Assembly (NCBI GenBank): GCA_964367375.1
Contig: CAYIXG010000004.1
Coordinates: 59,556-123,555 of the forward strand
Length of the DNA: 64,000 nucleotides
Direction of reading: 5' to 3'
Source of the DNA: Candidatus Woesearchaeota archaeon
GTDB taxonomy: Archaea; Nanobdellota; Nanobdellia; SCGC-AAA011-G17; UBA489
The translations under genes and the position numbers were made by a program. This document shows positions 1 through 64,000 of this stretch, piece by piece; the stretch's first letter is position 1; each line of letters starts with the position of its first letter. The notes under the pieces were generated by a model that saw nothing but the letters and a program-made list of their open reading frames with translations, did no database searches and had not been told where the DNA came from.

Positions 1-324
1 ACTTCGCTGTAGGTCTTCTTTAGTAAAATCAATTCCTGAATCTTCAATTGCAAGCTTTGCTCCTGCAATAGCATAATATAGAATCAAACCTGCGTGATCA
101 AATCCGAAGCGAGCTACACGTTCCACTGTTTTTTCTCGAACATACTTTTTCGGATCAAAATCATGTATTTCTGCTGCAATTTGAGTTACATGATCTTTTC
201 TTAAAGGAAATCGGGATATCTTACAAAAGGCGGTCTTTCCAGAAATTATTGCATTCCAGAAACTTTCTTTTCCGATACCTACTGGGGATACAGGACCGAG
301 TCCGGTGATAACCACTCTTCTCAT
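1..324 (-). CDS. beta-ketoacyl-ACP synthase II-like (FabF/KAS family), N-terminal 108 codons; the C-terminus runs off the window edge
   Basis: Reverse complement of 324..1 translates to MRRVVITGLGPVSPVGIGKESFWNAIISGKTAF...FDPKKYVREKTVERVARFGFDHAGLILYYAIAGAKLAIEDSGI. This is collinear with the E. coli FabF N-terminus (KRRVVVTGLGMLSPVGN...FW..LL.G.SGI...FD). ATG at 324..322 is preceded by GTGAGGT. Confidence 0.6.
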   Translation of the reverse strand, partial: MRRVVITGLGPVSPVGIGKESFWNAIISGKTAFCKISRFPLRKDHVTQIAAEIHDFDPKKYVREKTVERVARFGFDHAGLILYYAIAGAKLAIEDSGIDFTKEDLQRS

Positions 325-597
325 TATAAATAGGTACCTCACTCTTGGTGGTGAAGTGAGGAATTGCCATCCTCCATCAGTTTTTCTTGATACTTTTTGC
401 TTTTCTTTTGTATGCCTCTATTAGACACCACTCAAACACTGTCACTTTTTCATCTCCGTCAAGAGTATCATACCACTCCTTTGCTTTTAATACTAATTCA
501 TTCATTTTATCCTGCTTATGTCATCTTTTGCATCTTTATCATATAAATGATTGCCACCGTAGCATACGGTGACACTAGAAAAATTTAAAAAGCTAAA

Positions 598-1422
598 ATG
601 CTTAATGTTTACTCAGGTGGTTATGAAATGGAAACTCTGGATCCGTCTCTTTTATCAAAAAATTTTGGACTAACTCACACTGAATCTCTTGTCTTTTTTG
701 AACTCCTTCGCTCTGGGGAATCACCAATAGGACTCATCATAAAGAAAACTGGCCTTCATAGAGGAACAGTATATAATACTATCCAAAGACTTATAGAAAA
801 GGGTTTAGTAGCTCAACAAAAAGGAGATGAAACCACCTTTTATGAGGCTTCTCATTTTGGATTATTATACACAATAGACGAAGAAGAACATTTATTGAAA
901 CAAAAGAAAAAATCTATCAAACAAATTCTTCATTGGATGAAAATTAATAAACAAGTTAATGAATCTGAGAGTAGTGATGTACGCATTCTCTATGGAAACA
1001 AAGCACTTAAGGGATTCTATCCTGCTCTTTACGAAACATGTAGAGCAAATGAGTATACACATTATGCCATTGGAAGCTTATTCTATGAAAGAAAGAAACT
1101 TACTGTAATGGATTTTAAAAAACGTCAAAAGTTTAAAATTCAAATGGGACTGAAATCAAAATCGATTAGCGATCCTTCTGAATTGTCAACCAAAGGTAAT
1201 GAATTTTTTCGTGGACATGCAAAGTATCTACCTAATTTTTCAATACCAATAGCTGTTTATATTTATGGAGACACGTCTGTATATATTGACTGGTTGAAAG
1301 ATAAGACTGAACTTATTTGCATAAATAATAAAAACGTCGCTGATTATAATAAAAAATTCTTCAATTATTTGTGGAAACAAAAAGCAATGAAAGTGTCTGA
1401 AGTTTATACACCTATAAATTAA
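598..1422 (+). CDS. TrmB-family transcriptional regulator (paralog 1 of 4)
   Basis: N-terminal wHTH ...ESLVFFELLRSGESPIGLIIKKTGLHRGTVYNTIQRLIEKGLV. C-terminal ...FFNYLWKQKAM shares the YF.LLW.IAK end motif of the other three copies. AT-rich codon usage. Confidence 0.6.
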   Translation: MLNVYSGGYEMETLDPSLLSKNFGLTHTESLVFFELLRSGESPIGLIIKKTGLHRGTVYNTIQRLIEKGLVAQQKGDETTFYEASHFGLLYTIDEEEHLLKQKKKSIKQILHWMKINKQVNESESSDVRILYGNKALKGFYPALYETCRANEYTHYAIGSLFYERKKLTVMDFKKRQKFKIQMGLKSKSISDPSELSTKGNEFFRGHAKYLPNFSIPIAVYIYGDTSVYIDWLKDKTELICINNKNVADYNKKFFNYLWKQKAMKVSEVYTPIN

Positions 1423-1424
1423 TC

Positions 1425-3260
1425 TTACATCCCCCACACTGGATTCTGCTTCCGCCTCATTTCTGCTATCTCCTTTAAACATTCCAATTCAGACGAGGAC
1501 AAATATTTTTTGAACTTTTTCAACCTTGTAAACTCTTCCTCATTTATGTCACTATACAACACATCATCCTCTCTCACCTGACGGCCTACTGTGATACCTG
1601 GTACTGAAATGGCAACCTCTTTTCCAATCTCTGCCTGCTGTATGTTTTTCCCATCTTCTTGAATTTCTTTAATCACGCCTACCTTACTTCCATCCTTCTT
1701 CATTATATCAGCGTTCACCATCATGACTCCAAGCTCCACATGCACCCCAAACACTGCAGGATTTGACTGTCGGAAGATGAACCCTCGTAATATCTTTATC
1801 TTACACGGCCTCTGCAATCCTTCAGCTTCCTTTGCTGCACGTTTCTTTTCTTGCTCTTTCTTCCACACATCAAACTCCTCCACAATCTTGAACACCACAT
1901 CATGGCAAATTTGATGCACCTCTGTTTGCCCTTCTGCTTTCTTTACATTAAAACCAAGAATAACCCTCTTCATGACATCCTTCTCTGCCTTCGCTTCTGC
2001 AATATCCTTCTTTGACACATCCCCGATAGATACCCTTTTGATAGGCACCCCTGCATTTTTCAATAAGCCTGTAATTGCTTCTAAACTTCCAATCGTATCT
2101 GCCTTCACCACGACACCCTCCTTTTCTGTCTTCATCATCACCTCCTCAATCTCCTCCTGCATCTCTTGCGCAACCTCTTTCACATTCTTATTTGCCACCA
2201 CAATTGGCATCCCCCCAATGACGTTCTGCTCAGTATTCGGAGCAGCAATCTTTACACTTGCAGCAGCACTTGCCTTCTTTATTGTACTATACTTGCTTGT
2301 TCCTGTCTCTGCTTCAAACAAACCCCTTACTTTTGTGACAATAGGCTTTCCTAATGTTCCGATGACAATCTGATCATTGACGCGTATTGTTCCATCATAC
2401 AAAATAACATCCAATGTTGTTCCTAGCCCCTTTTCCTCCTTCACCTCAAGAATCGTTGCCCTTCCCGGAGTTGTTGTCTTTATTTCCAGCTTCTTTTCCA
2501 TAAACTTCTGCGCCAACCCGAGAATAGTCATCACCAACTCTGGCAAACCTTCCTTCGTCTTTGCACTCACCGGGACAATCGCGATCTGCCGCGTGAAATC
2601 ATCAACCCTATCAAAACGCTCTGCGTTTAAGTTATACTTTGCAAGGCTTGCTACAAGCTCGTACACTTTCTTATCCAACTCTTCCTGCACTCGAGATGAT
2701 TGAGAGGCTATGGCATCTCCTAATCCCTTTGATTCATAGGTATGCCAGCCAGTTATCGTATCAATCTTGTTCAACGCAATCACAAATGGTGTTTTGTACT
2801 GCTTCAAAATTTCAATCGATTCTTTCGTTTGATCCTTCACTCCTTCTCGTATATCAATTACTACAATCGCCATATCTGCAAGATTTCCCCCCCTCTTCCG
2901 CATACTATTAAACGCGGCGTGGCCAGGACTATCTAAAAACAGCAATCCTGGAATGGTCAACCTTGCCATCATCTTCTCCCCCACTGCTCCGCAAATTTCC
3001 CGAATGCGCTTCATTGGCACATTATATGATTTTATTGACTGCGTAATCAATCCTGGCTCTGTCTTTGTAATTGAGCACCCGCTCACTCGCTCCAGAATAC
3101 TTGATTTGCCGTGGTCAATATGACCAACAAGCACCACTATTGGTTGTCTGACAGTCATTTTTTGCTTTTTTTTCTTGAACAAACCTTTTTTATCTTTTGT
3201 TCGGTTTTCTTCATCATAGTAATGCTCGTTTTTTAAAGATTGTGGCAAGAACTCTGTCAC
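1425..3260 (-). CDS. infB: translation initiation factor aIF5B (IF-2 homolog)
   Basis: GTP-binding G1 motif VVLVGHIDHGKSSILE in the N-terminal region, 611 aa, domain order typical of aIF5B. Confidence 0.85.
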   Translation of the reverse strand: MTEFLPQSLKNEHYYDEENRTKDKKGLFKKKKQKMTVRQPIVVLVGHIDHGKSSILERVSGCSITKTEPGLITQSIKSYNVPMKRIREICGAVGEKMMARLTIPGLLFLDSPGHAAFNSMRKRGGNLADMAIVVIDIREGVKDQTKESIEILKQYKTPFVIALNKIDTITGWHTYESKGLGDAIASQSSRVQEELDKKVYELVASLAKYNLNAERFDRVDDFTRQIAIVPVSAKTKEGLPELVMTILGLAQKFMEKKLEIKTTTPGRATILEVKEEKGLGTTLDVILYDGTIRVNDQIVIGTLGKPIVTKVRGLFEAETGTSKYSTIKKASAAASVKIAAPNTEQNVIGGMPIVVANKNVKEVAQEMQEEIEEVMMKTEKEGVVVKADTIGSLEAITGLLKNAGVPIKRVSIGDVSKKDIAEAKAEKDVMKRVILGFNVKKAEGQTEVHQICHDVVFKIVEEFDVWKKEQEKKRAAKEAEGLQRPCKIKILRGFIFRQSNPAVFGVHVELGVMMVNADIMKKDGSKVGVIKEIQEDGKNIQQAEIGKEVAISVPGITVGRQVREDDVLYSDINEEEFTRLKKFKKYLSSSELECLKEIAEMRRKQNPVWGM

Positions 3261-3376
3261 AACCCTTATATATGAGCATATATAAAGAAAACTTCTGGGG
3301 GTACACTATATATTTTTTGCAAGGACTATTTCCTTTGCTCTGCCCCTATTAACACTATACGCCCACACGGGAAGAA

Positions 3377-3386
3377 GAGGGAGGGG
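3377..3386 (+). promoter_or_regulatory. Shine-Dalgarno-like GAGGGAGGGG upstream of a GTG start at 3393
   Basis: Purine-rich anti-SSU-like motif 7 nt before the GTG that begins the PhoU-like ORF. Confidence 0.4.
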
Positions 3387-3392
3387 ATCATC

Positions 3393-4343
3393 GTGGAATA
3401 TCGAAAACTCATCAAATTTGGCAACAGTTCTTTTGTTATTTCTGTACCCAAACAATGGATGGAGAAAAACAGCCTCAAAAAAGGAGACCTTGTTTATTTC
3501 ACCAACAATGGAGATAATGAACTTATCATCAGCGCAAAAAACAATGATAATGTCCGCGTCAAACTCCAAGAGATTACTATTACGACAGATGCGAAATCAC
3601 AGAAGGACGTCAACCGAGAAATTATCAGCGCGTATCTCAAAAACTTTCACCAGATCACTGTTGTTGGAAGCAACTTAGACAAGAAAGTGAGAGACATTCG
3701 CAAATGCATAAACAACCTTGTTGGCTTGGAAATTATTGAGCATACCAAAGATAGGATTGTTGCAAAAGACATTCTCAACATGAAAAAAATATCTGTCCTT
3801 GGCACACTCAAAAAAATTGACGCTATTGTTCGGGAGATGATTGAAGACAGCAAGCATACCTTGAGCAGAGACGCCTATGACAGCATTCTTGTTCGCGATG
3901 AGGATGTGAATCGGTTGACAAACCTTGTCTTCCGCATCAGCAGATACGTCTTAAAAAAACCACACCTCTTACACAGCACCGGACTGACACCCTTTGACTT
4001 CTTCAAGTACTTCCAAGTTGCAGACAACCTGGAAAAAATAGGAGACGAAACAAAACGCCTGAGCCGATTCCTCCGCAAAATGGAAGTCGCTGGAGACATT
4101 CATGACGAACTTGTTACTATCTACCAGCGCATCCATGACTCTTACACTCAAGCCATGGAATGTTTTTACGCGCATGACGTCAAAGCAGCAACCGAACGCG
4201 CAACTCGAGATGCAGCCATTAGAGAAGCATGCGACACCTTCATGATGAAACATAAAGATATTCCTCTCATGGATGCTGTCGTTGAAAAACTTAAACAAAT
4301 GCACTACCACATTCATTCCATTGGAAGGGAGGTTTATCAATAA
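3393..4343 (+). CDS. PhoU-domain protein with an N-terminal AbrB/SpoVT-like domain (phosphate uptake regulator-like)
   Basis: N-terminus KLIKFGNSSFVISVPKQWMEKNSLKKGDLVYF is a swapped-hairpin AbrB-like segment, followed by two helical PhoU-like repeats. GTG start. Confidence 0.6.
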   Translation: MEYRKLIKFGNSSFVISVPKQWMEKNSLKKGDLVYFTNNGDNELIISAKNNDNVRVKLQEITITTDAKSQKDVNREIISAYLKNFHQITVVGSNLDKKVRDIRKCINNLVGLEIIEHTKDRIVAKDILNMKKISVLGTLKKIDAIVREMIEDSKHTLSRDAYDSILVRDEDVNRLTNLVFRISRYVLKKPHLLHSTGLTPFDFFKYFQVADNLEKIGDETKRLSRFLRKMEVAGDIHDELVTIYQRIHDSYTQAMECFYAHDVKAATERATRDAAIREACDTFMMKHKDIPLMDAVVEKLKQMHYHIHSIGREVYQ

Positions 4344-4349
4344 TTTCCC

Positions 4350-5939
4350 ATGCTTGAGCGAAAAATACTTGTCTACAACGGGTATAGGGACACTGTCAGT
4401 CCTCTGGTGAAAGAGATTGCACGAGACCTCAGCCCAGGAATTACTGTTGACTCTCACATCGATTACTCTACCCTTTCTCCTGCCTTAAGCCAAGGGTATG
4501 ATCTTGTTGTTTTTAACCTTCAACTTCCTGGAAGCCAAGCAAACAATGAAAAAAGAAGGGAAAACGAGGACGTTCTTGAGATGCTCAATAACCGAGGTCT
4601 TCCTGTTATTCTTGTTACCGAACGCTTTACTCATCCTTTTGCAGCACACCCTCCTTCTCCTCCTGTCGCAACAGGATACAGCAGAAAACAAATAAGTGAC
4701 ATCCACAGCAGATTTAATGACACCGTAAAATACGGGATTCTTCTTGATACTCCTCAAGGTAGAACTCACCTTCAGGAAGCTATCAGCAGAACCCTTACCA
4801 ACCCTGTCTATCTCCTTGATAGAGTTGGTATTATCGGGCTCGGACGCATTGGTTTTGAAGCTGCCTATTCTCTTTTGCAAGGAGTTTATAATCTTCGATC
4901 CCTTGTTGTTGCTCAACGAAATGATGGGACACTTGGGCATAAGGCGCATATCAACTTCGCAAAACTCGGAGAAACCATTCCTATCACTGCCCACCCACGA
5001 ACCACGCTCACCCAAGGTAGCATTGACGACATCATTCAAAATGCAGGCATTGTGATCGTTTCCATCGGAAATCATGATCAAGAAAAACGTATGATTCGCC
5101 GAGAGGAACTCCTTCAAGCGAACCTCCTTCCTACCATACATCTTGCTGAACAATTCAGGAATTATCAGGGTCACGTCCTTCTCGTCACCAACCCGACAGA
5201 CCTTCTTGCGCTTGCTTTCCACCTTTATTCTCGATCTGCTGATGGTTCAGGACCAACAGTGACTGGTATGAACTATCTCGATTACATCCGCGTCAATGAC
5301 ACCCTTCGTGACATCCTCAAAAAAGAAGGATATGAATCAGACGTTGACTTCCGCCTTGTAGGGACTCATACTGATAAAGGACCTGTTCTTTCCAACCTTT
5401 TCATTGGTGGTATTCCTTGGGAGAGAGTCATATTTCCTGAACACACGAACAAACCTTGGCTTGTAAGCCGAGGAGGGACTGGAAAAATGAAAAGAGGAAA
5501 ACCCCTCCTCGAAACCATTCAAAAACAACTTGCTATTAAAGGAGGACTCATTAGAGAACTTGCAAACGGAGACACTAATGAAAAACTGACTGCAGGATCT
5601 ATTGCAGAAAACATTGGGGCTATCCAACGAGCGCAGCCTTTTTATGCAAGCACACTTATTGATCTTTTGATTACTGGAGGATTTACAGGTACTTCTTTTG
5701 CAGAGCAAACAGCAACCGCATTTCCCCATGGAATGTATATGGGGTGGAATATACTCTATCGTGGTCTTGGCGTTGAACCACGACCTCTCACCTTTGAAGG
5801 TGATGATCAACGAACACTGCTTCTTCAAGAACTTCTTAACTTACGCAAACGCATTCTTGATCACATCAGAAGCCATCCTCAAGATGAATGGACAGCGTAT
5901 TCGCGCCTCATTAACTTTTTTAATCCCCGCAAAACATAA
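4350..5939 (+). CDS. NAD(P)-binding dehydrogenase-like protein with an N-terminal receiver-like (pseudo-REC) domain
   Basis: N-terminus KILVYNG...YDLVVFNLQLPG...GLPVILVT resembles a CheY-like fold with Asn at the usual phospho-Asp position. Then RVGIIGLGRIGFEAA (GxGxxG Rossmann motif) and LLVTNPTDLLALAF (LDH/MDH-like). Confidence 0.4.
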   Translation: MLERKILVYNGYRDTVSPLVKEIARDLSPGITVDSHIDYSTLSPALSQGYDLVVFNLQLPGSQANNEKRRENEDVLEMLNNRGLPVILVTERFTHPFAAHPPSPPVATGYSRKQISDIHSRFNDTVKYGILLDTPQGRTHLQEAISRTLTNPVYLLDRVGIIGLGRIGFEAAYSLLQGVYNLRSLVVAQRNDGTLGHKAHINFAKLGETIPITAHPRTTLTQGSIDDIIQNAGIVIVSIGNHDQEKRMIRREELLQANLLPTIHLAEQFRNYQGHVLLVTNPTDLLALAFHLYSRSADGSGPTVTGMNYLDYIRVNDTLRDILKKEGYESDVDFRLVGTHTDKGPVLSNLFIGGIPWERVIFPEHTNKPWLVSRGGTGKMKRGKPLLETIQKQLAIKGGLIRELANGDTNEKLTAGSIAENIGAIQRAQPFYASTLIDLLITGGFTGTSFAEQTATAFPHGMYMGWNILYRGLGVEPRPLTFEGDDQRTLLLQELLNLRKRILDHIRSHPQDEWTAYSRLINFFNPRKT

Positions 5940-5949
5940 GACTCTTTCT

Positions 5950-6672
5950 TTACTTCTTTGCCATTCCCCACAATAAATTAAAATATTTCCGATACTGATC
6001 CGCAATCCTTTTGCTTTGAATCACTATTCCCAACTCTGGCTCAGACCAAATAAACATTGCAACTTTGTCTCCATACACGGTTGTTGTTGCAGGGCTTTCG
6101 TATTCGTTCGGAAGATAGGCAGCCTTTGTAAAAGGCAACGTGTTTAAATATGTAATTCGTTCTTTTGCATCTGCATCATAAATGTGCCACTGCCACATCT
6201 TGTTCTTAATCCTTCGCTTATGATAAATAGACACAAAATTCTTCATCTTCTCTGACATGTCCCGCGGCACTCCAAACGTGAGCACATCCTTTCCTTCCTG
6301 CAAGATATCGTCAGTAATAGCCCTAATTCCCTTCATCCCCTCATAAATCACTGCCTTTTCCCTTTCCTTCGACAACTTTTGATCAAGAAGCAATGTCGGC
6401 AACACTGCCTCAAACTTCTTCTGCTGATCCTTCAGAAGATCCAATATTCTTTCCGGTGATGTTGACTGAAACAACTTCTTTTTTCCCTTAAATATGTAGG
6501 TGACCAATCCCTTTTCTATCAGACGATCAAGGGCATCATAAATATTCGTCCGATGCACATCAATCTTTGACGCAATAATTCCTGCTGTTGCAGATCCCAA
6601 ACGAAGCAAGGCTAAATAGACCTTCTCCTCATTCTTGCTAAAACCGAGCTCTATCAGCACATTTTCCCGCAT
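5950..6672 (-). CDS. TrmB-family transcriptional regulator (paralog 2)
   Basis: wHTH KVYLALLRLGSATAGIIASKIDVHRTNIYDALDRLIEKGLV. C-terminal ...YFNLLWGMAKK. Confidence 0.6.
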   Translation of the reverse strand: MRENVLIELGFSKNEEKVYLALLRLGSATAGIIASKIDVHRTNIYDALDRLIEKGLVTYIFKGKKKLFQSTSPERILDLLKDQQKKFEAVLPTLLLDQKLSKEREKAVIYEGMKGIRAITDDILQEGKDVLTFGVPRDMSEKMKNFVSIYHKRRIKNKMWQWHIYDADAKERITYLNTLPFTKAAYLPNEYESPATTTVYGDKVAMFIWSEPELGIVIQSKRIADQYRKYFNLLWGMAKK

Positions 6673-6924
6673 TTCTTATCACATACTTTCTTCACCTTAT
6701 AAACTTTTTTACTGTTGTCTTTTTCACTACAACATACCTTTATTTCAGAAAAGAAAATGCAAACAGCTTTTCTTGGCTATTTTATTTCCTTATTCTTTTT
6801 TAAAAAGTATATACATTCCTATATTTACACTCCTTCTTTTGTTGTTATTAACTATACAACATTAATTTATATAATTTGTTTGCTGCCCCATTGACATCAT
6901 ATACACAACAGGGGGTTATGACCA

Positions 6925-7077
6925 ATGCCACAAAAAAGCAAAGACCGCCGCACAGACGAGCCTCAGGAATTGACAGAAGAAGACTTTTACACAGAAGAAG
7001 AGATAGAGGAACTCTTGGAAGATGATGAGATAACCACTGCAGAAGAGGCATTCATGCGCGGCTACATGGACGCGTAG
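6925..7077 (+). CDS. small acidic protein (50 aa) sharing an EEL..DEIT..EEAFM.GY module with the TRASH protein at 20844..21110
   Basis: MPQKSKDRRTDEPQELTEEDFYTEEEIEELLEDDEITTAEEAFMRGYMDA. GGGGG Shine-Dalgarno at 6912..6916. Below the 60-aa cutoff of the ORF track. Confidence 0.4.
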   Translation: MPQKSKDRRTDEPQELTEEDFYTEEEIEELLEDDEITTAEEAFMRGYMDA

Positions 7078-7110
7078 CACACCCTCTGGTTTCACTTTGG
7101 GGGGTGCCTT

Positions 7111-7230
7111 ATGGAATTAGCCTTAGAAGTCGAAACCGAGTCCCACATCAGAGGGCAGGTTATTCAGCTTGACGAGACCGCTGCTATCACGCAAGCCATC
7201 AGAAAAAACTGTATTGTCGCATACTATTAA
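7111..7230 (+). CDS. possible small ORF (39 aa), hypothetical
   Basis: MELALEVETESHIRGQVIQLDETAAITQAIRKNCIVAYY, preceded by GGGGGGTG. No recognisable domain. Confidence 0.2.
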   Translation: MELALEVETESHIRGQVIQLDETAAITQAIRKNCIVAYY

Positions 7231-7270
7231 CTCTCATATTCATCTCTTGCGACATATCCTAGACAGACAT

Positions 7271-7681
7271 TTACACCTCTCTTTCTCTATTCTTCGCGTA
7301 CTCCAAAGGAATCTTCACAATTAACTTTCCCTTCTTCAACAACGCTCGCGTCTTCTTCCCATCTGCCTCCCTTGGCAAATCAATCATTCGATACAACGAC
7401 TTCTCTCTCCTCTTATTTCCGTCTTTTTCGCACACCTCCACCTCAATTTCCAACTTTCGTGGTCGCATCTTGATCACAATATCTTCTTTCTTCACTTCTG
7501 TAGGAAGAGACATGTGCACCATTATTCCCCCTTCACTCTGCGCAACCTCACAATATGGCTCTTCATACCTCCGCGCCACCCTCTTCACCGCTTTTATTTG
7601 CCTTCTGAGAAGCCGCATATTCCTGTGCACTGTGCGCTGCACAACATCCACAATATCCTCGGCCTGCTTCACTATATCCAT
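7271..7681 (-). CDS. small heat-shock protein (Hsp20/alpha-crystallin family)
   Basis: Core IMVHMSLPTEVKKEDIVIKMRPRKLEIEVEV...YRMIDLPREADGKKTRALLKKGKLIVKIPL matches the ACD beta-sandwich pattern. Confidence 0.6.
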   Translation of the reverse strand: MDIVKQAEDIVDVVQRTVHRNMRLLRRQIKAVKRVARRYEEPYCEVAQSEGGIMVHMSLPTEVKKEDIVIKMRPRKLEIEVEVCEKDGNKRREKSLYRMIDLPREADGKKTRALLKKGKLIVKIPLEYAKNREREV

Positions 7682-7692
7682 GTTTCCTCTTT

Positions 7693-8247
7693 TTACCGCG
7701 TATGCTGCTCGTGCACTGTCTTATAGGAATGCAATTCGTTCGTCTTAAACCACAACTCTATTTCGTTCTTGGCTTCTGTGACAGAACCAGACGCATGGAT
7801 CAGGTTTCGACCACCAAACTTCCTTTGCGTTGCATATCCCATGCTCAATGAACAAAAATCACCACGAATTGTGCCTGGCGATGCCGCATGCGGAGACGTT
7901 GATCCAACCAATTTCCTTACAATATCCACTGCATGCACCCCTTCCAATACCAAGGCAATCACTGGACCTTCAGTCACATACTTCACAAGGTCCTCGCGCA
8001 CCTCTTTTCCAATCTCTTCCTTTGACTTATTCGTCTTCACATTCATCCTCTTCCAATCTTCCAAGGTTTTTTCTCCCAAAATAGGAATAAGAGACTCTGG
8101 ATAATGCTTTTTCACGAGATCCTTATCCATCCATATCATTTTCATTCCTATCACTTTTAAACCGACGTTTTCAAACCGCTCCAGAATCTTTCCTGCTAAA
8201 CTCCGTTGCACTGCATCAGGCTTCAACAAGACCAATGTTTTCTCAAT
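7693..8247 (-). CDS. ndk: nucleoside diphosphate kinase
   Basis: [16 protein letters not shown]...NLIHASGSVTEAKNEIELWF. The ATG overlaps the L24e stop as ATGA, so the GTG-extended start at 8271 is unlikely. Confidence 0.85.
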   Translation of the reverse strand: MEKTLVLLKPDAVQRSLAGKILERFENVGLKVIGMKMIWMDKDLVKKHYPESLIPILGEKTLEDWKRMNVKTNKSKEEIGKEVREDLVKYVTEGPVIALVLEGVHAVDIVRKLVGSTSPHAASPGTIRGDFCSLSMGYATQRKFGGRNLIHASGSVTEAKNEIELWFKTNELHSYKTVHEQHTR

Positions 8248-8417
8248 CATTTCTTGTACTCCCTCGTCCACTTGATCATCGCTGGCTTTCTTCCCAATTT
8301 TATGATATTCTTTTTACACTTTGATGAACAAAAATGAAAAATTCTTCCATCATTCTTCACAACCATCGTTCCTGTACCCTGAATAATCGCTTCCCCACAA
8401 AAACTACACTTCACCAT
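8244..8417 (-). CDS. rpl24e: ribosomal protein L24e (57 aa, missed by the ORF track)
   Basis: Minus-strand translation [57 protein letters not shown]-x2-C...C-x3-C TRASH-type zinc ribbon typical of L24e. Conserved position between S28e and ndk. Confidence 0.8.
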
Positions 8418-8418
8418 C

Positions 8419-8688
8419 TTATCGCTTCTTTCCCCTCTTACTCTGTGTCAATGATCGCGCTTCAATCTCTGTTTCCTTGAGAATAAGAATATCTTTTTCA
8501 CGCACCGGCCCCTTCACATTTCGACGCAATACCTTTCCTTTGTCAGACCCGTCCAAGACCCGACACCTCACTTGAATAATACCTCCTCGCGTCCCTGTCC
8601 TTCCAATTACCTCTTCAACCACTGCAGGCACAGGATCATATGTATACCCTCTCCTCACAACTTTTTCTTGTTCCCTCGGAGCTGCCAT
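8419..8688 (-). CDS. rps28e: ribosomal protein S28e
   Basis: [47 protein letters not shown]. Confidence 0.85.
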
Positions 8689-8689
8689 G

Positions 8690-9031
8690 TTATGTCTTTA
8701 CCTTTTCCGCAATTTCCTTCACTAAATCTATCCCTTCACCCTCTTCCACAATCGCCACAGACACTGTCGGCACATTTAAACCAGCGGCTGCTCCTAACTC
8801 TTCCTTACTCGGAACAATAAGCACTGGCGTTCCTTTCTCCTTGCACAAGGGAGTAATATGCATGGTAATTTCGGGAGGATTCGCATCCTCTGCAACAAGA
8901 ACAAGCTTTGCCGTTCCCCTCTCTACTGCCTTTGTTGTTTCATTTGTTCCCCGCCTGATTTTACCGCCTTTTCGCGCTAATTCAACGGCTTCATAAGCCT
9001 TTTTTACCAAATCCTTGCTTGCTTCTGCCAT
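8690..9031 (-). CDS. rpl7ae: ribosomal protein L7Ae (K-turn RNA-binding)
   Basis: [45 protein letters not shown]...[11 protein letters not shown]. Confidence 0.85.
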
Positions 9032-9113
9032 TTTTGATCATCCTCACTCTTGATGAGATTTGACTGCCCGATGTCTTTAAAAAGGTTTTGGAGAAGCATT
9101 CCTGTTTTTTTCC

Positions 9114-9749
9114 TTACTTCCACCTCTCGTGTACACACCCCTTCAGATACGCAGCAACCTTTTCCCATTCCGCCCCCTGCATGTGCTCGTCACTCCCTCT
9201 TACCTCCACGTGAAAAAGATAATACTTCTTCTCTCTCGCTGTAATTCCTTCATATGTAATAGAAGCCTTTTGTGTTTTATACGCATCCTCTTTCAGCCTT
9301 TTATACAACCACTTCTGCTGCCTTGGAATCAATATTCCAAGATACCCTTTCTTCACATACTGTCGCGCTTGATTATAAAAATGATAAAAACTTTTCCATG
9401 GCAACTCAAATGACTTATCATAATAGATCATTGACTGATTCATTTCTTGTTCAACCATTCTTAACCCCTTTGTCTTAATCACCTTCTTTTCTTTCACTAG
9501 ATCCTTCCACATCTGCTCAAAAAAATCTTTTTTATAGAAATGACCCTCACACGATGCCGCTGTCTTAACGCCAAATCTGTGCAAAAAATAGCATACTCCC
9601 TTCAGATTGTCATCACCCTTTTCATACGCTTCATCGCTCCTCTCTTTTTCATCCCTCTTCACATGATACGACCATCTCCCTGTCGCAGAAAACCATCTCC
9701 TCTGATGATGCGCTTTATGATCTATAATATCCACACTTACCTTTTTCAT
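9114..9749 (-). CDS. hypothetical protein (211 aa, basic, Tyr/Lys-rich)
   Basis: ORF lies between L7Ae and GluRS on the same strand. No domain recognised by eye. Confidence 0.4.
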   Translation of the reverse strand: MKKVSVDIIDHKAHHQRRWFSATGRWSYHVKRDEKERSDEAYEKGDDNLKGVCYFLHRFGVKTAASCEGHFYKKDFFEQMWKDLVKEKKVIKTKGLRMVEQEMNQSMIYYDKSFELPWKSFYHFYNQARQYVKKGYLGILIPRQQKWLYKRLKEDAYKTQKASITYEGITAREKKYYLFHVEVRGSDEHMQGAEWEKVAAYLKGCVHERWK

Positions 9750-9760
9750 TTCCCCTCTTT

Positions 9761-11413
9761 TTACTGATGCGTAAAAATAAACTGATATACATCGCCCTCT
9801 TTCTTTTCAAATCTTGCAAACCCTTTTCGCTCAAACTGGACAATCTCCCCCTGCCTCACATACTTCACTGCAGGCTCACCCACACACTCCTTTATTGTGC
9901 CATCAGGCATCAAGAGCTCAATCTTCACCACTGCATTCACTGCAGGAACCCAATGAATCAACTTTGCCTCAATTTTTGGATCATGCTCCTCAGAAAGAAA
10001 CACATAATCCACAAAATTAAACAAGTGCATGAAGCGATATGTCTTTCCGTCCTCTACCTCATCCTCAATGTAAAACTCGTTTGTTGTTTCCACCTCTTTT
10101 GCTCCCAACTCTTTTCGATCAGGATGCAACGGCACCTGCACCTTTTTGAATGGGGCATTTACAATCTTTATGATTCTTGGATGCTCAACAACAAAATACC
10201 TCTTCGCGTTTTTATCGAGCACCTCGCGGTCGTACTTGTAAATTGATTTCATAAACTCATCAAACTCCACCCTCTTGTCCACTTTTGACGGGCCAAGCTC
10301 CTGCACGTACCTCACAAACGCTTGCGGTTGCAACCCGCGACGCCGAAATGCTGCCAACGTGGGAAGTCGAGGATCATCCCAGCCTGTATACTCTTTTTTC
10401 TCAATCGACTCCCGGAAACCTGACTTTGAAATCCTTATCCCTTTAAAATTGACTCTTCCAATATGGATGAACTCGGGAATGTCCCACTTAAAAAACTTGT
10501 ATATGTACATCTGCCTCTCCATATTCACAATATGATCTTTTCCTCGAATCACATGCGTTAATCCTGCATCGTGATCATCAACTGCAACTGCAAAATTCAT
10601 CAATGGCCACACCCTGTATTTCAACCCGTGTAACGCGTGAGGATTTGTGTCAATACGAAACGCAGGCCACTCTCGCACTGCAGGATTTTTATGGTGAATA
10701 TCTGTCTTTATTCGCGCAACCGCCTCTCCGTCATCCAACTTCGTCAACATTAACTGCCACAACCTCTTGTTTTCCTCAATTGTATTGCTTCTGCAGGGAC
10801 ATGCCTGCCTCTTGTTCACCAACTCTCGAAATGCTTCTGCATTGCACTGGCAAATATACATGTGGCCCTGTTCAATCAACACCATCGCATGCATGTAATA
10901 ATCATCCATCCTGTTTGACTGAATGATTAATTCATCCACCTTGCCTTGCGTAATCCACATCGCATCCTCTTTCAGCAGATTATATGCTGGAGAATAAATG
11001 GCCTCAGGGTTTGTATCCGCAATTCGCACCACTAACTTTCCCTTGTACTTCTTTGCGTATTCTGCATTCAATAACAATGTGATAATATGGCCGATGTGCA
11101 TTGCACCACTCGGGCTCGGCTCAAAACGAAACACATACGGTTTATTTACCTTCTTTAATTCTGGCAATACTTTCGGCCCTACTTTTTCTTTCTCTTCTTC
11201 CTCATATCCTAGTTTCTTCAGTCTTTTTTCTTTCTCTTCTTTGGATAGTTTTTTACATTCCTTAATTGCTTTTTCAATGCTCTTTAGAACTTCCTTCACC
11301 GTTTCTTTTGCTGAAGGATCTTCTGCAATGACGCGCCGCAGCACAGACTGCGCATCAACATCTTTATACTTCAACCCACAAATGAGCACGTGCTTCACAA
11401 TAGAGTCTTTCAT
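9761..11413 (-). CDS. gltX: glutamyl-tRNA synthetase (archaeal class I)
   Basis: FRFEPSPSGAMHIGHIITLL carries the HIGH motif. 550 aa with archaeal/eukaryal-type architecture. Confidence 0.85.
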   Translation of the reverse strand: MKDSIVKHVLICGLKYKDVDAQSVLRRVIAEDPSAKETVKEVLKSIEKAIKECKKLSKEEKEKRLKKLGYEEEEKEKVGPKVLPELKKVNKPYVFRFEPSPSGAMHIGHIITLLLNAEYAKKYKGKLVVRIADTNPEAIYSPAYNLLKEDAMWITQGKVDELIIQSNRMDDYYMHAMVLIEQGHMYICQCNAEAFRELVNKRQACPCRSNTIEENKRLWQLMLTKLDDGEAVARIKTDIHHKNPAVREWPAFRIDTNPHALHGLKYRVWPLMNFAVAVDDHDAGLTHVIRGKDHIVNMERQMYIYKFFKWDIPEFIHIGRVNFKGIRISKSGFRESIEKKEYTGWDDPRLPTLAAFRRRGLQPQAFVRYVQELGPSKVDKRVEFDEFMKSIYKYDREVLDKNAKRYFVVEHPRIIKIVNAPFKKVQVPLHPDRKELGAKEVETTNEFYIEDEVEDGKTYRFMHLFNFVDYVFLSEEHDPKIEAKLIHWVPAVNAVVKIELLMPDGTIKECVGEPAVKYVRQGEIVQFERKGFARFEKKEGDVYQFIFTHQ

Positions 11414-11445
11414 CTCTCTTTTCTGAATACTTTCACTATAAATAC

Positions 11446-12159
11446 TTATCTTCCAAAACGCCTATCCCGCTTTTTAAACTCTTCAATACACTGAATGAAG
11501 TCTTCCTTTTCGAACTCTGGCCACATCTTTTCCAGATAAAACCACTCGCTATATGCAGCCTGATAATTCAAGAAATTGCTTGATCTTTTCTCGCCACCAG
11601 TCCGAATAATCATATCAGGCTCATCCTTCATATACAAATGATCAGCAAACAACTCTTCATTAATCTTTTCAATGTCTAGCTTTCCTTCCTTCACTTCCTG
11701 CGCAATCCTTTTCGTTGCATCTACAATTTCGCTTCTTCCCCCATACGCTAATGCGATGTTAATAATGTGCTTCTTGTATTTCTTTGTCTTTTCCATCACC
11801 TTTTTCATTGATTCTTGAATATCCTCAGGAAACATGTACAATCTGCCGATAAAATTTAACCGAATCTCGTTTTTTTCAATCCTCTCATCGCTGTTAAACT
11901 TGATGAAATTTTCCCTAAATAAATCCATTAAAAATTCAAACTCATCTCGTGGACGCGAATGGAAATTTTCCACAGAAAATGCATACAATGTTAGCTCTTT
12001 TATGCCTATATCCTCACACCATTCAAACAATTTTTCAATCTTTCTTGCTCCCCACTCGTGACCTCGCCATGGCTTTAACAGCAATCTTTTTGCAAACCTT
12101 CTATTTCCATCTAGAATGATCCCAACATGCTTCGGCACTGCATTTGAAGAAGGTTTCAT
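11446..12159 (-). CDS. uppS: undecaprenyl/di-trans,poly-cis-prenyl diphosphate synthase
   Basis: HVGIILDGNRRFAKR...RGHEWGARKIEKLFEWCEDIGIKELTLYAFSVENFHSRPRDE. Confidence 0.8.
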   Translation of the reverse strand: MKPSSNAVPKHVGIILDGNRRFAKRLLLKPWRGHEWGARKIEKLFEWCEDIGIKELTLYAFSVENFHSRPRDEFEFLMDLFRENFIKFNSDERIEKNEIRLNFIGRLYMFPEDIQESMKKVMEKTKKYKKHIINIALAYGGRSEIVDATKRIAQEVKEGKLDIEKINEELFADHLYMKDEPDMIIRTGGEKRSSNFLNYQAAYSEWFYLEKMWPEFEKEDFIQCIEEFKKRDRRFGR

Positions 12160-12199
12160 CTTCCTCTTTTTTTCCTCTATCTCCTTTTTAAACTTTTGC

Positions 12200-13276
12200 T
12201 TAAAAAAAGAAGATTGCTATTCCTATTATAAAAAGAATATACAAACAGAGAAGTAACATTCCCTCCATCACTCGCGAAAACCACTGCATCTTTGTAAACC
12301 TGAAGAAAAGCAGTGTCATGATAAGCGCAATTGGCAATCCGAACCAGAGGTCAAACCTTGTCATTGTAAGGGGCGTTATCAGCGCTCCAATACCTCCTAC
12401 CAGAAGAATATTTGCTATGTTTGACCCTACAAGGTTTCCTACTAATAAACCTCCTAACTTTTTTCTTGCAGAAACAAACGTCACTGCTAACTCCGGGAGA
12501 GATGTTCCTATTGCAATTGCTGATAAACTTATCATTTCAGAAGGAACCTGCACACCTTTTGCTATGTTTATTGCAGCACTCACCATAAATTTTGCACCAA
12601 GCGCAATTCCTAGAACGCCTATTATTACAATTATGCCATTTTTGGCTATCATTCCTAATACTTGTTGCTGACATGCTCTATACTTATTAATGCCCTGCTT
12701 TTTTAATCTTATTAGTGTTCGATAATCTAAACCATTCTGTATTAGTCTCTCACAATTTATCATTGAATGGACTTTTTTTTCATTTTTCATTAATTTTTTT
12801 ATCAAGTTGTTTCTTTTTTTCTGCACATGCTCTGGCTCTTTTGTTATTCTATAATATATGTATATCACAAACAAAAAGACTAATACTAATCCTTCGCCTC
12901 TTGATACTATCTTATCACTTGCAAGAATCAGAAATAGTGTTGTGATACATCCTAATATAATAATATCTCTTCCGTACACTCCTCTTTTCAATGGAAATAT
13001 AAAGATCATCGATGCTAATCCTAGAATAAGACCAATATTGGTAATGTTACTCCCGATTATTGTACCTACTGCTATTTCAGGAGCTCCTCTCACTGCTGCA
13101 GCAATGCTTGTTCCCAGTTCTGGTATTGATGTGCCTATTGCAACAACTGTTAATCCTATCACCCACTGTGATACTCCATACCATTGCGCGATTCGTTCCA
13201 CAGCCTTCACTAATATATCTGTACTTTTAACTAGCACTCCGAGTGCACCTATAAAAATAAGGACCTGCAGTAACAT
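12200..13276 (-). CDS. Ca2+/Na+ antiporter (CaCA family, YrbG-like)
   Basis: Two alpha-repeats GTSIPELGTSIAAAVRG and GSNI(T/A)NI.L..G. About 10 TM segments. Confidence 0.75.
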   Translation of the reverse strand: MLLQVLIFIGALGVLVKSTDILVKAVERIAQWYGVSQWVIGLTVVAIGTSIPELGTSIAAAVRGAPEIAVGTIIGSNITNIGLILGLASMIFIFPLKRGVYGRDIIILGCITTLFLILASDKIVSRGEGLVLVFLFVIYIYYRITKEPEHVQKKRNNLIKKLMKNEKKVHSMINCERLIQNGLDYRTLIRLKKQGINKYRACQQQVLGMIAKNGIIVIIGVLGIALGAKFMVSAAINIAKGVQVPSEMISLSAIAIGTSLPELAVTFVSARKKLGGLLVGNLVGSNIANILLVGGIGALITPLTMTRFDLWFGLPIALIMTLLFFRFTKMQWFSRVMEGMLLLCLYILFIIGIAIFFF

Positions 13277-13445
13277 ATCATCCTCCTTTTTCTCCTTTAC
13301 TTGACATAAATCCTTTATAATCCTTCTCCTTTCCTTAAAAAGACTCTTTTTCTCTTTTTATGCCTAAAACACCTTTCTTTTTCCTCGAAAACTTTATAAA
13401 CTATTTGGTACTAACAATTGAATACTCTATATCAGTGATAATACA

Positions 13446-14885
13446 ATGGCTGCACTTGACATTTTTACTGTTGTCCAAGGATTTCTTACCATAATCCTTT
13501 TTGTTGTTGCGCTCTATTTCTGGCAAAAACTGCGCAGAGGATTTGATATCAGCAGCCTGAAATCCATGCGCTTATATACTATTCTCTTCCTCTTTGCCAT
13601 TCCCTTTATTATTAGCGTCCTCGCATTCATCGAAGATGACATCCGTACCCTCTTACAACACGCACTCTATTTTTTTCTCTTCTTTGCAGCATTTGTTGTG
13701 ACATTCCGCACCTATAAAAATTATATAAGCATCAGAAAACAGGATCTTCGCGACTTATATGAACAATCAGGAAAGCATCCTATTCGACTTGCCTTTGCCC
13801 GTGAAATTATTGTTCCTGAACTTCAAACACTTACTCGTAAAAGGAATGAGCTCACTAAACTCCAACGCACCATTGACCTGAAAGAAAAGACAACAAACCT
13901 CAAAGAAAAAGCACTCCAGAGAAAGGAACACAACTCTGCTGCAAAACTTAAATCATTACAGCAACAGAAAGAAGCCCTTTCCACAGAACGAAACACACTT
14001 GATAAGGAACAGATGGTTGTGAGAAACAAGAAGAGAGACGCACAACGCAACCTCCTTGATGCGCAAGCAAAAAAAGCGCACATCGAAAGAATTGTTCTTG
14101 CAATAAAAGAACGAGAACAAGCCCTTCAGAAGAAATATGAACAAGCCTCCCAAAAAGAAGCCAATCTCAGCATTGAATACAAAGAAGCAAAAGAAACAGC
14201 GTTGAAACAATTCAAAGAAGAGCTTACCGTATCAAAAAAAGACATGCAGGAAAAACTCCAGGCAAAACTTGCAGACCTTGCCAAAAAAGAAAAAACACTT
14301 GATGCGCTGGATAAAGAAATCAACGAACTCAAACGAACCCTTAAAACAAAAGAACATGATATTGCAGCGTACGAAGCACAAAAGAAGGCGGCAGAACGAA
14401 ATATTGAACGTTTGACAGAAGAACAAAAACAGCTCAAAAAAGCAGAAGAGGCATTCAAAAAAGAACGCGAATCTCTGGAACACACCCGAAGAGAACTGAG
14501 AAGCGAGTCCAAAACATTCGACAATGAACGTGCGTCCCTCCTCGCAGAACGGGCAAAAATCAAACGAAAAAACGCCCGCATCCTCACTATCGACCGAGCA
14601 CTCCAGGAAGAAAAAGAAAAACTTCGCACAAAATACGCTGAACTCGATCAACTCATGAATGATACCAGGCAGAAAGAACGAGAACTCGCACGAGAACGAG
14701 ACACATTGAAACGATTGCAGAAAGAGCTCGAACATGAAAAAGCACGATTAGCTGCAGAAAAAAAAGAAAAAAACAACGGAAATGGAATCAAAGAAAAGAA
14801 AAAACAAGGAAACGGCAAAGATTCATCAGTCGTTGCAGACGTTAAAGAGAAATTTGATTCCCTCTTCGAAATATTTGGATGGTAA
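13446..14885 (+). CDS. membrane-anchored long coiled-coil protein
   Basis: N-terminal about 90 aa hydrophobic with 2-3 TM segments, then about 380 aa K/E/Q-rich heptad-like sequence. Confidence 0.5.
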   Translation: MAALDIFTVVQGFLTIILFVVALYFWQKLRRGFDISSLKSMRLYTILFLFAIPFIISVLAFIEDDIRTLLQHALYFFLFFAAFVVTFRTYKNYISIRKQDLRDLYEQSGKHPIRLAFAREIIVPELQTLTRKRNELTKLQRTIDLKEKTTNLKEKALQRKEHNSAAKLKSLQQQKEALSTERNTLDKEQMVVRNKKRDAQRNLLDAQAKKAHIERIVLAIKEREQALQKKYEQASQKEANLSIEYKEAKETALKQFKEELTVSKKDMQEKLQAKLADLAKKEKTLDALDKEINELKRTLKTKEHDIAAYEAQKKAAERNIERLTEEQKQLKKAEEAFKKERESLEHTRRELRSESKTFDNERASLLAERAKIKRKNARILTIDRALQEEKEKLRTKYAELDQLMNDTRQKERELARERDTLKRLQKELEHEKARLAAEKKEKNNGNGIKEKKKQGNGKDSSVVADVKEKFDSLFEIFGW

Positions 14886-15244
14886 TACACATGGGAACCT
14901 TTGAACAAGTCATCTTCGGGCTGGACATTTTTGCAGTCATCTTTGCATTCTTGACAGTCATCTTCATGAAAAAGCTTCGAGAATTTGAGCTTGCAGACAT
15001 CGAACGTAGCTACAACGCACTCCTCTTTGGCGTGTTCTTCGGATTTATCATCACATTCCTCAACCTTATTGTCTATGCAGAACAAACATTCCCCGAAGAA
15101 CTTGCATCCCTCATACCTGAAATAAGCACGTATGCTGGATACTTCCATAACATTATCTTTTTAGTCCTCGCACCACTTTTTGGTGCTTGCGTCTTGGTCA
15201 GCATTATTCTCTTGAGAGACATGCAATTCCCTGTTCGGAAATAA
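14879..15244 (+). CDS. small membrane protein, paralog of the N-terminal membrane module of the upstream coiled-coil protein
   Basis: Start overlaps the upstream stop by 7 nt. Same architecture as the upstream N-terminus (DIFTVVQGFLTIILFVVALYFWQKLRRGF vs LDIFAVIFAFLTVIFMKKLREF). Confidence 0.45.
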   Translation: MVIHMGTFEQVIFGLDIFAVIFAFLTVIFMKKLREFELADIERSYNALLFGVFFGFIITFLNLIVYAEQTFPEELASLIPEISTYAGYFHNIIFLVLAPLFGACVLVSIILLRDMQFPVRK

Positions 15245-15314
15245 AAACTCCAAGCGAAACATTTATAAAGGAGTTTAAACACCTCCTTACTTATCTTTCT
15301 GGAGCTGTTCATTC

Positions 15315-15962
15315 ATGACCCAAGATGACATTGCAGATTCGGTCAAAAAAGGAACAACAACCGTTGCCATCATGTGCGCAGACGGCGTTGTGCTTGCAGC
15401 AGATAAGCGTGCAACCTTAGGCGGACGCATTGTCGGCCACAAAAAAGTAGACAAAGTCTTTCAAATTACAGATAGCATTGGACTTACTATGGCAGGATCT
15501 GTGAGCGATGCACAACTTATCGTTAAAATACTAAAGGCTGAACTTAACCTGAGACGCATCAGAACAGGACGCGAACCCACAGTCAGGGAAACCGCAGCCC
15601 TCCTCGGCCAAATAGTATATGGCAATGTGAGACGCTTCAGCGTCATTCCGGGCATCACCGGATTCCTACTTGGAGGAGTGGACATGCGCGGATTTGCACT
15701 CTATGACATCGGCATTGATGGTAGTGTTTTAGGACATGATGATTACATTGCTGATGGCTCAGGATTCATGATGGCACTCGGCGTGCTTGACACATTATAC
15801 ACCAAAAACATGAAGGTTGCTGACGGCATCAAACTCAGCATCAAGGCAGTGAACGCAGCTATGCAGCGAGACACCGCAACTGGAGAAGGCATTGACGTCT
15901 TCACCGTCACCAAAGCAGGAGTCAAAAAAGTATACCACAAACAAGTAGAAATAACCCTTTAA
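15315..15962 (+). CDS. psmB: proteasome beta subunit
   Basis: TTTVAIMCADGVVLAADKRATLGGRIVGHKKVDKVFQI. Propeptide followed by a Thr catalytic N-terminus. Confidence 0.85.
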   Translation: MTQDDIADSVKKGTTTVAIMCADGVVLAADKRATLGGRIVGHKKVDKVFQITDSIGLTMAGSVSDAQLIVKILKAELNLRRIRTGREPTVRETAALLGQIVYGNVRRFSVIPGITGFLLGGVDMRGFALYDIGIDGSVLGHDDYIADGSGFMMALGVLDTLYTKNMKVADGIKLSIKAVNAAMQRDTATGEGIDVFTVTKAGVKKVYHKQVEITL

Positions 15963-16032
15963 CATTTATGGATTTACCCTTTTTTCATTGAATATCTTAT
16001 CCTATTATTTTTTACATTAAGAGACTTTCCTT

Positions 16033-17931
16033 ATGCCAGATATCTTTGCAGAAATCAAAAAACACCTTCCTGCAGACGCAGACATTAGTGACACTGCTTT
16101 TGAAGGAGCAAACATCATCCTCTACACCAAAAACAAAGAATTCTTCCTCCAACGCAATACTGTCATTCGTGACATTGTCTCCATCATCAAAAAACGCATC
16201 GAACTCAGACCAGATCCCAGCCTCTGCATGGACCTCGAACAAGCAGAAATCGAAATCAAAAAAATTTTACCAGCAGAAGCAGGCGTTACCAGCGTCCTTT
16301 TCGACCCCGCACGAAGTGTTGCCGTCATCGAAGCAGAAAAACCAGGACTCGTCATCGGCAAACAAGGAGAAATCCTCCGCGACATCAAAAGCAAAACCTT
16401 CTGGGTGCCTGAAGTGCACCGCACCCCCATCATCAGAAGCAAGATCATTGAAAACATTCGCGGCGTGTTATATCAAACAAACGACTACCGCAAAAAATTC
16501 CTCAACAAGGTTGGCCATCGCATCTACGACGGATGGGTGAGAGAACGCAAAGAAGAATGGGTGCGCGTCACCTTCCTTGGTGGCGGAAGACAAGTCGGCA
16601 GAAGCTGCATCTTTCTCCAAACACCCGAAAGTAGAATACTCCTTGATTGCGGCGTGAATACTGCATTCAATGACCAAAACGCATATCCTTATGTTGACTG
16701 TCCAGAATTCAAGATTGAAGAACTGGATGCCATTATCATTAGTCATGCACATCTTGACCATTCAGGATTTGTCCCTTTCCTCTTTCGCATGGGCTATAGA
16801 GGACCAGTCTACTGCACTGCACCCACACGAGACATTTCCGCATTGCTCGCACTTGATTTTATAGGTGTTGCATTCAAGCAAGCAAAGAAAGGACTCTTTG
16901 ACGTGGATGACGTGAAAGAAATGGTCAAACACACCATCTGCCTCGGATGGGAAGAAGTGACTGACATCACTCCAGACATGCGCATCACCTTCTACAACTC
17001 CGGACACATTCTTGGGAGTAGCATGATCCACATCCACATCGGCAATGGACTGCACAACCTCCTCTACACTGGAGACATGAAATATTTACGCACCCGCCTT
17101 CTCGACCCTGCAGTCACCTCTTTCCCTCGATTAGAAACTGTCATCATTGAAAGCACCTATGGAGGAAAAACAGATATCCTCGGATCGAGAAGCGAAGCAG
17201 AACTCAAATTCATCAAATCCATTGATGCAGCAGCCAAGCGCGGAGGAAAAATACTCGTCCCTGTCTTAGGAGTAGGAAGAGCACAGGAAATTCTTGTCGT
17301 TGTGGAGAAAGCGATACGCGAGGGATTAATCCAGCCGATTCCAGTCTACTTGCAGGGCATGGTCTGGGACATCACTGCCATTCACACTGCCTATCCAGAA
17401 TTCCTCAACCAACAACTGCGCAAAAGCATCTTCCACAGGGCAGACAATCCTTTCTTAAGCGACATCTTCAAACGCGTCGGCAGCAGAAAAGAACAAGATG
17501 ACATCATCGAAAGCGAGCAGCCCTGCATCTTAGTTGCAACTGCAGGCATGATGAATGCAGGTGCAAGCTTGGAATACTTCCGCAGACTTGCGGATAATCC
17601 AAAAAATTTGCTCATCTTTGTCAGCTACCAATCAGAAAACACTATTGGGAAGAAGGTGCAAAACGGCGAAAAACAGATCCAACTTAACTACGGCGACAAA
17701 CCAGAAATCATCACCGTGCGCATGGAACTTGTTACCATTACCGAATTCACCGGGCACGCGGGAAGAAATGAACTGCTTCGTTTTGTGCATAATTTAAACC
17801 CAAAACCGAAACGCATCATTGTTAATCATGGAGAAAGCACCAAATGCATCGAACTCGCAAGCACATTCCACAAAATTAACAAGCTGGAAACGTGCGCACC
17901 AAAAAACTTAGAGACGATCAGAATTAAATAA
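16033..17931 (+). CDS. aCPSF1/FttA-type beta-CASP ribonuclease with N-terminal KH domains
   Basis: N-terminal KH-like region. HAHLDHSG metallo-beta-lactamase motif followed by a beta-CASP. 632 aa. Confidence 0.85.
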   Translation: MPDIFAEIKKHLPADADISDTAFEGANIILYTKNKEFFLQRNTVIRDIVSIIKKRIELRPDPSLCMDLEQAEIEIKKILPAEAGVTSVLFDPARSVAVIEAEKPGLVIGKQGEILRDIKSKTFWVPEVHRTPIIRSKIIENIRGVLYQTNDYRKKFLNKVGHRIYDGWVRERKEEWVRVTFLGGGRQVGRSCIFLQTPESRILLDCGVNTAFNDQNAYPYVDCPEFKIEELDAIIISHAHLDHSGFVPFLFRMGYRGPVYCTAPTRDISALLALDFIGVAFKQAKKGLFDVDDVKEMVKHTICLGWEEVTDITPDMRITFYNSGHILGSSMIHIHIGNGLHNLLYTGDMKYLRTRLLDPAVTSFPRLETVIIESTYGGKTDILGSRSEAELKFIKSIDAAAKRGGKILVPVLGVGRAQEILVVVEKAIREGLIQPIPVYLQGMVWDITAIHTAYPEFLNQQLRKSIFHRADNPFLSDIFKRVGSRKEQDDIIESEQPCILVATAGMMNAGASLEYFRRLADNPKNLLIFVSYQSENTIGKKVQNGEKQIQLNYGDKPEIITVRMELVTITEFTGHAGRNELLRFVHNLNPKPKRIIVNHGESTKCIELASTFHKINKLETCAPKNLETIRIK

Positions 17932-17941
17932 CGAGAATAAT

Positions 17942-18313
17942 TTATTTTTGTTTTATTTCAACCCGTGTTTCTCCATTTACCGTGTTCGTCTCTATTCTAT
18001 TCATTACTCCACCTATCATTACTTCTCTGACACACTTCACTCCAGTTTCACTTCTTTCACATCTTACCAGGCCCTCTTGAGACATTTCTTTCTGATCTTC
18101 CCTTTTTTCCCCTTGAAAACGGCTTGTTACTTCTTCAAACGATCCTTTTTGACCACCAAGGCTCTGAAAAAAAGAGTCAACTGTTTGCGTGTTTGTCTTT
18201 TCGATGTTCATTTTTTTCGCTTTTATTGCACTCCCAGAAATATCTCCCTCTTGAAGCATGAGAAGAAACGCAACCCCAATAATAACTCCAATGATCACCA
18301 TACCTTTTTTCAT
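17942..18313 (-). CDS. small secreted/membrane-anchored protein
   Basis: N-terminus MKKGMVIIGVIIGVAFLLML is a signal/anchor sequence. Confidence 0.4.
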   Translation of the reverse strand: MKKGMVIIGVIIGVAFLLMLQEGDISGSAIKAKKMNIEKTNTQTVDSFFQSLGGQKGSFEEVTSRFQGEKREDQKEMSQEGLVRCERSETGVKCVREVMIGGVMNRIETNTVNGETRVEIKQK

Positions 18314-18391
18314 CTTCTATTCTTGCTATTTTGTTCTATAAAAACCTTTCCCGATATATTTATATAATCTATTTCCTCTTTCTTTATTGAG

Positions 18392-20284
18392 GTGTTTATC
18401 ATTACCAAACTTATTTTCCTTTTCCTTCTCTTGTCTTTTCTCTTTGTTAGTGCAGTCGCAGCACAAGTCATCTTTCCCGCTCCTATTCCCATCACCATCC
18501 GTGATTCATTAACGAGAACACAGCATAACGTGCTTCTTGTAGGAGCTGATACCACCTCAGGAAATGCAGTAGAAAGCGATCGAGGACCTGATCCTCATGA
18601 TTCAGGAAGCATTCTCTACTTTTCCAGCGCAGCAGGAGCAACCTCTTTCATCCCAGGAGATGTTAATATTCCAGGGCCTGCAAACACAGACACTCTCGAA
18701 TTCACCGCAAACTTTGATGTCCTTACTTCCACAGGATGGGTGCCTGGAACAGGATACGTTATTGGCTTTATCTTTTCTTCCCTCTCTCCACGCCTCGGAC
18801 AAGAGAATGGTCTCGGAAATCCTTCCTTCGCAAGCATCGGCGGACCAACTTCTTATACCTCTTATAATAATAGATATGGAACTATCGTTCCTCCAGACAG
18901 ACACTATGGCGCACAAGCAATTGCTATCAATCCTCCTGGAGCACTCTCATCATATCCCTTTGCTGGAGGAGGATCCTTTACTTCTATTTTTGGACAAGGA
19001 GATATTGAAGGAAACATTGTCGCATTCGCTACTACTGAACCCATTCTTGCATCGGCAGTTACCACACAACCAGCATTTGCAACTGGTGCTTGTCCAGTAT
19101 TTCCTTCTCCTGCAGTTATCCTTAATGTTTTTCCTCCTGTAGGACCAATCACTTGTTATTACTTCAACAAATACATTGGATACGTTGACCTTTCCACCAT
19201 TACCCCTGCTACAGAAGGACTTCTTCTTCCCATTGCAGGATCTTCGGCAGCAACTTCTTCCGCTGCTACAACTCCAGGAGTATATGAAGACCATCCATCC
19301 GTTTCAGTAAATTCAATCGGTGAAACACTCATTGCCAGAGAAACAAACCTCGCCACTTTTCCTTCAACATCTTTTGATATTCAAGTTTATAACATTGCAA
19401 CTGCATCTGAAATAGCGATCATTCCTGAAATTGGATCTTCTCTCCGCAACCAACTCCTTCCCACTTTTGACTACCCTTTCATTGGATTCTTAGAACTTCC
19501 AAATCTTGTTTATCTGACTCCTGGCTTCCTCAACTTTCCCCCAGCAAATCTTCACCTTGCAGACATCTCTGGACCTATTGTCATTCGCACAACATCTCCT
19601 ATTGCACGAAGAGTTGTCAACTTCCCAAAACTTGCCTATGATCCAGCATCACAAACTGGCATCCTCGCATTTGAACAGTTAACTATCGGAGGAGGCCCCC
19701 TTATCATCAGTTATGTCCTTCTTAACGCAGGAGGCGTTGCCTCACCAGTCACTACAGTTCCCCTTCCTCCCGGAGCTGGAGGATTTGGAGGTCAAGGAAA
19801 CCTTGCAGTAACCTCAAATGGCGGTATACACACCATTTATTATGAAGCACTACGCGTCCTTCCTGGCGCGATAAGTCAAACACAAGAAATTTATGCATAT
19901 GATGTTTTAACCACTTCAAACACACTCCTTTTCTCAGACCCTCAAATTCAACTTCTTAATCCTACTCTTTATGGAGTGAACTCTTTTAGCGTCACTGGAA
20001 ATGGAAAACTTTTATCTGCAGTTACAGCTCCTGTAAATGGAGGAATTGTTACTCCCATTCTCATTAATATAGACATGAATGTTGGTGGATGCAGCATCTC
20101 TCCCTGCGCTGTGTATGAAAATGGCATATCTAATCGCGGACTTACTGGTGGGAATTCCTATATCTACCAAGAACCTATTCTCCTTGACAACAACGCCCAA
20201 ACTCCTCTCTATGCAGCACATATGCCTAATATCTTCCTCATCGGCACTACTCTTGGACGACTGGACATTGGCAATCTATACTAA
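18392..20284 (+). CDS. large secreted protein (630 aa), G/P/S/T/A-rich, unknown function
   Basis: Signal peptide MFIITKLIFLFLLLSFLFVSAVAAQ. No recognisable catalytic motif. Confidence 0.5.
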   Translation: MFIITKLIFLFLLLSFLFVSAVAAQVIFPAPIPITIRDSLTRTQHNVLLVGADTTSGNAVESDRGPDPHDSGSILYFSSAAGATSFIPGDVNIPGPANTDTLEFTANFDVLTSTGWVPGTGYVIGFIFSSLSPRLGQENGLGNPSFASIGGPTSYTSYNNRYGTIVPPDRHYGAQAIAINPPGALSSYPFAGGGSFTSIFGQGDIEGNIVAFATTEPILASAVTTQPAFATGACPVFPSPAVILNVFPPVGPITCYYFNKYIGYVDLSTITPATEGLLLPIAGSSAATSSAATTPGVYEDHPSVSVNSIGETLIARETNLATFPSTSFDIQVYNIATASEIAIIPEIGSSLRNQLLPTFDYPFIGFLELPNLVYLTPGFLNFPPANLHLADISGPIVIRTTSPIARRVVNFPKLAYDPASQTGILAFEQLTIGGGPLIISYVLLNAGGVASPVTTVPLPPGAGGFGGQGNLAVTSNGGIHTIYYEALRVLPGAISQTQEIYAYDVLTTSNTLLFSDPQIQLLNPTLYGVNSFSVTGNGKLLSAVTAPVNGGIVTPILINIDMNVGGCSISPCAVYENGISNRGLTGGNSYIYQEPILLDNNAQTPLYAAHMPNIFLIGTTLGRLDIGNLY

Positions 20285-20340
20285 ATTACTATTATGACCT
20301 CTCATCGAAACCTTTTAAAATAGACTCTTGAACATAACTT

Positions 20341-20850
20341 TTGGGGTTGTTATATATGAAACCAGCATGGATTGCAGTCTTACTCATCTTCGAATTTGCG
20401 CTTGGCATCACTGTCGGATACTTCTTTACAGATTATTTCACCTTAGAACAACCGCAACCATCTTCATTTCTCAGCTCTCCTGAACGAGTCAGCCCGTATG
20501 ACTTTGTTCGCGAAGACCAGATCAAACTTTCTCCTCATAAAGTAGAAATCTTGTTTCCTGACCACACTCTTGGCTGGGCGCGATATACTGATAGTAATTC
20601 CATGGATCCTACGCTTGACATTGGAACAAACGGCATTGAAATCATTCCAGAAAAACCCGAAGACATTCATGTGGGAAACATCATTGCATACAAGTATTAT
20701 GATGACATTCTCGTTCACCGCGTCATTGAAACAGGATATGACACTAATGGATGGTATGCAGTGACCAAAGGAGACAATAACGCTTTTCCTGACACTCGAA
20801 AAATACGATTTGCAAACGTTGTTGGGATGACCGTTGCGCTTATCTACTGA
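20341..20850 (+). CDS. signal peptidase I (archaeal S26B type)
   Basis: N-terminal TM, SNSMDPTL (Ser box) and GDNN motif. Confidence 0.7.
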   Translation: MGLLYMKPAWIAVLLIFEFALGITVGYFFTDYFTLEQPQPSSFLSSPERVSPYDFVREDQIKLSPHKVEILFPDHTLGWARYTDSNSMDPTLDIGTNGIEIIPEKPEDIHVGNIIAYKYYDDILVHRVIETGYDTNGWYAVTKGDNNAFPDTRKIRFANVVGMTVALIY

Positions 20851-21110
20851 TTTTTTTCTTCAAATTGTGAGGCGCACTTTGATGAGCAGAACCGATATAC
20901 TGTTCCATTCATCTCTTCTTCAATCATATTTCGATCCAACATTTTCTTACACATTGCACACTCTGCAACCTTCTCTGCCTCTTCATATCCTTCCATGAAG
21001 GCTTCATCCACATTCGTGATTTCATCTTCCTCTTCCATCAACTCTTCCCTGCCTTCCTCAGAATATAAACCGTCTTCCTCGTCAACCATATTATTATCCC
21101 CTTGTTGCAT
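20844..21110 (-). CDS. acidic TRASH/zinc-ribbon protein
   Basis: CAMC-x20-FCSSKC (C-x2-C-x20-C-x3-C) after an acidic N-terminus carrying EEL.EEEDEITNVDEAFMEGY. Confidence 0.5.
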   Translation of the reverse strand: MQQGDNNMVDEEDGLYSEEGREELMEEEDEITNVDEAFMEGYEEAEKVAECAMCKKMLDRNMIEEEMNGTVYRFCSSKCASQFEEKNQ

Positions 21111-21475
21111 ACTCTTTTTCCACTCCTTTCACTCTTTTAAATTTTTCTTTTCAAGAATGCATATGTCAAGGAAGGGGTAGGTGGGGAAAAGAGGTGTTAG
21201 GGAAAAGATATAATAAAACCCACTCTACCCGATCCCGTGACTATGAAGTGAGGTTCTTTTTCAGCGATGATGGACTATCACTCTTTTAGGTGTGTCTTTC
21301 TCTCTACCCCCAGCCCCTTTATGTTCCACTCCTATAAAAAAGTATCGCTCTTTCCTGACTTATAATTATCTTATCTATCATATTTTTTATAACATATATT
21401 ATTAAACATTCTATTCACTTTGATTCCCCTTAGAAATGTTTATAATGTCCATTCTTTTCTTCGTTTCTGAAAAAG

Positions 21476-22636
21476 ATGGTGGACATTAGCGAACGAGAAA
21501 TTGAACTTCCAGACGCAGTTATTGGCAAACTCCTCAAAATCGCTTCAGAAGACAAAAACGTCCTCAGCTTAGGACCAGGAGAACCAGACTTTAACCTTCC
21601 CGCACCACTCTTAAAGATTTTACCCACTCTTGCAAAAAATTGCAACCACTACAGCGCCCCTGGAGGAAGAACAGAACTCAAAGAAGCACTCGTCAAAAAA
21701 CTCCAGAAAGAAAATAAGATCACTGCAACACCAGAAAACATCATTGTCACCTGCGGAAGCCAGGAAGCGCTCCTTCTTGCCATTGCATGCACCCTTGATG
21801 TCAGCGAGCAAGTGATCATTCCAAACCCGAGCTTTATGGGATACCTTCCCACATTCGAACTTCTTGATACTTTTCCTGTTTCACTCCCCCTTCTCGAAGA
21901 AGAGGAATGGAACATCAACCCCGATGCGCTGAAAAAACTCATCGACCCCAAAAAAACAAAAGTCCTCATTCTCAACACTCCTGCAAACCCCACAGGCAAT
22001 GTTCTGAGCAGAAAAATATTAGAAGAAATAGCAGACATCGCTATTGAATACAATCTGTATATCTTCAGCGATGAAGCGTATGAAAAACTGGTGTATGACA
22101 AACAACACGTGAGCATTGGCAGCTTCAACGGCATGCAGAACAATGTCGTTTCCTTTTACACCTTCAGCAAAACCTATGCCATGTGCGGCTTCAGAGTAGG
22201 CTATGCCGTTGGACCGCGACTATTAATTGAAGCCATGACAAAAACACACATTTACACCACACTCGCAGCACCCACCATCAGCCAGCAACTTGCTGTTCAT
22301 GCGCTTTCCCTCAACGCTTCTTATATTGAAAAAATGCGCAAGGCTTATGATACACGACGAAAATTTCTTGTGCAGCGATTGAATGAGATTGGATTGCCTA
22401 CAGTTATGCCTTATGGTGCATTCTACACCTTTTCCAATATTCACGCAGTCATTGATGACAGCTACAAATTCAGCTATGACCTCCTCAAAAAAGCGAAAGT
22501 TGCAGTCGTTCCTGGCAAAGAATTTGGCAGTTATGGCGAAGGATACATCAGATGCAGCTATGGCACAGACATAGCAGTTATCAAAAAAGCACTTGACAAA
22601 ATTGAAGCATATGTCAAGAAACACCAGAGGAAATAA
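21476..22636 (+). CDS. class I/II pyridoxal-phosphate aminotransferase (aspartate aminotransferase-like)
   Basis: LGPGEPDF...NPTGNV...SFSKTYAMCGFRVGY carries the PLP-lysine motif SxSK. Confidence 0.8.
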   Translation: MVDISEREIELPDAVIGKLLKIASEDKNVLSLGPGEPDFNLPAPLLKILPTLAKNCNHYSAPGGRTELKEALVKKLQKENKITATPENIIVTCGSQEALLLAIACTLDVSEQVIIPNPSFMGYLPTFELLDTFPVSLPLLEEEEWNINPDALKKLIDPKKTKVLILNTPANPTGNVLSRKILEEIADIAIEYNLYIFSDEAYEKLVYDKQHVSIGSFNGMQNNVVSFYTFSKTYAMCGFRVGYAVGPRLLIEAMTKTHIYTTLAAPTISQQLAVHALSLNASYIEKMRKAYDTRRKFLVQRLNEIGLPTVMPYGAFYTFSNIHAVIDDSYKFSYDLLKKAKVAVVPGKEFGSYGEGYIRCSYGTDIAVIKKALDKIEAYVKKHQRK

Positions 22637-22642
22637 CTGCTC

Positions 22643-23359
22643 ATGAAACGCAACTGCATTATTCCTCAGCCTCACCTGGACATTACCAAACCTGCAGGCT
22701 TTTTCTTAGAACCTGCTATTTTTGGAGTGAATGATGGCATTGTCAGCATACTCGCGCTCATCGCAGGCTTTATTGCAGCAACAGTTGAAACAAAACTCAT
22801 CATCATCGGAGGACTTGTTGAAATCTTCTCCGGAGCAATATCCATGGCCATTGGAACTTATATCAGCACCAAAAGCAAACTCGAATTCTATGAAAATGAA
22901 ATCAGGCAAAGCCAATGCAACATCACCACAAACCCAACACTTGAGAAAAAACACTTAATTGCTTTATATCGTGAAAAAGGATTCAAAGGGAAAGAACTCA
23001 AACACATCGTTGCAAAAATCATGTCCAACAAAAAAGTCTGGAAACAAGTGGTTGTGCAAGAAGAACTTGGACTGACTGAATACCGCGTCTCCAAACCCTT
23101 TATTGCAGGGCTTGTCATGTTTTTTTCTTTTGTTTTCGCTTCCTTTATCCCGCTCCTCCCATTCTTCTTCCACCAAGGAACACCTGCTTTCCACATCTCT
23201 GCATTTAGCGGGTTACTCGTTCTCTTCTTTGTAGGGATGGCACGAACTTACTTCACTGGAAAACATCCCATTCGGAGCGGTATTGAAATGGTCCTCATTG
23301 GAGGCATAGCCACTCTCATAGCATATTCCATTGGCACCTTTGTTGGAAACTTATTTTAA
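22643..23359 (+). CDS. VIT1/CCC1-family Fe/Mn transporter
   Basis: GVNDGIVSILALIAG...EELGLTE...PLLPFFF. Confidence 0.6.
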   Translation: MKRNCIIPQPHLDITKPAGFFLEPAIFGVNDGIVSILALIAGFIAATVETKLIIIGGLVEIFSGAISMAIGTYISTKSKLEFYENEIRQSQCNITTNPTLEKKHLIALYREKGFKGKELKHIVAKIMSNKKVWKQVVVQEELGLTEYRVSKPFIAGLVMFFSFVFASFIPLLPFFFHQGTPAFHISAFSGLLVLFFVGMARTYFTGKHPIRSGIEMVLIGGIATLIAYSIGTFVGNLF

Positions 23360-23378
23360 TTTTTTTTAAGAAAACTAT

Positions 23379-24401
23379 TTATATTTCCAACACAATTTTA
23401 CCTATATGCATTCTTTCTTCCATCCTTCTTTGTGCTTCTTTTGCATGAGCAAGAGGAAATACTTTATCAATAATAGGTTTACATTTTCCACTCTTTATTA
23501 TTTCCACTACTTTTTCAAACTCTTCTTTTGTTCCCATTCTCGCACCAAGAATTGTCAACTGACGTACATATACATCACTTAAATCTTGTGTGCCTCTATC
23601 TCCACTCGTCGTTCCTGCAATAACAACCCTTCCCAAAGGACGAAGCATTGAAAGACTTGTACTCCACGTTTTTTCCCCAACACTTTCAAACACTACATCA
23701 ACTCCCAAATTATTAGTCATTTTCTTAACTTCCTCTACCATATTTTGTTTTGTATACAAAACAACTTCATCAGCACCAATCTCTCTTATACGCATTGCAC
23801 TCTCTTCTGACTTTGTTGCAGCTATAACCTTTGCACCGAGATGCTTTGCAATTTGAATTGCAGATGAACCTAATCCTCCTGAAGCACCCCAAATAAAAAC
23901 AGTCTCTTCTTTTTGCAAATTTGCACGACCTACAAGCATGTGCCACGCAGTTAAAAATGTGAGAGGGAATGCTGCTGCTTCAATAAATGAAAGGTTCTTT
24001 GGTTTTTGATAGAGTTGTGCGATTGGCGCAACAACATATTCTGCATATCCTCCTTGATTTTTCACTCCAAAAATATTCACGCGTTCACACGCATTTCCTG
24101 TTTTACATCGCATACACGTGCTACATGGAATTGCTGGATTTATCACTATTTCATGACCTTTTTTCAATGTACTTTTCCCATTTATTTCTTCAATAATTCC
24201 AGCAACATCTGATCCAGGAATATGAGGCATTGGAATCTGGCGAGCATTCTTATTATCTTTACGCAACCAAATATCAAGATGATTCAGACTGCACGCACGT
24301 ACTCGAATTAATGCTTCACCCTCCTTTGGTTTAGGAATTGGCAATTCTCCATAATTGAGAACATTCACTCCTCCAGGTTTCTCAAAAAATACTGCTTTCA
24401 T
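23379..24401 (-). CDS. Zn-dependent alcohol dehydrogenase/quinone oxidoreductase (MDR superfamily)
   Basis: MKAVFFEKPGGVNVLNYGELPIPKPKEGEALIRV. Structural-Zn Cys cluster CSTCMRCKTGNAC. GxGxxG region in the second half. Confidence 0.8.
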   Translation of the reverse strand: MKAVFFEKPGGVNVLNYGELPIPKPKEGEALIRVRACSLNHLDIWLRKDNKNARQIPMPHIPGSDVAGIIEEINGKSTLKKGHEIVINPAIPCSTCMRCKTGNACERVNIFGVKNQGGYAEYVVAPIAQLYQKPKNLSFIEAAAFPLTFLTAWHMLVGRANLQKEETVFIWGASGGLGSSAIQIAKHLGAKVIAATKSEESAMRIREIGADEVVLYTKQNMVEEVKKMTNNLGVDVVFESVGEKTWSTSLSMLRPLGRVVIAGTTSGDRGTQDLSDVYVRQLTILGARMGTKEEFEKVVEIIKSGKCKPIIDKVFPLAHAKEAQRRMEERMHIGKIVLEI

Positions 24402-24484
24402 TATCTTATTATTTCAGCTTTACTTTTATATATCCTCCTTTTTTCCACAAACCTTTATAAATCTCTGCTTCAGCACTAGCTTTT

Positions 24485-24784
24485 ATGACTCCAGAAAAAG
24501 AACCTTTTAGTCGTATTGTCAAGACACCCTCAGGGAAAACCTATCGCATCGAATTTGATAGAGAGGGTTGCATCGGCGCAGCAGCATGCGTCGCCGCAGA
24601 TCCTAAGCATTGGATCATGCAAGCAGATGGGAAGCCCAATCTTCATGAAGCAACATCTGAAGGGCATACACAAACAAAAACGATTACTGATGCAGAATTA
24701 GAAGACAGCATTCGCGCAGCAGAAGTCTGCCCTGTACGAGTGATCAAAATCTTTGACGAAGAAGGCAATCAAATCGCGCCGTAA
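24485..24784 (+). CDS. small single-cluster ferredoxin-like protein
   Basis: CIGAAACV...CPV. Confidence 0.5.
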   Translation: MTPEKEPFSRIVKTPSGKTYRIEFDREGCIGAAACVAADPKHWIMQADGKPNLHEATSEGHTQTKTITDAELEDSIRAAEVCPVRVIKIFDEEGNQIAP

Positions 24785-25095
24785 ACTTCCTTCAACTTCT
24801 CCATTTTCTTCTCTTCCTGTGCACCCGCTACTGTCATCTCTGTGATTATCATTGGCACTTCAACTTCTTCTTGCTTCACCCTTTGTTTTACAACACCCAT
24901 TTCTCTCTGAAAGCCATGCTCACTGAGATATTCCTTTATTTCATTCGTCTGGTCACTATATTGTTTTGGTTGTCTTTCATTAATTTTACTTACTAACGGC
25001 CTGGTAGAAAATCGTGCTGTGTTCACGTCAGCAAACGTCATCGGAAAATACTCTTTTAATTCCTTTAAACTCAACCGTCTTTCTTGTTGAAACAT
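24769..25095 (-). CDS. hypothetical protein
   Basis: ORF only. Convergent 16-nt overlap with the ferredoxin gene. Confidence 0.3.
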   Translation of the reverse strand: MFQQERRLSLKELKEYFPMTFADVNTARFSTRPLVSKINERQPKQYSDQTNEIKEYLSEHGFQREMGVVKQRVKQEEVEVPMIITEMTVAGAQEEKKMEKLKEVYGAI

Positions 25096-25136
25096 CTTGT
25101 TTCACCTCTTTCTTACCTTTTTTGAGCCCTTTCTTC

Positions 25137-25150
25137 TATATAAATATATA
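25137..25150. promoter_or_regulatory. palindromic TATA-like element (TATATAAATATATA) in a divergent intergenic region
   Basis: Sits between the minus-strand ORF starting at 25095 and the plus-strand wHTH gene starting at 25266. Confidence 0.3.
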
Positions 25151-25265
25151 GATTCTCAAAAATGCGAATGCTCGTATTAATATAGGTATCTATAATGGTA
25201 TGAATATTAGTACCACTCTCCCATAGTCATAAACACTTTTAAAACACAACATCCTTGCACCAGCC

Positions 25266-25463
25266 ATGAAACTCGGGGAAAAGATCGAGCGAGACATTCT
25301 TCTCATCTTGAAAGATTATTCTTTTCCTGTCTCCACTCGAGAGCTTTGCTTGAAGATTGATCGTGCATGGCACTCTGTTAATACTCATTGCCTCAAACTG
25401 CAAATCTCTGGCAAGCTCAAAGGCTACAAAATAGGCAACATCAACGCGTGGTCACTCAAATGA
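25266..25463 (+). CDS. small winged-helix DNA-binding protein (65 aa)
   Basis: DILLILKDYSFPVSTRELCLKID...KLQISGKL has a wHTH-like pattern. Ends at the start of the giant surface protein gene. Confidence 0.35.
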   Translation: MKLGEKIERDILLILKDYSFPVSTRELCLKIDRAWHSVNTHCLKLQISGKLKGYKIGNINAWSLK

Positions 25464-28400
25464 ATAATATATCATCACCCCGGATACTGTACCTCTTTTT
25501 GGCATTCATCATTCTCTTCACATCACTCGCGACTGCAACCCTTTTTTATATCAACACAGAATCAACATTCAACGAAGGAACTTATGACAACACTTTTTAT
25601 AACAGCACAATAGGAGCAGTGCAACTCAACGCAACATACACTCTCGGCAATTACACCAGCAAAGTCTTTGACGGAGGAAATGTTACATCCTGGGACAACA
25701 TCACCTGGACAGAAGGAGCACCATACAACGAAGAACTTCCTGACAACGCACAACGAGAACCAACACTTGGCGGTGTGGACATGAATGGAAATGTGCTCTT
25801 ATTGCACCTTAATGACGAAAATGGTGTCATTGCAGACACTTCAGGATCTGCAAATAATGGCACTGTTACTGGAGCAACAACAGGTGTTGGCGGAAGATAC
25901 ACCACTGCAATCAGCTTTGATGGAACAGATGACTCTCTCAGCATTCCACATTCCTCTTCCCTTAACATCACTGATGCATTAACTATTGAAACATGGATCA
26001 ATCCCTTTGGTGAAAGCAATATCACTATTGGCACTATCAACGACACTCTTACAGACACCTTCGAATTTGACACAGCAGACGCTCAAGAACCTTCCTTCAT
26101 TCCAGTTGAAAATGATGTGTATGCTATTGCCTACGAAGGACCTGGATCTGATGGCTTCATCACCACCTTCTCCATTTCATCTACTGGAGACATCGGATCA
26201 GCACTCAGCACTTTTGAATATGATACCTCTGATGGCATTGAATCAGACCTGCTTCACATTTCAGACACTACCTATGCTGTTGCGTATACTGGACCAGGAA
26301 ATGATGGATTTGTTGCCACCCTTCCTATCTATCCCAATGGAACCATTGACTCAGTCATGAATAGCCTTGAATTTGACACTTCAGACGCGGGAGAGTCAGA
26401 CATCGTGCACATTGGAGACACAACTTATGCCATTGCGTATACTGGACCAGGAAATGATGGATTCTTGATTACTCTTCCTCTTCATCCAAACGGAACCATT
26501 GGGTCAATCATTAATAGCTTTGAATTTGACACCTCAAATGCACAAGAACCCTTCATCCTTTCCGTCACCGGAGACATATATGCCATTGCGTACAGCGGAC
26601 CAAGCAATGATGGATTCTTGATTACTCTTCCTCTTCATCCAAACGGAACCATTGGATCAGTCATAGACACTCTAGAATTTGACACTGCAGACACAAACAG
26701 ACCGCAACTCATTTCCATTGAAGGAACAACTTATGCAATCAGCTATGACGGATCAAACGGCAATGGATTTATCGCAACAGTTGACATTGCTGCTGACGGA
26801 CAAATTTCAAACACTGTCCTCAACAACTTTGAATATGACATTCTTGATGGCACTGAATCAAGCATCATCCCTGTCGCACGAAACGTGTATGCGCTCAGCT
26901 ACAGAGGGGAAAACGGAGACGGTTTTATCGTTACTCTTTTCATTCAGCCCGATGGCACGATCATCCCTTCTTATGCTGATAAACTTGAATTTGATATTGG
27001 AGATGGTCGTGAATCTACACTCCTTCACATTACTGGGAATACATATGCTGTCGCATACCGAGGACCTGGTGACGATGGATTTGTGAACACATTCACCATT
27101 GTTACTCATAAAGGCATCTTCAAAGCAGGAGCATATGAGATTGATGCAAATTCCACAACCGCATTTGCAATCGCAAATGGTACACTTACTGCGCCACTCT
27201 CTCCGGGATGGAATCACGTTGTGTTTACTTATGATACAACTGCTGCGAATGACCAGCAACAACTCTATGTTAATGGACAACTCAGCGCGAGCACCACCTT
27301 CTCTCAACCGCTCAACACCAGTACACATCCACTCACCATTGGAGAATACCTGAATGCGACTCTCGATGAGTTTGCTCTGTATAACAGGGCTTTGAGCGCA
27401 TCAGAAGTTCTTGATAGATATAAACGAGGCATCCTCAACCTCACACTCTTCGTTCGGAGCTGCACTGCACCAGACTGCTCAGACAATACACTCTGGGACA
27501 CTTCTTTCGGAACATCACCTGGAATTCTTTCTCTTCCTAACAATACCTATCTTCAATATAGAGCACACTTCACGACTGAAAGTGCAGCGTACAGCCCTGA
27601 ACTCCTTAATGTGACTCTTTCCTCAACAGACAGCAATGCACCCCCATCAACACCTCTCTTGAATGAACCAGCAAATAACTCAAATATAGCACTCTCTAGC
27701 GTCATCTTGAACGCCACTGTTGCTGATCCTGAAGGAGGATTGCTTACTGTCTTTTTCATCGGAAACAATGATATTATTAACACCACTATTGATGTTTTTA
27801 ATGCTTCAGATGTGTCATATAACTGGACTGGATTGTCTGATGGAGCATACACCTGGAGTGTCATTGCAAACGATGGAACAACAAACACCTCATCAGAAAC
27901 ATTCTCCTTTACTGTTAGTATTCCTTCCTCATCATCACCCTCAGGAGGACCGGGCTCTTCTTCTCCTGAAGGAATAACAAGCAGTGGAGTTGAAACAAAT
28001 CCCCAAACAGGACAATCTATTCGACCATCACCTCCAGGGCAGACAGCACCATCTCCTCAAGCTGCTACACCACCTTCTCCAGCACCATCACCCTCAGCAT
28101 CTCCTCCAGCAGCACCACCAATTACTGGAGCAGCAGCTCTTGAAGGACAACCTGAACACATTTCCGGATTTTCTATCAAGAACTTCTTCACTTCCCTTAT
28201 TCCGTCAACTCTTGATGCTGTTCTTGCAATCCTTTTCCTCTTTGTACTTATTTTCACCCTCATCATGCTCTTGAAAACAAAAAGCTTCCGCATATTCACT
28301 CGCGTACCACGCACTTCACGCCCTGTTTTTGCCCGTTACCAGTCATATAAGCAAGAAGTCATCAACAAAGACATCCACTCCTACTTAGGAAGAAGATATA

Positions 28401-28552
28401 ATATTCCCACACACTCTACTTTTTCCACACCAGAACATCATTTTTCGAACGACAGAAAGGTTAATAAAAAGCAAAAACTCCCCCAAGTCCAACAGATCCG
28501 AAGCACTAATCCTCAATTAGAAAAACTCAAAGAGGTGTATAAGATTGAGTAA
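25460..28552 (+). CDS. giant cell-surface protein
   Basis: Likely start at MNNISSPRILYLFLAFIILF. Architecture: signal/anchor, then LamG/ConA-like domain interrupted by 7 tandem ~51-aa repeats, then an N-glycosylation-sequon-rich domain, an S/T/P stalk (...PSPPGQTAPSPQAATPPSPAPSPSASPPAAPP), a C-terminal TM (LDAVLAILFLFVLIFTLIMLL) and a basic cytoplasmic tail. Confidence 0.7.
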   Translation: MNNISSPRILYLFLAFIILFTSLATATLFYINTESTFNEGTYDNTFYNSTIGAVQLNATYTLGNYTSKVFDGGNVTSWDNITWTEGAPYNEELPDNAQREPTLGGVDMNGNVLLLHLNDENGVIADTSGSANNGTVTGATTGVGGRYTTAISFDGTDDSLSIPHSSSLNITDALTIETWINPFGESNITIGTINDTLTDTFEFDTADAQEPSFIPVENDVYAIAYEGPGSDGFITTFSISSTGDIGSALSTFEYDTSDGIESDLLHISDTTYAVAYTGPGNDGFVATLPIYPNGTIDSVMNSLEFDTSDAGESDIVHIGDTTYAIAYTGPGNDGFLITLPLHPNGTIGSIINSFEFDTSNAQEPFILSVTGDIYAIAYSGPSNDGFLITLPLHPNGTIGSVIDTLEFDTADTNRPQLISIEGTTYAISYDGSNGNGFIATVDIAADGQISNTVLNNFEYDILDGTESSIIPVARNVYALSYRGENGDGFIVTLFIQPDGTIIPSYADKLEFDIGDGRESTLLHITGNTYAVAYRGPGDDGFVNTFTIVTHKGIFKAGAYEIDANSTTAFAIANGTLTAPLSPGWNHVVFTYDTTAANDQQQLYVNGQLSASTTFSQPLNTSTHPLTIGEYLNATLDEFALYNRALSASEVLDRYKRGILNLTLFVRSCTAPDCSDNTLWDTSFGTSPGILSLPNNTYLQYRAHFTTESAAYSPELLNVTLSSTDSNAPPSTPLLNEPANNSNIALSSVILNATVADPEGGLLTVFFIGNNDIINTTIDVFNASDVSYNWTGLSDGAYTWSVIANDGTTNTSSETFSFTVSIPSSSSPSGGPGSSSPEGITSSGVETNPQTGQSIRPSPPGQTAPSPQAATPPSPAPSPSASPPAAPPITGAAALEGQPEHISGFSIKNFFTSLIPSTLDAVLAILFLFVLIFTLIMLLKTKSFRIFTRVPRTSRPVFARYQSYKQEVINKDIHSYLGRRYNIPTHSTFSTPEHHFSNDRKVNKKQKLPQVQQIRSTNPQLEKLKEVYKIE
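26060..27110 (+). repeat. 7 tandem ~153-bp (51-52 aa) intragenic repeats, consensus FE[FY]DT.D..ES.....G.TYA[IV]AY.GPG.DGF..T..I.P.GTI
   Basis: Periodicity is visible at the protein level. A 50-bp identical stretch (aatgatggattcttgattactcttcctcttcatccaaacggaaccattgg) occurs at 26453..26502 and 26606..26655. Confidence 0.75.
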
Positions 28553-29354
28553 TATTGTTGGCGTTATTTCCATCAAGGGAGGCGTGGGAAAAACATCCTG
28601 CGTTGCCTCTTTAGGCGCAGTTCTCGCAGAATCATTCAACAAACGCGTGCTCCTTGTAGATGCAAACTTCACCGCACCCAACCTCGCATTCCATTATGGG
28701 CTTGTGGATGTCCCTGTCACTCTTCACCATGTGCTCACTGGATCGCGCACGATCATGAAAGCGATTTATGAATACAATAAAAAGCTCCATATCCTTCCTG
28801 GATCATTGCTTGGGAAGAAAATAAACCCGTTTCTTCTTCGTAAAGAACTGAACACTCTCCGCGAATTTTATGATATTATCCTTATTGATTCCTCACCCAA
28901 CTTAAACAACGAAATCATGGCAACCATGATTGCTGCGGATGAACTTCTTGTGATTACCACACCTGATTACCCGACGCTCAGCTGCACCATGCACGCCATC
29001 AAAATTGCAAAAGAACGCAAAACACCCATTACTGGCATTATCCTGAACAAAATGAGAAACAAATCCTTTGAATTAACCATTGAAGACATTGAAGACTGCT
29101 GCAAAGTCCCTGTCATTGGCTATTTGCCTGATGATATTAGCATGCTTGAAAGCCTCGCACACTCAAAACCTGTTTCCCTGCATAGTCCTTTAAGCAATGC
29201 ATCCATTGAACTGCATAAACTCGCGGCAGCACTCGTCAATCAACAGTATAAAGACCCGCGATTCTTCTCGCAATTCAAACAATGGATCACGAAAGACGTT
29301 CGCAAAGATGAAGTGAACAGAGATGTGTTACGACAACGCCAAAACCATTGGTAA
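28545..29354 (+). CDS. MinD/ParA/Mrp-family P-loop ATPase
   Basis: Deviant Walker A ISIKGGVGKTSCVASLG. TTG start overlaps the upstream stop by 8 nt. Confidence 0.75.
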   Translation: MSNIVGVISIKGGVGKTSCVASLGAVLAESFNKRVLLVDANFTAPNLAFHYGLVDVPVTLHHVLTGSRTIMKAIYEYNKKLHILPGSLLGKKINPFLLRKELNTLREFYDIILIDSSPNLNNEIMATMIAADELLVITTPDYPTLSCTMHAIKIAKERKTPITGIILNKMRNKSFELTIEDIEDCCKVPVIGYLPDDISMLESLAHSKPVSLHSPLSNASIELHKLAAALVNQQYKDPRFFSQFKQWITKDVRKDEVNRDVLRQRQNHW

Positions 29355-29399
29355 TTCTCGAGTAACATTTATATACTGAAGTATATATGTTTACCTTCT

Positions 29400-30065
29400 A
29401 TGGGAAAGGAATATTTACAGCAGCAGGACATGGAAGCAGCAAAGAAGAGAGATGCATCTTCAAAAGGAAACGTCCTTGAAAAAACCGTCCAAAAAGGTGT
29501 CTCTCCAGAGAGCATGCAAAAACGTGTTCTTCATAATCCTGCAATCATGAAGCACGCACAAGTCTGCAATCGATTTGGCATTACTTCTGCACACGTCAGC
29601 GGACATGACTTCACCTTCACAGACAAGGGATTTGAAGACAGCGTTCTTGAACATGAAGCACAATTGCAACCCCAATTATCATCTCAACCATCACCATCAA
29701 AAAATGAGAAGAAAGCACCCCTTGAAGAGACTATTGATGAAAACAAACAATCCCATGACCATTCCTCACGAGAAACCTTTGGCAAAATGTATGGCGTGAG
29801 CACTGACGCTGCCCAATGCAACTGTGGCAAAGAAATCAAACTTGAACCCAAAACATCCGGATTAAGCGCATCTGACTACACAAAAGAGAAAATGAGCGAT
29901 GATTTTGACCTGAAAAAGGGAAGCGAATACTCCACAGGAACCTCTGGAAAAGACACTGAAACGCAGCATCTTTATGGAAATACTTCTAATACACTTTCAC
30001 AAGGAGTGCAACAGACTTATACCAAGAAAAAGAAAGACCTCTTTGGCGTGGATACGTACACATAA
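29400..30065 (+). CDS. hydrophilic, low-complexity hypothetical protein
   Basis: ORF is rich in S/T/K/E/Q with no hydrophobic core. Confidence 0.4.
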   Translation: MGKEYLQQQDMEAAKKRDASSKGNVLEKTVQKGVSPESMQKRVLHNPAIMKHAQVCNRFGITSAHVSGHDFTFTDKGFEDSVLEHEAQLQPQLSSQPSPSKNEKKAPLEETIDENKQSHDHSSRETFGKMYGVSTDAAQCNCGKEIKLEPKTSGLSASDYTKEKMSDDFDLKKGSEYSTGTSGKDTETQHLYGNTSNTLSQGVQQTYTKKKKDLFGVDTYT

Positions 30066-30098
30066 CCTATTTAAATTCCCTCCCCTCTTTAATTATAT

Positions 30099-30287
30099 AT
30101 GGTTCGTAAGTGCCCGAAATGTGGTAGTACACATACTGAAATGGAAGGAGAAGACATCCACTTCTTAGTTTGCCTCGACTGCGGCTACGATGAAGGAGAT
30201 GAATATGCAATCGCAGAAGAGCGCGCCGGCAAAGGAGGCAAGGGCAGTCCGTACAAACGTGGCGGCTCACTCCGCACCCAGAAATAG
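30099..30287 (+). CDS. zinc-ribbon mini-protein
   Basis: CPKCGS...CLDCGY (two CxxC pairs) with a basic C-terminus. Confidence 0.45.
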   Translation: MVRKCPKCGSTHTEMEGEDIHFLVCLDCGYDEGDEYAIAEERAGKGGKGSPYKRGGSLRTQK

Positions 30288-30348
30288 AAGTTCAACATAT
30301 AATGTAAAATCTAAGGAGCATAAGAAATTTTATACTTATTAAGACTCT

Positions 30349-30837
30349 TCAATCTTTTTTTACTTGAAAATCTCTTTCATAGTTTATAGTAATTCCTGTT
30401 TCTTTAGCAAGTAACTCAGCTAAATCTAAAGCCCTATTTCTAAGAACTCTGTTTACTTCACTTTCATCAACTACTACAGCATTAAATTTTTCATCTAGTC
30501 CAAGGCTCTCACGCAATCTAAAAACTTTCTTTTTGCCAAATAATCTTCTTTCATAAGATTTATTAGCAGAATAACAAGCTATATTTGTATGACATACACT
30601 TGGCAAAACTTCATTGCCTTCTTCATTAATAGAACTATGGAATACAATGTAGCCAGGTACTATTCCCCTTGATAGATAATCTCTTGTCTCAACCTTAATA
30701 CTATGTGTAATCCCTTCAGGACCAATAGTTCTTGCTTCTATAGGTCCATCATACCCAGGACCACCAACAACATGACCATTTTTAATAGTCCTTTTGATAT
30801 GCTCTATTTCTCTTTGGATGCACTCATTTTTTTCCAT
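30349..30837 (-). CDS. hypothetical protein in an AT-rich segment
   Basis: 162-aa ORF. GC is clearly lower than the flanks. Motifs GHVVGGPGYDGP and VFHSSINEEG, no family assignable. Confidence 0.45.
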   Translation of the reverse strand: MEKNECIQREIEHIKRTIKNGHVVGGPGYDGPIEARTIGPEGITHSIKVETRDYLSRGIVPGYIVFHSSINEEGNEVLPSVCHTNIACYSANKSYERRLFGKKKVFRLRESLGLDEKFNAVVVDESEVNRVLRNRALDLAELLAKETGITINYERDFQVKKD

Positions 30838-30975
30838 TTTTTCTCCTTTTCTTTTTTTGTGGAAAGATAACCATTTATTACTTACTAGTAGGAATACAAT
30901 CCTAATTAAAATAAACTACTCTCAAAAGAGAGGAGTAATAGAAAGATTAAAATAGCTTTAAAATATTTTAATTCT

Positions 30976-31704
30976 ATGGATTATTCGATATTTGAAGAAT
31001 TAGGATTAACGAACGCTGAGATTAAGGTGTATATTCAACTATTAAAGTTGGGATTTTCTCATGCTGGTTTAATAATAGAGAAAACAAGATTACAAACTTC
31101 AGTAGTACACAGAGCTTTAAACTCTTTAATTGAAAAAGGTCTTATTAATTATATTTTAGAAGGAAAAATAAAAACATATCAAGCAACAGAACCAGAACTT
31201 TTTTTAGATTTTATAGATGATAAGAGAATGAAATTTAAAGAAATTCTTCCTGAGCTAAAAAAAGAGCAAGATTCAGCAAAGAAAGGAGAAATAGCTACAA
31301 TATACAAAGGCAAAAAAGGATTGCAGGAAGTATATTATAAGCTAATTAATGTCAAAGCTAAAGAGTATTTAACTTATGGTGGAGGAATAGATGTTGCTAA
31401 TTTCATGAATGTTACATGGTGGAGAAATCTGCATACCAAGAGAAGAGCGAATAAATTACCTTCAAGACAAATCTTTGATAAAACAGTTAAGCCACTAGGA
31501 AAAGGGATTATAGGGATGCCATTAACGAAGATAAAATTTCTTCCTCATGAATTTGCCCAATTTCAAGAAACTGTGATAATAGGAGATTATGTAGCTATCA
31601 ATGTCTTTACTGAAAATGCTTACAGTTTTTTAATAAAGGATGCAAAAGTTGCTGAAGGATATAAAAAATATTTTGAATTATTATGGAAGATTGCAAAATC
31701 ATAA
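30976..31704 (+). CDS. TrmB-family transcriptional regulator (paralog 3, AT-rich)
   Basis: KVYIQLLKLGFSHAGLIIEKTRLQTSVVHRALNSLIEKGLI. C-terminal ...YFELLWKIAKS. Confidence 0.6.
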   Translation: MDYSIFEELGLTNAEIKVYIQLLKLGFSHAGLIIEKTRLQTSVVHRALNSLIEKGLINYILEGKIKTYQATEPELFLDFIDDKRMKFKEILPELKKEQDSAKKGEIATIYKGKKGLQEVYYKLINVKAKEYLTYGGGIDVANFMNVTWWRNLHTKRRANKLPSRQIFDKTVKPLGKGIIGMPLTKIKFLPHEFAQFQETVIIGDYVAINVFTENAYSFLIKDAKVAEGYKKYFELLWKIAKS

Positions 31705-31861
31705 AATAAAAGGCTACTTCAGAATACCAAATTTAGATCCATAAATCATAGGTAATATCTGATCACTAGAAATAGCGACTTATTCTGAGAATCATGTCCA
31801 GTATAGCTTATATTACACTTCAACAATATCTTTATAAAGATCTTCCCTCTCTTTTTCACTT

Positions 31862-32812
31862 ATGCCCAAAAAAGAGCAAACGCATGACGTTATCATCATC
31901 GGCGGAGGCATTGCCGCACACACCGCAGCACTCTACACCGCACGAGCAAACCTTGCACCATTAGTTATTTCAAGCATAGAACCAGACCAGCTGAGCATGA
32001 CAACCACTGTGGAAAACTATCCTGGATTTCCCCAAGGCGTTCAAGGCCCAGACCTTGTAAATAACTGCAAGAAACAAGCAGAACGATTTGGAGCAACATA
32101 TATCCAAGGAATAGCAGACTCTTTTACTAAACAAAAGAATATTTTTGTTGTTGGAGTTGGCAAAGCATCCTATTCTGCACGAACAGTGATCATTTCCACA
32201 GGCGCGTCTGCACGACGACTCTCCATTCCTGGAGAAAACACTTATTTTGGGAGAGGAGTATCGACCTGCGCTGTTTGTGATGCTGCACTCTATAGAGATG
32301 CAACTGTTGTCGTGATTGGCGGAGGAGATTCTGCCATGGAAGAAAGCTTAGCGTTATACAAATTCGCCAAAAAAGTGGCCATCATCCACCGCAGAAACGC
32401 ATTCCGCGCCAGCAAAATCATGCAAGACCGCATCTTTAAACTGAAAGATAAGATAACTGTCCTCTGGGATAGTGAACCTGTTGAAGTTCTTGGCAACGGC
32501 AAAATGGTTACTGGCATCAAAATTAAAAACGTCAACACACAAAAGATTACTGAACTTAAATGCGACGGCGTTTTTCTTGCCATCGGCCATGTCCCCAACA
32601 CTGCCGTTTTCAAGAATGTTGTTCCCCTTGACGCACAAGGATATGTCATTACTGATCGTTTCACCAAAACAACAACACCTGGCATCTTCGCAGCAGGAGA
32701 CTGTCAAGATCCTGTGTTCCGCCAGGCAGTCACCTCCGCAGGAACAGGATGCATGGCAGCCATCCAAGCAGAAAAATACCTGGAACATTTAAAAGCAAGC
32801 AACACCTACTAG
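31862..32812 (+). CDS. trxB: thioredoxin reductase
   Basis: DVIIIGGGIAAHTAA is the FAD GxGxxG. Redox-active CAVCDA. Second GG motif VVVIGGGDSAMEE for NADPH. Confidence 0.85.
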   Translation: MPKKEQTHDVIIIGGGIAAHTAALYTARANLAPLVISSIEPDQLSMTTTVENYPGFPQGVQGPDLVNNCKKQAERFGATYIQGIADSFTKQKNIFVVGVGKASYSARTVIISTGASARRLSIPGENTYFGRGVSTCAVCDAALYRDATVVVIGGGDSAMEESLALYKFAKKVAIIHRRNAFRASKIMQDRIFKLKDKITVLWDSEPVEVLGNGKMVTGIKIKNVNTQKITELKCDGVFLAIGHVPNTAVFKNVVPLDAQGYVITDRFTKTTTPGIFAAGDCQDPVFRQAVTSAGTGCMAAIQAEKYLEHLKASNTY

Positions 32813-32821
32813 GAGAAAACC

Positions 32822-33928
32822 ATGGTCATCTACGACGAATTCGGCCCAGAAAAAATCATTGAAGTATACAACCCTCGCGTTGGCATGAAAGGATTTCTTG
32901 TTATTGACAACACAGCTCTTGGCCCAGCAAAAGGAGGCATCCGCATGACTCCCTCAGTCAACCTTGAAGAGGTTGCACGACTCGCACGAGCCATGACCTG
33001 GAAATGCGCACTTGCAGAACTTCCCTTTGGCGGTGGAAAGAGCGGCATCATCGCAGATGACAAACAAATCACGCCACAGAAAAAGAAAGAACTCATCAAA
33101 GCATTTGCAGCATCACTCAAAGCAGTTGTTCCTGAACTTTACGTTGCAGCACCAGACATGAACACTGCGGAAGAAGAAATGAAACTCTTTGCAGACACTC
33201 TTGGCACAAAGAAGGCATGCACCGGCAAACCAGCCATCATGGGAGGCATACCCCATGAACTGGGAAGCACTGGATTTGGCGTTGTTGTTGCAACAACCGT
33301 TGGCGCAGCCTCTGCAGGCATTGACTTATCCCATGCGAGCGTTGCTATTGAAGGATTTGGAAATGTTGGTCAATTTGCAGCAAAGTTCATCACTGAAAAA
33401 GGTGCACGCCTCGTTGCCGTTTCTGACAGCAGAGGAGTCATTTTTAACTCCAAAGGACTTTCCTATGAAAAACTTATGAGCACTAAACAAGTAAAAGGAA
33501 CAGTTACTTCCTATGGTGATGGAAAAATACTACCTTCTCACGAAATAACTCGCGTCACTGCAGACATCCTCATCACTGCTGCAATCCCTGATCTTATTAC
33601 TGTTGATGAGGTTGATCATGTCAAAGCAAAACTCATCGTTGAGGGAAGCAATATTCCCATGACCTTCGAAGTTGAAGAACTCTTTCACAACAAAGGAATT
33701 TTAGTCATTCCAGACTTTGTCGCAAACGCTGGCGGCGTCATTAGCAGCTATGTTGAATATATTGGCGGCACCCCCAAACAGATGTGGAAAACAGTGGAAG
33801 AAAAAATCAAGAAAAACACTGCCCTTGTCTTGAAAGAAGCACACAAGAAACATTTACCGCCACGCACGTGCGCTCTTGAGATTGCAAAAAAACGCGTCCT
33901 GGCAAAATGCAAGAACTGCAGAATCTAA
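32822..33928 (+). CDS. Glu/Leu/Phe/Val dehydrogenase family protein (short, leucine/glutamate dehydrogenase-like)
   Basis: LGPAKGGIRMTP is the family signature around the catalytic Lys. Rossmann motif GFGNVGQ. Confidence 0.75.
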   Translation: MVIYDEFGPEKIIEVYNPRVGMKGFLVIDNTALGPAKGGIRMTPSVNLEEVARLARAMTWKCALAELPFGGGKSGIIADDKQITPQKKKELIKAFAASLKAVVPELYVAAPDMNTAEEEMKLFADTLGTKKACTGKPAIMGGIPHELGSTGFGVVVATTVGAASAGIDLSHASVAIEGFGNVGQFAAKFITEKGARLVAVSDSRGVIFNSKGLSYEKLMSTKQVKGTVTSYGDGKILPSHEITRVTADILITAAIPDLITVDEVDHVKAKLIVEGSNIPMTFEVEELFHNKGILVIPDFVANAGGVISSYVEYIGGTPKQMWKTVEEKIKKNTALVLKEAHKKHLPPRTCALEIAKKRVLAKCKNCRI

Positions 33929-34842
33929 ACTTGCTCTTGACTTGATTGCACATTTCTTTCCCTTGCAGAAAGAAGCAAATCAATACTATCCATCAACCGC
34001 TCTTCATTCCCATACACAATCACCTTCGGATTTGCACCGCCCACAATCTCAATATACGGATTTACTGCCACAGAAAAGGGAGAACATTGCATCCCAAAGG
34101 CTTCTAAAAGCTCGTTGTCACACTCTGTACCGAGAATAACCAATATCTTTGTCTGGATGCTCTGCACCTCATTCGCCCTCTTTATTCTTTGACCAAGATT
34201 TTCTGCAACACCCTCAAGATCATCCACAATCGCTTCTGCCGCATCTTGATGATACGCAAGCTGACTGTTGCCAATCACAATAAACACATTATTCTTTAGT
34301 ATTCCCTGAGCATCAAACAAGAATGCAGGATACGCCTTTAAAGAAGGTTGGTTACTTTCTCCACAATCCTGCTCACAGCTTCCAAACTCTCCGATGTCAC
34401 ACGTGTCATCTCCACACTCTGCCTCTCTTCTTGTACACACATAATTATCACACACTTGATATGCAGAACAATCATTATTTGTTACGCATGAAACACCGCA
34501 CTTTCCTTTCGCATACCCTTTTTCTTCCTCTCTTTTACATCCGTCTGCGCTTCTTACACACTCCACAAGCTTTTTCCCTTCACATACATCCTGTGCGCAC
34601 TCATCTGTACACGCCTTTTTTGTTTCTCCCTTCTTTATACTCTTCGTTGGTTCTTGTTTTGTTTCCGGTTCTTTATTTGCTTCCTTTTCTGTGAATTGTG
34701 TTTCACCTTCATTTTCATCTGGGAGCACAACTTTAATACCTTCTTCACTCTGCAATGATTTTATTAAAAAAAACGTGCTTCCAAGCACTATTCCTAGAAT
34801 GACTATTGTTATTACCCACTTTTGCGTAGAACTTAATGTCAT
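33925..34842 (-). CDS. secreted Cys-rich protein
   Basis: N-terminal TM/signal. About 24 Cys in about 100 aa (ACTDECAQDVCEGKKLVECV...). The C-terminal domain carries IVIGNS...ILVILGTE...IVGGANPKV motifs that weakly resemble archaeal S-layer N-terminal domains. Confidence 0.5.
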   Translation of the reverse strand: MTLSSTQKWVITIVILGIVLGSTFFLIKSLQSEEGIKVVLPDENEGETQFTEKEANKEPETKQEPTKSIKKGETKKACTDECAQDVCEGKKLVECVRSADGCKREEEKGYAKGKCGVSCVTNNDCSAYQVCDNYVCTRREAECGDDTCDIGEFGSCEQDCGESNQPSLKAYPAFLFDAQGILKNNVFIVIGNSQLAYHQDAAEAIVDDLEGVAENLGQRIKRANEVQSIQTKILVILGTECDNELLEAFGMQCSPFSVAVNPYIEIVGGANPKVIVYGNEERLMDSIDLLLSARERNVQSSQEQV

Positions 34843-34854
34843 TTCAAAAAAAAA

Positions 34855-35463
34855 TTAAAGGGTCATGTATGACCCTATTCTCACCCATTCGTCAATGGTT
34901 ATTGTTCCTGTATTCCAGTCAGGCATCGCCCTGAACATCATGTTCCCTGAAATGAGCTTTGCAGCACCATTCACAATAGGTATTGTAATGGCTCCTGATG
35001 GGTTTGCCACCTGCGTCACGACGACCTGGTTTGTGCTTTGCACTGCAGTAATATCATACTGCACACCATTCATCATCATCGTTCCTGCAATCTGACCTGG
35101 TTGTGATAACAAGGGCGTGAATGGATAACTCACACCATCACCCACAAACAAGTTAAACAGCACCCAATTATCCTGCTCGTCAACCATGTACTGGACATGC
35201 GTTGCTTGCACTGGCTCAACGCCATTTCCATAATTGGATCCTGAGGCTTGCGTATACAAAAATTCCTCGTATCCGCCACCATTTTGCAGCGCATCTGCCA
35301 CAATGGTGTTGCTTCCTTCATCGACGCTTATATCATACTGCGCCTGGTTTGGAAGACCTGGAGGAAATAGCACATACCCATACGGCGTGAACGACTGCGC
35401 GCTCACCATGAGTGCCATTGCCACGAGCATGAGGCCTGTGATTACTCCTATTTTGTTTTTCAT
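34855..35463 (-). CDS. secreted protein, unknown function
   Basis: Signal peptide MKNKIGVITGLMLVAMALMVSAQS. Confidence 0.45.
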   Translation of the reverse strand: MKNKIGVITGLMLVAMALMVSAQSFTPYGYVLFPPGLPNQAQYDISVDEGSNTIVADALQNGGGYEEFLYTQASGSNYGNGVEPVQATHVQYMVDEQDNWVLFNLFVGDGVSYPFTPLLSQPGQIAGTMMMNGVQYDITAVQSTNQVVVTQVANPSGAITIPIVNGAAKLISGNMMFRAMPDWNTGTITIDEWVRIGSYMTL

Positions 35464-35647
35464 ATTCTTGCACCTCCGTGCATATATTGCTATTTCTTTC
35501 TTCGGCCCTTTATATAAGAATATAGCGGTCTTCTTTTTTTAAAAATGGTTATTTTAAGTCCAATTAAGTAAATTAAGAATAAAAATGTCCCAGAAACATA
35601 AATAAGGTTAATTTCAGATTTAATCTTAAATAAGGGTCTCTTTACCT

Positions 35648-37018
35648 TTATTTAACCTCATAATACTCAACTAACGCCCGCAAGGCTTTCGCCGCATCTG
35701 CGGGAAAGGTAAATGTCGGAATCCCTATCTCCTCCATTGCCTGCCGCTGTATTTGCGTGTACGAACCTCCTGCAGACACCACCACTATCTGCTTCGGCTT
35801 CTTCAGCTTCTTATTCTTTTCACGAACCTCCTGGAGCATCCTCACCACTTCAGGCGTTATCAACGGCGTCTGCCACAACACAACCACACAAAGAATATCC
35901 ACCTTTTTCTCCTGCAATAATGCGTTCATAACTGCTTCATACTCCTCATTCCTCACCGAACCAGTCAGATCCATCGGATTCCTTATGGTTGCCTCCTTCT
36001 GCACCTTTGACCTTATTTTTTGCACAAAAAATTTGCTCGGCTCCTCCACCTTCAAACCTTGTTCACTCAAGCGATCCGCAGCCAAAATACCAAAACCACC
36101 ACCATTGGTAACTATTTGCACCCTCCTTCCTGAGGGTTTGCCCGCCTTCTCAAAAATCTTTGCAACACTAAATAATTCATCCAACGTTTTTGCATTGATG
36201 ATATGACACTGCCGCATGACTCCCTTGTACACTGCAGCAACACCCGCAAGCGAGCCTGTATGCGACACCGTTGCCTTCGCACCCTCCTCAGTTAACCCTC
36301 CCTTAATTGCAATAATTGGCTTTTTCGAAGCCACCTTCTTTGCAATCCTCATAAACTTCTTCCCATCCTTCACCCCCTCAATATACATACAAATCACTCT
36401 TGTTTCTGGATCATTTCCTAAAAATTCAAGCAGATCAGACTCATCCACATCCACTGCATTCCCATAACTCACAAACTTCCCGCACTTCATCCCCTCATTT
36501 TCCATCATGTCCAAGATTGCGGAACCGACCGCACCAGACTGGCAGATAAATGAAATGCTTCCCCTCTCTGGCCGAGACAAGCGAGACCTTGGTAAAAATA
36601 AATTATCAAACCCTGTTGTTGTATCTAAAGTACCGAGGCAATTTGGACCAATCAACCGCATCCCATACTTCTTTACCCTCTTTAGCAGTTCTTCCTCTAA
36701 CTTTTTGTTTCCCACTTCGCCAAACCCTGCAGTCACCATGATAATCCATTTAATCCTCTTTTTTCCACATTCATCAAGCACCTGCACTGCAGTCTCTGCA
36801 GGCACTGCAACAATTGCAGTGTCAATCCGCGACTGTATCATCGCTACTGAAGAATAACACCGGAGACCGAGCAAGACCTCCACCTTTGGATTCACTGGAA
36901 AAATGTTCCCCCGAAAACCTGCGTCAAGCAGATTCTTCAGAATGACATGACCAACCTTATTCGGATCACGAGACGCGCCAATCACTGCAACTGATCGTGG
37001 ACTAAAAAATTGTTCCAT
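35648..37018 (-). CDS. ADP-forming acyl/acetyl-CoA synthetase, alpha subunit (CoA-binding plus succinyl-CoA-synthetase-like domains)
   Basis: SVAVIGASRDPNKVGHVILKNL, 456 aa. No beta subunit adjacent. Confidence 0.75.
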   Translation of the reverse strand: MEQFFSPRSVAVIGASRDPNKVGHVILKNLLDAGFRGNIFPVNPKVEVLLGLRCYSSVAMIQSRIDTAIVAVPAETAVQVLDECGKKRIKWIIMVTAGFGEVGNKKLEEELLKRVKKYGMRLIGPNCLGTLDTTTGFDNLFLPRSRLSRPERGSISFICQSGAVGSAILDMMENEGMKCGKFVSYGNAVDVDESDLLEFLGNDPETRVICMYIEGVKDGKKFMRIAKKVASKKPIIAIKGGLTEEGAKATVSHTGSLAGVAAVYKGVMRQCHIINAKTLDELFSVAKIFEKAGKPSGRRVQIVTNGGGFGILAADRLSEQGLKVEEPSKFFVQKIRSKVQKEATIRNPMDLTGSVRNEEYEAVMNALLQEKKVDILCVVVLWQTPLITPEVVRMLQEVREKNKKLKKPKQIVVVSAGGSYTQIQRQAMEEIGIPTFTFPADAAKALRALVEYYEVK

Positions 37019-37031
37019 TATTCACCACTCT

Positions 37032-38342
37032 TCATGTGCTTGACTGCCCACAATCCATAAACGCGCAAATAGCACCCGCATGCCTAAACCTCGGCACACC
37101 ACACTTCCTGATACTTTCCTCAATAATTGCAAGACCCTCATCTACCTCTTTCTGATGTATAATCAATGGCGGAATCACACGCACCGACCTTTGCCCGCAT
37201 CCTATAAGAATAAGCCCTCTTTTTACTGCTTCAATAATCACATCATCCCGCATCTTTCTTGAGGGAAGATCAAAGGCACGCATCAAACCCAGACCACGCA
37301 CATTCTGCACGTGAGACAGCTGCTCTTGCATGATTTGCATTCCTTTATGGAAATATGTGCCCATCTTCTCTGCATTTCTCAGAAGGTTTCTCTTTTTTAT
37401 TGTCCTTATTATTTGTATTCCCAGAGCAAGATCAAGCATATGACCGCCACCCCAAGTTGATGAGATTGCACTTTCTTCATCAGGAAACCATTTCTTGTTT
37501 GCAATTGTTGCACCCACCTGCAACGCCTTCGCAACAGACATAACTTCTGGCTTTATCCCAAAATGCTGAAACGCCCACCATTTTCCTGTCCTTCCCATTC
37601 CTGACTGCACCTCATCAGCAATCAACGGAATACCTAGCTCTTGCGTTACATTCCTTATACTCTTCACCATCTTCTTTGACGCAATATTATACCCTCCTTC
37701 ACCCTGCACATGCTCCAGAATAACAAAACCAATCTCCTCTGCACTTACCTCCCGCGCCGCTATCTTTTGTAGCACCTCTCCTGCAATCTCATCAAATGGC
37801 AAGCGACGCATGTTCATCGACAAAAAACCTCTCTTCTGCACCACCTTTGAATTGGTTGCAGACAATGCACCAAGTGTTCTCCCATGAAACGCACCCTCGA
37901 ATGAAATACCTATCTTTGTTGCTTTTCTCCTGCGCATACATATCTTCATCGCATTCTCCACAGCCTCTGCACCAGAATTGATCACAAACGCAGCGTTCAT
38001 ACCTGGCGGAGCAATTTTTGTCAGCTCCTCAAGCATCTCCGCATGCTCGCGCGTCGCAAAATCCTGACCTGCAATCTTCACCGGAGACATCTTCGCATAC
38101 TCACGCATCACTTCTCTCAGATCAGGATGATTATAGCCCAGAGGCTGCGTCGCAATCTGCGACCCAAAATCGAGAAAGACATTTCCATCTACATCCTTCA
38201 CATAACAGCCAGAGCCAGACTGATACACAAATGGATATGGACTATTCCTCGGACCATTCTTCTTCTGCAATATCTTTAGAACTTTCGCTGATCTAGGTCC
38301 AGGAATCTTCGTTTTAATAATAGCGTACACCTCTTTCACCAA
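37032..38342 (-). CDS. class III aminotransferase (GABA/putrescine/acetylornithine aminotransferase-like)
   Basis: ...INSGAEAVENAMK...LIADEVQSGMGRTGKWWA... Confidence 0.8.
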   Translation of the reverse strand: MVKEVYAIIKTKIPGPRSAKVLKILQKKNGPRNSPYPFVYQSGSGCYVKDVDGNVFLDFGSQIATQPLGYNHPDLREVMREYAKMSPVKIAGQDFATREHAEMLEELTKIAPPGMNAAFVINSGAEAVENAMKICMRRRKATKIGISFEGAFHGRTLGALSATNSKVVQKRGFLSMNMRRLPFDEIAGEVLQKIAAREVSAEEIGFVILEHVQGEGGYNIASKKMVKSIRNVTQELGIPLIADEVQSGMGRTGKWWAFQHFGIKPEVMSVAKALQVGATIANKKWFPDEESAISSTWGGGHMLDLALGIQIIRTIKKRNLLRNAEKMGTYFHKGMQIMQEQLSHVQNVRGLGLMRAFDLPSRKMRDDVIIEAVKRGLILIGCGQRSVRVIPPLIIHQKEVDEGLAIIEESIRKCGVPRFRHAGAICAFMDCGQSST

Positions 38343-38372
38343 ACAATCTGAAGCAATCTGATCTTTAAAAAC

Positions 38373-38651
38373 CTAATGTTTTACTCCATTCTTTTTGATG
38401 TGCATAGAAGTATCCTCAATATGTTGTATTAAAAGAACTTCAATATGGTTTACTCTTTGCTCGAGATGCGTAATCTTCTGCATGTATCTTCCTAGATATA
38501 CACCTCCTCCTAGAAGAGCAAGTGTGTCTGCAACGATTGGACTATGCAACACACCAATAATCTTGAGAAAGAAGTAGAGCATGACAATAGCAAACCCTAT
38601 CCACGCAATCACATCCCACACCTTACTCCAGTTCATCTTCTTTTTTTCCAT
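38373..38651 (-). CDS. small membrane protein
   Basis: WSKVWDVIAWIGFAIVMLYFFLKIIG forms a TM segment. Confidence 0.35.
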   Translation of the reverse strand: MEKKKMNWSKVWDVIAWIGFAIVMLYFFLKIIGVLHSPIVADTLALLGGGVYLGRYMQKITHLEQRVNHIEVLLIQHIEDTSMHIKKNGVKH

Positions 38652-38775
38652 TCTTTTATTCTGTATGCATTAACCTTTATTAACCTTATGCACTTCTTTC
38701 CAAAATATTTTTGACATTTCTTCTTTTTCTGCGAGCGAAACCTTTAAAAGTATATACTCGAGAATATACTTCTTT

Positions 38776-39618
38776 ATGAGCATCTCCAGGAGGAAAGCAT
38801 TGATCAGCATTATTGGAAGCACTGTTCTTATTGGTGGTGGAGTTTATTTTTTTCACTCTTCCCAAGATACTCCTCCCTCTTCATACCCCAAAATTGCTTT
38901 TGTGACCCCACGCCCTGACGATCCTTACCTTATTGCAAAAACAGGAACTCACGCTCAGAAACAAGCTGTCCTTGAAGAAGCTTTTGCGAAAGCAAGCCCT
39001 TCTTATCTTTCTCACATTCTATATGATCCAGAGCTTTCTCATGCCAAGCGTCATCTTGAATCGCTTCTTGCAACTGCAGGCTTCTCCAATAATGGTGTGC
39101 TTTCTCCTGACAGTGAAGCGAAACTCCACGCTGCTACCTCCCATTTGATGATGGTGATATCAGAGATGCACCTTGTCGGAAACAACCAAAAACGCCCTAT
39201 CTTTGTCAAAAAAGAGTTCTGGACAGATCCTTCTTATCAGTGCATCGAGGATGTGATATCAGCAATTCACCACGAAGATGTTCATGGTAAACAAGAAAAT
39301 ATAGGATATGAATTTGGAACAACCCTTGCAACTGGTAACACCCTCATTCCTCTTATCGAACACGGACTTGCTCGGTCAGATGTGCTTGCTCATATTGGCG
39401 AGATTCCTGCATATGCGCGACAACTCGAACTTGCAATCAATGGTAAGCAAAGAGTATCGGAAGCCCACTTTATTGGAACCAAAAAAAACCTTCTCAAACT
39501 TGTTGAGATCTTTTCACGCGCACTGCTCAAAGAACAACTTACTCCTCCAGAAGCACAGTACGCTGATGCGACTCTTGTTGCTCATGCAAAGCTTATCAAA
39601 ACTCTTCGCACCTTTTAA
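38776..39618 (+). CDS. membrane-anchored extracytoplasmic protein with an HExxH motif (possible zincin)
   Basis: N-terminal TM LISIIGSTVLIGGGVYFF. AIHHEDVHGKQE contains HEDVH. Confidence 0.4.
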   Translation: MSISRRKALISIIGSTVLIGGGVYFFHSSQDTPPSSYPKIAFVTPRPDDPYLIAKTGTHAQKQAVLEEAFAKASPSYLSHILYDPELSHAKRHLESLLATAGFSNNGVLSPDSEAKLHAATSHLMMVISEMHLVGNNQKRPIFVKKEFWTDPSYQCIEDVISAIHHEDVHGKQENIGYEFGTTLATGNTLIPLIEHGLARSDVLAHIGEIPAYARQLELAINGKQRVSEAHFIGTKKNLLKLVEIFSRALLKEQLTPPEAQYADATLVAHAKLIKTLRTF

Positions 39619-39620
39619 GC

Positions 39621-41096
39621 TTACTTTCTTTTATCCACATCAATCTGCGCCTTCTGCAGCTTTCCCGAATAATCAATGTACACTGTTTTCACCTCAGAAA
39701 ACTCCTCAACGCCTAGAATGCCTGCTTCTCTTGTCCCGTTTCCTGTCTTCTTTATCCCTCCAAACGGCAGATGCACCTCTGCGCCTATCGTTGACGCATT
39801 CACATACGTAATTCCTGCCTCAATATGCTCAATAGCAGTAAACGCTTTTTGGATATCATTGGTGTAGATTGCAGAACTTAACCCATATTCAATTCCGTTA
39901 CACACTCGAATCGCTTCCCTCACATCATTCACCTTCATCAGAGACACACTCGGACCAAAAATTTCTTCCTGTGCAATCCTCATATGAGGTTTGACATTCG
40001 TGAAAACAGTAGGCTTGTAAAAGAAACCCCCCTTCTCCGGAAGAGCATATCCCCCAGTCACCAATTTTGCATGCTCCTTCTTCCCGATTTCAGTATACCG
40101 ATGCGTCTTCTTGACAGCATTCTCATTAATTAATGGACCTATATCTGTCGACTCCTTTAACGGATCACCCAGACGCAACCGCTCTGCCCTTTTCACTAGC
40201 ATTTCTTCAAATTCATCCTTCACCTCCTTGCTTACAATCACTCTTGATGCAGCTGTGCAGCGCTGCCCTGCAGTTCCAAAGGCACCAAACAAGACCCCTT
40301 CTAATGCAAGATCAAGATCAGCATCATCCATGATGATAATTGCGTTTTTCCCTCCCAGCTCCAAGCCAACTCTCTTCAACCCTGCGTTTGCCGCAACAAA
40401 TTCTCCTACGACTCTCGATCCTGTAAATGAGATACCTGCAAGCTTTTCATGCCGAATAATATGCGCACCCACCTCATCTCCTGACCCTGTCACCATATTG
40501 ATCACTCCTGGAGGGATTCCTGCCTCCTCACACGTCTTCACCAGCTCATACGCGCATAACGGCGTGTCTGATGCCGGCTTCAAGACAACTGCATTCCCAC
40601 AAACCAAGGCAGGAGCGAGCTTCCACGCAGGAATAGCCATCGGAAAATTCCAAGGCGTAATAAGACCAACAACACCTAACGGCCTTCGCATAGTACAACA
40701 AAACTTGCTCCTCAGCTCAGAAGGAGTTGTATGACCAAACAACCTTCTCCCCTCACCAGCCATATACTCAAAAATGTCAATCGCTTCTTGCACATCTCCC
40801 AGACCTTCAGACAAGATTTTTCCCATCTCCGTTGAGACAAGCCTTCCCAACTGCTGCTTCCTCCTCCTGAGGAGTCTTGCAACTTCTAATAAGACCTCAC
40901 CCCTCTGCGGTGCAGGAAGAGCAGCCCACTTCTTCTGCGCCTGATGCGCCACTGCAACTGCAGTATTCACATCTGTCTCAGAACCTGAACAAAAACTGGC
41001 TACTGCGCGCTTGTTCGTTGGGTTGAGAGACACAAACGTTTTCCTTCCCTTCGGATAGACTTCTCTTCCCGCAATCCACAAACCGTATTTTTTCAC
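39621..41096 (-). CDS. NAD(P)+-dependent aldehyde dehydrogenase
   Basis: ELGGKNA (catalytic Glu region), FGTAGQRCTAASR (catalytic Cys), FTGS.VVGE. Confidence 0.85.
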   Translation of the reverse strand: MKKYGLWIAGREVYPKGRKTFVSLNPTNKRAVASFCSGSETDVNTAVAVAHQAQKKWAALPAPQRGEVLLEVARLLRRRKQQLGRLVSTEMGKILSEGLGDVQEAIDIFEYMAGEGRRLFGHTTPSELRSKFCCTMRRPLGVVGLITPWNFPMAIPAWKLAPALVCGNAVVLKPASDTPLCAYELVKTCEEAGIPPGVINMVTGSGDEVGAHIIRHEKLAGISFTGSRVVGEFVAANAGLKRVGLELGGKNAIIIMDDADLDLALEGVLFGAFGTAGQRCTAASRVIVSKEVKDEFEEMLVKRAERLRLGDPLKESTDIGPLINENAVKKTHRYTEIGKKEHAKLVTGGYALPEKGGFFYKPTVFTNVKPHMRIAQEEIFGPSVSLMKVNDVREAIRVCNGIEYGLSSAIYTNDIQKAFTAIEHIEAGITYVNASTIGAEVHLPFGGIKKTGNGTREAGILGVEEFSEVKTVYIDYSGKLQKAQIDVDKRK

Positions 41097-41236
41097 CGCT
41101 TCACCTCACATTCTTTCTGCATCTTCCTCGCTTAAATACATTTTTGTTTTGTCATTCTTCAAGCATATCGAAAAGTTTAAATATGAGATTCATCAAAAAA
41201 AATTATCCTATTTACTCTGAAAGGTAGACGGGGGAA

Positions 41237-41698
41237 ATGAACACACGCTTTGAACTGGGATTCGGTCCGCATCTCACTTTGGACCTGTCTGATTGTAATG
41301 TTGATAGGTTGAGTGATCCTGCGCACATTCTTCGCCTCTTAAATGATCTTCCTGAACAACTTGGCATGCGCAAAATCGCAGAGCCATACATCATTGATTA
41401 TCCTCCGCAAGAGCACACCTTTGACAAAGGAGGAGTCACCGCATTTGTACTCATTGCAGAATCACATATTTCCATTCACACCTTCAAAGAGCAACGCTAC
41501 GCATTCGTTGACATTTTTTCTTGCAAGCCCTTTGACGTTGACAAGGCAGTTGCGTACTTTGTTGATCATCTTGGCGCACGTAAACACTCAGTCAGACTGT
41601 TTGACCGAGGATTAGAATTTCCCAAAGAGATACCTGCTGTCAGCAAGTTCTTGAAACATGAACGCACAGACATCACACCCAACCCACCAAAATATTAA
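41237..41698 (+). CDS. speH: pyruvoyl-dependent S-adenosylmethionine decarboxylase family (SpeH; could equally be the archaeal arginine-decarboxylase paralog)
   Basis: ...VLIAESHISIHTFKEQRYAFVDIFSCKPFD contains the ESH processing-site motif. Confidence 0.8.
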   Translation: MNTRFELGFGPHLTLDLSDCNVDRLSDPAHILRLLNDLPEQLGMRKIAEPYIIDYPPQEHTFDKGGVTAFVLIAESHISIHTFKEQRYAFVDIFSCKPFDVDKAVAYFVDHLGARKHSVRLFDRGLEFPKEIPAVSKFLKHERTDITPNPPKY

Positions 41699-41724
41699 TA
41701 AACTCTCTTCCTCTTTTATTTGTC

Positions 41725-43245
41725 ATGATTTTAAAAAAGAAGGTGGAATTTGTTCTCTTACTCGCAATTCTTCTTGCTGCTGCCGTGTTCATTCCTTTAC
41801 TTTCCAACATACAAACAGGTTATGCTTCTCGAACGAGGTCAGCAACACCAGAAACCAGTGCTTCTTCAATATCTTCAGCAGAAAGCATATTCCTTGTTGA
41901 TGCTGATGAATCAGATGCTCGACAATTCTTAGAAACATCCCTCACCTCCGCAACCGATGACCATCTTCACCAAGCGATTCTCGCCCTTCAAAAAAATGAT
42001 GTTCTTCTTGGAGACACTGGAGAACCGGTGTTCACCTATGATGAGGACAAAGCGAAAGAACACCTTGAAGAATATATTACTCATTTAGATTCTTTACACG
42101 ATGATGAGCTTTTCATCGCTGTCAAACAATTTTATTCTGTCAAGCATTTATTCCCCAGTACCTTTCACGCTGATTACTTTCCCGAGGAGATTGTTGTAAA
42201 GAATTCCATCATTAGAATACAACACGGTGACACCATACTTGATGGAAAAGCAGTTGCAACTTCGGAATTCTTCCTCGTCAAAGATTCTGTCACCTTTCCG
42301 ATTTACTTCAAACGACCACTTCCCATGCCCAGTATTGATGCGATCTATCAAGGAAAGGGCTATACTTTGCGAGGCAAGGCTTATCTTGACACACCCCTTC
42401 CTTCTGCATCACCAGACAAACGAGAACGTGAGAGAGGGAGTGCAATCACTGGTATGCAAGCATATACACCAACCGGATTCAACCAAGTAAACCGAAGCAT
42501 TGCTATCATCCTTCCGAACACCACCAACTACACTCTCCCTCCAAACACTCTTTCTTATCTCACTACAAAACTCACCAACACTGTTGTCCCTTATTTCCAA
42601 GCAAACTCTGAAGGAACTGCAACCTACACCTTTACTTTATTTCCTGTTGATGTACCCAATTATGACCCTCAAAACAAAGGCTTTGACATAGAACGAATCG
42701 TCCTCGCGGCAGATCCGTACATTAATTATAACCAGTTTGACATGGTGGACATTCATGTCTCTACTTCCTCATTCCAAAATCCCAATTGCTGTTTTGGATA
42801 TGCAAATATCTGGCTTAACGGTCCAAACACTATTGCCACATTTGCGACAAATGAACCTTTGAAAGCAGTTGTTCCAATAACCTTCTTTAACCCAAACGAT
42901 CCTGACCATATTCAATTCACTGAGTTCGTCACTGAACATGAAATAGGGCATGAGCTTCACACCTTTAGTCAAAATTTCAACTCAAACTACTTTCAAGGCT
43001 ATGTTCCGCATGCACGCGGCTTTGACCAATGGACTTATCCGTGCACTACGAATGGACCCATATTCATCTGCAATAATATTTATGAGTATGGCGATCAATT
43101 AGATGTAATGGGAACAGGTAGAGGATTGTTTGCACACCACCGCGCAACCCACCAAATGGGACTTCGCAGTCCATCAAGCGTTCAATCACTCACAAGCTCA
43201 GGAACTTATACCCTTTGCAGCACCAACCACACAAGGATATGTTGA
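41725..43245 (+). CDS. secreted zincin-like metalloprotease, N-terminal 5' reading-frame segment
   Basis: N-terminal TM/signal. VTEHEIGHELHTF contains HExxH. The frame ends 38 codons after the point where a second frame opens at 43109. Confidence 0.5.
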   Translation: MILKKKVEFVLLLAILLAAAVFIPLLSNIQTGYASRTRSATPETSASSISSAESIFLVDADESDARQFLETSLTSATDDHLHQAILALQKNDVLLGDTGEPVFTYDEDKAKEHLEEYITHLDSLHDDELFIAVKQFYSVKHLFPSTFHADYFPEEIVVKNSIIRIQHGDTILDGKAVATSEFFLVKDSVTFPIYFKRPLPMPSIDAIYQGKGYTLRGKAYLDTPLPSASPDKRERERGSAITGMQAYTPTGFNQVNRSIAIILPNTTNYTLPPNTLSYLTTKLTNTVVPYFQANSEGTATYTFTLFPVDVPNYDPQNKGFDIERIVLAADPYINYNQFDMVDIHVSTSSFQNPNCCFGYANIWLNGPNTIATFATNEPLKAVVPITFFNPNDPDHIQFTEFVTEHEIGHELHTFSQNFNSNYFQGYVPHARGFDQWTYPCTTNGPIFICNNIYEYGDQLDVMGTGRGLFAHHRATHQMGLRSPSSVQSLTSSGTYTLCSTNHTRIC

Positions 43246-43702
43246 TGTACCCATTCCTCAAACTCTTGCAACTGTTCCTGCAAGAACCTATCCCTACACA
43301 GTCACTGTTGCCAGACTGACAAACCCCCAGTACAGCACCAGTGTTACTGATCTATTAACTTTACAATCATCTGCACCCCAAATTTACCTCTACAACACCT
43401 TTTACTGCCTTGACCTTGATCCTATGCCCTTCACCCAACAAACCCTTGGAGCAAACTATGTATCAACGTATCCTAACATTGGCGCTGTTGTCGCACCCAA
43501 CCCCTTTATTCCAGGATTGCCTCCTATCTTCTACGTTCCTGACCTCTGCTATGACAATTTAGGATTTGACTTTGTCAGCGACTTTGTTTGCTCAAACAAC
43601 ATTCCTGGACTTCCGCCAAACTACGGCGCATTAATAGCTCAAGACTGTCGAATTGCCACTAATAATCCACAATCACGATGTAACCTTGGCTCTTGCTATT
43701 AG
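43109..43702 (+). CDS. probable continuation of the zincin gene in the +1 frame (frameshift, pseudogene or sequencing error)
   Basis: This frame opens at 43109 with no ATG/RBS and has the same P/T/Y-rich composition as the upstream ORF. The track lists it from TTG 43130. Confidence 0.35.
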   Translation, partial: WEQVEDCLHTTAQPTKWDFAVHQAFNHSQAQELIPFAAPTTQGYVDVPIPQTLATVPARTYPYTVTVARLTNPQYSTSVTDLLTLQSSAPQIYLYNTFYCLDLDPMPFTQQTLGANYVSTYPNIGAVVAPNPFIPGLPPIFYVPDLCYDNLGFDFVSDFVCSNNIPGLPPNYGALIAQDCRIATNNPQSRCNLGSCY

Positions 43703-43711
43703 TTGTTTTCC

Positions 43712-44638
43712 TTAATTCAGTAGCTTTAGAATAAGAGCTTTCTGCATGTGCAACCTATTTTCTGCCTGATCGAACACAACAGATTGCTTTCCGTCAATTA
43801 CATCTTTCGTTACTTCCATTCCACGCACAGCAGGCAAACAGTGCATGAATACTGCAGACTTCTTTGCATGCTTCATCAACTCTTTGTTTACTTGATACCT
43901 CTTTAATGCTTTCATTCGAGACGATTTCTCTGCAGGATTAATGTTATAGGACATCCATGAATCTGTGTACACTACATCAGCATCCTTCACTGCTTTTTCT
44001 GGATCATGAATAACAACCACTTTTGATTTGTTCTTCTTCGCATATTTTCTCGCTTGCGCAAGCACTTGTGTCATTGGAGAAAACTTTTTTTCTTTCGGAC
44101 ATCCAATGACAATATTAATACCACTCATCGCACACCCCAGCATTAAGGAATGCGTCACATTATTTCTGCTATCACCTAGATACGCAACCTTCAAGCCCTT
44201 CTTTTTTCCACATACTTCTTGCATTGTCATAAGATCACTTAACGCTTGACACGGATGCTCCACATCACTCAACCCATTAATAACTGGAATAGACGCGTTT
44301 TTCGCTATGATCTCTATCGCCTTATGATCATACATCCTGATCATCATGATATCACAATACCTTGACACCACCCGAGCAACATCCTCAATACTTTCCTTTC
44401 CTTTCGACCAGGGAGAGGTTTCTGCATGATAATCAATCACTTCCCCACCCATCTGAAACATTGCAGAATCAAACGATAACTCCGTTCTCAACGACGGAGC
44501 TGCAAAAAACGTGAATAATACTTTTTCAAACACTTTTTTCTGATATTTTTTCGGATTCTTCTTTATTTCTCTCGCTTTTTTGATCAATTCTTTGATTTCT
44601 TTTTCCTTTACATCATTCATTGAAAGAAGGTGCTTCAT
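43712..44638 (-). CDS. divergent ornithine/putrescine-carbamoyltransferase-fold protein
   Basis: HPCQALSDL and HCLPAVRGMEV are OTC-like, but the carbamoyl-phosphate motif STRTR is replaced by SLRTE. Confidence 0.7.
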   Translation of the reverse strand: MKHLLSMNDVKEKEIKELIKKAREIKKNPKKYQKKVFEKVLFTFFAAPSLRTELSFDSAMFQMGGEVIDYHAETSPWSKGKESIEDVARVVSRYCDIMMIRMYDHKAIEIIAKNASIPVINGLSDVEHPCQALSDLMTMQEVCGKKKGLKVAYLGDSRNNVTHSLMLGCAMSGINIVIGCPKEKKFSPMTQVLAQARKYAKKNKSKVVVIHDPEKAVKDADVVYTDSWMSYNINPAEKSSRMKALKRYQVNKELMKHAKKSAVFMHCLPAVRGMEVTKDVIDGKQSVVFDQAENRLHMQKALILKLLN

Positions 44639-45948
44639 TTTTTTAATGCACTTAATATCATTTTCTTTAATTTCTGTTTTCCAAGCTCTTTGAATGAATA
44701 ACTCACGTTCACCACTCTTTTTTTTGTTTTTATCACATTTGACAAATTGACTGGAGACCCGTCAACAACTGCATCTGCGTCAGATCTGTTAATTGTTTGC
44801 TCTAACTCCTTCATCTGCCTTCTTGAATATCCCATTGCAGGCAAGATTTTCTTCACGTGCAGATATTTTTTGTATATCTCCTTTATTGAACCTACTGCAA
44901 ACTTTTCTGCATCAATGATTTTTCCCCCATATTTTTTTGCAACCAACGTTCCTGCACCAAATGACATGCCGCCATGCGTCACTGTCGGACCATCCTCAAT
45001 TACTATCACTTTCTTTCCTTTGATCCATTCAGGATTTTTCACTTCTTGCGGAGACGCTGCCCTAATGATTGTTGCTTTTGGATTCCAGACCTTACAATGC
45101 ATTTCTACATCCTTTATTGCACTTGCAGATGCAGTGTCCACTTTATTTATGATAAGTACATCCGCACTCAGAAAGTTCACCATTCCCGGATAATATGTTA
45201 TTTCATGACCACTCCGATGCGGATCAAGCACCACTACATTTATTGTCGGCTTGAAAAAGGAAAAATCGTTATTCCCCCCATCCCAAATAATCACCTCTGC
45301 TTCTTTTTCTGCCCTTTCCAAAATCTTCTTATAATCAACACCCGCATACACTGGAATTCCCATCTCAATCCAAGGAGTATACTCCTCTTCTTCCTCAATC
45401 GTGCACCTCTGCTTCTTCATATCACTCACCTTTGCAAACCGCTGCACCACCATTTTTTTCAAATCACCATATGGCATGGGATGTCGTACCGCAACCACAT
45501 TATACCCCTCATCCTTCAGCATTTTTGCAATCGCGCGAGACGTTTGCGATTTTCCTGCTCCCGTTCGTACCGCACAGATTGCGATTACTGGTTTTTTTGA
45601 ACGAATCATGGTATCTTTTGGACCTAAGAGCCTAAACGACGCGCCTGCAGCCATTGCCATTGATGCTTTTTCCATCACTTCCTGATGCGACAAATCAGAA
45701 TATGCAAGACACACCTCATCAATTTTTTCTTTCTTGATGAGCTCTACTAGTCTTTCTTCAGAATAAATAGGAATATCTCTTTTATACAAACGACCAGCCA
45801 TTGATTTTGGGAAGGTTCTTTTTTCAATTCCAGGAATCTGCGCAGCGGTAAACGCGACCACCTCATACTGTGGATTATCTTTAAAATACTGCAGAAAGTT
45901 TTGAAAATCCCTGCCACCAGCACCCATAATCACAACTCTCTTTTTCAT
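44635..45948 (-). CDS. COG2403-like predicted P-loop GTPase (cyclic 2,3-diphosphoglycerate-synthetase-like family)
   Basis: N-terminal Rossmann-like VVIMGAGGRDFQNF. G1 AVRTGAGKSQTS, DGGN, G4 IINKVD. 4-nt overlap with the transcarbamylase gene. Confidence 0.5.
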   Translation of the reverse strand: MKKRVVIMGAGGRDFQNFLQYFKDNPQYEVVAFTAAQIPGIEKRTFPKSMAGRLYKRDIPIYSEERLVELIKKEKIDEVCLAYSDLSHQEVMEKASMAMAAGASFRLLGPKDTMIRSKKPVIAICAVRTGAGKSQTSRAIAKMLKDEGYNVVAVRHPMPYGDLKKMVVQRFAKVSDMKKQRCTIEEEEEYTPWIEMGIPVYAGVDYKKILERAEKEAEVIIWDGGNNDFSFFKPTINVVVLDPHRSGHEITYYPGMVNFLSADVLIINKVDTASASAIKDVEMHCKVWNPKATIIRAASPQEVKNPEWIKGKKVIVIEDGPTVTHGGMSFGAGTLVAKKYGGKIIDAEKFAVGSIKEIYKKYLHVKKILPAMGYSRRQMKELEQTINRSDADAVVDGSPVNLSNVIKTKKRVVNVSYSFKELGKQKLKKMILSALKK

Positions 45949-46022
45949 TGTATACCCCTCTCTTCTTCACCCAACACTGCTATATAACCCTACCTCTTCC
46001 TACCTTACTATTCTAGAATACT

Positions 46023-46205
46023 TTACTCCTTTTTTAACCACTGAGAATCTGCAGTTCTTCCATCAAGCTCGGCAATCACCTTTTTCTTTTTTGACAGCTC
46101 TTGCAGTTCTTGCAACGTAACATCAGCAAATTTTCCTTTCTCACGCTTAATATTCTTATCAAGCATCAAATCAATTAAATGTTTTGAACCCTCTTTCTTT
46201 TCCAT
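46023..46205 (-). CDS. small hydrophilic protein (60 aa)
   Basis: ORF sits between the GTPase-like gene and carbamate kinase on the same strand. Confidence 0.3.
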   Translation of the reverse strand: MEKKEGSKHLIDLMLDKNIKREKGKFADVTLQELQELSKKKKVIAELDGRTADSQWLKKE

Positions 46206-46247
46206 ACCCTTTCTTCACCCTTTCTTCTATATAAACCTTATTCTCTC

Positions 46248-47192
46248 TCAAACAAGCATAGTCCCTGCCTTTCCCTTCACTGCCATTGGCACCTTCACAG
46301 GAGAGGTAATTACTACTTTCTTCCCTCCCTTTTCCAAAAACATGATCGCTGCCTCAATCTTCGGACCCATTGAACCAGGAGGAAACTGGCCTTCCTTTTG
46401 ATACTTCTTTGCATCCTTTACCGTCATTTTGTGCAGAGGCATCTGATTCTTCTTCCCAAAATTGAGAAACACATTATCTACCTCAGTAATAATTATGAGC
46501 TGTTCTGCCTGAATATCAATGCCGAGCTGCGCGGATGCGAGATCCTTATCAATCACTGCAGCCACACCCTTTAACTTCCCTTTTTCTTTAATGACTGGAA
46601 TTCCCCCACCCCCCGCAGCAATCACAATGCTCTGCTTCTTTAACAGCGCATCAATCATCTTCACCCCATCAATCTTTACTGGCTTTGGAGACGCGACTAC
46701 TCTCCTATACCCCCGCCCTTCTTGATATACTAGGGATATTCCTCTCTTTTTGAGCATCCTTGCTTGCTTTTCTGTATACGCTGACCCAATAGGCTTTGTC
46801 GGATGTTTAAATCCTGGATCATTTTTATCCACAATCACTTGTGTTAACACACTCACCACGCTTTTCCTTACTCTATGTTTTTCGAATTCATTTTCTAATG
46901 ACTGTTCAATCAGATACCCGACTTCCCCCTGCAACTCAGCATCCAACACATCAAGAGGGAGAGGAGGAACCTGCTTTTGTGCAAGCTCATTCTGCACCAC
47001 CAAGAATCCAATCTGTGGACCAGAACCGCACACAATCACTGCCTCATTCTTCTTAACAATCGGAAGAATCGCATGGCATACCTTCTGCACATTTTTCACC
47101 AGCTTCTGAAAAGATCCCTTTCCTTTTACCGGAGAGAGCGCATTTCCCCCTAAACTGATGACCATCCTCACTTCTTTTTCACCTCCCTTCAT
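46248..47192 (-). CDS. arcC: carbamate kinase
   Basis: MVISLGGNALSP...VCGSGPQIGF... matches the amino-acid kinase fold and CK N-terminal signature. Confidence 0.8.
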   Translation of the reverse strand: MKGGEKEVRMVISLGGNALSPVKGKGSFQKLVKNVQKVCHAILPIVKKNEAVIVCGSGPQIGFLVVQNELAQKQVPPLPLDVLDAELQGEVGYLIEQSLENEFEKHRVRKSVVSVLTQVIVDKNDPGFKHPTKPIGSAYTEKQARMLKKRGISLVYQEGRGYRRVVASPKPVKIDGVKMIDALLKKQSIVIAAGGGGIPVIKEKGKLKGVAAVIDKDLASAQLGIDIQAEQLIIITEVDNVFLNFGKKNQMPLHKMTVKDAKKYQKEGQFPPGSMGPKIEAAIMFLEKGGKKVVITSPVKVPMAVKGKAGTMLV

Positions 47193-47253
47193 TCATTTGC
47201 ACAGACAAAGGATTATTTAACCTTTATGGAAAAACACAACATAAGCACTTTTT

Positions 47254-47601
47254 TTATTCGTTACCCGTCGAAGACTTCTGCACAATTGCTTGCAACTGCT
47301 GCCCAACATATGCGTCGCTGAGATTCCTTGATCTATCTTTTCCCCTTGCATCAACATGTATTGATTCAAAGGAACCATCTTTTCCCTGATCAACCCCCTC
47401 AATATTTACATACTCCCCAAACATTGTCACTTGCTTTCTGAACACCCTTACTGCTCTCATTGAGTCATTCTCTCGAACCTCATATGCTAATCCTGCATAT
47501 GGGCCTTCATTCACTGTCCCTTTTTTCACCATTTGAGGAGAAGAAGCGCATCCACTGTGCAATGCTGCAACCAACGCAACCAGAGAAAAGAGCCTTTTCA
47601 T
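47254..47601 (-). CDS. small secreted (lipo)protein
   Basis: MKRLFSLVALVAALHSGCASS is a signal peptide with Cys at +1 of the likely cleavage site. Confidence 0.4.
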   Translation of the reverse strand: MKRLFSLVALVAALHSGCASSPQMVKKGTVNEGPYAGLAYEVRENDSMRAVRVFRKQVTMFGEYVNIEGVDQGKDGSFESIHVDARGKDRSRNLSDAYVGQQLQAIVQKSSTGNE

Positions 47602-47604
47602 CTT

Positions 47605-48102
47605 TCAATAATACCCCTTGTAAGGATACTTTTGGAAATGGCGATATCCTGTGTGATCATACGGATACTGGTGATAATAATACTTAGGGTACCCATACCG
47701 TGGATGGCGATAATCATAATCCCTGTATCTATCATATCTTCTATATGGATAATATGATGAACCGCCATAATTATTCACCACCACTTTCACATTCCCATTT
47801 GTGGAAGGATATTGCGTTGCTGACGCGCCAGACTGCTTGCATTCCACCTGCGGCTCGTAATTAGAATATCCAGTTACTTGCTGATTGCAAGGAGATTGCC
47901 CTTGATACGCTTGCCGTTGCTGTTGCACACTATACTTGTTAATCACAATCTGCTGCGTCGTTGTTGGAGCATCTGACTCTTGATACCTATTCTCTTTTGC
48001 ACTCGCATAAATGGCTGCCCCACCAGTTATTAGGGTAAACGCAACTACGAACACGATCAACGTCAAAATAAAATTCTTTGTATTCATCCTATGTACCCTC
48101 AA
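47605..48102 (-). CDS. secreted protein with a Gln-rich middle and an extreme Tyr/Arg/Pro/Asp-rich C-terminus
   Basis: Signal/TM, then ...YYPYRRYDRYRDYDYRHPRYGYPKYYYHQYPYDHTGYRHFQKYPYKGYY. Confidence 0.45.
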   Translation of the reverse strand: MRVHRMNTKNFILTLIVFVVAFTLITGGAAIYASAKENRYQESDAPTTTQQIVINKYSVQQQRQAYQGQSPCNQQVTGYSNYEPQVECKQSGASATQYPSTNGNVKVVVNNYGGSSYYPYRRYDRYRDYDYRHPRYGYPKYYYHQYPYDHTGYRHFQKYPYKGYY

Positions 48103-48172
48103 TTCCTTCTTTCACTTTCTACCTTTATAAGCTTTTTTACATCATAATAGTAGACTTATCAGTATTTCTTTT

Positions 48173-48703
48173 CTAGAACTCGCATACAGCACGCACTACA
48201 TCAAGATTTGCCTGCGTCCGCTTCAACTCCACTTCTGCCTCAGCAATATTTCCTTTCACCCTCTCAATCTGGGGAGTATATACCTCTTCCAATTCTTTAC
48301 TCTTTTGATCATACTCCGCTTGCAATCTGTTACGTTCTGCAACATCACTCCCTAAAAAACCTTTCACGTCAGCAACGTCGTCCTCAGCACCCTTTACATC
48401 AGAGGCACATTTTCCACCATACTCAATAAATTCTTTTTGTTCCTTTTCTTGCACTATTGGCGGAGACACTTGCTCTTCTTCAATACTTTCTCCAACATTT
48501 TCACCAACACTCTTTCCCACCTGTTGCGCTTTCTGCTCAGGAATATTCTGCACCGCAGTCGCTCCAGAAATGATGTTGCTCTTTTCCTTGTCTTGCCCCC
48601 AGAACATATACCCTATTCCTGCAATTAATACAAGTGCAATAATGCCTATCACCAGACCTCTCTTTCCTTCCCATCCAAAAATCTCCCTATTCCTTCTGTT
48701 CAT
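48173..48703 (-). CDS. membrane-anchored coiled-coil protein
   Basis: N-terminal TM LVIGIIALVLIAGIGYMFW and a C-terminal coiled coil. Confidence 0.4.
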   Translation of the reverse strand: MNRRNREIFGWEGKRGLVIGIIALVLIAGIGYMFWGQDKEKSNIISGATAVQNIPEQKAQQVGKSVGENVGESIEEEQVSPPIVQEKEQKEFIEYGGKCASDVKGAEDDVADVKGFLGSDVAERNRLQAEYDQKSKELEEVYTPQIERVKGNIAEAEVELKRTQANLDVVRAVCEF

Positions 48704-48764
48704 TCCTTTCCTCTTCCTTTTCTTGGTTTAAATACCTTTCTAGCAGATTGAAAAAAACGAGAAA

Positions 48765-49490
48765 CTATCTTTTTGCTATGTTCCAGAGAACATCAAAAAC
48801 TGCTCTTTGTGTATTTCTAATTGCCTTATCATCTATCTTTACGCCAATAATCTCCTTTTCTAAAGTGATGATTGCTATTTTATCACCAAAAATAAATGTC
48901 ATTGCTCGAACATCTTTTAACGACGTAAGAAACTTAAGATTTGTCACTTTCTTTACCTCTGGATTGGTATACCAAAATTCTGTCTTTTCCGATCTCTCCG
49001 TAAGAATTAAATTAAGTATAATGGAACGTTCTATTCTCTTTCGTGCATAACTCTTTGGAATGTGTTTTGTTTCTTCTGTTACATTTATTGGCGAACCATA
49101 TGCATATAACTCTTTTTCTTCATAAATCTCATTTAATAATGTTATAATTCCTTTTACTCCTTCGTAAATGACAACCTGCGGTCTTTTGCTAAAACTTCCC
49201 GCACGTTCTCTTAACTTTGGAATAAGATCTTTTAAAAAATTTTCTTTTAATTTTAATTGATTTAGCAACTCTTTTGGATCCACAGCACTATACAATAACT
49301 TTTTCTCTTTTTTGTATGAGGCAATAAAACCTTTCTCTGTTAGTCTGTTTAGTGTATCATAAATAGTTGACCTTGGTAGTCCTGTCCTACTTGAAATAAG
49401 AGCAACTGATGCATTTTTTAATTCCAAGGTTGCAAGATACACTCTTATTTCATTATCTGATAACCCGATCTCTCGTAATTCATCTTCCAT
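48765..49490 (-). CDS. TrmB-family transcriptional regulator (paralog 4, AT-rich)
   Basis: RVYLATLELKNASVALISSRTGLPRSTIYDTLNRLTEKGFI. C-terminal ...VFDVLWNIAKR. Confidence 0.6.
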   Translation of the reverse strand: MEDELREIGLSDNEIRVYLATLELKNASVALISSRTGLPRSTIYDTLNRLTEKGFIASYKKEKKLLYSAVDPKELLNQLKLKENFLKDLIPKLRERAGSFSKRPQVVIYEGVKGIITLLNEIYEEKELYAYGSPINVTEETKHIPKSYARKRIERSIILNLILTERSEKTEFWYTNPEVKKVTNLKFLTSLKDVRAMTFIFGDKIAIITLEKEIIGVKIDDKAIRNTQRAVFDVLWNIAKR

Positions 49491-49596
49491 ACCTCTCTGG
49501 GGACACTTCCTCTATTTAATATTTTCGTCGGAAAGCGACGATAAAATTATATATACTAGTTAATTACTACTTAGTTATAACAAAAAGGACATCAAT

Positions 49597-50715
49597 ATGA
49601 ACAATACCAAACCAATGATTATAGGGATCGTTTCAGTCATTATCCTCTTGATAGGTATAGTAACCTACGCACTCCTTACCCCCACCCAGAAAAAGGATTC
49701 TATCACCATTGGAGTTATTTTCCCCCAAACAGGCCCTATTGCCGAAGTCGGTGGCTTTCTCTTTAACGGAGTTGACTTAGCACTCCAAGAGATCAATGCA
49801 CACGGAGGCGTCCGGGGAGCTCCCCTCAATATCCTCATTGAAGATGATCAGTGTGTTCCTAAAAATACTGTTACTGCATTACATAAACTCATTGAAGTTG
49901 ATGCTCTCCAATTTATTATCGGTCCCTTTTGCTCAGGATCGATGCTTGCAGCAGCACCCATTGCAGAAGAGAACCGTGTCATTCTTTTCTCACCCGGAGC
50001 GAGTTCCCCCGAAGTAACAGATGCAGGTGATTATATCTTTCGAACAACACCCTCAGATATTCATCAAGCACAATACTTTAGTACGACTCTTGCAGAAAAA
50101 TTTGAAAATGTAGCAATTATCCATGTAGAGAATAAATGGGCAACAGACATGACACATGCATTCACTCAGTCATTTCCAAATACCATTGTCACTATTCAAT
50201 CCTTCGAGAACGATGTTACGGATGTGAGAACGCAACTCCTAAAAATAAAAGAACAAAAACCAGATGCTTTACTTATATTTGTGTACCCAAACCATTACCC
50301 CTTTATCACTCAGCAGCTTGTTACATTAGGCATTGATGTACCTCTCTTTGCTACACATACCTTTGAAACATCAGTCGCATTTCAATTAGGAGAGAATGCT
50401 CAAAGATATACTTACACTAATCTCGATTACCCAGAAGAAAACAGCGACATTGCAGCATTCAAGAATAAATTTTTCACTAAATATGACGAAGAACCCAGTA
50501 TTTGGGTTGCCTTAGCGTATGACACAACCCTCATCCTTGGAGAGGCTCTCAATGCTTGCGGTGAAGATTCAGACTGTGTGAAAGACTATCTTTACGCAGT
50601 CCAAGGATATACAGGAGTATCAGGAGTGAAATCATTTAATGAAAATGGCGATATTACAGACCCTTATTATGTCCTTAAAACAGTAAGCGATGGTAAATTT
50701 GTGAGAATACAATAG
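49597..50715 (+). CDS. ABC-transporter substrate-binding protein, branched-chain amino-acid (LivJ/PBP1) family, membrane-anchored, orphan
   Basis: ITIGVIFPQTGPIAEVGGFLFNGVDLALQEINAHGGVRGAPLNILIEDDQC. No permease or ATPase genes adjacent. Confidence 0.75.
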   Translation: MNNTKPMIIGIVSVIILLIGIVTYALLTPTQKKDSITIGVIFPQTGPIAEVGGFLFNGVDLALQEINAHGGVRGAPLNILIEDDQCVPKNTVTALHKLIEVDALQFIIGPFCSGSMLAAAPIAEENRVILFSPGASSPEVTDAGDYIFRTTPSDIHQAQYFSTTLAEKFENVAIIHVENKWATDMTHAFTQSFPNTIVTIQSFENDVTDVRTQLLKIKEQKPDALLIFVYPNHYPFITQQLVTLGIDVPLFATHTFETSVAFQLGENAQRYTYTNLDYPEENSDIAAFKNKFFTKYDEEPSIWVALAYDTTLILGEALNACGEDSDCVKDYLYAVQGYTGVSGVKSFNENGDITDPYYVLKTVSDGKFVRIQ

Positions 50716-50755
50716 AATATTCCTATAGTATCCCTTAATGGATCTTTCTTCAGGC

Positions 50756-51445
50756 TTATACCATCACAACCCTTGCCACTCCCTGCGCCTTCTTTATCGT
50801 TGCCTTTTCGCCCTGTTTTATTGTGAGCATTTGCGGATTATTATCAGCGCACACGTGCGCATCCCCGCGCTTTATCGTCACCACCACCTTTGTGTCCTTA
50901 TTAACCATCATCGGCTTTATTTCTTTTGTCGCGTTATTCAGCGCGATTCCTAGACCAGACTTAAATGATCTTCTTGTTATCGAATGAAAATACCCTGTCG
51001 ACCCAAAAGGCGTTGCAACAACCACACCATCACCAATAATAATTCCTATTCCGTGCTTTCTGCTCGTTTGCAGAGTAAACCGCAAGGCATTTCTCGGATC
51101 TTTATTTCGCACAGAAATCTCATTCATCGCCACCATTCTCTTTCCTTTCACAATCACTTCCACCTTATCATACTTCTTCACAAACAACTCTTTTTTTTGC
51201 GCCTTCATCAATATTGATTGCAATGACCCGTTCACACATTTTTTGCATACCTCACTTTTTCTTACCATCAACTTCGGCACTCCTGGAAATGAGCGCTCTG
51301 CACGCAACAACGTCCCATCACCACCCATGCATATCACCATCTGTGGATTCTTTGCAGCCAGAACAAAACCTGATCTTTTTACCGCATCCCTTACCCTCTG
51401 TATATCATCATCCTTATACAATGAATAAATGAGAACTCTCTTCAT
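50756..51445 (-). CDS. nadK: NAD+ kinase
   Basis: MVICMGGDGTLLRA contains the GGDGT motif. ...GSTGY. Confidence 0.65.
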   Translation of the reverse strand: MKRVLIYSLYKDDDIQRVRDAVKRSGFVLAAKNPQMVICMGGDGTLLRAERSFPGVPKLMVRKSEVCKKCVNGSLQSILMKAQKKELFVKKYDKVEVIVKGKRMVAMNEISVRNKDPRNALRFTLQTSRKHGIGIIIGDGVVVATPFGSTGYFHSITRRSFKSGLGIALNNATKEIKPMMVNKDTKVVVTIKRGDAHVCADNNPQMLTIKQGEKATIKKAQGVARVVMV

Positions 51446-51447
51446 TT

Positions 51448-52470
51448 TTATTCAATACACAATACTGGCGGATTCTTCAACAGCTCGTTCATAATCTCAA
51501 TAGCATGATTAATGTCACGCCGATGCGCAATGCTCGTTGTTGTGTGAATATTCCTGATAGGAATGCTAATCACTCCTGTTGGAATGCCACCCTTTGCTAC
51601 AGAAATGCTTAACGCATCTGTTGTTCCTAAATCAGTCACTTCAAGCTGGATTGGAATCTTCTTCTTCCTTGATATTTCCTTAAATAAGTCGTTGATGCAC
51701 TTGTTTCCAATCATATCTGCATCCTTCACCGTAATGCACGGACCACCACCCAATTTTTTTGTGTACTTGTCCATATCAAAATCGTCACACCCTGTTGTTT
51801 CCACAACCAACGCCCAATCAGGATTTATCGAATACATTGACGTTTTTGAACCGTATAACCCCACTTCCTCCTGCACTGTAAACACAAACATGAGATCTGC
51901 CTTACTCTTTTGCAACCTCTTTGCCAACTCAATTAAAATAAAGCATCCCAATCGATCATCCAATGCCTTCCCACAAATAATATCATTATTTCCCAAATAT
52001 GCCGCTTCAGCATCAATATGCATGTATTCCCCTATGCTCACACCCAATTTCTTCAATTCTTTCTTTGTCAAACCAGTGTCCACAATCAAATCATGCATCT
52101 TCGGCACTTGCGTCATCTCCTCCTCTCCTGTAATCTCTTTTGTTGTAATAATACCCCGAATAAATCCCTTCTTTGTCGGAATTTTGACGTGCTCACCCAT
52201 CAAAGTTATCGGCTCAAGACCACCGACCTCTGCACAATAAATCCAGCCCCCTTCACTTATACTTCTCACCATTAAGCCCACTTCATCCATATGCGCGACA
52301 AGCATCACCGCTGGAGATTTTCCCTTATGATGTGCAATCAGATTCCCAAACTTGTCCACTTTCACCTCATCCACATACTTCTTAATCTCCTTTTCAATCA
52401 TATGACGAATAGGCTTTTCAAAACCACTCGGACCGGAAGCATTAATCAATTTCATCAAGAATTCAGACAT
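51448..52470 (-). CDS. M42-family (TET/FrvX-like) aminopeptidase
   Basis: ...AVMLVAHMDEVGLMV... shows the co-catalytic metal-ligand pattern. 340 aa. Confidence 0.8.
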   Translation of the reverse strand: MSEFLMKLINASGPSGFEKPIRHMIEKEIKKYVDEVKVDKFGNLIAHHKGKSPAVMLVAHMDEVGLMVRSISEGGWIYCAEVGGLEPITLMGEHVKIPTKKGFIRGIITTKEITGEEEMTQVPKMHDLIVDTGLTKKELKKLGVSIGEYMHIDAEAAYLGNNDIICGKALDDRLGCFILIELAKRLQKSKADLMFVFTVQEEVGLYGSKTSMYSINPDWALVVETTGCDDFDMDKYTKKLGGGPCITVKDADMIGNKCINDLFKEISRKKKIPIQLEVTDLGTTDALSISVAKGGIPTGVISIPIRNIHTTTSIAHRRDINHAIEIMNELLKNPPVLCIE

Positions 52471-52482
52471 GTTTCCACCTCT

Positions 52483-52710
52483 TCATTCAGAAGCCACCAC
52501 CTTCATCTCCTTTCCGCAACAAATAGGAATACTCTTATCATTTCCACACATCACACACACCAACACCCCCTTCTTTACCTCCATGCTCCCCTGGCAACAC
52601 ATCGGGACTTCAATCTCTGTATCACACATTACACACACTAAATCAGTATGCACCTTCTTTTTTTGCATACTTCTTCTTGAGAATGCAGGCTTATATAAAC
52701 TTTGTGTCAA
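52483..52710 (-). CDS. tandem desulforedoxin-like metal-binding mini-protein
   Basis: Internal duplication: LVCVMCDTEIEVPMCCQGSMEV and LVCVMCGNDKSIPICCGKEMKV, each C-x2-C...CC-G-x-x-M. Confidence 0.5.
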   Translation of the reverse strand: MTQSLYKPAFSRRSMQKKKVHTDLVCVMCDTEIEVPMCCQGSMEVKKGVLVCVMCGNDKSIPICCGKEMKVVASE

Positions 52711-52716
52711 CCTTTC

Positions 52717-52959
52717 TTATTTTATACCCAGAGCCTTTTTCAATGCAGACTCGTTAAAGCCCACAATAATCTGATCCCCTACTTCAATGACAGGCACACC
52801 CCTCTGCCCAGACCTTTCAATCATTTCTGCAGCTGCCTTTTGATCCTCACCCACATTCACATCCTTAAATGCAATCTTATGCTCCTTTAACCAATCCTTC
52901 ACCTTATGACACCACGGACAGGAAGATGTTGAATAGACTTTTACAGAAGTTTTTTGCAT
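52717..52959 (-). CDS. glutaredoxin/NrdH-like small redoxin
   Basis: VYSTSSCPWCHKVKDWL...GVPVIEV. Confidence 0.75.
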   Translation of the reverse strand: MQKTSVKVYSTSSCPWCHKVKDWLKEHKIAFKDVNVGEDQKAAAEMIERSGQRGVPVIEVGDQIIVGFNESALKKALGIK

Positions 52960-53217
52960 GCTTCTTCACTCCTCTTCTTTCAACCCCCACAAGCGCTTCT
53001 TTTTATACTTTTCCTTTTCAAACACAATCTTTATTAATAACTCTCTTTCTTCTTTATTATGCATCGTCCCTATTCTCTGAATCGTTCACTTTATCAAAAT
53101 AACCAGGCACCACACGACCAACTTTCTCACCTTTTTTCTTCACGCACTCTTCCTTCTTTCCTTGACCATTCTTCATCCACACTCGATGGAGCACTGACTG
53201 AAGTACACCTCTTTCCC

Positions 53218-53853
53218 TCACTCGCTCCTCTTATTCCACCAGCCCTGCTCCTTTTTGTCCTTTATTCCGCTCAACAAAAGAAGCAAGCCCACCCCTAAAC
53301 TTCCTCCTGCGATCGTTTTTACAAACGACTTGAAAAAAGACTCTGGAAAAAGCTTTAGCAAATTATCTGTTTCCGGATTTAATATCCACAACTCATTATC
53401 AAACATCACCTCATGAAATAGAATAAAACTCTCCCTAAACTGCATACTTAATAACAGTATCCCTATCACTCCTGCTATTGTTATCACTCCTGCTTTTACC
53501 ATCACACCCTTTTTGTTTCCTTTCCCCCTCAGCAGAAGAACAACAAGAATACCCACCACACCATATGCTCCAAAGACCATTCTCTTGTATAATTCATGCA
53601 CATCCTCCATATGCCTCTTTTCTTTTTCATTCAAGAGCGTTGATGAAATTGATTCACCATTCTTAATGAACCTTACCAAAACCTCTCTTTCCTTATCTAC
53701 AGTCTCCTTCCCAAACACATCATATGCACCATTCTTCTCAAACTGACTTTCATAGAAACTCGTGCTACTCATAACAAGCTCAAGATTTAACACAACAATA
53801 ATTACTGCAAGAAGAAGACCAACACAATACTCCTTTCCCTTTCCCATCTCCAC
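53218..53853 (-). CDS. integral membrane protein (about 4 TM), unknown function
   Basis: Hydrophobic segments. No CxxC. Confidence 0.45.
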   Translation of the reverse strand: MEMGKGKEYCVGLLLAVIIVVLNLELVMSSTSFYESQFEKNGAYDVFGKETVDKEREVLVRFIKNGESISSTLLNEKEKRHMEDVHELYKRMVFGAYGVVGILVVLLLRGKGNKKGVMVKAGVITIAGVIGILLLSMQFRESFILFHEVMFDNELWILNPETDNLLKLFPESFFKSFVKTIAGGSLGVGLLLLLSGIKDKKEQGWWNKRSE

Positions 53854-53856
53854 CCC

Positions 53857-54345
53857 TTACTCAACAAGCTTCTCAATCACTGCCTTGAATTCTGCCTCTT
53901 CAGCAGCCAAATCACCCTGCACCTCATAGCCATTGCCAATACGCACATACTTACACCCAAAAATGAATGTAGGGATACTCTCCGCAGGATTAAACTTCCT
54001 AAAAACTTCCAGTTCTATTTCCGGAACACTTGACTCCTGATTTCCTGTCAGCAAATTATCATTTGTGTCCACTTCCCACTGATATGCAATAATCTTTCCT
54101 GCAGCTGCATATTCATCTACCACCTTCTTGAACGTCTCTTTAACCCACTGGCAGTGCGGACACCATGATGTGCTGAACTCCCTAATAATCGGTCTGCCTT
54201 GCTCATCCTTGCATACCTCATCTCCTGAATCTGTAAATGTATCTGTATCCTTTGTTTCAATAGTCACCCTTTTTTGCGTGTCTTGCGCACACCCCGCTAT
54301 CACTATCACGCACAAAAGAAAAAAGAACACGAAGAGCTTATTCAT
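53857..54345 (-). CDS. thioredoxin-fold lipoprotein
   Basis: Lipobox LCVIVIAGC. Active-site SWCPHCQ. Confidence 0.6.
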   Translation of the reverse strand: MNKLFVFFFLLCVIVIAGCAQDTQKRVTIETKDTDTFTDSGDEVCKDEQGRPIIREFSTSWCPHCQWVKETFKKVVDEYAAAGKIIAYQWEVDTNDNLLTGNQESSVPEIELEVFRKFNPAESIPTFIFGCKYVRIGNGYEVQGDLAAEEAEFKAVIEKLVE

Positions 54346-54347
54346 CT

Positions 54348-55178
54348 CTAATTATCCGTGTTCAAAAGCTCTGCATTGAGCACCTGCTCAAAGCTCGTGA
54401 AAGGCTGCGCACCAACGATCTTGAAGACAACCTTCTTCCCGTCCGTGCTCTCCCCATAATACAATCCGAGTTGCGGATTATGCAACTTTTTCAATGCCTC
54501 CACATCAGCTAAACTCTTGTCAACCATGGCAAAGAATGTTGGTGTTCCTGAAGCACCTGCCTTTGTTGCATCAGCATTATCCTTATCCACTTCACTCTTA
54601 TATTTCCCTGCATCGAAACAGCTGTTGAACTTGCTCACATCCAACCCTGCTTCCTGAGCCCACTTCTTATAATTTGCAGTTCCCAACTCTTGTTGGTTCT
54701 TAAAGAGCAAGTCATGATATGCCCAGAATTTTCCCTGTTCATCTGCACACTCTGCAGCCTCTGCAGCAGGATGCGCTTCAGGATGGAACGCTAATGGCAA
54801 GTCTCTAAACACAAGCTTGACTTTTCCCTTCTTCACAAAGTTCTCCTCAATCTGCGGCAAGGTTTGCGTAAATGCTCTTCCACAGAAAGGGCACTGGAAA
54901 TCGCTATACTCAATTAATGTTACTGGAGCCTTTGCATCACCCTTCACTGGATCGTCATCTTCATTCAAATCAATCTTTGCATCAATACCTGGCTCTGGCG
55001 GAAGATTTTGTGGGTTTGTTGGCGAGGGAAGTGCATCTTCCTGACTTCCTCCTCTAAACCCTCCTGTCACAATAGAAATGATAAACAATACTGCAAATAG
55101 AATAGTTCCTATTCTCCACAATGATAACTCATCAAACTCTAACTTAATCTTACGCTTCTCTTTTTGTTCTTCTGTCAT
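54348..55178 (-). CDS. DsbA-like thiol:disulfide oxidoreductase, membrane-anchored
   Basis: N-terminal TM. YSDFQCPFCGRAF is a DsbA CxxC active site. Confidence 0.7.
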   Translation of the reverse strand: MTEEQKEKRKIKLEFDELSLWRIGTILFAVLFIISIVTGGFRGGSQEDALPSPTNPQNLPPEPGIDAKIDLNEDDDPVKGDAKAPVTLIEYSDFQCPFCGRAFTQTLPQIEENFVKKGKVKLVFRDLPLAFHPEAHPAAEAAECADEQGKFWAYHDLLFKNQQELGTANYKKWAQEAGLDVSKFNSCFDAGKYKSEVDKDNADATKAGASGTPTFFAMVDKSLADVEALKKLHNPQLGLYYGESTDGKKVVFKIVGAQPFTSFEQVLNAELLNTDN

Positions 55179-55320
55179 TCAACATAACCCCCTTTCATAG
55201 TCATCAATCTTTTTTGCTTCTCCTTCCCATATATAAACTTTCCTTTTTCCAAACATTCTCTTTATTCTATATGCATTCTCCATCGTAATCCTTATAAGAG
55301 AGCACTTTTTTTCTCTTATC

Positions 55321-55803
55321 ATGGGAATCACAACCCTTCTCTACCCTCTGCACGGAAAAACACGTCACCTCTTTGAACTTGTTCAGCATGCAGACCATTC
55401 CAAACCTGTCACCATGCGCCTTTCAGGCGTTGTTCTTCACAACGAAGATGATCCAGAACGCATGCAAGGATATGTCACCACAACTTACACAACCACAGCA
55501 ACAGATCGAGAACGTCGATTCCTGAGAGTCCACCCTGGACAATGCTCATTACGCATCGGCATGCGGCCCTTTGGACTCGAACTTGGAGGAACATTCTCCC
55601 ATGTTCTCCACCTCATTAACCAAGACAATCATAAACTTGTCGCAGAAGGCTTAACTGTTATCGTCCATCCTCAGGATATTCATTTCACTCCGAACGGTGT
55701 TGATTCCAGAGGTCTTTACTCCGGCCAGCTTGAAGACTTAGCATGTACATTCTTCCAAGAATCCTTGTATTGCTCTCTTGTCCGAGAACCGCTACACATC
55801 TAA
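55321..55803 (+). CDS. hypothetical protein
   Basis: Only long ORF in this 480-bp stretch. 12-nt convergent overlap with xth. Confidence 0.3.
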   Translation: MGITTLLYPLHGKTRHLFELVQHADHSKPVTMRLSGVVLHNEDDPERMQGYVTTTYTTTATDRERRFLRVHPGQCSLRIGMRPFGLELGGTFSHVLHLINQDNHKLVAEGLTVIVHPQDIHFTPNGVDSRGLYSGQLEDLACTFFQESLYCSLVREPLHI

Positions 55804-56562
55804 CACCATCCCCACAGGGCAATGATCAGACCCCATCACCTTTGAACGAATAAACGCGTCTTTCACTGCAGATTTTAACCTTTTTGACACACACCAATAA
55901 TCAATCCGCCACCCCACATTCCTCTTTCTCGCGTTAAAACGGTATGTCCACCACGTGTATTGATGCGGCTCTTTATGCAACTCACGAAATGTGTCTATAA
56001 AACCTGCACCCAACATCGTGGAGAAATTTGCCCGTTCATCATCTGTAAACCCTGCATTTTTTCGATTCGCCTTCGGATTCGCCAAGTCAATCTCTTCATG
56101 CGCCACATTCAAATCGCCACACACAATAACTGGTTTCTTTTTGTCTAGATCCTTCACAAAACTCAAGAAATCCTTATCCCATTGCATGCGGTATTTCAAG
56201 CGCGTCAAACCGCGCTGCGCATTTGGAGTGTACACATTCACCACAAAAAAATGCGCAAACTCAAGCGTGATGACCCTTCCTTCTTTGTCATGCTCTGGCT
56301 TATTTATACCATAGATCACTTGTACCGGCTTCACCTTTGTGAACACTGCAGTCCCTGCATACCCACTCTTCTCTGCATCACTCCAAAATTGGTGGTACTG
56401 CAGAAGATTGATCTGCACCTGATGATTTTTCGCCTTCGTTTCCTGCATACAAAAGATGTCTGGATCCTCATTCTCCATAAATTTCATAAAACCCTTCTTC
56501 AACACTGCACGAATTCCATTCACATTCCAGGACACCAGTTTCATATGTTCTCCAGCCCTCAA
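55792..56562 (-). CDS. xthA: exodeoxyribonuclease III/AP endonuclease
   Basis: MKLVSWNVNGIRAV...DIFCMQETK...GDLNVAHEEIDL...SDHCPV. Confidence 0.85.
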   Translation of the reverse strand: MRAGEHMKLVSWNVNGIRAVLKKGFMKFMENEDPDIFCMQETKAKNHQVQINLLQYHQFWSDAEKSGYAGTAVFTKVKPVQVIYGINKPEHDKEGRVITLEFAHFFVVNVYTPNAQRGLTRLKYRMQWDKDFLSFVKDLDKKKPVIVCGDLNVAHEEIDLANPKANRKNAGFTDDERANFSTMLGAGFIDTFRELHKEPHQYTWWTYRFNARKRNVGWRIDYWCVSKRLKSAVKDAFIRSKVMGSDHCPVGMVLDV

Positions 56563-56595
56563 AAACTATTTAAACATTCTCCCTTCGAATTCCCT

Positions 56596-57546
56596 ATGCG
56601 CACCGCAACAACCTTTCCAAAACTCTCCAGCCCTGCCATTTTAAGTCCTATGGCAGGCATAACTGATGTTGCATTTCGAGGACTTGCTAAACGCTACGGT
56701 GCAGGACTCACCTATACTGAATTTGTCCACAGCACTGCACTCATTCATGAAAACAAGAAAACACGCCTCATGCTCGCAACAGATCCTCTTGAGCAGCCTG
56801 TTGCTGTCCAACTTTTTGGCAACTCCATTCACGATGTTGTTGCAGCAGCACACATAGTTGAACCCTCCTTTGATATTATTGACATCAACTGTGGATGTCC
56901 TGCGTGGAAGGTTATCCGCACCGGCGCAGGGAGCGCGCTCCTCAAAAAACCCGAAGCAATTGCGCATCTCATCAACACCCTCGTTTCTGTAGTTACCAAA
57001 CCTGTTACTGTCAAAATCAGAACAGGCATCGATGACACGCACATTAATGCAGTGCACATCGCACGCATTGCACAAGATGCAGGAGTAGCAGCCATTGCAG
57101 TGCACGGACGCACACAGCAGCAAGGATACTCAGGATCTGCAGACTGGAACATCATTGCAGCAGTCAAACGAGCTGTTGACATTCCTGTCATCGGAAATGG
57201 AGATGTCTTCACTCCTGAAACGTTCAAAGAACGGCTTGAGCAGAGCGGTGTGGACGCTATCATGATCGCACGCGGCGCAATCGGAAACCCCGCACTTTTC
57301 ACCCAGATTAACAGCTACCTCGCAACCGGCGCTTATGAACCTCTCCATCCATTCACGCAACTTTTTGCATACCTTGACCTTGCCATTCACTATAACTTAC
57401 CATTCTCTTTACTTAAACAACAAGCAATCCTCTTCACTAAAGGCGTTCCTGCAGCAGCATCCCTTCGAAACGCGCTCGCACACACCACCACCATAGACGC
57501 ACTTTACACCCTTCTTACCCCCCTCCACGCCCAGGACAACGTTTAA
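56596..57546 (+). CDS. dus: tRNA-dihydrouridine synthase
   Basis: ILSPMAGITDVAFRGLAKRYGAGLTYTEFV...IDINCGCP... The track ORF is extended upstream to 56182, antisense to xth, and is ignored in favour of the ATG at 56596. Confidence 0.8.
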   Translation: MRTATTFPKLSSPAILSPMAGITDVAFRGLAKRYGAGLTYTEFVHSTALIHENKKTRLMLATDPLEQPVAVQLFGNSIHDVVAAAHIVEPSFDIIDINCGCPAWKVIRTGAGSALLKKPEAIAHLINTLVSVVTKPVTVKIRTGIDDTHINAVHIARIAQDAGVAAIAVHGRTQQQGYSGSADWNIIAAVKRAVDIPVIGNGDVFTPETFKERLEQSGVDAIMIARGAIGNPALFTQINSYLATGAYEPLHPFTQLFAYLDLAIHYNLPFSLLKQQAILFTKGVPAAASLRNALAHTTTIDALYTLLTPLHAQDNV

Positions 57547-57561
57547 ATACTTCTTTACTCT

Positions 57562-57819
57562 TTGTTTCTCATGAAAAAGATGGTGCACCAAAAACTCCCT
57601 ATCCACATGCAAAAAGGTACACTTATGCTTCTCCTCTTTGGCTTGCTCCTTATCGGAATCATACTCCTCTTCATAGGCATTTCCCAACCCCTCTTCGGTG
57701 TTGACGCGAGTGAAGAGGCAGCACGCATCAGAAAAGACCTTCAAGGAAACATTCAAAACGTTGAGAATGAAATTCTTGAACTTGAACAACTTGTCATCGT
57801 TGATGATCAACAATCCTAA
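57562..57819 (+). CDS. small membrane protein (85 aa)
   Basis: TM LMLLLFGLLLIGIILLFIGI and a short coiled tail. Confidence 0.3.
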   Translation: MFLMKKMVHQKLPIHMQKGTLMLLLFGLLLIGIILLFIGISQPLFGVDASEEAARIRKDLQGNIQNVENEILELEQLVIVDDQQS

Positions 57820-57832
57820 AATTTTCTTCTTT

Positions 57833-60172
57833 TTATAATGTAAACGTGAAGGGAGCAGATGTTGCTGCAAATCCATTCACCAAGAATGGATTGTTTAAAT
57901 CAATTGTCACAAAGTTTCCATACACTGTAATACCTGCAATTGCAGGAGCATTCGGCACATCCCATGTAATTGTACCATTCCCATTTGCATCAGTATACCC
58001 AACAGTGTTTGAGAACCCTACTATCTGCGGCGTGCTTAACACCAGCTGGAACACAAAGTCATCAGTCAACGGCAATATTGCCCCACTCGGCAAGAGAATA
58101 CCTGGCGTTGTTGACAGAGACATCAAAAAGAGGTATAACAATCCTGGACCATCAGGATCTGAAATAGTGATGTTCACTTGCGATCCCACTTGCACGCTTG
58201 TCGGGGCATAGATTGAAGGTTGCGCTGCTGGCGCTGGAATTTCCTCATAGGAAAGCACGACTGCAAACGGCTGGCTTGGGAAAGGCACATTCTTCCCGCT
58301 CACCTTAATTGTATATGCACCGCTTACTGGAGTTTGGATACGCACCTGCTCCACATTATTAATTGTGTCTGTTGTGTCACCAAAAGGAGCATTCCAATCA
58401 TTCCCATTAAACACTGCCCCTGAAGGATCTGTCACAATCAAATCAATATCATTCACCAAATTCACTGGTGAAATCAATGAAGCTTCTTTATCTGTCCAGA
58501 CTAGTGTAACCTTTATCGGCTTGTTTGGCCCTGCATACACTGTGTATGTCATGTTCTGACTGGTGTTAACTCCTGTAGGCTCATCAACAAACCAGATATT
58601 GTGATGGCCTGGTAAGGAATTTGTCATATTTAACCTTCCCCAGCCTGACTCATTGCTTGGGATGCCAAAGCCCATGTCATCCGCACCATTAATCAACGAG
58701 GCTTTTACTAACGCGCTACTCGGATTTATGGAGAAATTTGTCAGATAATACTCACGCATCAAGGCTGCAACGCCTGAAACCATAGGAGCTGCCATGCTTG
58801 TTCCTGTACACTGTGCATAATTTGGCGTCAAACTATAAAATGGAGAGTTTAAGAAACACGTTCCCCATATATTATTCACGCTACTTTTTGTTGAAAAGAC
58901 TAGATAACCTGCAGCCATCAGATCAGGCTTTATCCTTCCATCACGAGCCGGGCCTCTTGACGAACTTGCATACAACGCATTAATATTAGTAGGATAAGGT
59001 GTATGAATATTCTCATGCGCGCCCACAGAGATAACATTCTTTGCAACCGCTTGCGGAGAAATCGTTCCATTTCCAGATTGCCCTGAATTTCCTGCAGCAT
59101 ACACAATGACTATATCTTTATTTGTCCATGTGAATGTATCAATACTCTGCGAATCTGGAGTGTAATTTCCATACAATCCTGAATTGATTGATCCCCAACT
59201 ATTACTGTGCACTCGCGCACCTGAAAGATATGGAGGATTAAACAATCCAGTGCTTAATGGTGTTGGCGGAAAGACAGATGAGTTTCCTAAATCATTTCCC
59301 ATTGCTTGAAATATCAACTGCGCATTCGGCGCAGCACCTGCATAACTTCCTGCAAATATGTTTGCTGTAGGAACGCTTCCTGACAAGTTCCCATTTCCCA
59401 GTGCAGTTCCTGTCACGTGCGTTCCATGCCCATTTATATCATCTGGAGACGTGCTTCCAATTGTTGCAACATCTGTAATACTTATAATTCTTCCCTCAAA
59501 ATCATCATGCATTGACCCATTATTTACTCCTGTATCAAGCCCTGTATCTGCAATTGCAATGATCTGACCATTTCCAAATAAGTTATAATTATCATGCGCC
59601 CCTTGCGCACCCGCAATCACTGTCGATGCGTCATTCAACACTTGATATTGCGGGATTTCTCCCACCCATTCGACACCCTCAATCATTGCAACCTCATCCA
59701 CATTTTTTTTGTTTACTCTAATATCAATACTGTCTTCATGTACCTCTTTGATGCTTACTCCTTTCTCATTCAACTTTTCCAGAATCCATTTCTTATCTGC
59801 ACCATCAAATAAGGTTACTCGCGCTTCAGTTCCTTTCTTTTCACTCAAAGACGCATCCCTATGATCTTTCGACGCGTATCTTCTCCATTCTTTCACTCCC
59901 TTTTTTCTCTGCAAATCATCAAGCTGACCTTCATCAGCACGCACAATATACGCAACCTTTATTTCATCTCCTTCTTTGTGCGTCACCACTCCCTCTATGC
60001 TGACACTCTCTCTTACTCCATCATACACCTCTTGCAACACAGGATATTCCACATCAACAAGATAAAACGCTTCTTCACCATTGACTGCGCCCACAGATAC
60101 TATAGATACTATCATTATAAGTGCCATTCCCAGAGCAATACCCCTTCTTTTCCTTCCTTTTTGGAATACCAT
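57833..60172 (-). CDS. secreted subtilisin-like serine protease (S8) with C-terminal beta-rich extension
   Basis: D in IIAIADTGLDTG, H in HGTHVTGT, S in GTSMAAPMVSG. Signal peptide. Confidence 0.85.
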   Translation of the reverse strand: MVFQKGRKRRGIALGMALIMIVSIVSVGAVNGEEAFYLVDVEYPVLQEVYDGVRESVSIEGVVTHKEGDEIKVAYIVRADEGQLDDLQRKKGVKEWRRYASKDHRDASLSEKKGTEARVTLFDGADKKWILEKLNEKGVSIKEVHEDSIDIRVNKKNVDEVAMIEGVEWVGEIPQYQVLNDASTVIAGAQGAHDNYNLFGNGQIIAIADTGLDTGVNNGSMHDDFEGRIISITDVATIGSTSPDDINGHGTHVTGTALGNGNLSGSVPTANIFAGSYAGAAPNAQLIFQAMGNDLGNSSVFPPTPLSTGLFNPPYLSGARVHSNSWGSINSGLYGNYTPDSQSIDTFTWTNKDIVIVYAAGNSGQSGNGTISPQAVAKNVISVGAHENIHTPYPTNINALYASSSRGPARDGRIKPDLMAAGYLVFSTKSSVNNIWGTCFLNSPFYSLTPNYAQCTGTSMAAPMVSGVAALMREYYLTNFSINPSSALVKASLINGADDMGFGIPSNESGWGRLNMTNSLPGHHNIWFVDEPTGVNTSQNMTYTVYAGPNKPIKVTLVWTDKEASLISPVNLVNDIDLIVTDPSGAVFNGNDWNAPFGDTTDTINNVEQVRIQTPVSGAYTIKVSGKNVPFPSQPFAVVLSYEEIPAPAAQPSIYAPTSVQVGSQVNITISDPDGPGLLYLFLMSLSTTPGILLPSGAILPLTDDFVFQLVLSTPQIVGFSNTVGYTDANGNGTITWDVPNAPAIAGITVYGNFVTIDLNNPFLVNGFAATSAPFTFTL

Positions 60173-60263
60173 GTTTAATTACATCCAAACATAACTTTTA
60201 TATAACCCTTTTGCTTCCCTAATCACCTCATAAAACCATTCATTACAAAAAAGAGGATCATCA

Positions 60264-62021
60264 ATGAACCACACACTCCCTGCGTTTATCCTTCTCAGCC
60301 TCCTCATTATCATTCCTATCGCATCCGCACAACCCACTTTCCTTGACCAAGTCTTTTATTCAGTATCCCTCCTTTTCACTGACTACTTTAAAATCACGGG
60401 ATACGTCGATCGCTTACTTCCAAACCAAGAAGCAGACGCTGATGGAGATGGCATCGCTGATATAAATGATAATTGCCCCACCATCGCAAATGCAAACCAA
60501 TTAGACAGCGATGGAAACGGCGTCGGAGATGCTTGTGATGATGGTGATGGAGACGGCGTGTATGATCTTTCAGACAACTGCCCCTCAACTGCAAATACAA
60601 ACCAGCAAGACTGCGATGATGACGGCACTGGAGACGAGTGCGATGCAACACCAGACCCTAATTGTGTTTGTAACCCCTCACCCAATTCTGCATGCTCTGG
60701 AGGAGGATTTGTAGGCGATGCTGACAGCGATGGCGTTGCTGATGACGGAGATAACTCAGGCTCAACCACCAACGCTCCTTGCCAAGGAGGAACATCCAAC
60801 TGCGATGACAACTGCAGACTTGTCGCAAACGGCCCTTTATTAGGAACTTGCAGCTCCAACGGCGCCCCCTGCTTCGCAAACGCTGCATGCCCAAACAGCG
60901 GAACCTGCAGCCGTTCCCAAGAAGAGTTAGATGATGACACTATTGGAGACGTATGCGACCCTTGCACAGACTCTGACAGCGACTCCTTTGGAGACCCTTC
61001 TTTTTTTGCAAACACCTGTTCACTCGATAACTGCCCGAGCATCAGCAATCCTAATCAATTAGACACAGACAGCGACGGCCTCGGCAATGCGTGTGATCCT
61101 TGCCCTGCAGATCCTCTCAACTCACCAGCATGCGCAAACAGCATTATCAGTGCAGGCGTTTTAGACAATGACAATGATGGCGTTCCAAACGCACAAGATA
61201 ATTGCCTTTACGATTACAACCCTAACCAGCAAGACTCAGATCAGGATGACATCGGAGACGAGTGCGACCTCTGCAGATTTGACCCCACTAATACCTGTAA
61301 TCCTAATCCTACTTTACAACCCCTCCTTCAAGACAGCGACGGCGATGGACACCATGACTTTGTAGACAACTGTGTTGATGTTCCAAACCCCACACAATCT
61401 GACGGAGACCAAGACACTGTCGGCAACGCGTGTGATGTTTGCCCAAACATTCCTGACGGCCCTTTCATTGGCACCTGCTCTGTCAGCCGCGTGCCTTGCA
61501 GCGAGGATTCAGAACCCTGCATAGACGATGACATTTGCGTCAAAGACCAGCAAGACTCGGATGATGATGGCATCGGAGACCTCTGCGAAAGCAGATTTGC
61601 TACCTCTCCAGACATTCTCGAAGAAACACCCTTATCTCCTGAAGACATCACCAGACAACGATTCACCCTTTTCCAAGAAACCTCACTTGAGGAACAAGAA
61701 GCCATCAGAAAACAGCTCGAACAATACCCTCTCGATGACCCCAGACAAATCACTGAAGCCCTTGTCAAGCTGGGATACATTGAAGCAGAACTGTACAGCA
61801 TTCAAACCAATATCAACACCCTCAAAGATTTAGATCCTGAAAATGCTCAGTATGAGGACATCCAAGCACACCTTGATTTTGTCATCACCCAAACGAATAT
61901 CCTTCAAACAGAACTTAAACACCAACGCGCCACTACTCAAAAAGTCTCACGCGTTCCTCTTTACAATCTTGGACGCCAACTCAAACAAGCCCTTAGCAGC
62001 CTTCATCGAATCTTTCAATAA
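60264..62021 (+). CDS. secreted Ca-binding protein with many thrombospondin type-3-like repeats
   Basis: More than 12 D-x-D-x-DG-x-x-D-x-C motifs (DADGDGIADINDNCP, DSDGNGVGDACD, ...). C-terminal alpha-helical region. Confidence 0.7.
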   Translation: MNHTLPAFILLSLLIIIPIASAQPTFLDQVFYSVSLLFTDYFKITGYVDRLLPNQEADADGDGIADINDNCPTIANANQLDSDGNGVGDACDDGDGDGVYDLSDNCPSTANTNQQDCDDDGTGDECDATPDPNCVCNPSPNSACSGGGFVGDADSDGVADDGDNSGSTTNAPCQGGTSNCDDNCRLVANGPLLGTCSSNGAPCFANAACPNSGTCSRSQEELDDDTIGDVCDPCTDSDSDSFGDPSFFANTCSLDNCPSISNPNQLDTDSDGLGNACDPCPADPLNSPACANSIISAGVLDNDNDGVPNAQDNCLYDYNPNQQDSDQDDIGDECDLCRFDPTNTCNPNPTLQPLLQDSDGDGHHDFVDNCVDVPNPTQSDGDQDTVGNACDVCPNIPDGPFIGTCSVSRVPCSEDSEPCIDDDICVKDQQDSDDDGIGDLCESRFATSPDILEETPLSPEDITRQRFTLFQETSLEEQEAIRKQLEQYPLDDPRQITEALVKLGYIEAELYSIQTNINTLKDLDPENAQYEDIQAHLDFVITQTNILQTELKHQRATTQKVSRVPLYNLGRQLKQALSSLHRIFQ

Positions 62022-62767
62022 ACAACTTTCTTTTTTATAAGCATCCATCCTCCAATAATGAGAGGAATGGATAGCCACTGACCCATTGAGAGACTTGCAA
62101 TTATTACCTCTGGCTCCTTTACAAACTCAATCCCAAACCTGAATACTCCATAGCCAACCAAAAAAATGCCAAACAATTGACCATCTTTCTTCACATACTT
62201 TTTACTTAGCACTGCAATTCCTAAAAGGAGAAGATTCTTTGCTGCTTCATACAACTGCGAGGGATGCCGAAAACCTTCTACATTCTGAAATTTTACCCCC
62301 CATGGAAGACTTGTGACCTTTCCATACAATTCCCCATTAATAAAATTTGCAACTCTTCCTAACGCAAGCGCAATCGTTACTGGAATCACTGCAACATCCA
62401 ATAATCGTAGCAAGGAAATTTTTCTCTTTTTACAGAAGATATAACTTACCATTAAAGCCCCTAATAAACCCCCATGAAAAGACAATCCTCCCTTCCAGAC
62501 TGCAATTATTTCCAGGGGATTTGCCAGATAATATCCTGGATTGTAAAAGATAACTTCAAAAAGACGCGCACCCCCCACCACTCCCAGAATTAACCATCCT
62601 ATTAAATTGTCAACGTCCTTTTCTTCAAGAATAAGATATCCTTTTTTTACTGCATGCCTGAGAAAAAGGTAAAAAATGACAAAACCGAGGGCATATATCA
62701 CCCCATAATATCGAATCTCCACTGGACCCAGATTTACCAACACCGGATCGATGGCATGATAGAACAT
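62015..62767 (-). CDS. lgt: prolipoprotein diacylglyceryl transferase
   Basis: N-terminus MFYHAIDPVLVNLGPVEIRYYGVIYALGFV. Lgt signature GRVANFINGELYGKVTSLPWGVKF. SFHGGLLGAL. Confidence 0.75.
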   Translation of the reverse strand: MFYHAIDPVLVNLGPVEIRYYGVIYALGFVIFYLFLRHAVKKGYLILEEKDVDNLIGWLILGVVGGARLFEVIFYNPGYYLANPLEIIAVWKGGLSFHGGLLGALMVSYIFCKKRKISLLRLLDVAVIPVTIALALGRVANFINGELYGKVTSLPWGVKFQNVEGFRHPSQLYEAAKNLLLLGIAVLSKKYVKKDGQLFGIFLVGYGVFRFGIEFVKEPEVIIASLSMGQWLSIPLIIGGWMLIKKKVVY

Positions 62768-62824
62768 ATATTTGATACCATCGCATTCTATATAAAATCA
62801 TTGCTCTGGCACAGCATTCACACC

Positions 62825-63568
62825 ATGCACCCCAGCATCAAAATAACCTTCATCGGAGGACTTGTTGCACTCATTTTCCTCATTGGATTTTTCGCTGGAA
62901 ATATTCCTTTATTCTCCTCATCTTTATCCCCCTTAAATACACAGCCCATCGAAGGACGCGTTATCACCAATAAGATTGTTGCTGTTGATGATGCAGGCAA
63001 AGGGGTTGTTGCAGAACTTACCACAATCATTCGAGACGGCTCAGGACTTGTGCTTGTCAATATTAATGACGTGCTCGCAGACTTAAATGCGCAATACAGC
63101 GCACGCACTGCCACAAAAGTGGCAAGTGACTACACCAAACGCAATCTCGACACTGTGGATGTCATCTTTACCATTAATACTCACTCCCCTGTGGGCATTG
63201 TTGGCGGACAAAGTGCAGGATCCACCATGGCACTCAGCCTCATCGCTGGACTGCTGAACAAAACCATTCGCAGCGATGTCATCATGACCGGATCCATCCT
63301 GGAAAACGGCACTATTGGCGAAGCGGGTGCATTGCAAGAAAAAGCAAAGGCAGCACGAGACAATAACGCAACTCTTTTCCTGATTCCTGCAGGCAGCGGA
63401 AAAGTTATCAAAGGATACGCTAAAAACAAGGAATGCGAGACTCGCAGTGGATATGAGTACTGCACCCTTCAGTATATTGCTCGGAATGTTGACATAGGAG
63501 ACGTTGCAGGACTTGATGTGAAAGAAGTGGCGGACATCGCGGAGGCAGTCACCTATTACCTCACTTGA
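62825..63568 (+). CDS. membrane-anchored Lon-protease C-terminal (S16) domain protein
   Basis: TM at the N-terminus. GGQSAGSTMALSLIAGL has the catalytic Ser context. IMTGSI...GALQEKAKAA has the Lys context. No AAA+ or PDZ domain. Confidence 0.65.
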   Translation: MHPSIKITFIGGLVALIFLIGFFAGNIPLFSSSLSPLNTQPIEGRVITNKIVAVDDAGKGVVAELTTIIRDGSGLVLVNINDVLADLNAQYSARTATKVASDYTKRNLDTVDVIFTINTHSPVGIVGGQSAGSTMALSLIAGLLNKTIRSDVIMTGSILENGTIGEAGALQEKAKAARDNNATLFLIPAGSGKVIKGYAKNKECETRSGYEYCTLQYIARNVDIGDVAGLDVKEVADIAEAVTYYLT

Positions 63569-64000
63569 CCATGATTCCTTATCTCCTTAAACGGACGCTG
63601 CGCAAATTGCTGATACCTGTTCTTTTCATCTTTCTTTTTGGCCTCATCACCGGAGCAATTATTTATCTTTCTCTTCAGAACCCTACAGGGTCAACTATTA
63701 CTGATACCACAAACAAAAAAAACATTATTCCTTCACTTTCTTCTCTTGAAGGATATACTGCTGTTGATGTTGCCGTTGTTGAAGAAGGCATTCTCCTCAC
63801 TGCAAACTGCAACATGCTCTTCTTGCGCACCACTTTTGAAAACGCGTACTCTGTGAGCAGAGGATTACTTCACGAAATCGAAGCCAGACCAAACCCCCAT
63901 GACATGGCATCAGACATCATTGAACACTTCTCCCTTACCATTGATCATGTGATCATTTCTTCATTGAAAGATAACTTGTATACTGCGTACCTTGTCGTGA
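63569..64000 (+). CDS. BFN/DUF151-like (bifunctional nuclease) domain protein, partial; continues past the window
   Basis: Open frame MIPYLLKRTLRKLL...VEEGILLTANCNMLFLRTTFENAYSVSRGLLHEIEARPNPHDMASDII...NLYTAYLVV. Confidence 0.45.

What the first reader, a model, noticed from the sequence alone, without database searches (positions are those of the whole stretch)
25266..30287. Operon for a giant surface glycoprotein-like protein with a tandem repeat array inserted inside a LamG domain, coupled to a MinD/ParA ATPase
The ~1030-aa protein begins a LamG/ConA-like domain (LLHLNDENG...ALTIETWINP). It then inserts 7 tandem ~51-aa repeats (FE[FY]DT.D...YA[IV]AY.GPG.DGF...P.GTI) exactly where the central strands of LamG belong. 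The canonical LamG core resumes afterwards (GWNHVVFTYD...LYVNGQL...EFALYNRALSASEV). This is followed by a sequon-dense domain (many N-x-S/T), an S/T/P stalk, one TM and a basic tail. Two repeats share a 50-bp identical DNA stretch, indicating recent expansion and possible length variation. The gene is translationally coupled by an 8-nt overlap to a MinD/ParA-type ATPase. After that come a disordered protein and a Zn-ribbon, and the gene is preceded by a 65-aa wHTH gene. A dedicated cytoplasmic positioning ATPase next to a single-pass surface protein is not a described system.
Basis: seen in the sequence. Interest (0 to 1): 0.7.

Follow-up and report, generated by a model that had tools for sequence, protein, structure and literature searches.

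The report
Surface lectin-like protein coupled to MinD
A small symbiotic-type (DPANN) archaeon encodes a membrane-anchored, sugar-binding-like surface protein built from domains nested inside one another, and its cytoplasmic tail ends in a short motif found almost only in proteins encoded next to one MinD-type positioning ATPase, which suggests an undescribed link between that ATPase and surface proteins.

Summary
The sequence observation holds. Window 25460-28552 encodes a 1030-aa type-I membrane protein. Its single LamG domain is split by seven 51-aa repeats. AlphaFold2 (pLDDT 91) folds these as a 7-bladed beta-propeller nested in the LamG sandwich. The gene overlaps a 65-aa upstream gene by 4 nt and a MinD-like ATPase gene by 8 nt.

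The repeat family is widespread and has no Pfam model: about 1,600 clusters in archaea and CPR bacteria. Copy number is quantised at 7, 14 or 21, so free length variation is not supported. The 50-nt identical tract looks like local gene conversion.

MinD is not linked to the LamG-propeller as such: three ectodomain homologues have no MinD next to them. It is linked to the locus and the tail. In related DPANN loci the gene directly upstream of the orthologous MinD encodes very different proteins (66-1778 aa, with unrelated ectodomains). These share a C-terminal motif, ΦΦxxLKEVY: 12/45 upstream ORFs versus 4/1023 others (p≈1e-14).

The motif partly doubles as MinD's ribosome-binding site, but it persists in six cases with no such role. 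The best reading is that the tail peptide docks MinD. This is inferred, not shown. I rate it a new variant of a known kind, of moderate to high interest.

The parts
24769..25095 (-). Divergent 108-aa ORF whose C-terminus (EKLKEVYGAI) carries the same motif as the tail of the big protein. Possibly a second, soluble MinD partner; whether it belongs to the system is uncertain.
   Evidence: It is one of only 4 motif-bearing ORFs among 1023 that are not directly upstream of MinD. Its codons differ from those of the big gene's motif, and no gene lies downstream for which the motif could act as a ribosome-binding site.
25096..25265 (.). AT-rich divergent intergenic region with TATA-like elements and short palindromes. 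Presumed promoter and operator region.
   Evidence: Sequence; palindromes TCTATATA/TATATAGA and TGGTATGAATATT/AATATTAGTACCA. The function is inferred.
25266..25463 (+). 65-aa small putative DNA-binding (wHTH-like) protein. Its stop overlaps the big gene's ATG by 4 nt.
   Evidence: It is 59% identical to the equivalently placed 73-aa protein in L005. Homologues P0251 and P0245 also sit directly upstream of genes for 1080-aa and >744-aa secreted proteins. No Pfam or NCBIfam hit.
25460..28552 (+). 1030-aa type-I membrane surface protein (whole gene).
   Evidence: An identical protein is present in public assemblies (P0001).
25541..25744 (+). N-terminal half (aa 28-95) of an 'outer' domain. Its other half follows the LamG domain.
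   Evidence: 43% identical to the N-terminus of the L003 partner protein. Conserved in CPR and DPANN homologues. Confident strands in the full-length model. Packing against the C-half was not checked in 3D.
25745..26044 (+). LamG domain, N-terminal part (aa ~96-195).
   Evidence: profile positions 1-28 matched; complete match once the insert is deleted.
26045..27118 (+). Seven 51-aa repeats (aa 196-553) forming a 7-bladed beta-propeller nested in the LamG domain.
   Evidence: AF2 model with pLDDT 91 and pTM 0.87, four strands per blade. Foldseek best matches are the Photorhabdus 7-bladed lectins PLL2/PHL, TM 0.75. The family has 1599 clusters with E≤1e-3.
26453..26655 (+). Two exact 50-nt copies (26453-26502 and 26606-26655) in blades 3 and 4. 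Read as a local gene-conversion tract.
   Evidence: The two blades are otherwise about 75% identical at DNA level.
27119..27433 (+). LamG domain, C-terminal part (aa 554-658).
   Evidence: Pfam PF13385, 66.9 bits, profile positions 51-150/151.
27434..27625 (+). C-terminal half of the outer domain (aa 659-722; VRSC..C...Y.QY motif).
27662..27925 (+). Sequon-rich Ig-like domain (aa ~735-822).
   Evidence: Weak Big_13 and CBM53 hits below cut-off. 6 sequons per 100 aa. Four strands predicted at low confidence.
27926..28204 (+). S/T/P-rich stalk (aa 823-915).
   Evidence: family D4; disordered.
28205..28276 (+). Transmembrane helix (aa 916-939).
   Evidence: Hydropathy scan; predicted helix 918-939.
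28277..28549 (+). Basic cytoplasmic tail (aa 940-1030).
28514..28549 (+). C-terminal motif QLEKLKEVYKIE (consensus ΦΦxxLKEVY). The codons AAA GAG GTG also form the Shine-Dalgarno-like site of the MinD gene.
28545..29354 (+). 269-aa MinD-like deviant Walker A ATPase, TTG start.
29400..30065 (+). 221-aa low-complexity orphan ORF. Probably a separate unit and not part of the conserved module.
   Evidence: Absent from L003.
30099..30287 (+). 62-aa Zn-ribbon protein. Conserved next to MinD only in the syntenic relative L003.

Best explanation
**Organism and operon.** The window is chromosomal DNA of a DPANN archaeon of the Woesearchaeota/Pacearchaeota type. Three overlapping genes form the unit: a small putative DNA-binding protein, a 1030-aa surface protein, and a MinD-family ATPase.

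**Surface protein (shown by sequence and model).** It is a Sec-exported, probably N-glycosylated type-I membrane protein. Its ectodomain is a nested set of domains: an outer domain split by a LamG jelly roll, which is itself split by a 7-bladed beta-propeller. The propeller is most similar in fold to bacterial propeller lectins. I infer that it binds glycans or a partner-cell surface, as proposed for other DPANN LamG proteins.

**Coupling to MinD.** A stalk and one TM helix lead to a 91-aa basic cytoplasmic tail ending in an amphipathic motif (ΦΦxxLKEVY). I infer that this peptide is the docking or regulating site for the MinD-like ATPase encoded immediately downstream. ATP-dependent MinD dimers on the membrane would then cluster or position the surface protein. 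Conversely, the surface protein could anchor MinD at a particular place such as a cell-contact site.

**Modularity.** Across related genomes the ectodomain is swapped freely, or absent, while the tail motif and MinD stay. The unit therefore reads as 'any cargo + KEVY tail + MinD'.
For: **Architecture**
- The LamG profile is restored when the insert is deleted.
- The AF2 model has pLDDT 91 and pTM 0.87, with 7 blades of 4 strands.
- Best fold matches are propeller lectins and trans-sialidases.
- Repeat number is quantised at 7, 14 or 21.
- Sequons are enriched in the ectodomain.
- DPANN LamG proteins are already proposed to be adhesins (PMC5498576, PMC7414124).

**Coupling**
- The MinD is a conserved DPANN orthologue with more than 3,500 hits at 53-64% identity among those listed.
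- L003 is syntenic with the window on both sides. It keeps small gene, TM protein and MinD with 4-nt overlaps, but its ectodomain is a BNR/sortilin-type propeller.
- L005, L006, L030, L086, L087 and L099 also have large TM proteins upstream of MinD, with unrelated ectodomains.
- Short soluble partners of 66-194 aa carry the same C-terminal motif.
- The strict motif occurs in 12/45 ORFs directly upstream of MinD against 4/1023 other ORFs, Fisher p=1e-14. Three of those four 'others' also lie in or near MinD loci.
- The motif is kept with non-SD codons, or far from MinD, in L004, L008, L020, L030, L087 and the window's 108-aa ORF.
- The conserved hydrophobic positions at -3, -6 and -7 and the terminal aromatic residue lie outside the SD hexamer.

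**Precedent**
- The C-terminal 29 residues of CapA, a membrane protein encoded upstream, bind the MinD-like CapB (PMC2422856).
Against: - No direct evidence of binding.
- In 10 loci the motif codons AAA GAG GTG are the ribosome-binding site 2-10 nt before the MinD start. Part of the conservation is therefore at the nucleotide level.
- Only about half of the close MinD orthologues (≥50% identity) have a motif-bearing upstream gene.
- LamG-propeller homologues elsewhere lack MinD.
- The ATPase scores below NCBI's curated minD_arch cut-off, 168.7 against 201.75 bits.
- Whether it binds membrane is unknown.
- A lectin function rests on fold similarity at 10-14% sequence identity.
Confidence: 0.5

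Rival explanations
1. Adjacency without a functional link. MinD is a housekeeping ATPase, for example for division-site or chromosome organisation, that happens to sit downstream of a fast-evolving surface-protein slot. On this view the shared C-terminal 'KEVY' is a by-product of the Shine-Dalgarno sequence (GGAGGTG) and of translational coupling embedded in the end of the upstream gene.
For: - In the window and in L003, L005, L006, L007, L009, L086 and L099 the motif DNA contains a 4-8-nt match to AGGAGGTGATC, 2-5 nt before the MinD start.
- About half of the close MinD orthologues have no motif-bearing upstream gene.
- Ectodomain homologues lack MinD.
Against: - Six cases keep the peptide motif with no SD role: L004 (99 nt away, GGGGGT), L008 (30 nt, GACGTA), L030 (72 nt), L087 (693 nt), L020 (388 nt) and the minus-strand 108-aa ORF.
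- Conservation extends to hydrophobic residues and to a terminal Tyr/Phe/His that the SD does not encode.
- The motif is about 90-fold enriched at this one genomic position.
Confidence: 0.25
2. A partition-like, three-gene cassette: small site-specific DNA-binding protein, then adaptor, then ParA/MinD ATPase, in the same order as AspA-ParB-ParA of the archaeal plasmid pNOB8. The membrane protein's tail would act as the adaptor and tether a DNA site or nucleoid region to the envelope.
For: - A small DNA-binding-type gene overlaps the start of the partner gene in many loci. It is wHTH-like in the window, L005, L006 and L030, MazE/AbrB-like in L003, and RHH-like in L004, L087 and L124.
- The gene order and overlaps resemble partition operons (own knowledge of pNOB8 and of type Ib par systems).
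Against: - No ParB/Srx or other known adaptor domain was found.
- No centromere-like repeat array lies upstream, only short AT-rich palindromes.
- The small wHTH also precedes large secreted-protein genes that have no MinD. This fits a local transcription regulator better.
- The ATPase is closest to archaeal MinD, not ParA.
Confidence: 0.1
3. A split BY-kinase-like pair, in which the membrane protein's C-terminal tail completes the nucleotide site of a MinD-like tyrosine autokinase, as in CapA/CapB.
For: - The top Pfam hit is AAA_31, and there are weak hits to tyrosine-autokinase models.
- The upstream TM protein has a conserved aromatic residue near its C-terminus, as with F221 of CapA (PMC2422856).
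Against: - There is no C-terminal tyrosine cluster.
- Walker A' reads VDAN rather than DxD, with no Arg (sequence).
- minD_arch scores 168.7 bits against 33.9 bits for the tyrosine-kinase model.
- The protein aligns with archaeal MinD through residue ~229, so it has its own C-terminal helices.
Confidence: 0.03

Closest known systems
Archaeal and bacterial MinD (e.g. A. fulgidus MinD-1, PDB 1HYQ; P. furiosus 1G3Q; Haloferax MinD4)
   Same: Deviant Walker A ATPase. The best curated family is minD_arch. It aligns with 1HYQ over residues 5-229, E=5e-31. MinD-family ATPases position cellular machinery, and partners bind through short helices (own knowledge; Haloferax work listed).
   Different: The score is below the curated minD_arch cut-off. 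No MinC or MinE is known in archaea. Here the candidate partner peptide lies at the extreme C-terminus of the protein encoded upstream, which is often a surface protein.
HubP/FimV and MinJ (bacterial membrane hub proteins that recruit ParA/MinD-family ATPases)
   Same: A membrane protein with an extracytoplasmic domain and a cytoplasmic region that recruits MinD/ParA-type ATPases to a defined site (own knowledge). This is the closest functional analogy.
   Different: No sequence similarity. Those proteins are not encoded in overlapping operons with the ATPase. Their outer domain binds peptidoglycan (LysM) or is absent, and is not lectin-like. They are bacterial.
CapA/CapB split BY-kinase (S. 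aureus)
   Same: A membrane protein encoded immediately upstream binds a MinD-like P-loop protein through its last ~29 residues, and a penultimate aromatic residue contacts the adenine (PMC2422856).
   Different: The window's ATPase has no tyrosine cluster and no DxD motif, and it keeps MinD's own C-terminal helices. It is not a kinase family member.
pNOB8 AspA-ParB-ParA and type Ib ParA/RHH partition cassettes
   Same: The gene order is small DNA-binding protein, middle protein, then Walker-type ATPase, with overlapping genes (own knowledge).
   Different: The middle protein is a surface glycoprotein without ParB domains. The locus is chromosomal and no centromere repeats were seen.
Seven-bladed propeller lectins PLL/PHL of Photorhabdus, and trans-sialidases (propeller plus ConA-like lectin domain)
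   Same: Fold: TM-score 0.70-0.76 to PLL2/PHL. Trans-sialidases combine a propeller with a ConA-like domain.
   Different: Sequence identity is 9-14% and there is no shared family model. In trans-sialidases the two domains are in tandem, not nested. Sugar binding was not tested.
LamG / concanavalin A-like proteins of DPANN and CPR organisms (arCOG07813; 'LamG domain-containing' giant pilins)
   Same: PF13385 member. Homologues are annotated as type IV pilin or LamG proteins in Thermoplasmatota, Patescibacteria and Nitrosopumilus. They are proposed adhesins (PMC5498576, PMC7414124).
   Different: This member has a Sec signal and a C-terminal TM anchor instead of a pilin N-terminus. It carries the MinD-linked tail motif.

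Membership tests
LamG / Laminin_G_3 (PF13385) | Match to the family HMM above the gathering score, covering the whole domain | tested here: met
   66.9 bits (cut-off 27.6) for aa 554-650, profile 51-150. With the insert deleted: 74.5 bits, profile 1-150/151 in one stretch.
LamG / Laminin_G_3 (PF13385) | Jelly-roll beta-sandwich formed by both flanks together | tested here: inconclusive
   The AF2 model is confident over both flanks (pLDDT 80-95, pTM 0.87). Coordinates could not be inspected, so the packing is inferred from pTM and the HMM result.
Seven-bladed beta-propeller lectins (PLL/PHL type) | Seven 4-stranded blades forming a closed propeller | tested here: met
   (28 strands in 7 sets). 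(TM 0.70-0.76 to 6rgg, 5mxg, 6rfz). Copy number is quantised to 7, 14 or 21.
Seven-bladed beta-propeller lectins (PLL/PHL type) | Sequence homology and conserved sugar-binding residues | tested here: not met
   10-14% identity. No family model hit for the repeat array. Binding residues were not examined.
MinD/ParA deviant Walker A ATPases | Deviant Walker A xKGGxGK[ST] with signature lysine, and family HMM matches | tested here: met
   SIKGGVGKTS at residues 9-18. AAA_31 74.1, CbiA 68.0 and ParA 53.0 bits, all above cut-off.
Archaeal MinD (TIGR01969 minD_arch) | Score at or above NCBI's curated cut-off | tested here: not met
   168.7 bits against a cut-off of 201.75. It is still the best-scoring family by far.
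Archaeal MinD (TIGR01969 minD_arch) | C-terminal amphipathic membrane-targeting helix | tested here: inconclusive
   The C-terminal stretch PRFFSQFKQWI has an amphipathic pattern, but the family consensus there is weak. There is no experimental or structural test.
BY-kinase (CapB/Wzc type) | C-terminal tyrosine cluster and DxD Walker A' | tested here: not met
   The C-terminus ...RKDEVNRDVLRQRQNHW has no Tyr cluster and Walker A' reads VDAN. The tyrosine-kinase model scores 33.9 bits against a cut-off of 108.
ParABS / AspA-ParB-ParA partition cassette | ParB-type adaptor domain and centromere repeats | tested here: not met
   No ParB/Srx hit in any of the genes. Only short palindromes lie upstream.
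ParABS / AspA-ParB-ParA partition cassette | Small site-specific DNA-binding protein encoded first | tested here: inconclusive
   A small wHTH-like, AbrB-like or RHH-like gene precedes the partner gene in many loci. DNA binding was not tested, and the same wHTH precedes surface genes that have no MinD.
HubP/FimV polar hub | LysM domain and FimV C-terminal motif | tested here: not met
   No such Pfam hits. The resemblance is functional only.
Archaeal type IV pilin (as many homologues are annotated) | Class III signal peptide / Pilin_N (PF07790) at the N-terminus | tested here: not met
   No PF07790 hit in the window protein, unlike the Thermoplasmatota homologues. The N-terminus looks like a Sec signal, and there is a C-terminal TM anchor.

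The most novel reading that the evidence does not exclude
DPANN archaea of the Woesearchaeota/Pacearchaeota group have a modular 'cargo-tail-MinD' system. A conserved C-terminal amphipathic peptide (ΦΦxxLKEVY) marks proteins as clients of a dedicated MinD-family ATPase. These clients are often giant, rapidly exchanged, lectin-like surface adhesins. The ATPase would position or cluster them, for example at the contact site with a host cell. This would be the first MinD/ParA cargo system for surface adhesins, and the first cell-biological handle on how ultra-small episymbiotic archaea organise their attachment surface.
Probability: 0.3. Interest if true: 0.8.

Novelty: new variant of a known kind. 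Interest (0 to 1): 0.6.

Why it matters
DPANN archaea live attached to other cells, yet almost nothing is known about how they organise their contact surface. Archaeal MinD proteins have few known clients. A short, easily synthesised tail peptide found specifically next to one MinD orthologue gives a directly testable hypothesis: peptide-MinD binding and ATPase stimulation.

It also explains why one chromosomal slot carries very different surface proteins in related genomes. Separately, the 51-aa blade family has about 1,600 clusters in archaea and CPR bacteria, often nested in LamG domains of giant pilins and adhesins. It has no Pfam or NCBIfam model and deserves one.

Tried and rejected
- **Exact-contig look-up** of the 1030-aa protein found nothing. 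The organism's name stayed unknown.
- **Genome-contig scan** with MinD as a single protein found no relatives. It was repeated with an alignment.
- **AFDB50 fold library** was not available.
- **tRNA and Rfam scans** of the window were empty.
- **Literature searches** for a DPANN MinD-partner system found nothing relevant. The 2026 'Dip' divisome-positioning system is an unrelated GTPase system.
- **Programmed frameshift** fusing the tail to MinD was considered and rejected. The overlap geometry differs between loci (8, 4 and 1 nt, or gaps), and there is no slippery site at ATT GAG TAA.
- **BY-kinase membership** was considered and rejected.
- **Length-variable contingency locus** was considered and rejected for the repeat array.
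- **Second shared motif** (LKEYFPMT..DVN) between the 108-aa ORF and the tail of P0117 was searched for. Only those two instances exist in the data held.

Full report
**1. What is in the sequence**

Three genes overlap on the + strand.
- A 65-aa ORF lies at 25266-25463.
- A 1030-aa ORF runs from the ATG at 25460 to the stop at 28552, sharing ATGA with the ORF before it.
- A 269-aa ORF lies at 28545-29354. It starts at a TTG and overlaps the large gene by 8 nt.

The surrounding genes place the window in an archaeal chromosome. They include aIF5B, GluRS, the archaeal termination factor FttA, a TrmB regulator, thioredoxin reductase and glutamate dehydrogenase. The closest relatives of the ATPase come from MAGs labelled Nanoarchaeota, Woesearchaeota and Pacearchaeota. 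The organism is therefore a DPANN archaeon.

**2. The large protein**

It has these parts in order:
- an N-terminal hydrophobic signal;
- an ectodomain of about 890 aa;
- an S/T/P stalk (aa 823-915);
- one TM helix (aa 916-939);
- a 91-aa basic tail.

Sequons are enriched in the ectodomain: 25 observed against 14.3±3.2 in shuffles. None occurs in the stalk or tail.

Pfam finds Laminin_G_3 only over aa 554-650, covering profile positions 51-150 of 151. I deleted aa ~192-552 in silico. The joined flanks then matched the whole profile (1-150) in one stretch with a higher score, 74.5 bits. This is one LamG domain with an insertion, not two domains.

The insertion is seven 51-aa repeats with a 153-nt period. 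An AlphaFold2 model of aa 95-665, built with 16 homologous segments, has pLDDT 91 and pTM 0.87. It shows seven sets of four strands between the LamG halves. Foldseek against the PDB gives the seven-bladed propeller lectins PLL2/PHL of Photorhabdus as best matches (TM 0.70-0.76). Next come trans-sialidases, which combine a propeller with a ConA-like lectin domain. Sequence identity is only 9-14%, so lectin activity is an inference from fold.

The residues before the LamG domain (aa 28-95) and after it (aa 659-722) are conserved together in homologues. They also flank a different inserted domain in a relative. Both are confident in the full-length model. The LamG-propeller is therefore probably itself nested in an outer domain. 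I could not inspect coordinates to confirm the packing.

**3. The repeat family**

The LamG-plus-propeller module has hundreds of homologues:
- Thermoplasmatota proteins with an archaeal pilin N-terminus;
- giant CPR/Patescibacteria proteins with a bacterial prepilin N-terminus;
- proteins from Nitrosopumilus and Chloroflexota.

An exhaustive HMMER search with the propeller alone found 1,599 clusters with E≤1e-3 and 544 with E≤1e-30. Many are stand-alone ~380-aa propellers. Neither Pfam nor NCBIfam has a model for the blade.

A blade HMM counted 7 copies in 39 proteins, 14 in 57 and 21 in one, out of 119. The number is set by propeller closure.

In the window, blades are 35-50% identical, except blades 2-4, which are 70% identical. 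The exact 50-nt tract lies within blades 3 and 4, which are otherwise 75% identical at DNA level. Local gene conversion explains this better than recent expansion. I found no support for length variation.

**4. The ATPase**

It has the deviant Walker A motif KGGVGKT. It passes the Pfam AAA_31, CbiA and ParA cut-offs. Its best curated family is archaeal MinD, although the score is below the cut-off (168.7 against 201.75 bits). It aligns with A. fulgidus MinD-1 (1HYQ) over residues 5-229. It has more than 3,500 relatives, and the best 120 are 53-64% identical and of the same length.

**5. Is the pairing conserved?**

Not with the ectodomain. The neighbourhoods of three LamG-propeller homologues (P0070, P0117, P0088) contain no MinD.

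It is conserved with the locus.
- L003, from Hainich groundwater, is syntenic with the window on both sides. VIT1 and ferredoxin lie upstream. The Zn-ribbon, TrmB, TrxR and GDH lie downstream.
- L003 has the same three overlapping genes, but its 727-aa membrane protein carries a BNR/sortilin-type propeller.
- It shares with the window protein only the outer-domain halves, the stalk-TM-tail layout and the last residues.
- L005, L006, L030, L086, L087 and L099 likewise have large TM proteins upstream of MinD (871-1746 aa where the gene is complete; the L086 ORF is cut by the contig end). Their ectodomains are unrelated or unknown.
- In other loci the upstream protein is small and soluble, 66-194 aa.

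**6. The shared tail motif**

All these upstream proteins end alike:
- ...LEKLKEVYKIE (window)
- ...VVALKEVYKL (L003)
- ...IRHFKEVYKNE (L005)
- ...ILNDLKKVYKIE (L086)
- ...LAQLKGVYE (L099)
- ...LLKELRKAYEQ (L030)
- ...IIENLKGVYEDE (L004)
- ...VLNKLKDVYSEE (L008)
- and others.

I scored all DPANN loci fetched with a MinD alignment. A strict C-terminal pattern occurs in 12 of 45 ORFs directly upstream of MinD. It occurs in 4 of 1,023 other ORFs (Fisher p=1e-14). The four exceptions are:
- the window's divergent 108-aa ORF (…EKLKEVYGAI);
- a 1544-aa membrane protein 680 nt upstream of MinD in L087;
- a 134-aa ORF 376 nt upstream of MinD in L020;
- one MinD itself.

There is an important caveat. 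In ten loci the codons AAA-GAG-GTG are also the Shine-Dalgarno-like site 2-10 nt before the MinD start. Part of the conservation is therefore at the nucleotide level.

Three points argue for selection on the peptide as well:
- Six cases keep the motif with other codons and no possible SD role.
- The conserved hydrophobic positions (ΦΦxxΦ) and the terminal Tyr/Phe/His lie outside the SD.
- The pattern is that of an amphipathic helix.

**7. Other genes**

- **Small upstream gene.** It is 59% identical to its counterpart in L005. Its homologues also precede genes for large secreted proteins that have no MinD. In other MinD loci its place is taken by a MazE/AbrB-like or an RHH-like gene. I read it as a local regulator of surface-protein genes. 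A partition-like role is a minor rival.
- **221-aa ORF.** It is an orphan.
- **Zn-ribbon.** It is conserved only in L003.
- Both the 221-aa and Zn-ribbon ORFs have their own TATA-like boxes.

**8. Interpretation**

- **Shown:** the nested LamG-propeller architecture; the type-I topology; MinD-family membership at superfamily level; the conserved synteny; and the position-specific tail motif.
- **Inferred:** that the tail peptide binds or regulates the MinD-like ATPase; that this serves to position or cluster the surface protein, or to anchor MinD; and that the ectodomain binds glycans on a partner cell.
- **Known analogues:** HubP/FimV and MinJ, MinE-type helices, and CapA/CapB. In CapA/CapB the last 29 residues of the upstream membrane protein bind a MinD-like protein (PMC2422856). 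None is homologous, and I found no description of this DPANN arrangement.

**9. Verdict**

The ectodomain is a new member of known kinds. The tail-MinD module is a new variant of ParA/MinD cargo systems, and it is backed by comparative genomics only. Interest 0.6.

Noticed in passing
window 24769-25095 (-): A 108-aa ORF ends in EKLKEVYGAI, the same motif as the big protein's tail but with different codons. Its N-terminus, RRLSLKELKEYFPMTFADVN, resembles the extreme C-terminus of the tail of homologue P0117 (KRMTPEELKKFFPITSSEVN). Only these two instances of that second motif were found.
   Followed up: partly
window 1-64000: GC skew is negative in every 2-kb bin (-0.04 to -0.51), whatever the gene orientation. 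The + strand is C-rich throughout, and the cumulative skew never turns.
   Followed up: no
L099 2040-3101: A reverse transcriptase (RVT_1, 99 bits) overlaps the start of the 1472-aa MinD-coupled surface-protein gene. It may be a diversity-generating retroelement acting on this class of protein.
   Followed up: partly
L001 4954-5973 and 12375-13103; L005 10434-12581; L167 2378-5549; P0070 locus: KaiC-like ATPase (PF06745), DUF7504 and DUF835 genes recur next to genes for large DPANN surface proteins, both with and without MinD.
   Followed up: no
L005 8800-10398; L006 8782-10327; L090 2669-4330: In a marine subgroup, MinD is followed by a conserved pair. One is a 330-360-aa two-TM coiled-coil protein and the other a 185-aa six-TM protein. 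Neither has a Pfam family.
   Followed up: partly
L023 7703-8738; L136 614-1658; L145 7703-8735; L009 6880-8759: A MinD paralogue (45-50% identical) sits inside a glycosyltransferase / glucan-metabolism-like cluster. In three of the four loci (L023, L136, L145) it is preceded by a ~100-aa protein (DUF5752-like in L023) that ends in a related motif (IIEQIKGEILNG).
   Followed up: partly
window 29368-29375 and 30067-30080: TATA-like boxes lie about 25 nt before the ATG of the 221-aa ORF and of the Zn-ribbon ORF. This suggests separate, nearly leaderless transcripts rather than one long operon.
   Followed up: no
window 57833-60172 (-) and 60264-62021 (+): Two further probable secreted or surface proteins: a 779-aa subtilase and a 585-aa protein with thrombospondin type 3 repeats.
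   Followed up: no
window 25541-25744 and 27434-27625: The LamG domain is itself bracketed by two conserved half-domains. In L003 the same halves bracket a BNR propeller instead. This suggests a three-level nested ('Russian doll') architecture and a general insertion-tolerant scaffold.
   Followed up: partly

Follow-up and report, generated by a model that had tools for sequence, protein, structure and literature searches.

Results

Gene content of the locus

We analyzed a stretch of 64,000 nucleotides (the window) from a Candidatus Woesearchaeota archaeon (GCA_964367375.1, CAYIXG010000004.1:59556-123555). The gene cluster under study lies on the minus strand and consists, in the order of transcription, of a carbamate kinase gene, arcC (46248-47192, 314 aa), an orphan open reading frame of 60 aa (46023-46205), an arcE homolog coding for a P-loop protein of 437 aa (44635-45948) and a gene for an arcB-type ornithine transcarbamylase (OTC) of 308 aa (43712-44638). 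arcC and arcE are 300 nt apart, and the orphan reading frame falls within this interval; arcE and arcB overlap by four nucleotides (44635-44638, ATGA). A first-pass annotation had been made from the sequence alone. When recomputed, its reading frames and coordinates agreed with our values, and the motifs which it had named (HPxQ, HCLP, SLRTE, GAGKS and NKVD) are all present in the translations. Its genes are likewise all there, but it had read the cluster in the wrong direction, as the kinase is transcribed first and the transcarbamylase last.

Further genes on the minus strand code for an aldehyde dehydrogenase (39621-41096, 491 aa; PF00171, 3e-169), a class-III aminotransferase (37032-38342, 436 aa; PF00202, 2e-88) and an M42 aminopeptidase (51448-52470, 340 aa; PF05343, 3e-85). 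A glutamate dehydrogenase-type enzyme (32822-33928, 368 aa; PF00208 and PF02812) is encoded on the plus strand. Within the 64-kb window we found neither an arginine deiminase (ADI, PF02274) nor argG, argH, carAB or pyrB, and no arginine/ornithine transporter was identified there. We agree with the earlier statement that a standard cluster of the ADI or agmatine deiminase type is not what lies here. Scanning the window for Rfam families and tRNA genes gave no matches. The search for a shared promoter motif with a strict consensus found nothing, as its two copies are not identical but deviate at a single base.

The carbamate kinase, earlier designated as canonical, scores 333.6 bits with NF009007 (cut-off 266). 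It also matches PF00696 and stays narrowly below the cut-off of TIGR00746 (341.8; cut-off 358.25). It is 45-58% identical to the kinases that occupy this place in six DPANN loci. The 60-aa reading frame is predicted by gene callers on the source contig; it has no Pfam or NCBIfam match and no homolog among 169 related loci. In other DPANN loci arcC and arcE overlap or are separated by at most 35 nt, as opposed to 300 nt here. The small reading frame probably stands outside the pathway. LysW carrier proteins are characterized by Cys pairs and an acidic tail. We considered such a carrier for the 60-aa reading frame and rejected it, as neither feature is present and homologs are lacking.

The ArcE homolog

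For the 437-aa protein nothing specific was returned by Pfam and NCBIfam family scans. Thermococcales homologs were found with the Aciduliprofundum ortholog as query. The protein aligns with a cluster of 201 sequences from Thermococcus and Palaeococcus (P0297) at 59% identity and about 75% positives, with a single gap in 436-437 residues. A P. furiosus protein (P0318) shows the same full-length identity, again with a single gap. Thermococcus kodakarensis is absent among the 15 members listed of the 201-member cluster; we draw the link to its protein TK2200 because arcE homologs are placed throughout the Thermococcales (PMC11032458). TK2200 (ArcE) was characterized in 2024 as an "arginine synthetase". 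It converts arginine, ADP and Pi to citrulline, NH3 and ATP, is specific for L-arginine and accepts neither agmatine nor D-arginine nor guanidine (PMC11032458). The reaction is reversible with an equilibrium towards citrulline and ATP (K = 10.1), and the enzyme enables T. kodakarensis to grow on citrulline (PMC11032458). According to the same study arcE homologs are annotated as putative GTPases and often adjoin arcB or arcC, and ArcE is weakly similar to cyclic 2,3-diphosphoglycerate synthetase (cDPGS) and resembles LpxK in its fold (PMC11032458).

The window protein carries the motifs RTGAGKSQ and INKVD. The Walker A residues (G130-x-G132-K133-S134) and K269 of the NKxD motif are invariant in 84 homologs. 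In a Foldseek search with the AlphaFold2 model (pLDDT 92.9) the top matches were cDPGS structures (8ork and 8oru, 16-17% identity; E = 5e-17 for 8ork), followed by LpxK (4ehx, 4lkv, 4ehw). The best structural match is thus the cDPGS of Methanothermus fervidus, which has the Rossmann-like N-domain and the P-loop domain in common with our protein but differs in substrate and reaction and is only 16-17% identical. A phmmer comparison with 9sxb gave E = 6e-4 over a partial region. The Rossmann-like N-terminus seen in the first-pass annotation is corroborated by a weak match to PF01408, by the AlphaFold2 model and by matches to GAPDH-type folds. The kinship to cDPGS proposed there survives as a distant one (16-17% identity, E = 6e-4); the close homologs are instead those of the Thermococcales ArcE family. 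A literature search for COG2403 gave no match. We also considered that the protein is itself a cDPGS and rejected this identity, as close similarity to the M. fervidus enzyme was not found. The 437-aa protein is a homolog of the arginine synthetase, that is, of an ATP-forming arginine deiminase, and this activity is predicted for it from its sequence. The presence of an ArcE homolog explains the absence of a deiminase. The non-canonical substrate that had been proposed for the module is not supported, in view of the 59% identity to the Thermococcales ArcE family, whose T. kodakarensis member is specific for L-arginine.

In many database records ArcE homologs bear the name of cDPGS. We regard these 'cDPG synthase' names as probable over-annotation.

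The transcarbamylase

The transcarbamylase exceeds the cut-offs of the OTC equivalog TIGR00658 (358.4; cut-off 280.85) and of NF001986 (363.6; cut-off 306). Its best matches among solved structures are the OTCs of P. furiosus (1e-78) and Giardia (3grf, 1.5e-73). The translation displays the motifs PSLRTE, HPCQ, DSWMSYN and HCLPAVRG. In the alignment with P. furiosus OTC (1a1s) PSLRTELSFD corresponds to PSTRTRVSFE and DSWMSYN to DVWASMG. We searched for STRTR in another register and found none, and the register is fixed by five solved OTCs; the deviating SLRTE reported earlier is therefore genuine. The accompanying claims do not stand. STRTR is not universally conserved and differs at position 2 among solved OTCs, since the T. 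thermophilus OTC (2ef0) has SLRTR, the Arabidopsis OTC SMRTR and the phaseolotoxin-resistant P. syringae OTC SGRTS (the latter two from PMC10765591); SLRTR is also present in ArcE-linked bacterial OTCs. Nor does the structural description of OTC support the terminal arginine as a phosphate binder, because the phosphate is contacted by motif residues 1-4 and by two other arginines, the fifth Arg not being among them (PMC10765591). This fifth Arg is often lost in the ArcE-linked DPANN subclade.

The list of carbamoyl-phosphate ligands (S-x-R-T, the beta3 Arg, HPxQ, HCLP and the C-terminal Arg) was taken from PMC10765591. Among 119 homologs S49, R51, T52, R101, H128, Q131 and R295 are invariant, as are N159, N160 and D226; S230 is kept in 118, L268 in 117 and C267 in 109 of them. 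Judged by the alignment, every direct ligand of carbamoyl phosphate and ornithine appears to be retained. A second deviation, SYN in place of SMG, had been passed over in the earlier reading. In this ornithine loop (DxxxSMG) D226 and S230 are kept, Met is replaced by Tyr and Gly by Asn. The Met of the loop makes a backbone contact in Arabidopsis OTC. As in Giardia OTC and the OTCs of arg operons, the SY loop is compatible with OTC function. We conclude that the transcarbamylase belongs, as an arcB-type OTC, to the SY-loop (Giardia-type) clade, with OTC activity predicted for it, and that SLRTE and SYN are traits of an OTC subfamily and not evidence for a new substrate. The label "divergent" was misplaced: the protein lies above the TIGR00658 cut-off, the SY loop is common to 3GRF, and a sister subclade resides in arginine-biosynthesis operons. 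There, SY-loop OTCs stand in the order argG-OTC-argH-argJ, followed in one locus (L104) by argB-argD, and in another (L106) the OTC adjoins carAB. The OTCs of true arg operons in DPANN belong to a different subclade than the ArcE-linked OTCs.

The Giardia lamblia OTC (3GRF) shares with the window OTC PSLRT, the GDS-x-NNV insertion, the GKE 80s-loop and DSWMSY. It has, however, the Lys at position -2 (FFAKPS), SLRTR and a His after SY, whereas the window OTC has A47, E53 and N232; it further has NCLP where the window OTC has HCLP. In the accounts given in PMC3282769 and PMC10765591 the Giardia enzyme (Galkin et al. 2009) is catabolic, uses ornithine and falls outside the two main OTC clades.

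The Lys at -2 precedes S-x-R-T by two residues (K88 in hOTC), is A47 in the window OTC and is kept in only 16 of the 119 close homologs. It pairs with the alpha-carboxylate of ornithine and was described by Polo et al. as constant in OTCs and absent from putrescine transcarbamylases (PMC3282769). All 16 sequences with this Lys have His at position 3 of the SMG loop; 83 of the 104 sequences without it have Arg or Lys there. We read the lost Lys together with the gained Arg or Lys as a putative relocation of the charge for the alpha-carboxylate in the ArcE-linked subclade. With A47 and N232 the window OTC lacks both the Lys at -2 and a basic loop position 3, a combination found in only 6 of the 104 sequences. 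In its nearest relatives this loop position is Arg, His or Lys. The proposed relocation of charge would therefore not apply to the window OTC itself. We also tried E53 and loop position 3 as a compensating pair and rejected it, as the counts lack strict coupling; the stronger coupling is that between the Lys at -2 and loop position 3.

Conserved linkage

Carbamate kinase and/or OTC genes adjoin the ArcE homolog in 20 of 80 loci from diverse bacteria and archaea. The linkage of the three genes recurs in DPANN archaea and in many bacteria, and the order carbamate kinase-ArcE-OTC is present in the loci L090, L092 and L170 to L173. The 4-nt overlap of arcE and arcB is conserved in DPANN loci; it recurs exactly in L090 and L170 to L173 and in slightly different form in L092. 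The linkage of the three genes, to which the first-pass annotation had drawn attention, is thus kept in relatives.

Several neighbors recur as well. An aldehyde dehydrogenase gene with 61-70% identity adjoins the cluster in L010, L172 and L173. All NCBIfam matches of the window enzyme are below cut-off and none is specific; it is a candidate glutamate-semialdehyde dehydrogenase downstream of ornithine. The aminotransferase has a 54-55% identical counterpart beside the cluster in L010 and L173. Its best NCBIfam match, to the acetylornithine aminotransferase family, does not reach the cut-off; we consider the enzyme a candidate ornithine aminotransferase. Each of the six DPANN loci compared encodes an M42 homolog (50-57% identity) no more than a few kb from the cluster, and it is plausible that the aminopeptidase supplies free amino acids. 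The glutamate dehydrogenase-type enzyme, whose NCBIfam matches are below cut-off, is 59% identical to an ELFV dehydrogenase beside the cluster in the Aenigmarchaeota locus L172 and possibly catalyzes the last step from glutamate to 2-oxoglutarate. In one Aenigmarchaeota locus pyrB-pyrI adjoins the cluster.

Discussion

We read the module as an already described arginine-burning energy route, here in a tiny groundwater DPANN archaeon. We hold it to be very probable that arcC, the orphan reading frame, arcE and arcB form an operon of the 'arginine synthetase pathway' which works in the catabolic direction. ArcE, a COG2403-like P-loop protein, would convert L-arginine, ADP and Pi to citrulline, NH3 and ATP. 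Citrulline would then be phosphorolyzed by OTC to ornithine and carbamoyl phosphate, from which carbamate kinase could form a second ATP and carbamate with ADP. This would yield two ATP per arginine by substrate-level phosphorylation without a hydrolytic deiminase. The neighboring class-III aminotransferase, aldehyde dehydrogenase and glutamate dehydrogenase could carry ornithine onward, and the pathway may also be a source of carbamoyl phosphate for pyrimidines. That the module yields ATP had been proposed before and is supported here. We infer that the ArcE of the window shares the substrates of the T. kodakarensis enzyme and that the flux is catabolic; against a settled direction stands the reversibility of ArcE.

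The same three enzymes might alternatively run in the biosynthetic direction and replace argG and argH in a reduced genome. Carbamate kinase would provide carbamoyl phosphate, OTC citrulline, and ArcE would form arginine from citrulline, NH3 and ATP. The ArcE reaction can run both ways and allows T. kodakarensis to grow on citrulline, and such a role was proposed by the authors for organisms without argG and argH (PMC11032458); argG, argH and carAB are also lacking in the window. The neighbors, however, are of a catabolic type (M42 aminopeptidase, aminotransferase, aldehyde dehydrogenase and glutamate dehydrogenase), and the equilibrium lies on the side of citrulline and ATP (K = 10.1, PMC11032458). 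The OTCs of DPANN arg operons form another subclade, and the ArcE-linked OTCs have lost two positive charges beside the carbamoyl-phosphate loop, so that a weaker capture of carbamoyl phosphate would be expected. On balance we consider a biosynthetic operon unlikely.

The residues at the ornithine site raise the further question whether the enzyme has moved off citrulline and ornithine. Together with a re-specialized ArcE this would give an ATP-forming deiminase route for a substrate without alpha-carboxylate, for example agmatine via N-carbamoylputrescine, and we regard such a shift as very improbable. In its specific form, a new ATP-yielding route built from an ATP-forming agmatine deiminase and a putrescine-type transcarbamylase, we give it hardly any credence. 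The absence of the Lys at -2 is indeed a published signature of putrescine transcarbamylases (PMC3282769), N232 leaves the SMG loop without a basic residue, and the neighboring aminotransferase and aldehyde dehydrogenase would suit putrescine catabolism equally well. A gene of the AdoMet-decarboxylase fold is moreover located 2 kb from the cluster. This fold also includes arginine decarboxylases. However, this gene satisfies the equivalog model for SAM decarboxylase, and none of the other DPANN loci compared has a counterpart. Putrescine transcarbamylases replace XSMG in the 230-loop by (Y/W)(G/W)(V/L/I)X (PMC3282769), whereas the window OTC has no YGLY-type loop but MSYN with the Ser retained. 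Its C-terminus is level with that of OTCs, with no added helix of about 20 residues (the median extension in the clade is one residue). It scores 266.7 with TIGR04384 at a cut-off of 500 and keeps the SMG-loop Ser, D226 and N159/N160; in the sequences closest to it, loop position 3 is Arg, His or Lys. Finally, agmatine is no substrate of TK2200, to whose Thermococcales relatives the window protein is 59% identical. We therefore retain the catabolic arginine synthetase pathway.

In T. kodakarensis this pathway is made up of ArcE (TK2200), ArcB (TK0871) and ArcC (TK2158) (PMC11032458, PMC13260591), the same three enzyme families as here. The relations of ArcE to cDPGS and to the LpxK fold are the same, and no ADI is present in the window. 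The locus numbers of arcE, arcB and arcC are far apart in T. kodakarensis, whereas here the three lie tightly clustered and arcE overlaps arcB. The host lives in groundwater and is a mesophilic DPANN archaeon. A related Thermococcales OTC, that of P. furiosus, has canonical STRTR and SMG motifs, unlike the SY-loop clade found here. DPANN archaea are not mentioned by Michimori, Yokooji and Atomi 2024 (PMC11032458). The classical ADI pathway (arcABC) has the OTC and carbamate kinase steps in common and likewise leads from arginine to ornithine, two NH3 and CO2. Its ADI is hydrolytic, whereas an unrelated P-loop enzyme would here conserve the energy of deimination as a second ATP. With the putrescine transcarbamylase of E. 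faecalis (3TXX/4A8H; Polo et al. 2012, PMC3282769) the window OTC shares the absence of the Lys at -2 and a catabolic, ATP-yielding context with carbamate kinase, but it has neither the DVWYGLY 230-loop nor the C-terminal extension.

What we describe is thus no new kind of system. New, but minor, are the arginine synthetase pathway in DPANN and an ArcE-linked OTC subclade without the OTC-typical Lys before the carbamoyl-phosphate loop. In this natural subclade another residue takes the place of an active-site Lys described as constant, which may interest enzymologists. The database names 'GTPase' and 'cyclic 2,3-diphosphoglycerate synthase' obscure the pathway. The genomes of DPANN archaea are very small and encode few recognized routes to ATP. 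The arginine synthetase pathway of 2024 is here extended to a DPANN lineage, and the compact and conserved carbamate kinase-ArcE-OTC operon would provide these archaea with two ATP per arginine.

Results

Four ORFs follow one another on the minus strand: a carbamate kinase (CK, arcC; 314 aa, 47192-46248), a 60-aa ORF (46205-46023), a 437-aa ORF (45948-44635) and a transcarbamylase of 308 aa (44638-43712). The last two share 4 nt. The kinase matches NF009007 with 334 bits (cut-off 266). The transcarbamylase contains both OTCase domains and scores 358 bits against TIGR00658, the equivalog model for ornithine carbamoyltransferase (OTC; cut-off 281). The 437-aa protein carries the motifs RTGAGKSQ and INKVD. 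On re-reading, the ORFs, the overlap and the motifs of these two proteins in the first-pass annotation were correct.

Pfam and NCBIfam scans gave no specific family match for the 437-aa protein. Arginine metabolism was first hinted at by Petrotoga, in which the homolog is located directly 3′ of an arginine deiminase (ADI) gene. In Petrotoga sp. 9PWA.NaAc.5.4 (AZRK01000044.1, L009:6784-9332), the end of the classical ADI gene (PF02274) reaches 4 nt into the start of the homolog, whose product and the window protein share 60% identity. By way of an Aciduliprofundum ortholog we reached the Thermococcales. Against a Thermococcus/Palaeococcus cluster of 201 members and a P. furiosus protein, the window protein aligns end to end with a single gap, at 59% identity. 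T. kodakarensis is not among the listed members of this cluster, and the link to TK2200, the characterised ATP-forming arginine deiminase ArcE, rests on the published statement that ArcE homologs are found across Thermococcales (PMC11032458). The same paper reports them from many bacteria as well, places them near arcB or arcC in some genomes, and describes them as annotated putative GTPases with an LpxK-like fold and weak similarity to cyclic 2,3-diphosphoglycerate (cDPG) synthase. The best solved matches to our AlphaFold2 model (pLDDT 92.9) are cDPG synthetase (16-17% identity) and next LpxK, the fold matches also reported for TK2200. We class this protein as a homolog of ArcE.

Conservation of the family is unusually high: members from bacterial and archaeal phyla alike share 52-62% identity with the window protein. 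In NCBI and UniRef most members, those of Thermococcales included, are named 'cyclic 2,3-diphosphoglycerate synthase' or 'GTPase'. The low identity to the real synthetase (16-17%) and the characterisation of ArcE in 2024 make it likely that these are misnomers.

CK and/or OTC lie directly beside the ArcE homolog in 20 of the 80 genome loci found with it, among them loci of Aminicenantes, Caldiserica, WOR-3 and Brocadia. The three-gene linkage proposed earlier holds in relatives: the order CK-ArcE-OTC recurs in six DPANN loci (L090, L092, L170-L173), with the 4-nt overlap exact in all except L092, where it is slightly different. M42 peptidase, aldehyde dehydrogenase, class-III aminotransferase and glutamate dehydrogenase are recurrent neighbours in DPANN. 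In an Aenigmarchaeota contig (JACPJW010000001.1, L172:2455-3819), pyrB-pyrI, coding for the catalytic and regulatory subunits of aspartate transcarbamylase, are found about 1 kb from the operon. This agrees with a 2026 report on T. kodakarensis, in which the pathway feeds carbamoyl phosphate into pyrimidine synthesis (PMC13260591). A different setting is kept in eight contigs of Bathyarchaeia (L001-L008:4700-9715). There the ArcE homolog is not beside CK or OTC; it is preceded by a PALP-family enzyme, a 211-aa protein and a class-I/II aminotransferase, and overlaps a cyclophilin-like gene.

The host is a DPANN archaeon. For both central proteins the nearest homologs are found in Woesearchaeota, Nanoarchaeota, Aenigmarchaeota and Diapherotrites. 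Among the products of neighbouring genes in the window are TrmB regulators, an ADP-forming acyl-CoA synthetase alpha subunit, an M42 peptidase and the archaeal termination factor FttA. The window sequence is contained in a contig of 132.5 kb obtained from Hainich groundwater (0.1-µm sample).

The transcarbamylase motifs read PSLRTE, HPCQ, DSWMSYN and HCLPAVRG. Alignments to five solved OTCs set SLRTE against STRTR and SYN against SMG; the register claimed before is thus right, and STRTR does not occur in another one. Position 2 of this motif is variable among real OTCs, since SLRTR (T. thermophilus 2ef0), SMRTR (Arabidopsis) and SGRTS (phaseolotoxin-resistant P. syringae) exist (the latter two: PMC10765591). 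The annotation had further assumed that the terminal Arg binds the phosphate. This premise is not supported: the phosphate contacts listed for the Arabidopsis structures are motif residues 1-4, R174 and R154 of the neighbouring subunit, and the fifth Arg is not among them (PMC10765591). Among 120 close homologs, position 5 holds E, R, I, K, M or Q. Invariant in 119 homologs are S49, R51, T52, R101, H128, Q131, N159, N160, D226 and R295; S230 is kept in 118 and L268 in 117. HDLP replaces HCLP in 10 of the 119, so the Cys is not fixed in this clade. Another substitution, N for the first H, is seen in 12/119, as in the NCLP of Giardia. Homologs with such changes include P0020, P0027, P0030, P0032, P0038, P0081, P0090, P0091 and P0115.

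The SY loop is shared with a characterised enzyme, Giardia OTC 3GRF (FFAKPSLRTR, GDSMNNV, DSWMSYH), described as an ornithine enzyme outside the two main OTC clades (Galkin et al. 2009, cited in PMC3282769 and PMC10765591). In a neighbour-joining tree all SY-loop sequences form one clade within the OTCs. One subclade is ArcE-linked; the other has the order argG-OTC-argH-argJ, followed by argB-argD in locus L104 and with carAB adjacent in L106. ArcE-linked bacterial OTCs have SLRTR or STRTR and a normal SMG loop. At the sequence level, then, this enzyme belongs among the OTCs, in a clade that is known but unusual.

From the ArcE-linked subclade the Lys two residues ahead of S-x-R-T has been lost; only 16/119 homologs keep it. 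It corresponds to K88 of human OTC, which according to Polo et al. (PMC3282769) is constant in OTCs and pairs with the ornithine alpha-carboxylate. All 16 sequences with this Lys have His at the third residue of the SMG loop, and 83 of the 104 without it have Arg or Lys there. We infer that the positive charge may have been relocated. The window OTC itself, which has neither (A47, N232), departs from this pattern.

Similar A/T-rich, TATA-like elements lie about 25-36 nt 5′ of three start codons on the minus strand: GGTTATATAG for arcE (45981-45987), GGTTTATATAG for the 60-aa ORF (46228-46235) and AAGGTTAAATAA for arcC (47213-47224). GGGTGAAGAA comes after both GGTTATATAG and GGTTTATATAG, and the two leaders look like a short duplication. 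This suggests that arcE-arcB could be transcribed separately from arcC. The 60-aa ORF has no homolog in the related loci, the CK-ArcE gap is nearly absent in other DPANN loci, and the ORF is probably outside the pathway.

Three small ORFs of 115, 165 and 176 aa (47254-48703 and 48765-49490) lie 5′ of arcC in the same orientation and are preceded by a TrmB-family regulator. None has a family match; for the 176-aa ORF, a counterpart with 30% identity is located close to the cluster in L170. Convergent with the 3′ end of the OTC gene are two plus-strand ORFs. The first (506 aa, 41725-43245) has an N-terminal hydrophobic anchor, a TEHEIGHE zinc-metalloprotease motif and no family match; the second (190 aa, 43130-43702), rich in Cys and Pro, overlaps it in a different frame. 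Together they could be a single secreted protease gene broken by a frameshift. Between the aldehyde dehydrogenase and the protease-like 506-aa ORF lies an AdoMet-decarboxylase-fold gene (41237-41698, plus strand; TIGR03330, 84 bits, cut-off 75.65) without counterpart in the other DPANN loci compared.

Discussion

The homologies and the linkage are observed, and the most likely scheme for the module is a breakdown of arginine with a gain of two ATP. ArcE would act first, then OTC phosphorolytically and finally carbamate kinase, the reaction chemistry being that of the literature. Ornithine would probably be processed further by the aminotransferase, aldehyde dehydrogenase and glutamate dehydrogenase encoded nearby. 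For this organism we infer which substrates are used, which way the flux runs and where the ornithine goes. Within the 64-kb window there is no ADI, argG, argH, carAB or pyrB. The main rival is that the same enzymes run toward arginine synthesis.

A changed substrate is a small residual possibility. The window OTC shares one signature with putrescine transcarbamylase, the absence of the Lys at −2, but the other three are absent, and for TK2200 agmatine, D-arginine and guanidine are not substrates (PMC11032458). The earlier interpretation is partly supported: the likeness to cDPG synthetase stands as a weak match (9sxb, E = 6e-4), and the pathway on a non-canonical substrate gives way to an ArcE homolog and an OTC as the likelier reading.

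ADI and ArcE are as a rule mutually exclusive (PMC11032458). The adjacent pair in Petrotoga is therefore an exception, and raises the question of a joint role of the two enzymes.

In summary, the module is a DPANN instance of the pathway described in 2024. Its OTC variant is lineage-specific and of modest enzymological interest.

Follow-up and report, generated by a model that had tools for sequence, protein, structure and literature searches.

Does a gene for an apparent prolipoprotein diacylglyceryl transferase (Lgt) on an archaeal contig encode a working enzyme of its host, and on which lipid would that enzyme act? It has been stated that archaea lack homologs of Lgt and of Lsp (signal peptidase II) (Nat Microbiol 2022; Nat Commun 2025; mBio 2026), and this absence has served as an argument that a distinct machinery, AliA/AliB, had to evolve because of archaeal lipids. 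The gene analyzed here lies in a stretch of 64,000 nucleotides (the window) of contig CAYIXG010000004.1, from a Candidatus Woesearchaeota archaeon (GCA_964367375.1). The Woesearchaeota type corresponds to the order Woesearchaeales, phylum Nanoarchaeota, in GTDB. We consider it likely (probability about 0.8) that the window Lgt is a catalytically competent enzyme of a Woesearchaeota-type DPANN chromosome and the start of an ancient, bacterial-derived lipoprotein route; its activity is inferred.

The lgt gene and its archaeal contig

Two features define the gene and its upstream region:

62015..62767, minus strand: lgt, full-length prolipoprotein diacylglyceryl transferase homolog (250 aa, ATG start)
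62789..62797, minus strand: TATA-box-like element TTTTATATA, read from the sequence, its center about 26 nt upstream of the lgt ATG

An earlier note on this DNA had claimed an Lgt with both hallmark regions for exactly this open reading frame, and the claim held, as both motifs (IDPVLVNLGPVEIRYYGVIYALGFV and GRVANFINGELYGKVTSLPWGVKF) are present in the translation. The protein matched PF01790 (LGT) at 250.6 bits (E=1.7e-74; cut-off 24.9) over profile positions 1-238 of 240, and TIGR00544 at 206 bits (cut-off 118.9); its sequence match to E. coli Lgt (PDB 5azb) had E=6e-42. Based on these scores the reading frame is a full-length Lgt, matching well above chance, and its family membership is shown.

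The active site is likewise shown to be intact. Residues Y26, H103, G104, D129, R143, N146, E151, G154, H196, Y235, R239, and E243, which are essential in E. coli Lgt, correspond to Y21, H98, G99, D124, R138, N141, E146, G149, H168, Y206, R210, and E214 of the window protein, and all are identical (12/12). The E. coli reference sequence was checked against the canonical numbering and the 5azb alignment. The HGGL motif (from E. coli H103), the GRxxNFxNGExxG signature, and Y235/R239/E243 are all present. In an alignment with the 120 nearest homologs the twelve residues were kept in 118-120 of the sequences. Loss of the catalytic residues, named in the earlier note as a possible refutation, was not seen. 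An AF2 model of the protein (pLDDT 91.1) was matched by Foldseek to 5azb at a TM score of 0.84 (E=3e-15), the sole hit with E<1e-3.

The window Lgt thus shares with bacterial Lgt (PF01790/TIGR00544; 5AZB) its family, the seven-helix fold (TM 0.84), the essential residues, and a lipobox substrate encoded nearby. It differs in its host, archaeal rather than bacterial, and in its length, 250 aa versus 291 aa in E. coli; the periplasmic head domain is about 24 residues shorter than that of the E. coli enzyme, the L6-7 loop about five residues shorter, and W256 and Y259 are not conserved. By direct reading no Shine-Dalgarno sequence was seen upstream of lgt. Together with the TATA-like box this is the layout expected of an archaeal leaderless transcript; a promoter role for the box is inferred from sequence alone.

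The archaeal nature of the host is shown by genes scattered along the window, including:

1425..3260, minus strand: aIF5B, archaeal translation initiation factor (GTP_EFTU, IF-2, and GTP_EFTU_D4 domains), a host-domain marker
15315-15962: proteasome subunit, an archaeal marker
16033..17931, plus strand: FttA/aCPSF1, archaeal transcription termination factor (PF17214 KH_TffA, Beta-Casp, and RMMBL domains), a host-domain marker

Four TrmB regulators and a class-Ic GluRS are also encoded, and the claim that the surrounding informational genes are archaeal held for all of these. No tRNA or Rfam matches were found in the 64-kb window, so that no RNA marker is available for taxonomy. An identical Lgt protein with the same neighbors on both sides was found in ENA and Logan assemblies from several independent Hainich groundwater runs. 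The gene order Lhr-Metallophos-BFN-LonC-lgt-TSP3-S8 of the window recurs on a contig of 909 kb from a relative, with 58% identity between the two Lgt proteins. The GC content at lgt is 0.39-0.43, compared with a window mean of 0.42, with no compositional break. A chimeric or bacterial contig, which would also have refuted the earlier note, was therefore not seen: the linkage recurs in independent assemblies and in the syntenic contig.

Lipobox proteins, Lsp, and a Lit-family protein

Genes with a possible part in a lipoprotein route were identified elsewhere in the window:

54348..55178, minus strand: DsbA-like thiol:disulfide oxidoreductase with an N-terminal membrane anchor (PF13462, 110.6 bits; PF01323, 66.6 bits), first gene of a dsbA-trx-lit operon
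53857..54345, minus strand: thioredoxin-fold protein of 162 aa (PF00085, E=3.8e-7) with a signal peptide, the canonical lipobox MNKLFVFFFLLCVIVIAGC (IAGC, Cys19), and a CPHC redox motif
53218..53853, minus strand: Lit-family four-helix membrane protein (PF07314, 101.7 bits, cut-off 24), 3 nt downstream of the lipobox gene
47254..47601, minus strand: small secreted non-redox protein of 115 aa, known from its translation, with a lipoprotein-like signal peptide MKRLFSLVALVAALHSGC and the non-canonical lipobox LHSGC (His at -3)

The thioredoxin-fold protein was the sole canonical hit on a plausible gene in a lipobox scan of the window, and it is a predicted Lgt substrate, a role inferred from its sequence only. 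The lipobox claimed for it in the earlier note (IAGC) was confirmed. The same note spoke of lipobox-bearing redox proteins in the plural, which held only in part: no lipobox Cys is present in the translation of the DsbA-like neighbor, which scored 139 bits, under the cut-off of 190, against NF041057 (Rcas_1661 family thioredoxin-like (seleno)lipoprotein). The intergenic gaps of the operon are 2-3 nt. No Pfam match was found for the 47254..47601 protein. The other hits of the scan lay within or opposite longer annotated reading frames, and a periplasmic binding protein (49597-50715) was rejected as a lipoprotein since it is membrane-anchored and lacks a Cys. In all of the 64 kb a single canonical lipobox protein was seen. 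Among related archaeal-type loci, 15 of 44 carried at least one lipobox reading frame, and Cys followed the lipobox tripeptide in 26 of 386 occurrences, three times the expectation (p=1e-6).

Neither the window nor the adjoining 10 kb yielded an Lsp, and the lipoprotein pathway is therefore not shown to be complete for this genome. For the window this rests on an HMM built from three bacterial LspA sequences; its two matches in related loci were then verified with Pfam. These matches are on contigs L028 and L102 (GCA_019322805.1, Woesearchaeota, 97 kb), where lgt and lsp lie 5 kb apart, so that the presence of both genes on one contig is shown for a relative. The lsp product (PF01252, 128 bits) has the IDR and NIAD Asp motifs, and its gene adjoins aIF1A and an A-type ATPase operon. 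At least 120 Lsp clusters were found, and every one with an organism name was from Woesearchaeota. In a search for Lsp and Lgt on one contig, none of the top 120 Lsp clusters had 132,499 or 97,864 bp as the length of its longest contig. A large woesearchaeotal Lsp clade matching that of Lgt is shown for the relatives, not for the window genome.

The Lit-family gene, which immediately follows the lipobox gene, was missed in the earlier note. Its product may be a lipoprotein intramolecular transacylase, although this role is uncertain. It matched B. cereus Lit (PDB 7b0o) with E=8e-13, and an AF2 model (pLDDT 89) was matched by Foldseek to 7b0p/7b0o at TM 0.79. Residues H81, D84, V85, F146, H147, F151, and W156 are invariant in an alignment with its relatives; they are equivalent to H85, D88, V89, F152, H153, F157, and W162 of B. 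cereus Lit, which include the catalytic His85/His153 dyad (PMC8275575). The protein scored 55.2 bits against the NCBIfam equivalog NF051877 (cut-off 400) and 73.3 bits against TIGR01906, narrowly under the cut-off of 74.8. There are 23 detectable relatives; the two with names are bacterial, as is the single clear-cut context that was examined. Identity is at most 38% to any homolog found. The likeness to the Lit of Firmicutes (PF07314; 7B0O) thus extends to the fold (TM 0.79), the His-His dyad, the invariant Phe and Trp, and the genomic link to a lipoprotein gene, whereas the low identity (about 21% to B. cereus Lit), the score under the NF051877 cut-off, and the archaeal host set the window protein apart. 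In an archaeon, the existence of an ester-linked substrate is in question.

Distribution of Lgt among relatives

Wide spread of Lgt in the lineage is shown. At least 120 homolog clusters were found, the best 120 of them 47-62% identical to the window Lgt, and within this set all clusters with an organism name were from Woesearchaeota or Nanoarchaeota. The contexts of lgt in relatives include aEF1A with S10, NucS, and aIF1A. In about 20 loci, roughly half of the related loci and in a departure from bacterial Lgt, the gene is translationally coupled to one for an uncharacterized membrane protein of about 270 aa, for which no Pfam or PDB sequence match was found. The window Lgt is at most 44% identical to the sampled bacterial Lgts, and divergence from bacterial Lgts was at 40-48% identity. 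A GTDB genome scan with the single Lgt protein gave one locus only (a Rifle Woesearchaeota genome, L007, 46% identity) and is too narrow for mapping the distribution. Among 30 representatives clustered at 50% identity two organism names were present, one from Woesearchaeota and one from CPR Peregrinibacteria.

In an earlier neighbor-joining (NJ) tree of Lgt the archaeal groups were adjacent in leaf order. An NJ tree of 161 sequences with labeled archaeal and bacterial references placed the archaeal sequences in two groups, and a clean archaeal/bacterial split was obtained in 11 of 100 bootstraps. Since the NJ trees leave both questions unresolved, neither monophyly of the archaeal Lgts nor a donor phylum is claimed. 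The evidence supports lgt as a lineage-wide trait of Woesearchaeota-type DPANN. The bacterial-style lipoprotein route by horizontal transfer that the earlier note had proposed is thus supported in a refined form, as a transfer neither recent nor isolated in this contig.

Proposed route, lipid donor, and significance

In the route proposed here, lipobox proteins such as the thioredoxin-like protein (53857-54345) would be exported by Sec. The conserved Arg138/Arg210 pocket of Lgt would hold a lipid of the phosphatidylglycerol type, and the enzyme would move the glyceryl moiety of this lipid onto the lipobox Cys thiol. Lsp, found in relatives only and not in the window, would cut the signal peptide before the lipidated Cys. 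In this genome a last step may fall to a Lit-type enzyme, which would transfer the sn-2 acyl chain to the newly freed alpha-amino group and so produce an anchor of the lyso form. Enzymatic activity, including diacylglyceryl transfer to the lipobox Cys, the order in which the steps follow, and which lipid serves as donor are all inferred, without biochemical data.

Two explanations would remove lgt from such a route. The gene could have come from contaminating bacterial DNA or from a chimera made in assembly or binning; Lgt has elsewhere been reported solely in bacteria (PMC13251419), and the source sample was a mixed groundwater metagenome with many CPR bacteria. Against this stand the identical flanks of lgt in several independent assemblies, the archaeal markers on the same contig, the synteny kept in another archaeal genome (the 909-kb contig), the position of lgt beside aEF1A/S10, aIF1A, and A-type ATPase genes in relatives, and a composition without a break at lgt, which together all but exclude it. 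Alternatively, lgt could be left over from a sporadic transfer, decaying or put to another use, and take no part in lipoprotein maturation, as the failure to find lsp in the window and the single canonical lipobox reading frame nearby might suggest. However, the catalytic residues are kept in 118-120 of 120 diverged homologs, which points to strong purifying selection; the lineage has an Lsp clade in parallel, lipobox Cys is enriched around lgt in related loci, and the conserved 270-aa gene is coupled to lgt in some 20 of them. We therefore regard a relic as very unlikely.

A third alternative keeps the pathway and changes the lipid. Lgt may have adapted to archaetidylglycerol, with ether-linked isoprenoid chains on a glycerol-1-phosphate (G1P) backbone, and would then produce an archaeol-type thioether anchor as a functional equivalent of Haloferax AliA, with another role for the Lit-family protein. 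In its favor, the archaeal lipoproteins characterized to date have diphytanylglyceryl anchors (PMC12462473), and the conserved Arg pocket recognizes the anionic phosphoglycerol head group common to both lipid types (PMC4728403). Cultured DPANN archaea carry archaeal lipids derived from their host. In the window Lgt the L6-7 loop, the site of W256 and Y259 in the E. coli enzyme, is shortened and not conserved. On the other hand, the known donor-contacting residues of the E. coli enzyme (Y26, E151, E202, Y235, R143, R239) are unchanged over 120 homologs, and among them Y26 bonds the sn-2 oxygen. The 40-48% identity to bacterial Lgts is ordinary divergence and hence no sign of retooling. A Lit homolog with an intact dyad shares an operon with a lipobox protein, and the Lit O-to-N acyl shift is impossible on ether chains (PMC8275575). 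In addition, genes for bacterial fatty-acid synthesis and glycerol-3-phosphate (G3P) dehydrogenase are present in some Woesearchaeota (PMC8204110). The ether-lipid alternative is a serious one that we nonetheless rank a little behind. An ester-linked, bacterial-type phosphatidylglycerol is slightly favored as the donor, because the pocket of Lgt has not changed and an ester-linked acyl chain is needed for Lit chemistry, but this inference is close to evenly balanced. That the enzyme acts on the lipids of its host is unproven, since canonical archaeal ether lipids, built on glycerol-1-phosphate, are mirror images of the substrate known for Lgt.

A bolder reading, which we put forward tentatively and do not favor over its negation, is that Woesearchaeota-type membranes contain bacterial-type ester-linked G3P phosphatidylglycerol, either self-made or scavenged from bacterial partners, and use it for bacterial diacylglyceryl lipoproteins; in this genome these would be in the lyso form. 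The unchanged donor-binding residues of Lgt, the Lit dyad, and the fatty-acid and G3P dehydrogenase genes reported in some Woesearchaeota would fit it. If true, the Lgt/Lsp/Lit set would be a genomic readout of a breach in the archaeal-bacterial lipid divide.

The known archaeal system for comparison is AliA/AliB of Haloferax volcanii (arCOG02177/02178), in which a lipobox Cys is likewise presumed to receive a thioether-linked lipid in an archaeon, and two pocket arginines have been proposed to be important in both systems (PMC12462473). AliA matches PF01790 only marginally (PMC12462473), whereas the window Lgt is clearly a member. Bacterial systems have already been reported in Woesearchaeota/Pacearchaeota, namely sigma-70, GroEL, DnaK-DnaJ-GrpE, the MEP pathway, and fatty-acid/G3P dehydrogenase genes (Castelle et al., 2021, PMC8204110). 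They resemble the present case: throughout a DPANN lineage a bacterial module has become fixed, and archaeal neighbors verify it. Neither the text of that paper nor those of its supplements that were examined mention Lgt, Lsp, or lipoproteins, and no relevant prior report of them in Woesearchaeota/DPANN was found in the literature searched. NCBI annotation already names these proteins, which makes the window Lgt a further member of an established family, in a domain where it was not expected.

With these findings the phyletic range reported for Lgt and Lsp is corrected, one large archaeal lineage being inferred to use the bacterial enzymes. Woesearchaeotal Lgt and Lsp may explain why some archaeal genomes without AliA/AliB nevertheless encode predicted lipoproteins. 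By inference, antibiotics targeted at Lgt or Lsp, such as globomycin, should affect some archaea. The lineage also offers an experimental handle on the lipid divide: either a canonical Lgt would act on archaeal ether lipids, or these DPANN cells would contain bacterial-type ester phospholipids.

An intact Lgt in an archaeal genome

The archaeal markers of the window and the gene for prolipoprotein diacylglyceryl transferase (lgt) are located as follows:

598-1422, 5950-6672, 30976-31704 and 48765-49490: four TrmB-family regulators, 240-274 aa
1425-3260: aIF5B
15315-15962: proteasome subunit
16033-17931: FttA/aCPSF1
62015..62767, minus strand: lgt, 250 aa, ATG start

The lgt product is a member of the Lgt family with an intact active site. 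It matches Pfam PF01790 (LGT) end to end (E=1.7e-74, 250.6 bits) and scores 206 bits against NCBIfam TIGR00544 'lgt' (curated cut-off 118.9). The only solved structure with a sequence match is E. coli Lgt (5azb, E=6e-42), and this was also the sole significant match (TM 0.84) in a Foldseek search of the PDB with an AlphaFold2 model of the protein (32 homologues as input, mean pLDDT 91). Residues were checked by aligning E. coli Lgt with 120 sequences, the window protein and the 119 homologues closest to it; the E. coli reference was checked against the literature numbering and the 5azb alignment. All essential E. coli residues checked (Y26, H103-G-G-L, D129, R143, N146, E151, G154, Y235, R239 and E243) were found in the window protein, and each is kept in 118-120 of the 120 sequences. 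The earlier note had reported an ORF with both Lgt motifs and proposed that loss of catalytic residues would refute its reading; the coordinates were exact, both motifs were found, and no catalytic residue is lost. Relative to E. coli Lgt, the periplasmic head domain is about 24 residues shorter and the L6-7 loop is also shorter. The protein is a bona fide Lgt, unlike AliA (arCOG02177), a lipoprotein lipidation component of Haloferax volcanii and a distant analogue, whose similarity to PF01790 was called only marginal by its discoverers (PMC12462473). It represents a known family in an unexpected domain.

The host is an archaeon. The claim that archaeal informational genes surround lgt held: aIF5B, FttA/aCPSF1, the proteasome subunit, class-Ic GluRS and the TrmB regulators are all encoded in the window. 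Contamination or chimerism, which would make lgt foreign to this archaeon, is very unlikely because of these markers, repeated assemblies, shared gene order, even GC and an upstream TTTTATATA element. The identical Lgt protein was recorded on nine contigs from ENA and independent Logan assemblies of separate Hainich groundwater runs (0.1-um fraction), and its neighbours are the same in the six contigs shown, wherever a contig reaches far enough (longest 97.9 and 132.5 kb). L008, a contig of 909 kb recovered from a different sample, encodes an Lgt with 58% identity, with archaeal NucS nearby and the same gene order as the window: Lhr helicase, Metallophos, BFN, Lon_C-like, lgt, TSP3-repeat protein, S8 protease. 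GC at lgt (0.39-0.43) agrees with the window mean (0.42), and there is no compositional break. The centre of the TTTTATATA element lies about 26 nt before the lgt ATG, and there is no Shine-Dalgarno sequence; this is the usual archaeal leaderless layout, and a promoter function is inferred.

Several other features of the window were observed. Four TrmB-family regulators in 64 kb is unusually dense. The lgt flanks (57833-62021) encode two proteins, a secreted S8 subtilase of 779 aa and a thrombospondin type-3 repeat protein of 585 aa, each with an ordinary non-lipobox signal peptide and each kept beside lgt in L008. Large ORFs (479-1054 aa) with signal or anchor sequences (13446-14885, 18392-20284, 25388-28552 and 41725-43245) had no Pfam match, or Laminin_G_3 only, and are likely lineage-specific surface proteins. 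On the minus strand (43712-47192), ornithine carbamoyltransferase (43712-44638) lies near an amino-acid (carbamate-type) kinase (46248-47192), which suggests energy metabolism of the arginine deiminase type, a frequent prediction for DPANN.

Lipobox proteins, Lsp and a Lit-family gene

Candidate substrates and associated genes of the window are:

47254..47601: 115-aa ORF (...AALHSGC), a second, weaker lipobox candidate
53218-53853, minus strand: Lit-family protein (lipoprotein intramolecular transacylase, PF07314; 101.7 bits), 3 nt downstream of the lipobox thioredoxin
53857..54345: thioredoxin-fold lipobox protein, starting MNKLFVFFFLLCVIVIAGC, a canonical lipobox after a short n-region and hydrophobic h-region
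54348-55178, minus strand: DsbA-like protein adjoining the lipobox thioredoxin, with a transmembrane anchor and no lipobox Cys

Predicted lipobox substrates are present. The thioredoxin-fold protein was correctly described in the earlier note; its plural, "lipobox-bearing redox proteins", held only in part, as one redox protein alone has a lipobox. The best NCBIfam match of the DsbA-like protein was 'Rcas_1661 family thioredoxin-like (seleno)lipoprotein' (139 bits, under the cut-off of 190). Among relatives, locus L009 has textbook lipobox ORFs directly beside lgt (...LLSAC and ...LLAGC), and several others are similar. At least one lipobox ORF was found in 15 of 44 archaeal-type loci. In this set, a lipobox-like tripeptide occurs 386 times and is followed by Cys in 26 cases, more than the local Cys frequency of 2.2% would give (p=1e-6).

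No signal peptidase II (Lsp) was found in the window or 10 kb beyond. The search for Lsp suggested earlier succeeded in relatives, where lgt and lsp occur on one archaeal contig. Among all related loci retrieved, L028 encodes an Lsp (PF01252, 128 bits) that retains the Asp motifs of the catalytic site, ..IDR.. and ..NIAD..; it shares a 7-kb contig with a 52%-identical lgt and an aIF1A gene. The matching NCBI contig (GCA_019322805.1, 97 kb) has the order unknown 257-aa protein, lgt, glycosyltransferase, two genes (one unannotated, one for a PurB-like lyase), lsp, aIF1A, GDH and an A-type ATPase operon. With the L028 Lsp as query, more than 120 clusters were retrieved, the named ones all 'signal peptidase II [Candidatus Woesearchaeota archaeon]'. 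Both enzymes are thus established in the Woesearchaeota-type lineage; this is shown for relatives, and Lsp remains unverified in the window's own genome. Elsewhere, contig L078 has a GC content of 26% and encodes, at 523-1589, a 232-aa Lgt whose start is overlapped by a short Lsp of 124 aa (PF01252, 77 bits); the pair adjoins a 1208-aa surface protein. Here the pathway takes a fused-operon form, in an ultra-low-GC organism that could be DPANN or CPR.

The Lit-family gene, missed by the earlier note, is in an operon with the DsbA-like and lipobox thioredoxin genes. Its product matches B. cereus Lit (7b0o, E=8e-13), and its model superposes on 7b0p/7b0o (TM 0.79). The catalytic dyad and invariant aromatics are kept: B. 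cereus H85, H153, F157 and W162 (roles from PMC8275575) have their equivalents in H81, H147, F151 and W156; the score is under both the NCBIfam Lit and TIGR01906 cut-offs. Only 23 relatives were detectable, at most 38% identical. Both named ones are bacterial, and of two genomic contexts examined one was clearly bacterial and the other bacterial-looking. Because its relatives are few, distant and bacterial where name or context could be judged, the gene looks as if it was acquired from bacteria separately and sporadically. In the Lit reaction the sn-2 acyl chain, held by an ester bond in diacylglyceryl-Cys, is shifted to the alpha-amino group, which is impossible on ether-linked chains (PMC8275575); this requirement is odd for an archaeon.

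Distribution and origin of archaeal Lgt

Lgt is widespread among Woesearchaeota-type contigs. A large protein database gave 7,985 matches to the window protein; the best 120 clusters were 47-62% identical, and organism names, where given, were only 'Candidatus Woesearchaeota archaeon' or 'Nanoarchaeota archaeon', annotated as prolipoprotein diacylglyceryl transferase. The lgt contexts examined in relatives were archaeal: aEF1A and S10 (L009/L010), aIF1A (L028) and a Rifle Woesearchaeota genome (L007). Metagenome loci with Lgt above about 44% identity were low-GC and of DPANN type; those at or below about 43% were high-GC with a common gene order, which we take to be alphaproteobacterial. The best nameable bacterial matches were Collinsella (44%, tblastn), a CPR Peregrinibacteria protein (43%) and alphaproteobacteria (about 40%); Neisseria gonorrhoeae Lgt was 39% identical by tblastn and 44% in a trimmed alignment.

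In the phylogeny check, archaeal Lgts fell into two groups in NJ trees, with a clean archaeal/bacterial split in only 11 of 100 bootstraps; the sisterhood of the groups is unresolved and the donor phylum was not identified. A single old acquisition is possible and is favoured by two observations: the groups are 48-56% identical to each other, closer than either is to any sampled bacterium, and upstream of lgt both have one and the same kind of membrane protein, of about 270 aa, in a sub-family particular to each group.

This uncharacterised multi-pass protein is encoded immediately upstream of Woesearchaeota-type lgt on the same strand, often overlapping the lgt start codon (L009:9192-10001, L011:9196-10014, L102:4179-4952 and about 20 other related loci; alignments A2 and A3). 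Its two sub-families follow the division of Lgt into two groups (hhalign probability 80%, E=1.4e-5). Neither Pfam nor the PDB yielded a match to it, and its gene is absent from the window. The protein may be an accessory factor of the archaeal pathway. In the Rifle genome, lgt is closely preceded by a DsbA-like gene and a BlaI/BlaR1-like pair (L007:7549-9579). Judged by eye from translations, the pair is a Penicillinase_R-type repressor and an HExxH membrane protease, and together with the DsbA-like gene would form another bacterial-style envelope module.

The lipid donor and significance

It is very likely (probability about 0.8) that the window Lgt is part of a bacterial-type Lgt/Lsp route widespread among Woesearchaeota-type archaea, with enzyme activity inferred; the earlier observation was real and its interpretation is supported. 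Lipobox proteins would be exported by Sec, and Lgt would take a glyceryl-lipid from a donor of the phosphatidylglycerol type and attach it to the thiol of the Cys. By analogy with E. coli, where an Arg pocket holding the donor has been described (PMC4728403), the lipid may be held by conserved Arg138/Arg210. Lsp would then cleave the lipidated protein, and Lit-type transacylation is a possible last step in the window genome.

The identity of the donor is open. Neither candidate can be called probable, and we place bacterial-type ester-linked PG marginally ahead of archaeal ether lipids. The ether reading has support: known archaeal lipoprotein anchors are diphytanylglyceryl (PMC12462473), and cultured DPANN archaea carry the archaeal lipids of their host. 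Against it, and in favour of ester PG, no donor-contacting Lgt residue is changed, selection has retained a Lit homologue, and some Woesearchaeota are reported to encode bacterial genes for fatty-acid synthesis and G3PDH (PMC8204110).

The literature searched says the opposite of the sequence evidence; it has been stated that 'an archaeal Signal Peptidase II ... has yet to be identified' (Nat Microbiol 2022). No paper found there connects Lgt or Lsp with Woesearchaeota or DPANN. The NCBI pipeline already names both proteins in MAG records, so they are known in databases and not found in the literature. The finding corrects a statement repeated in the field. It also allows a direct test of whether Lgt can function across the lipid divide or whether bacterial lipids are present in these archaea.
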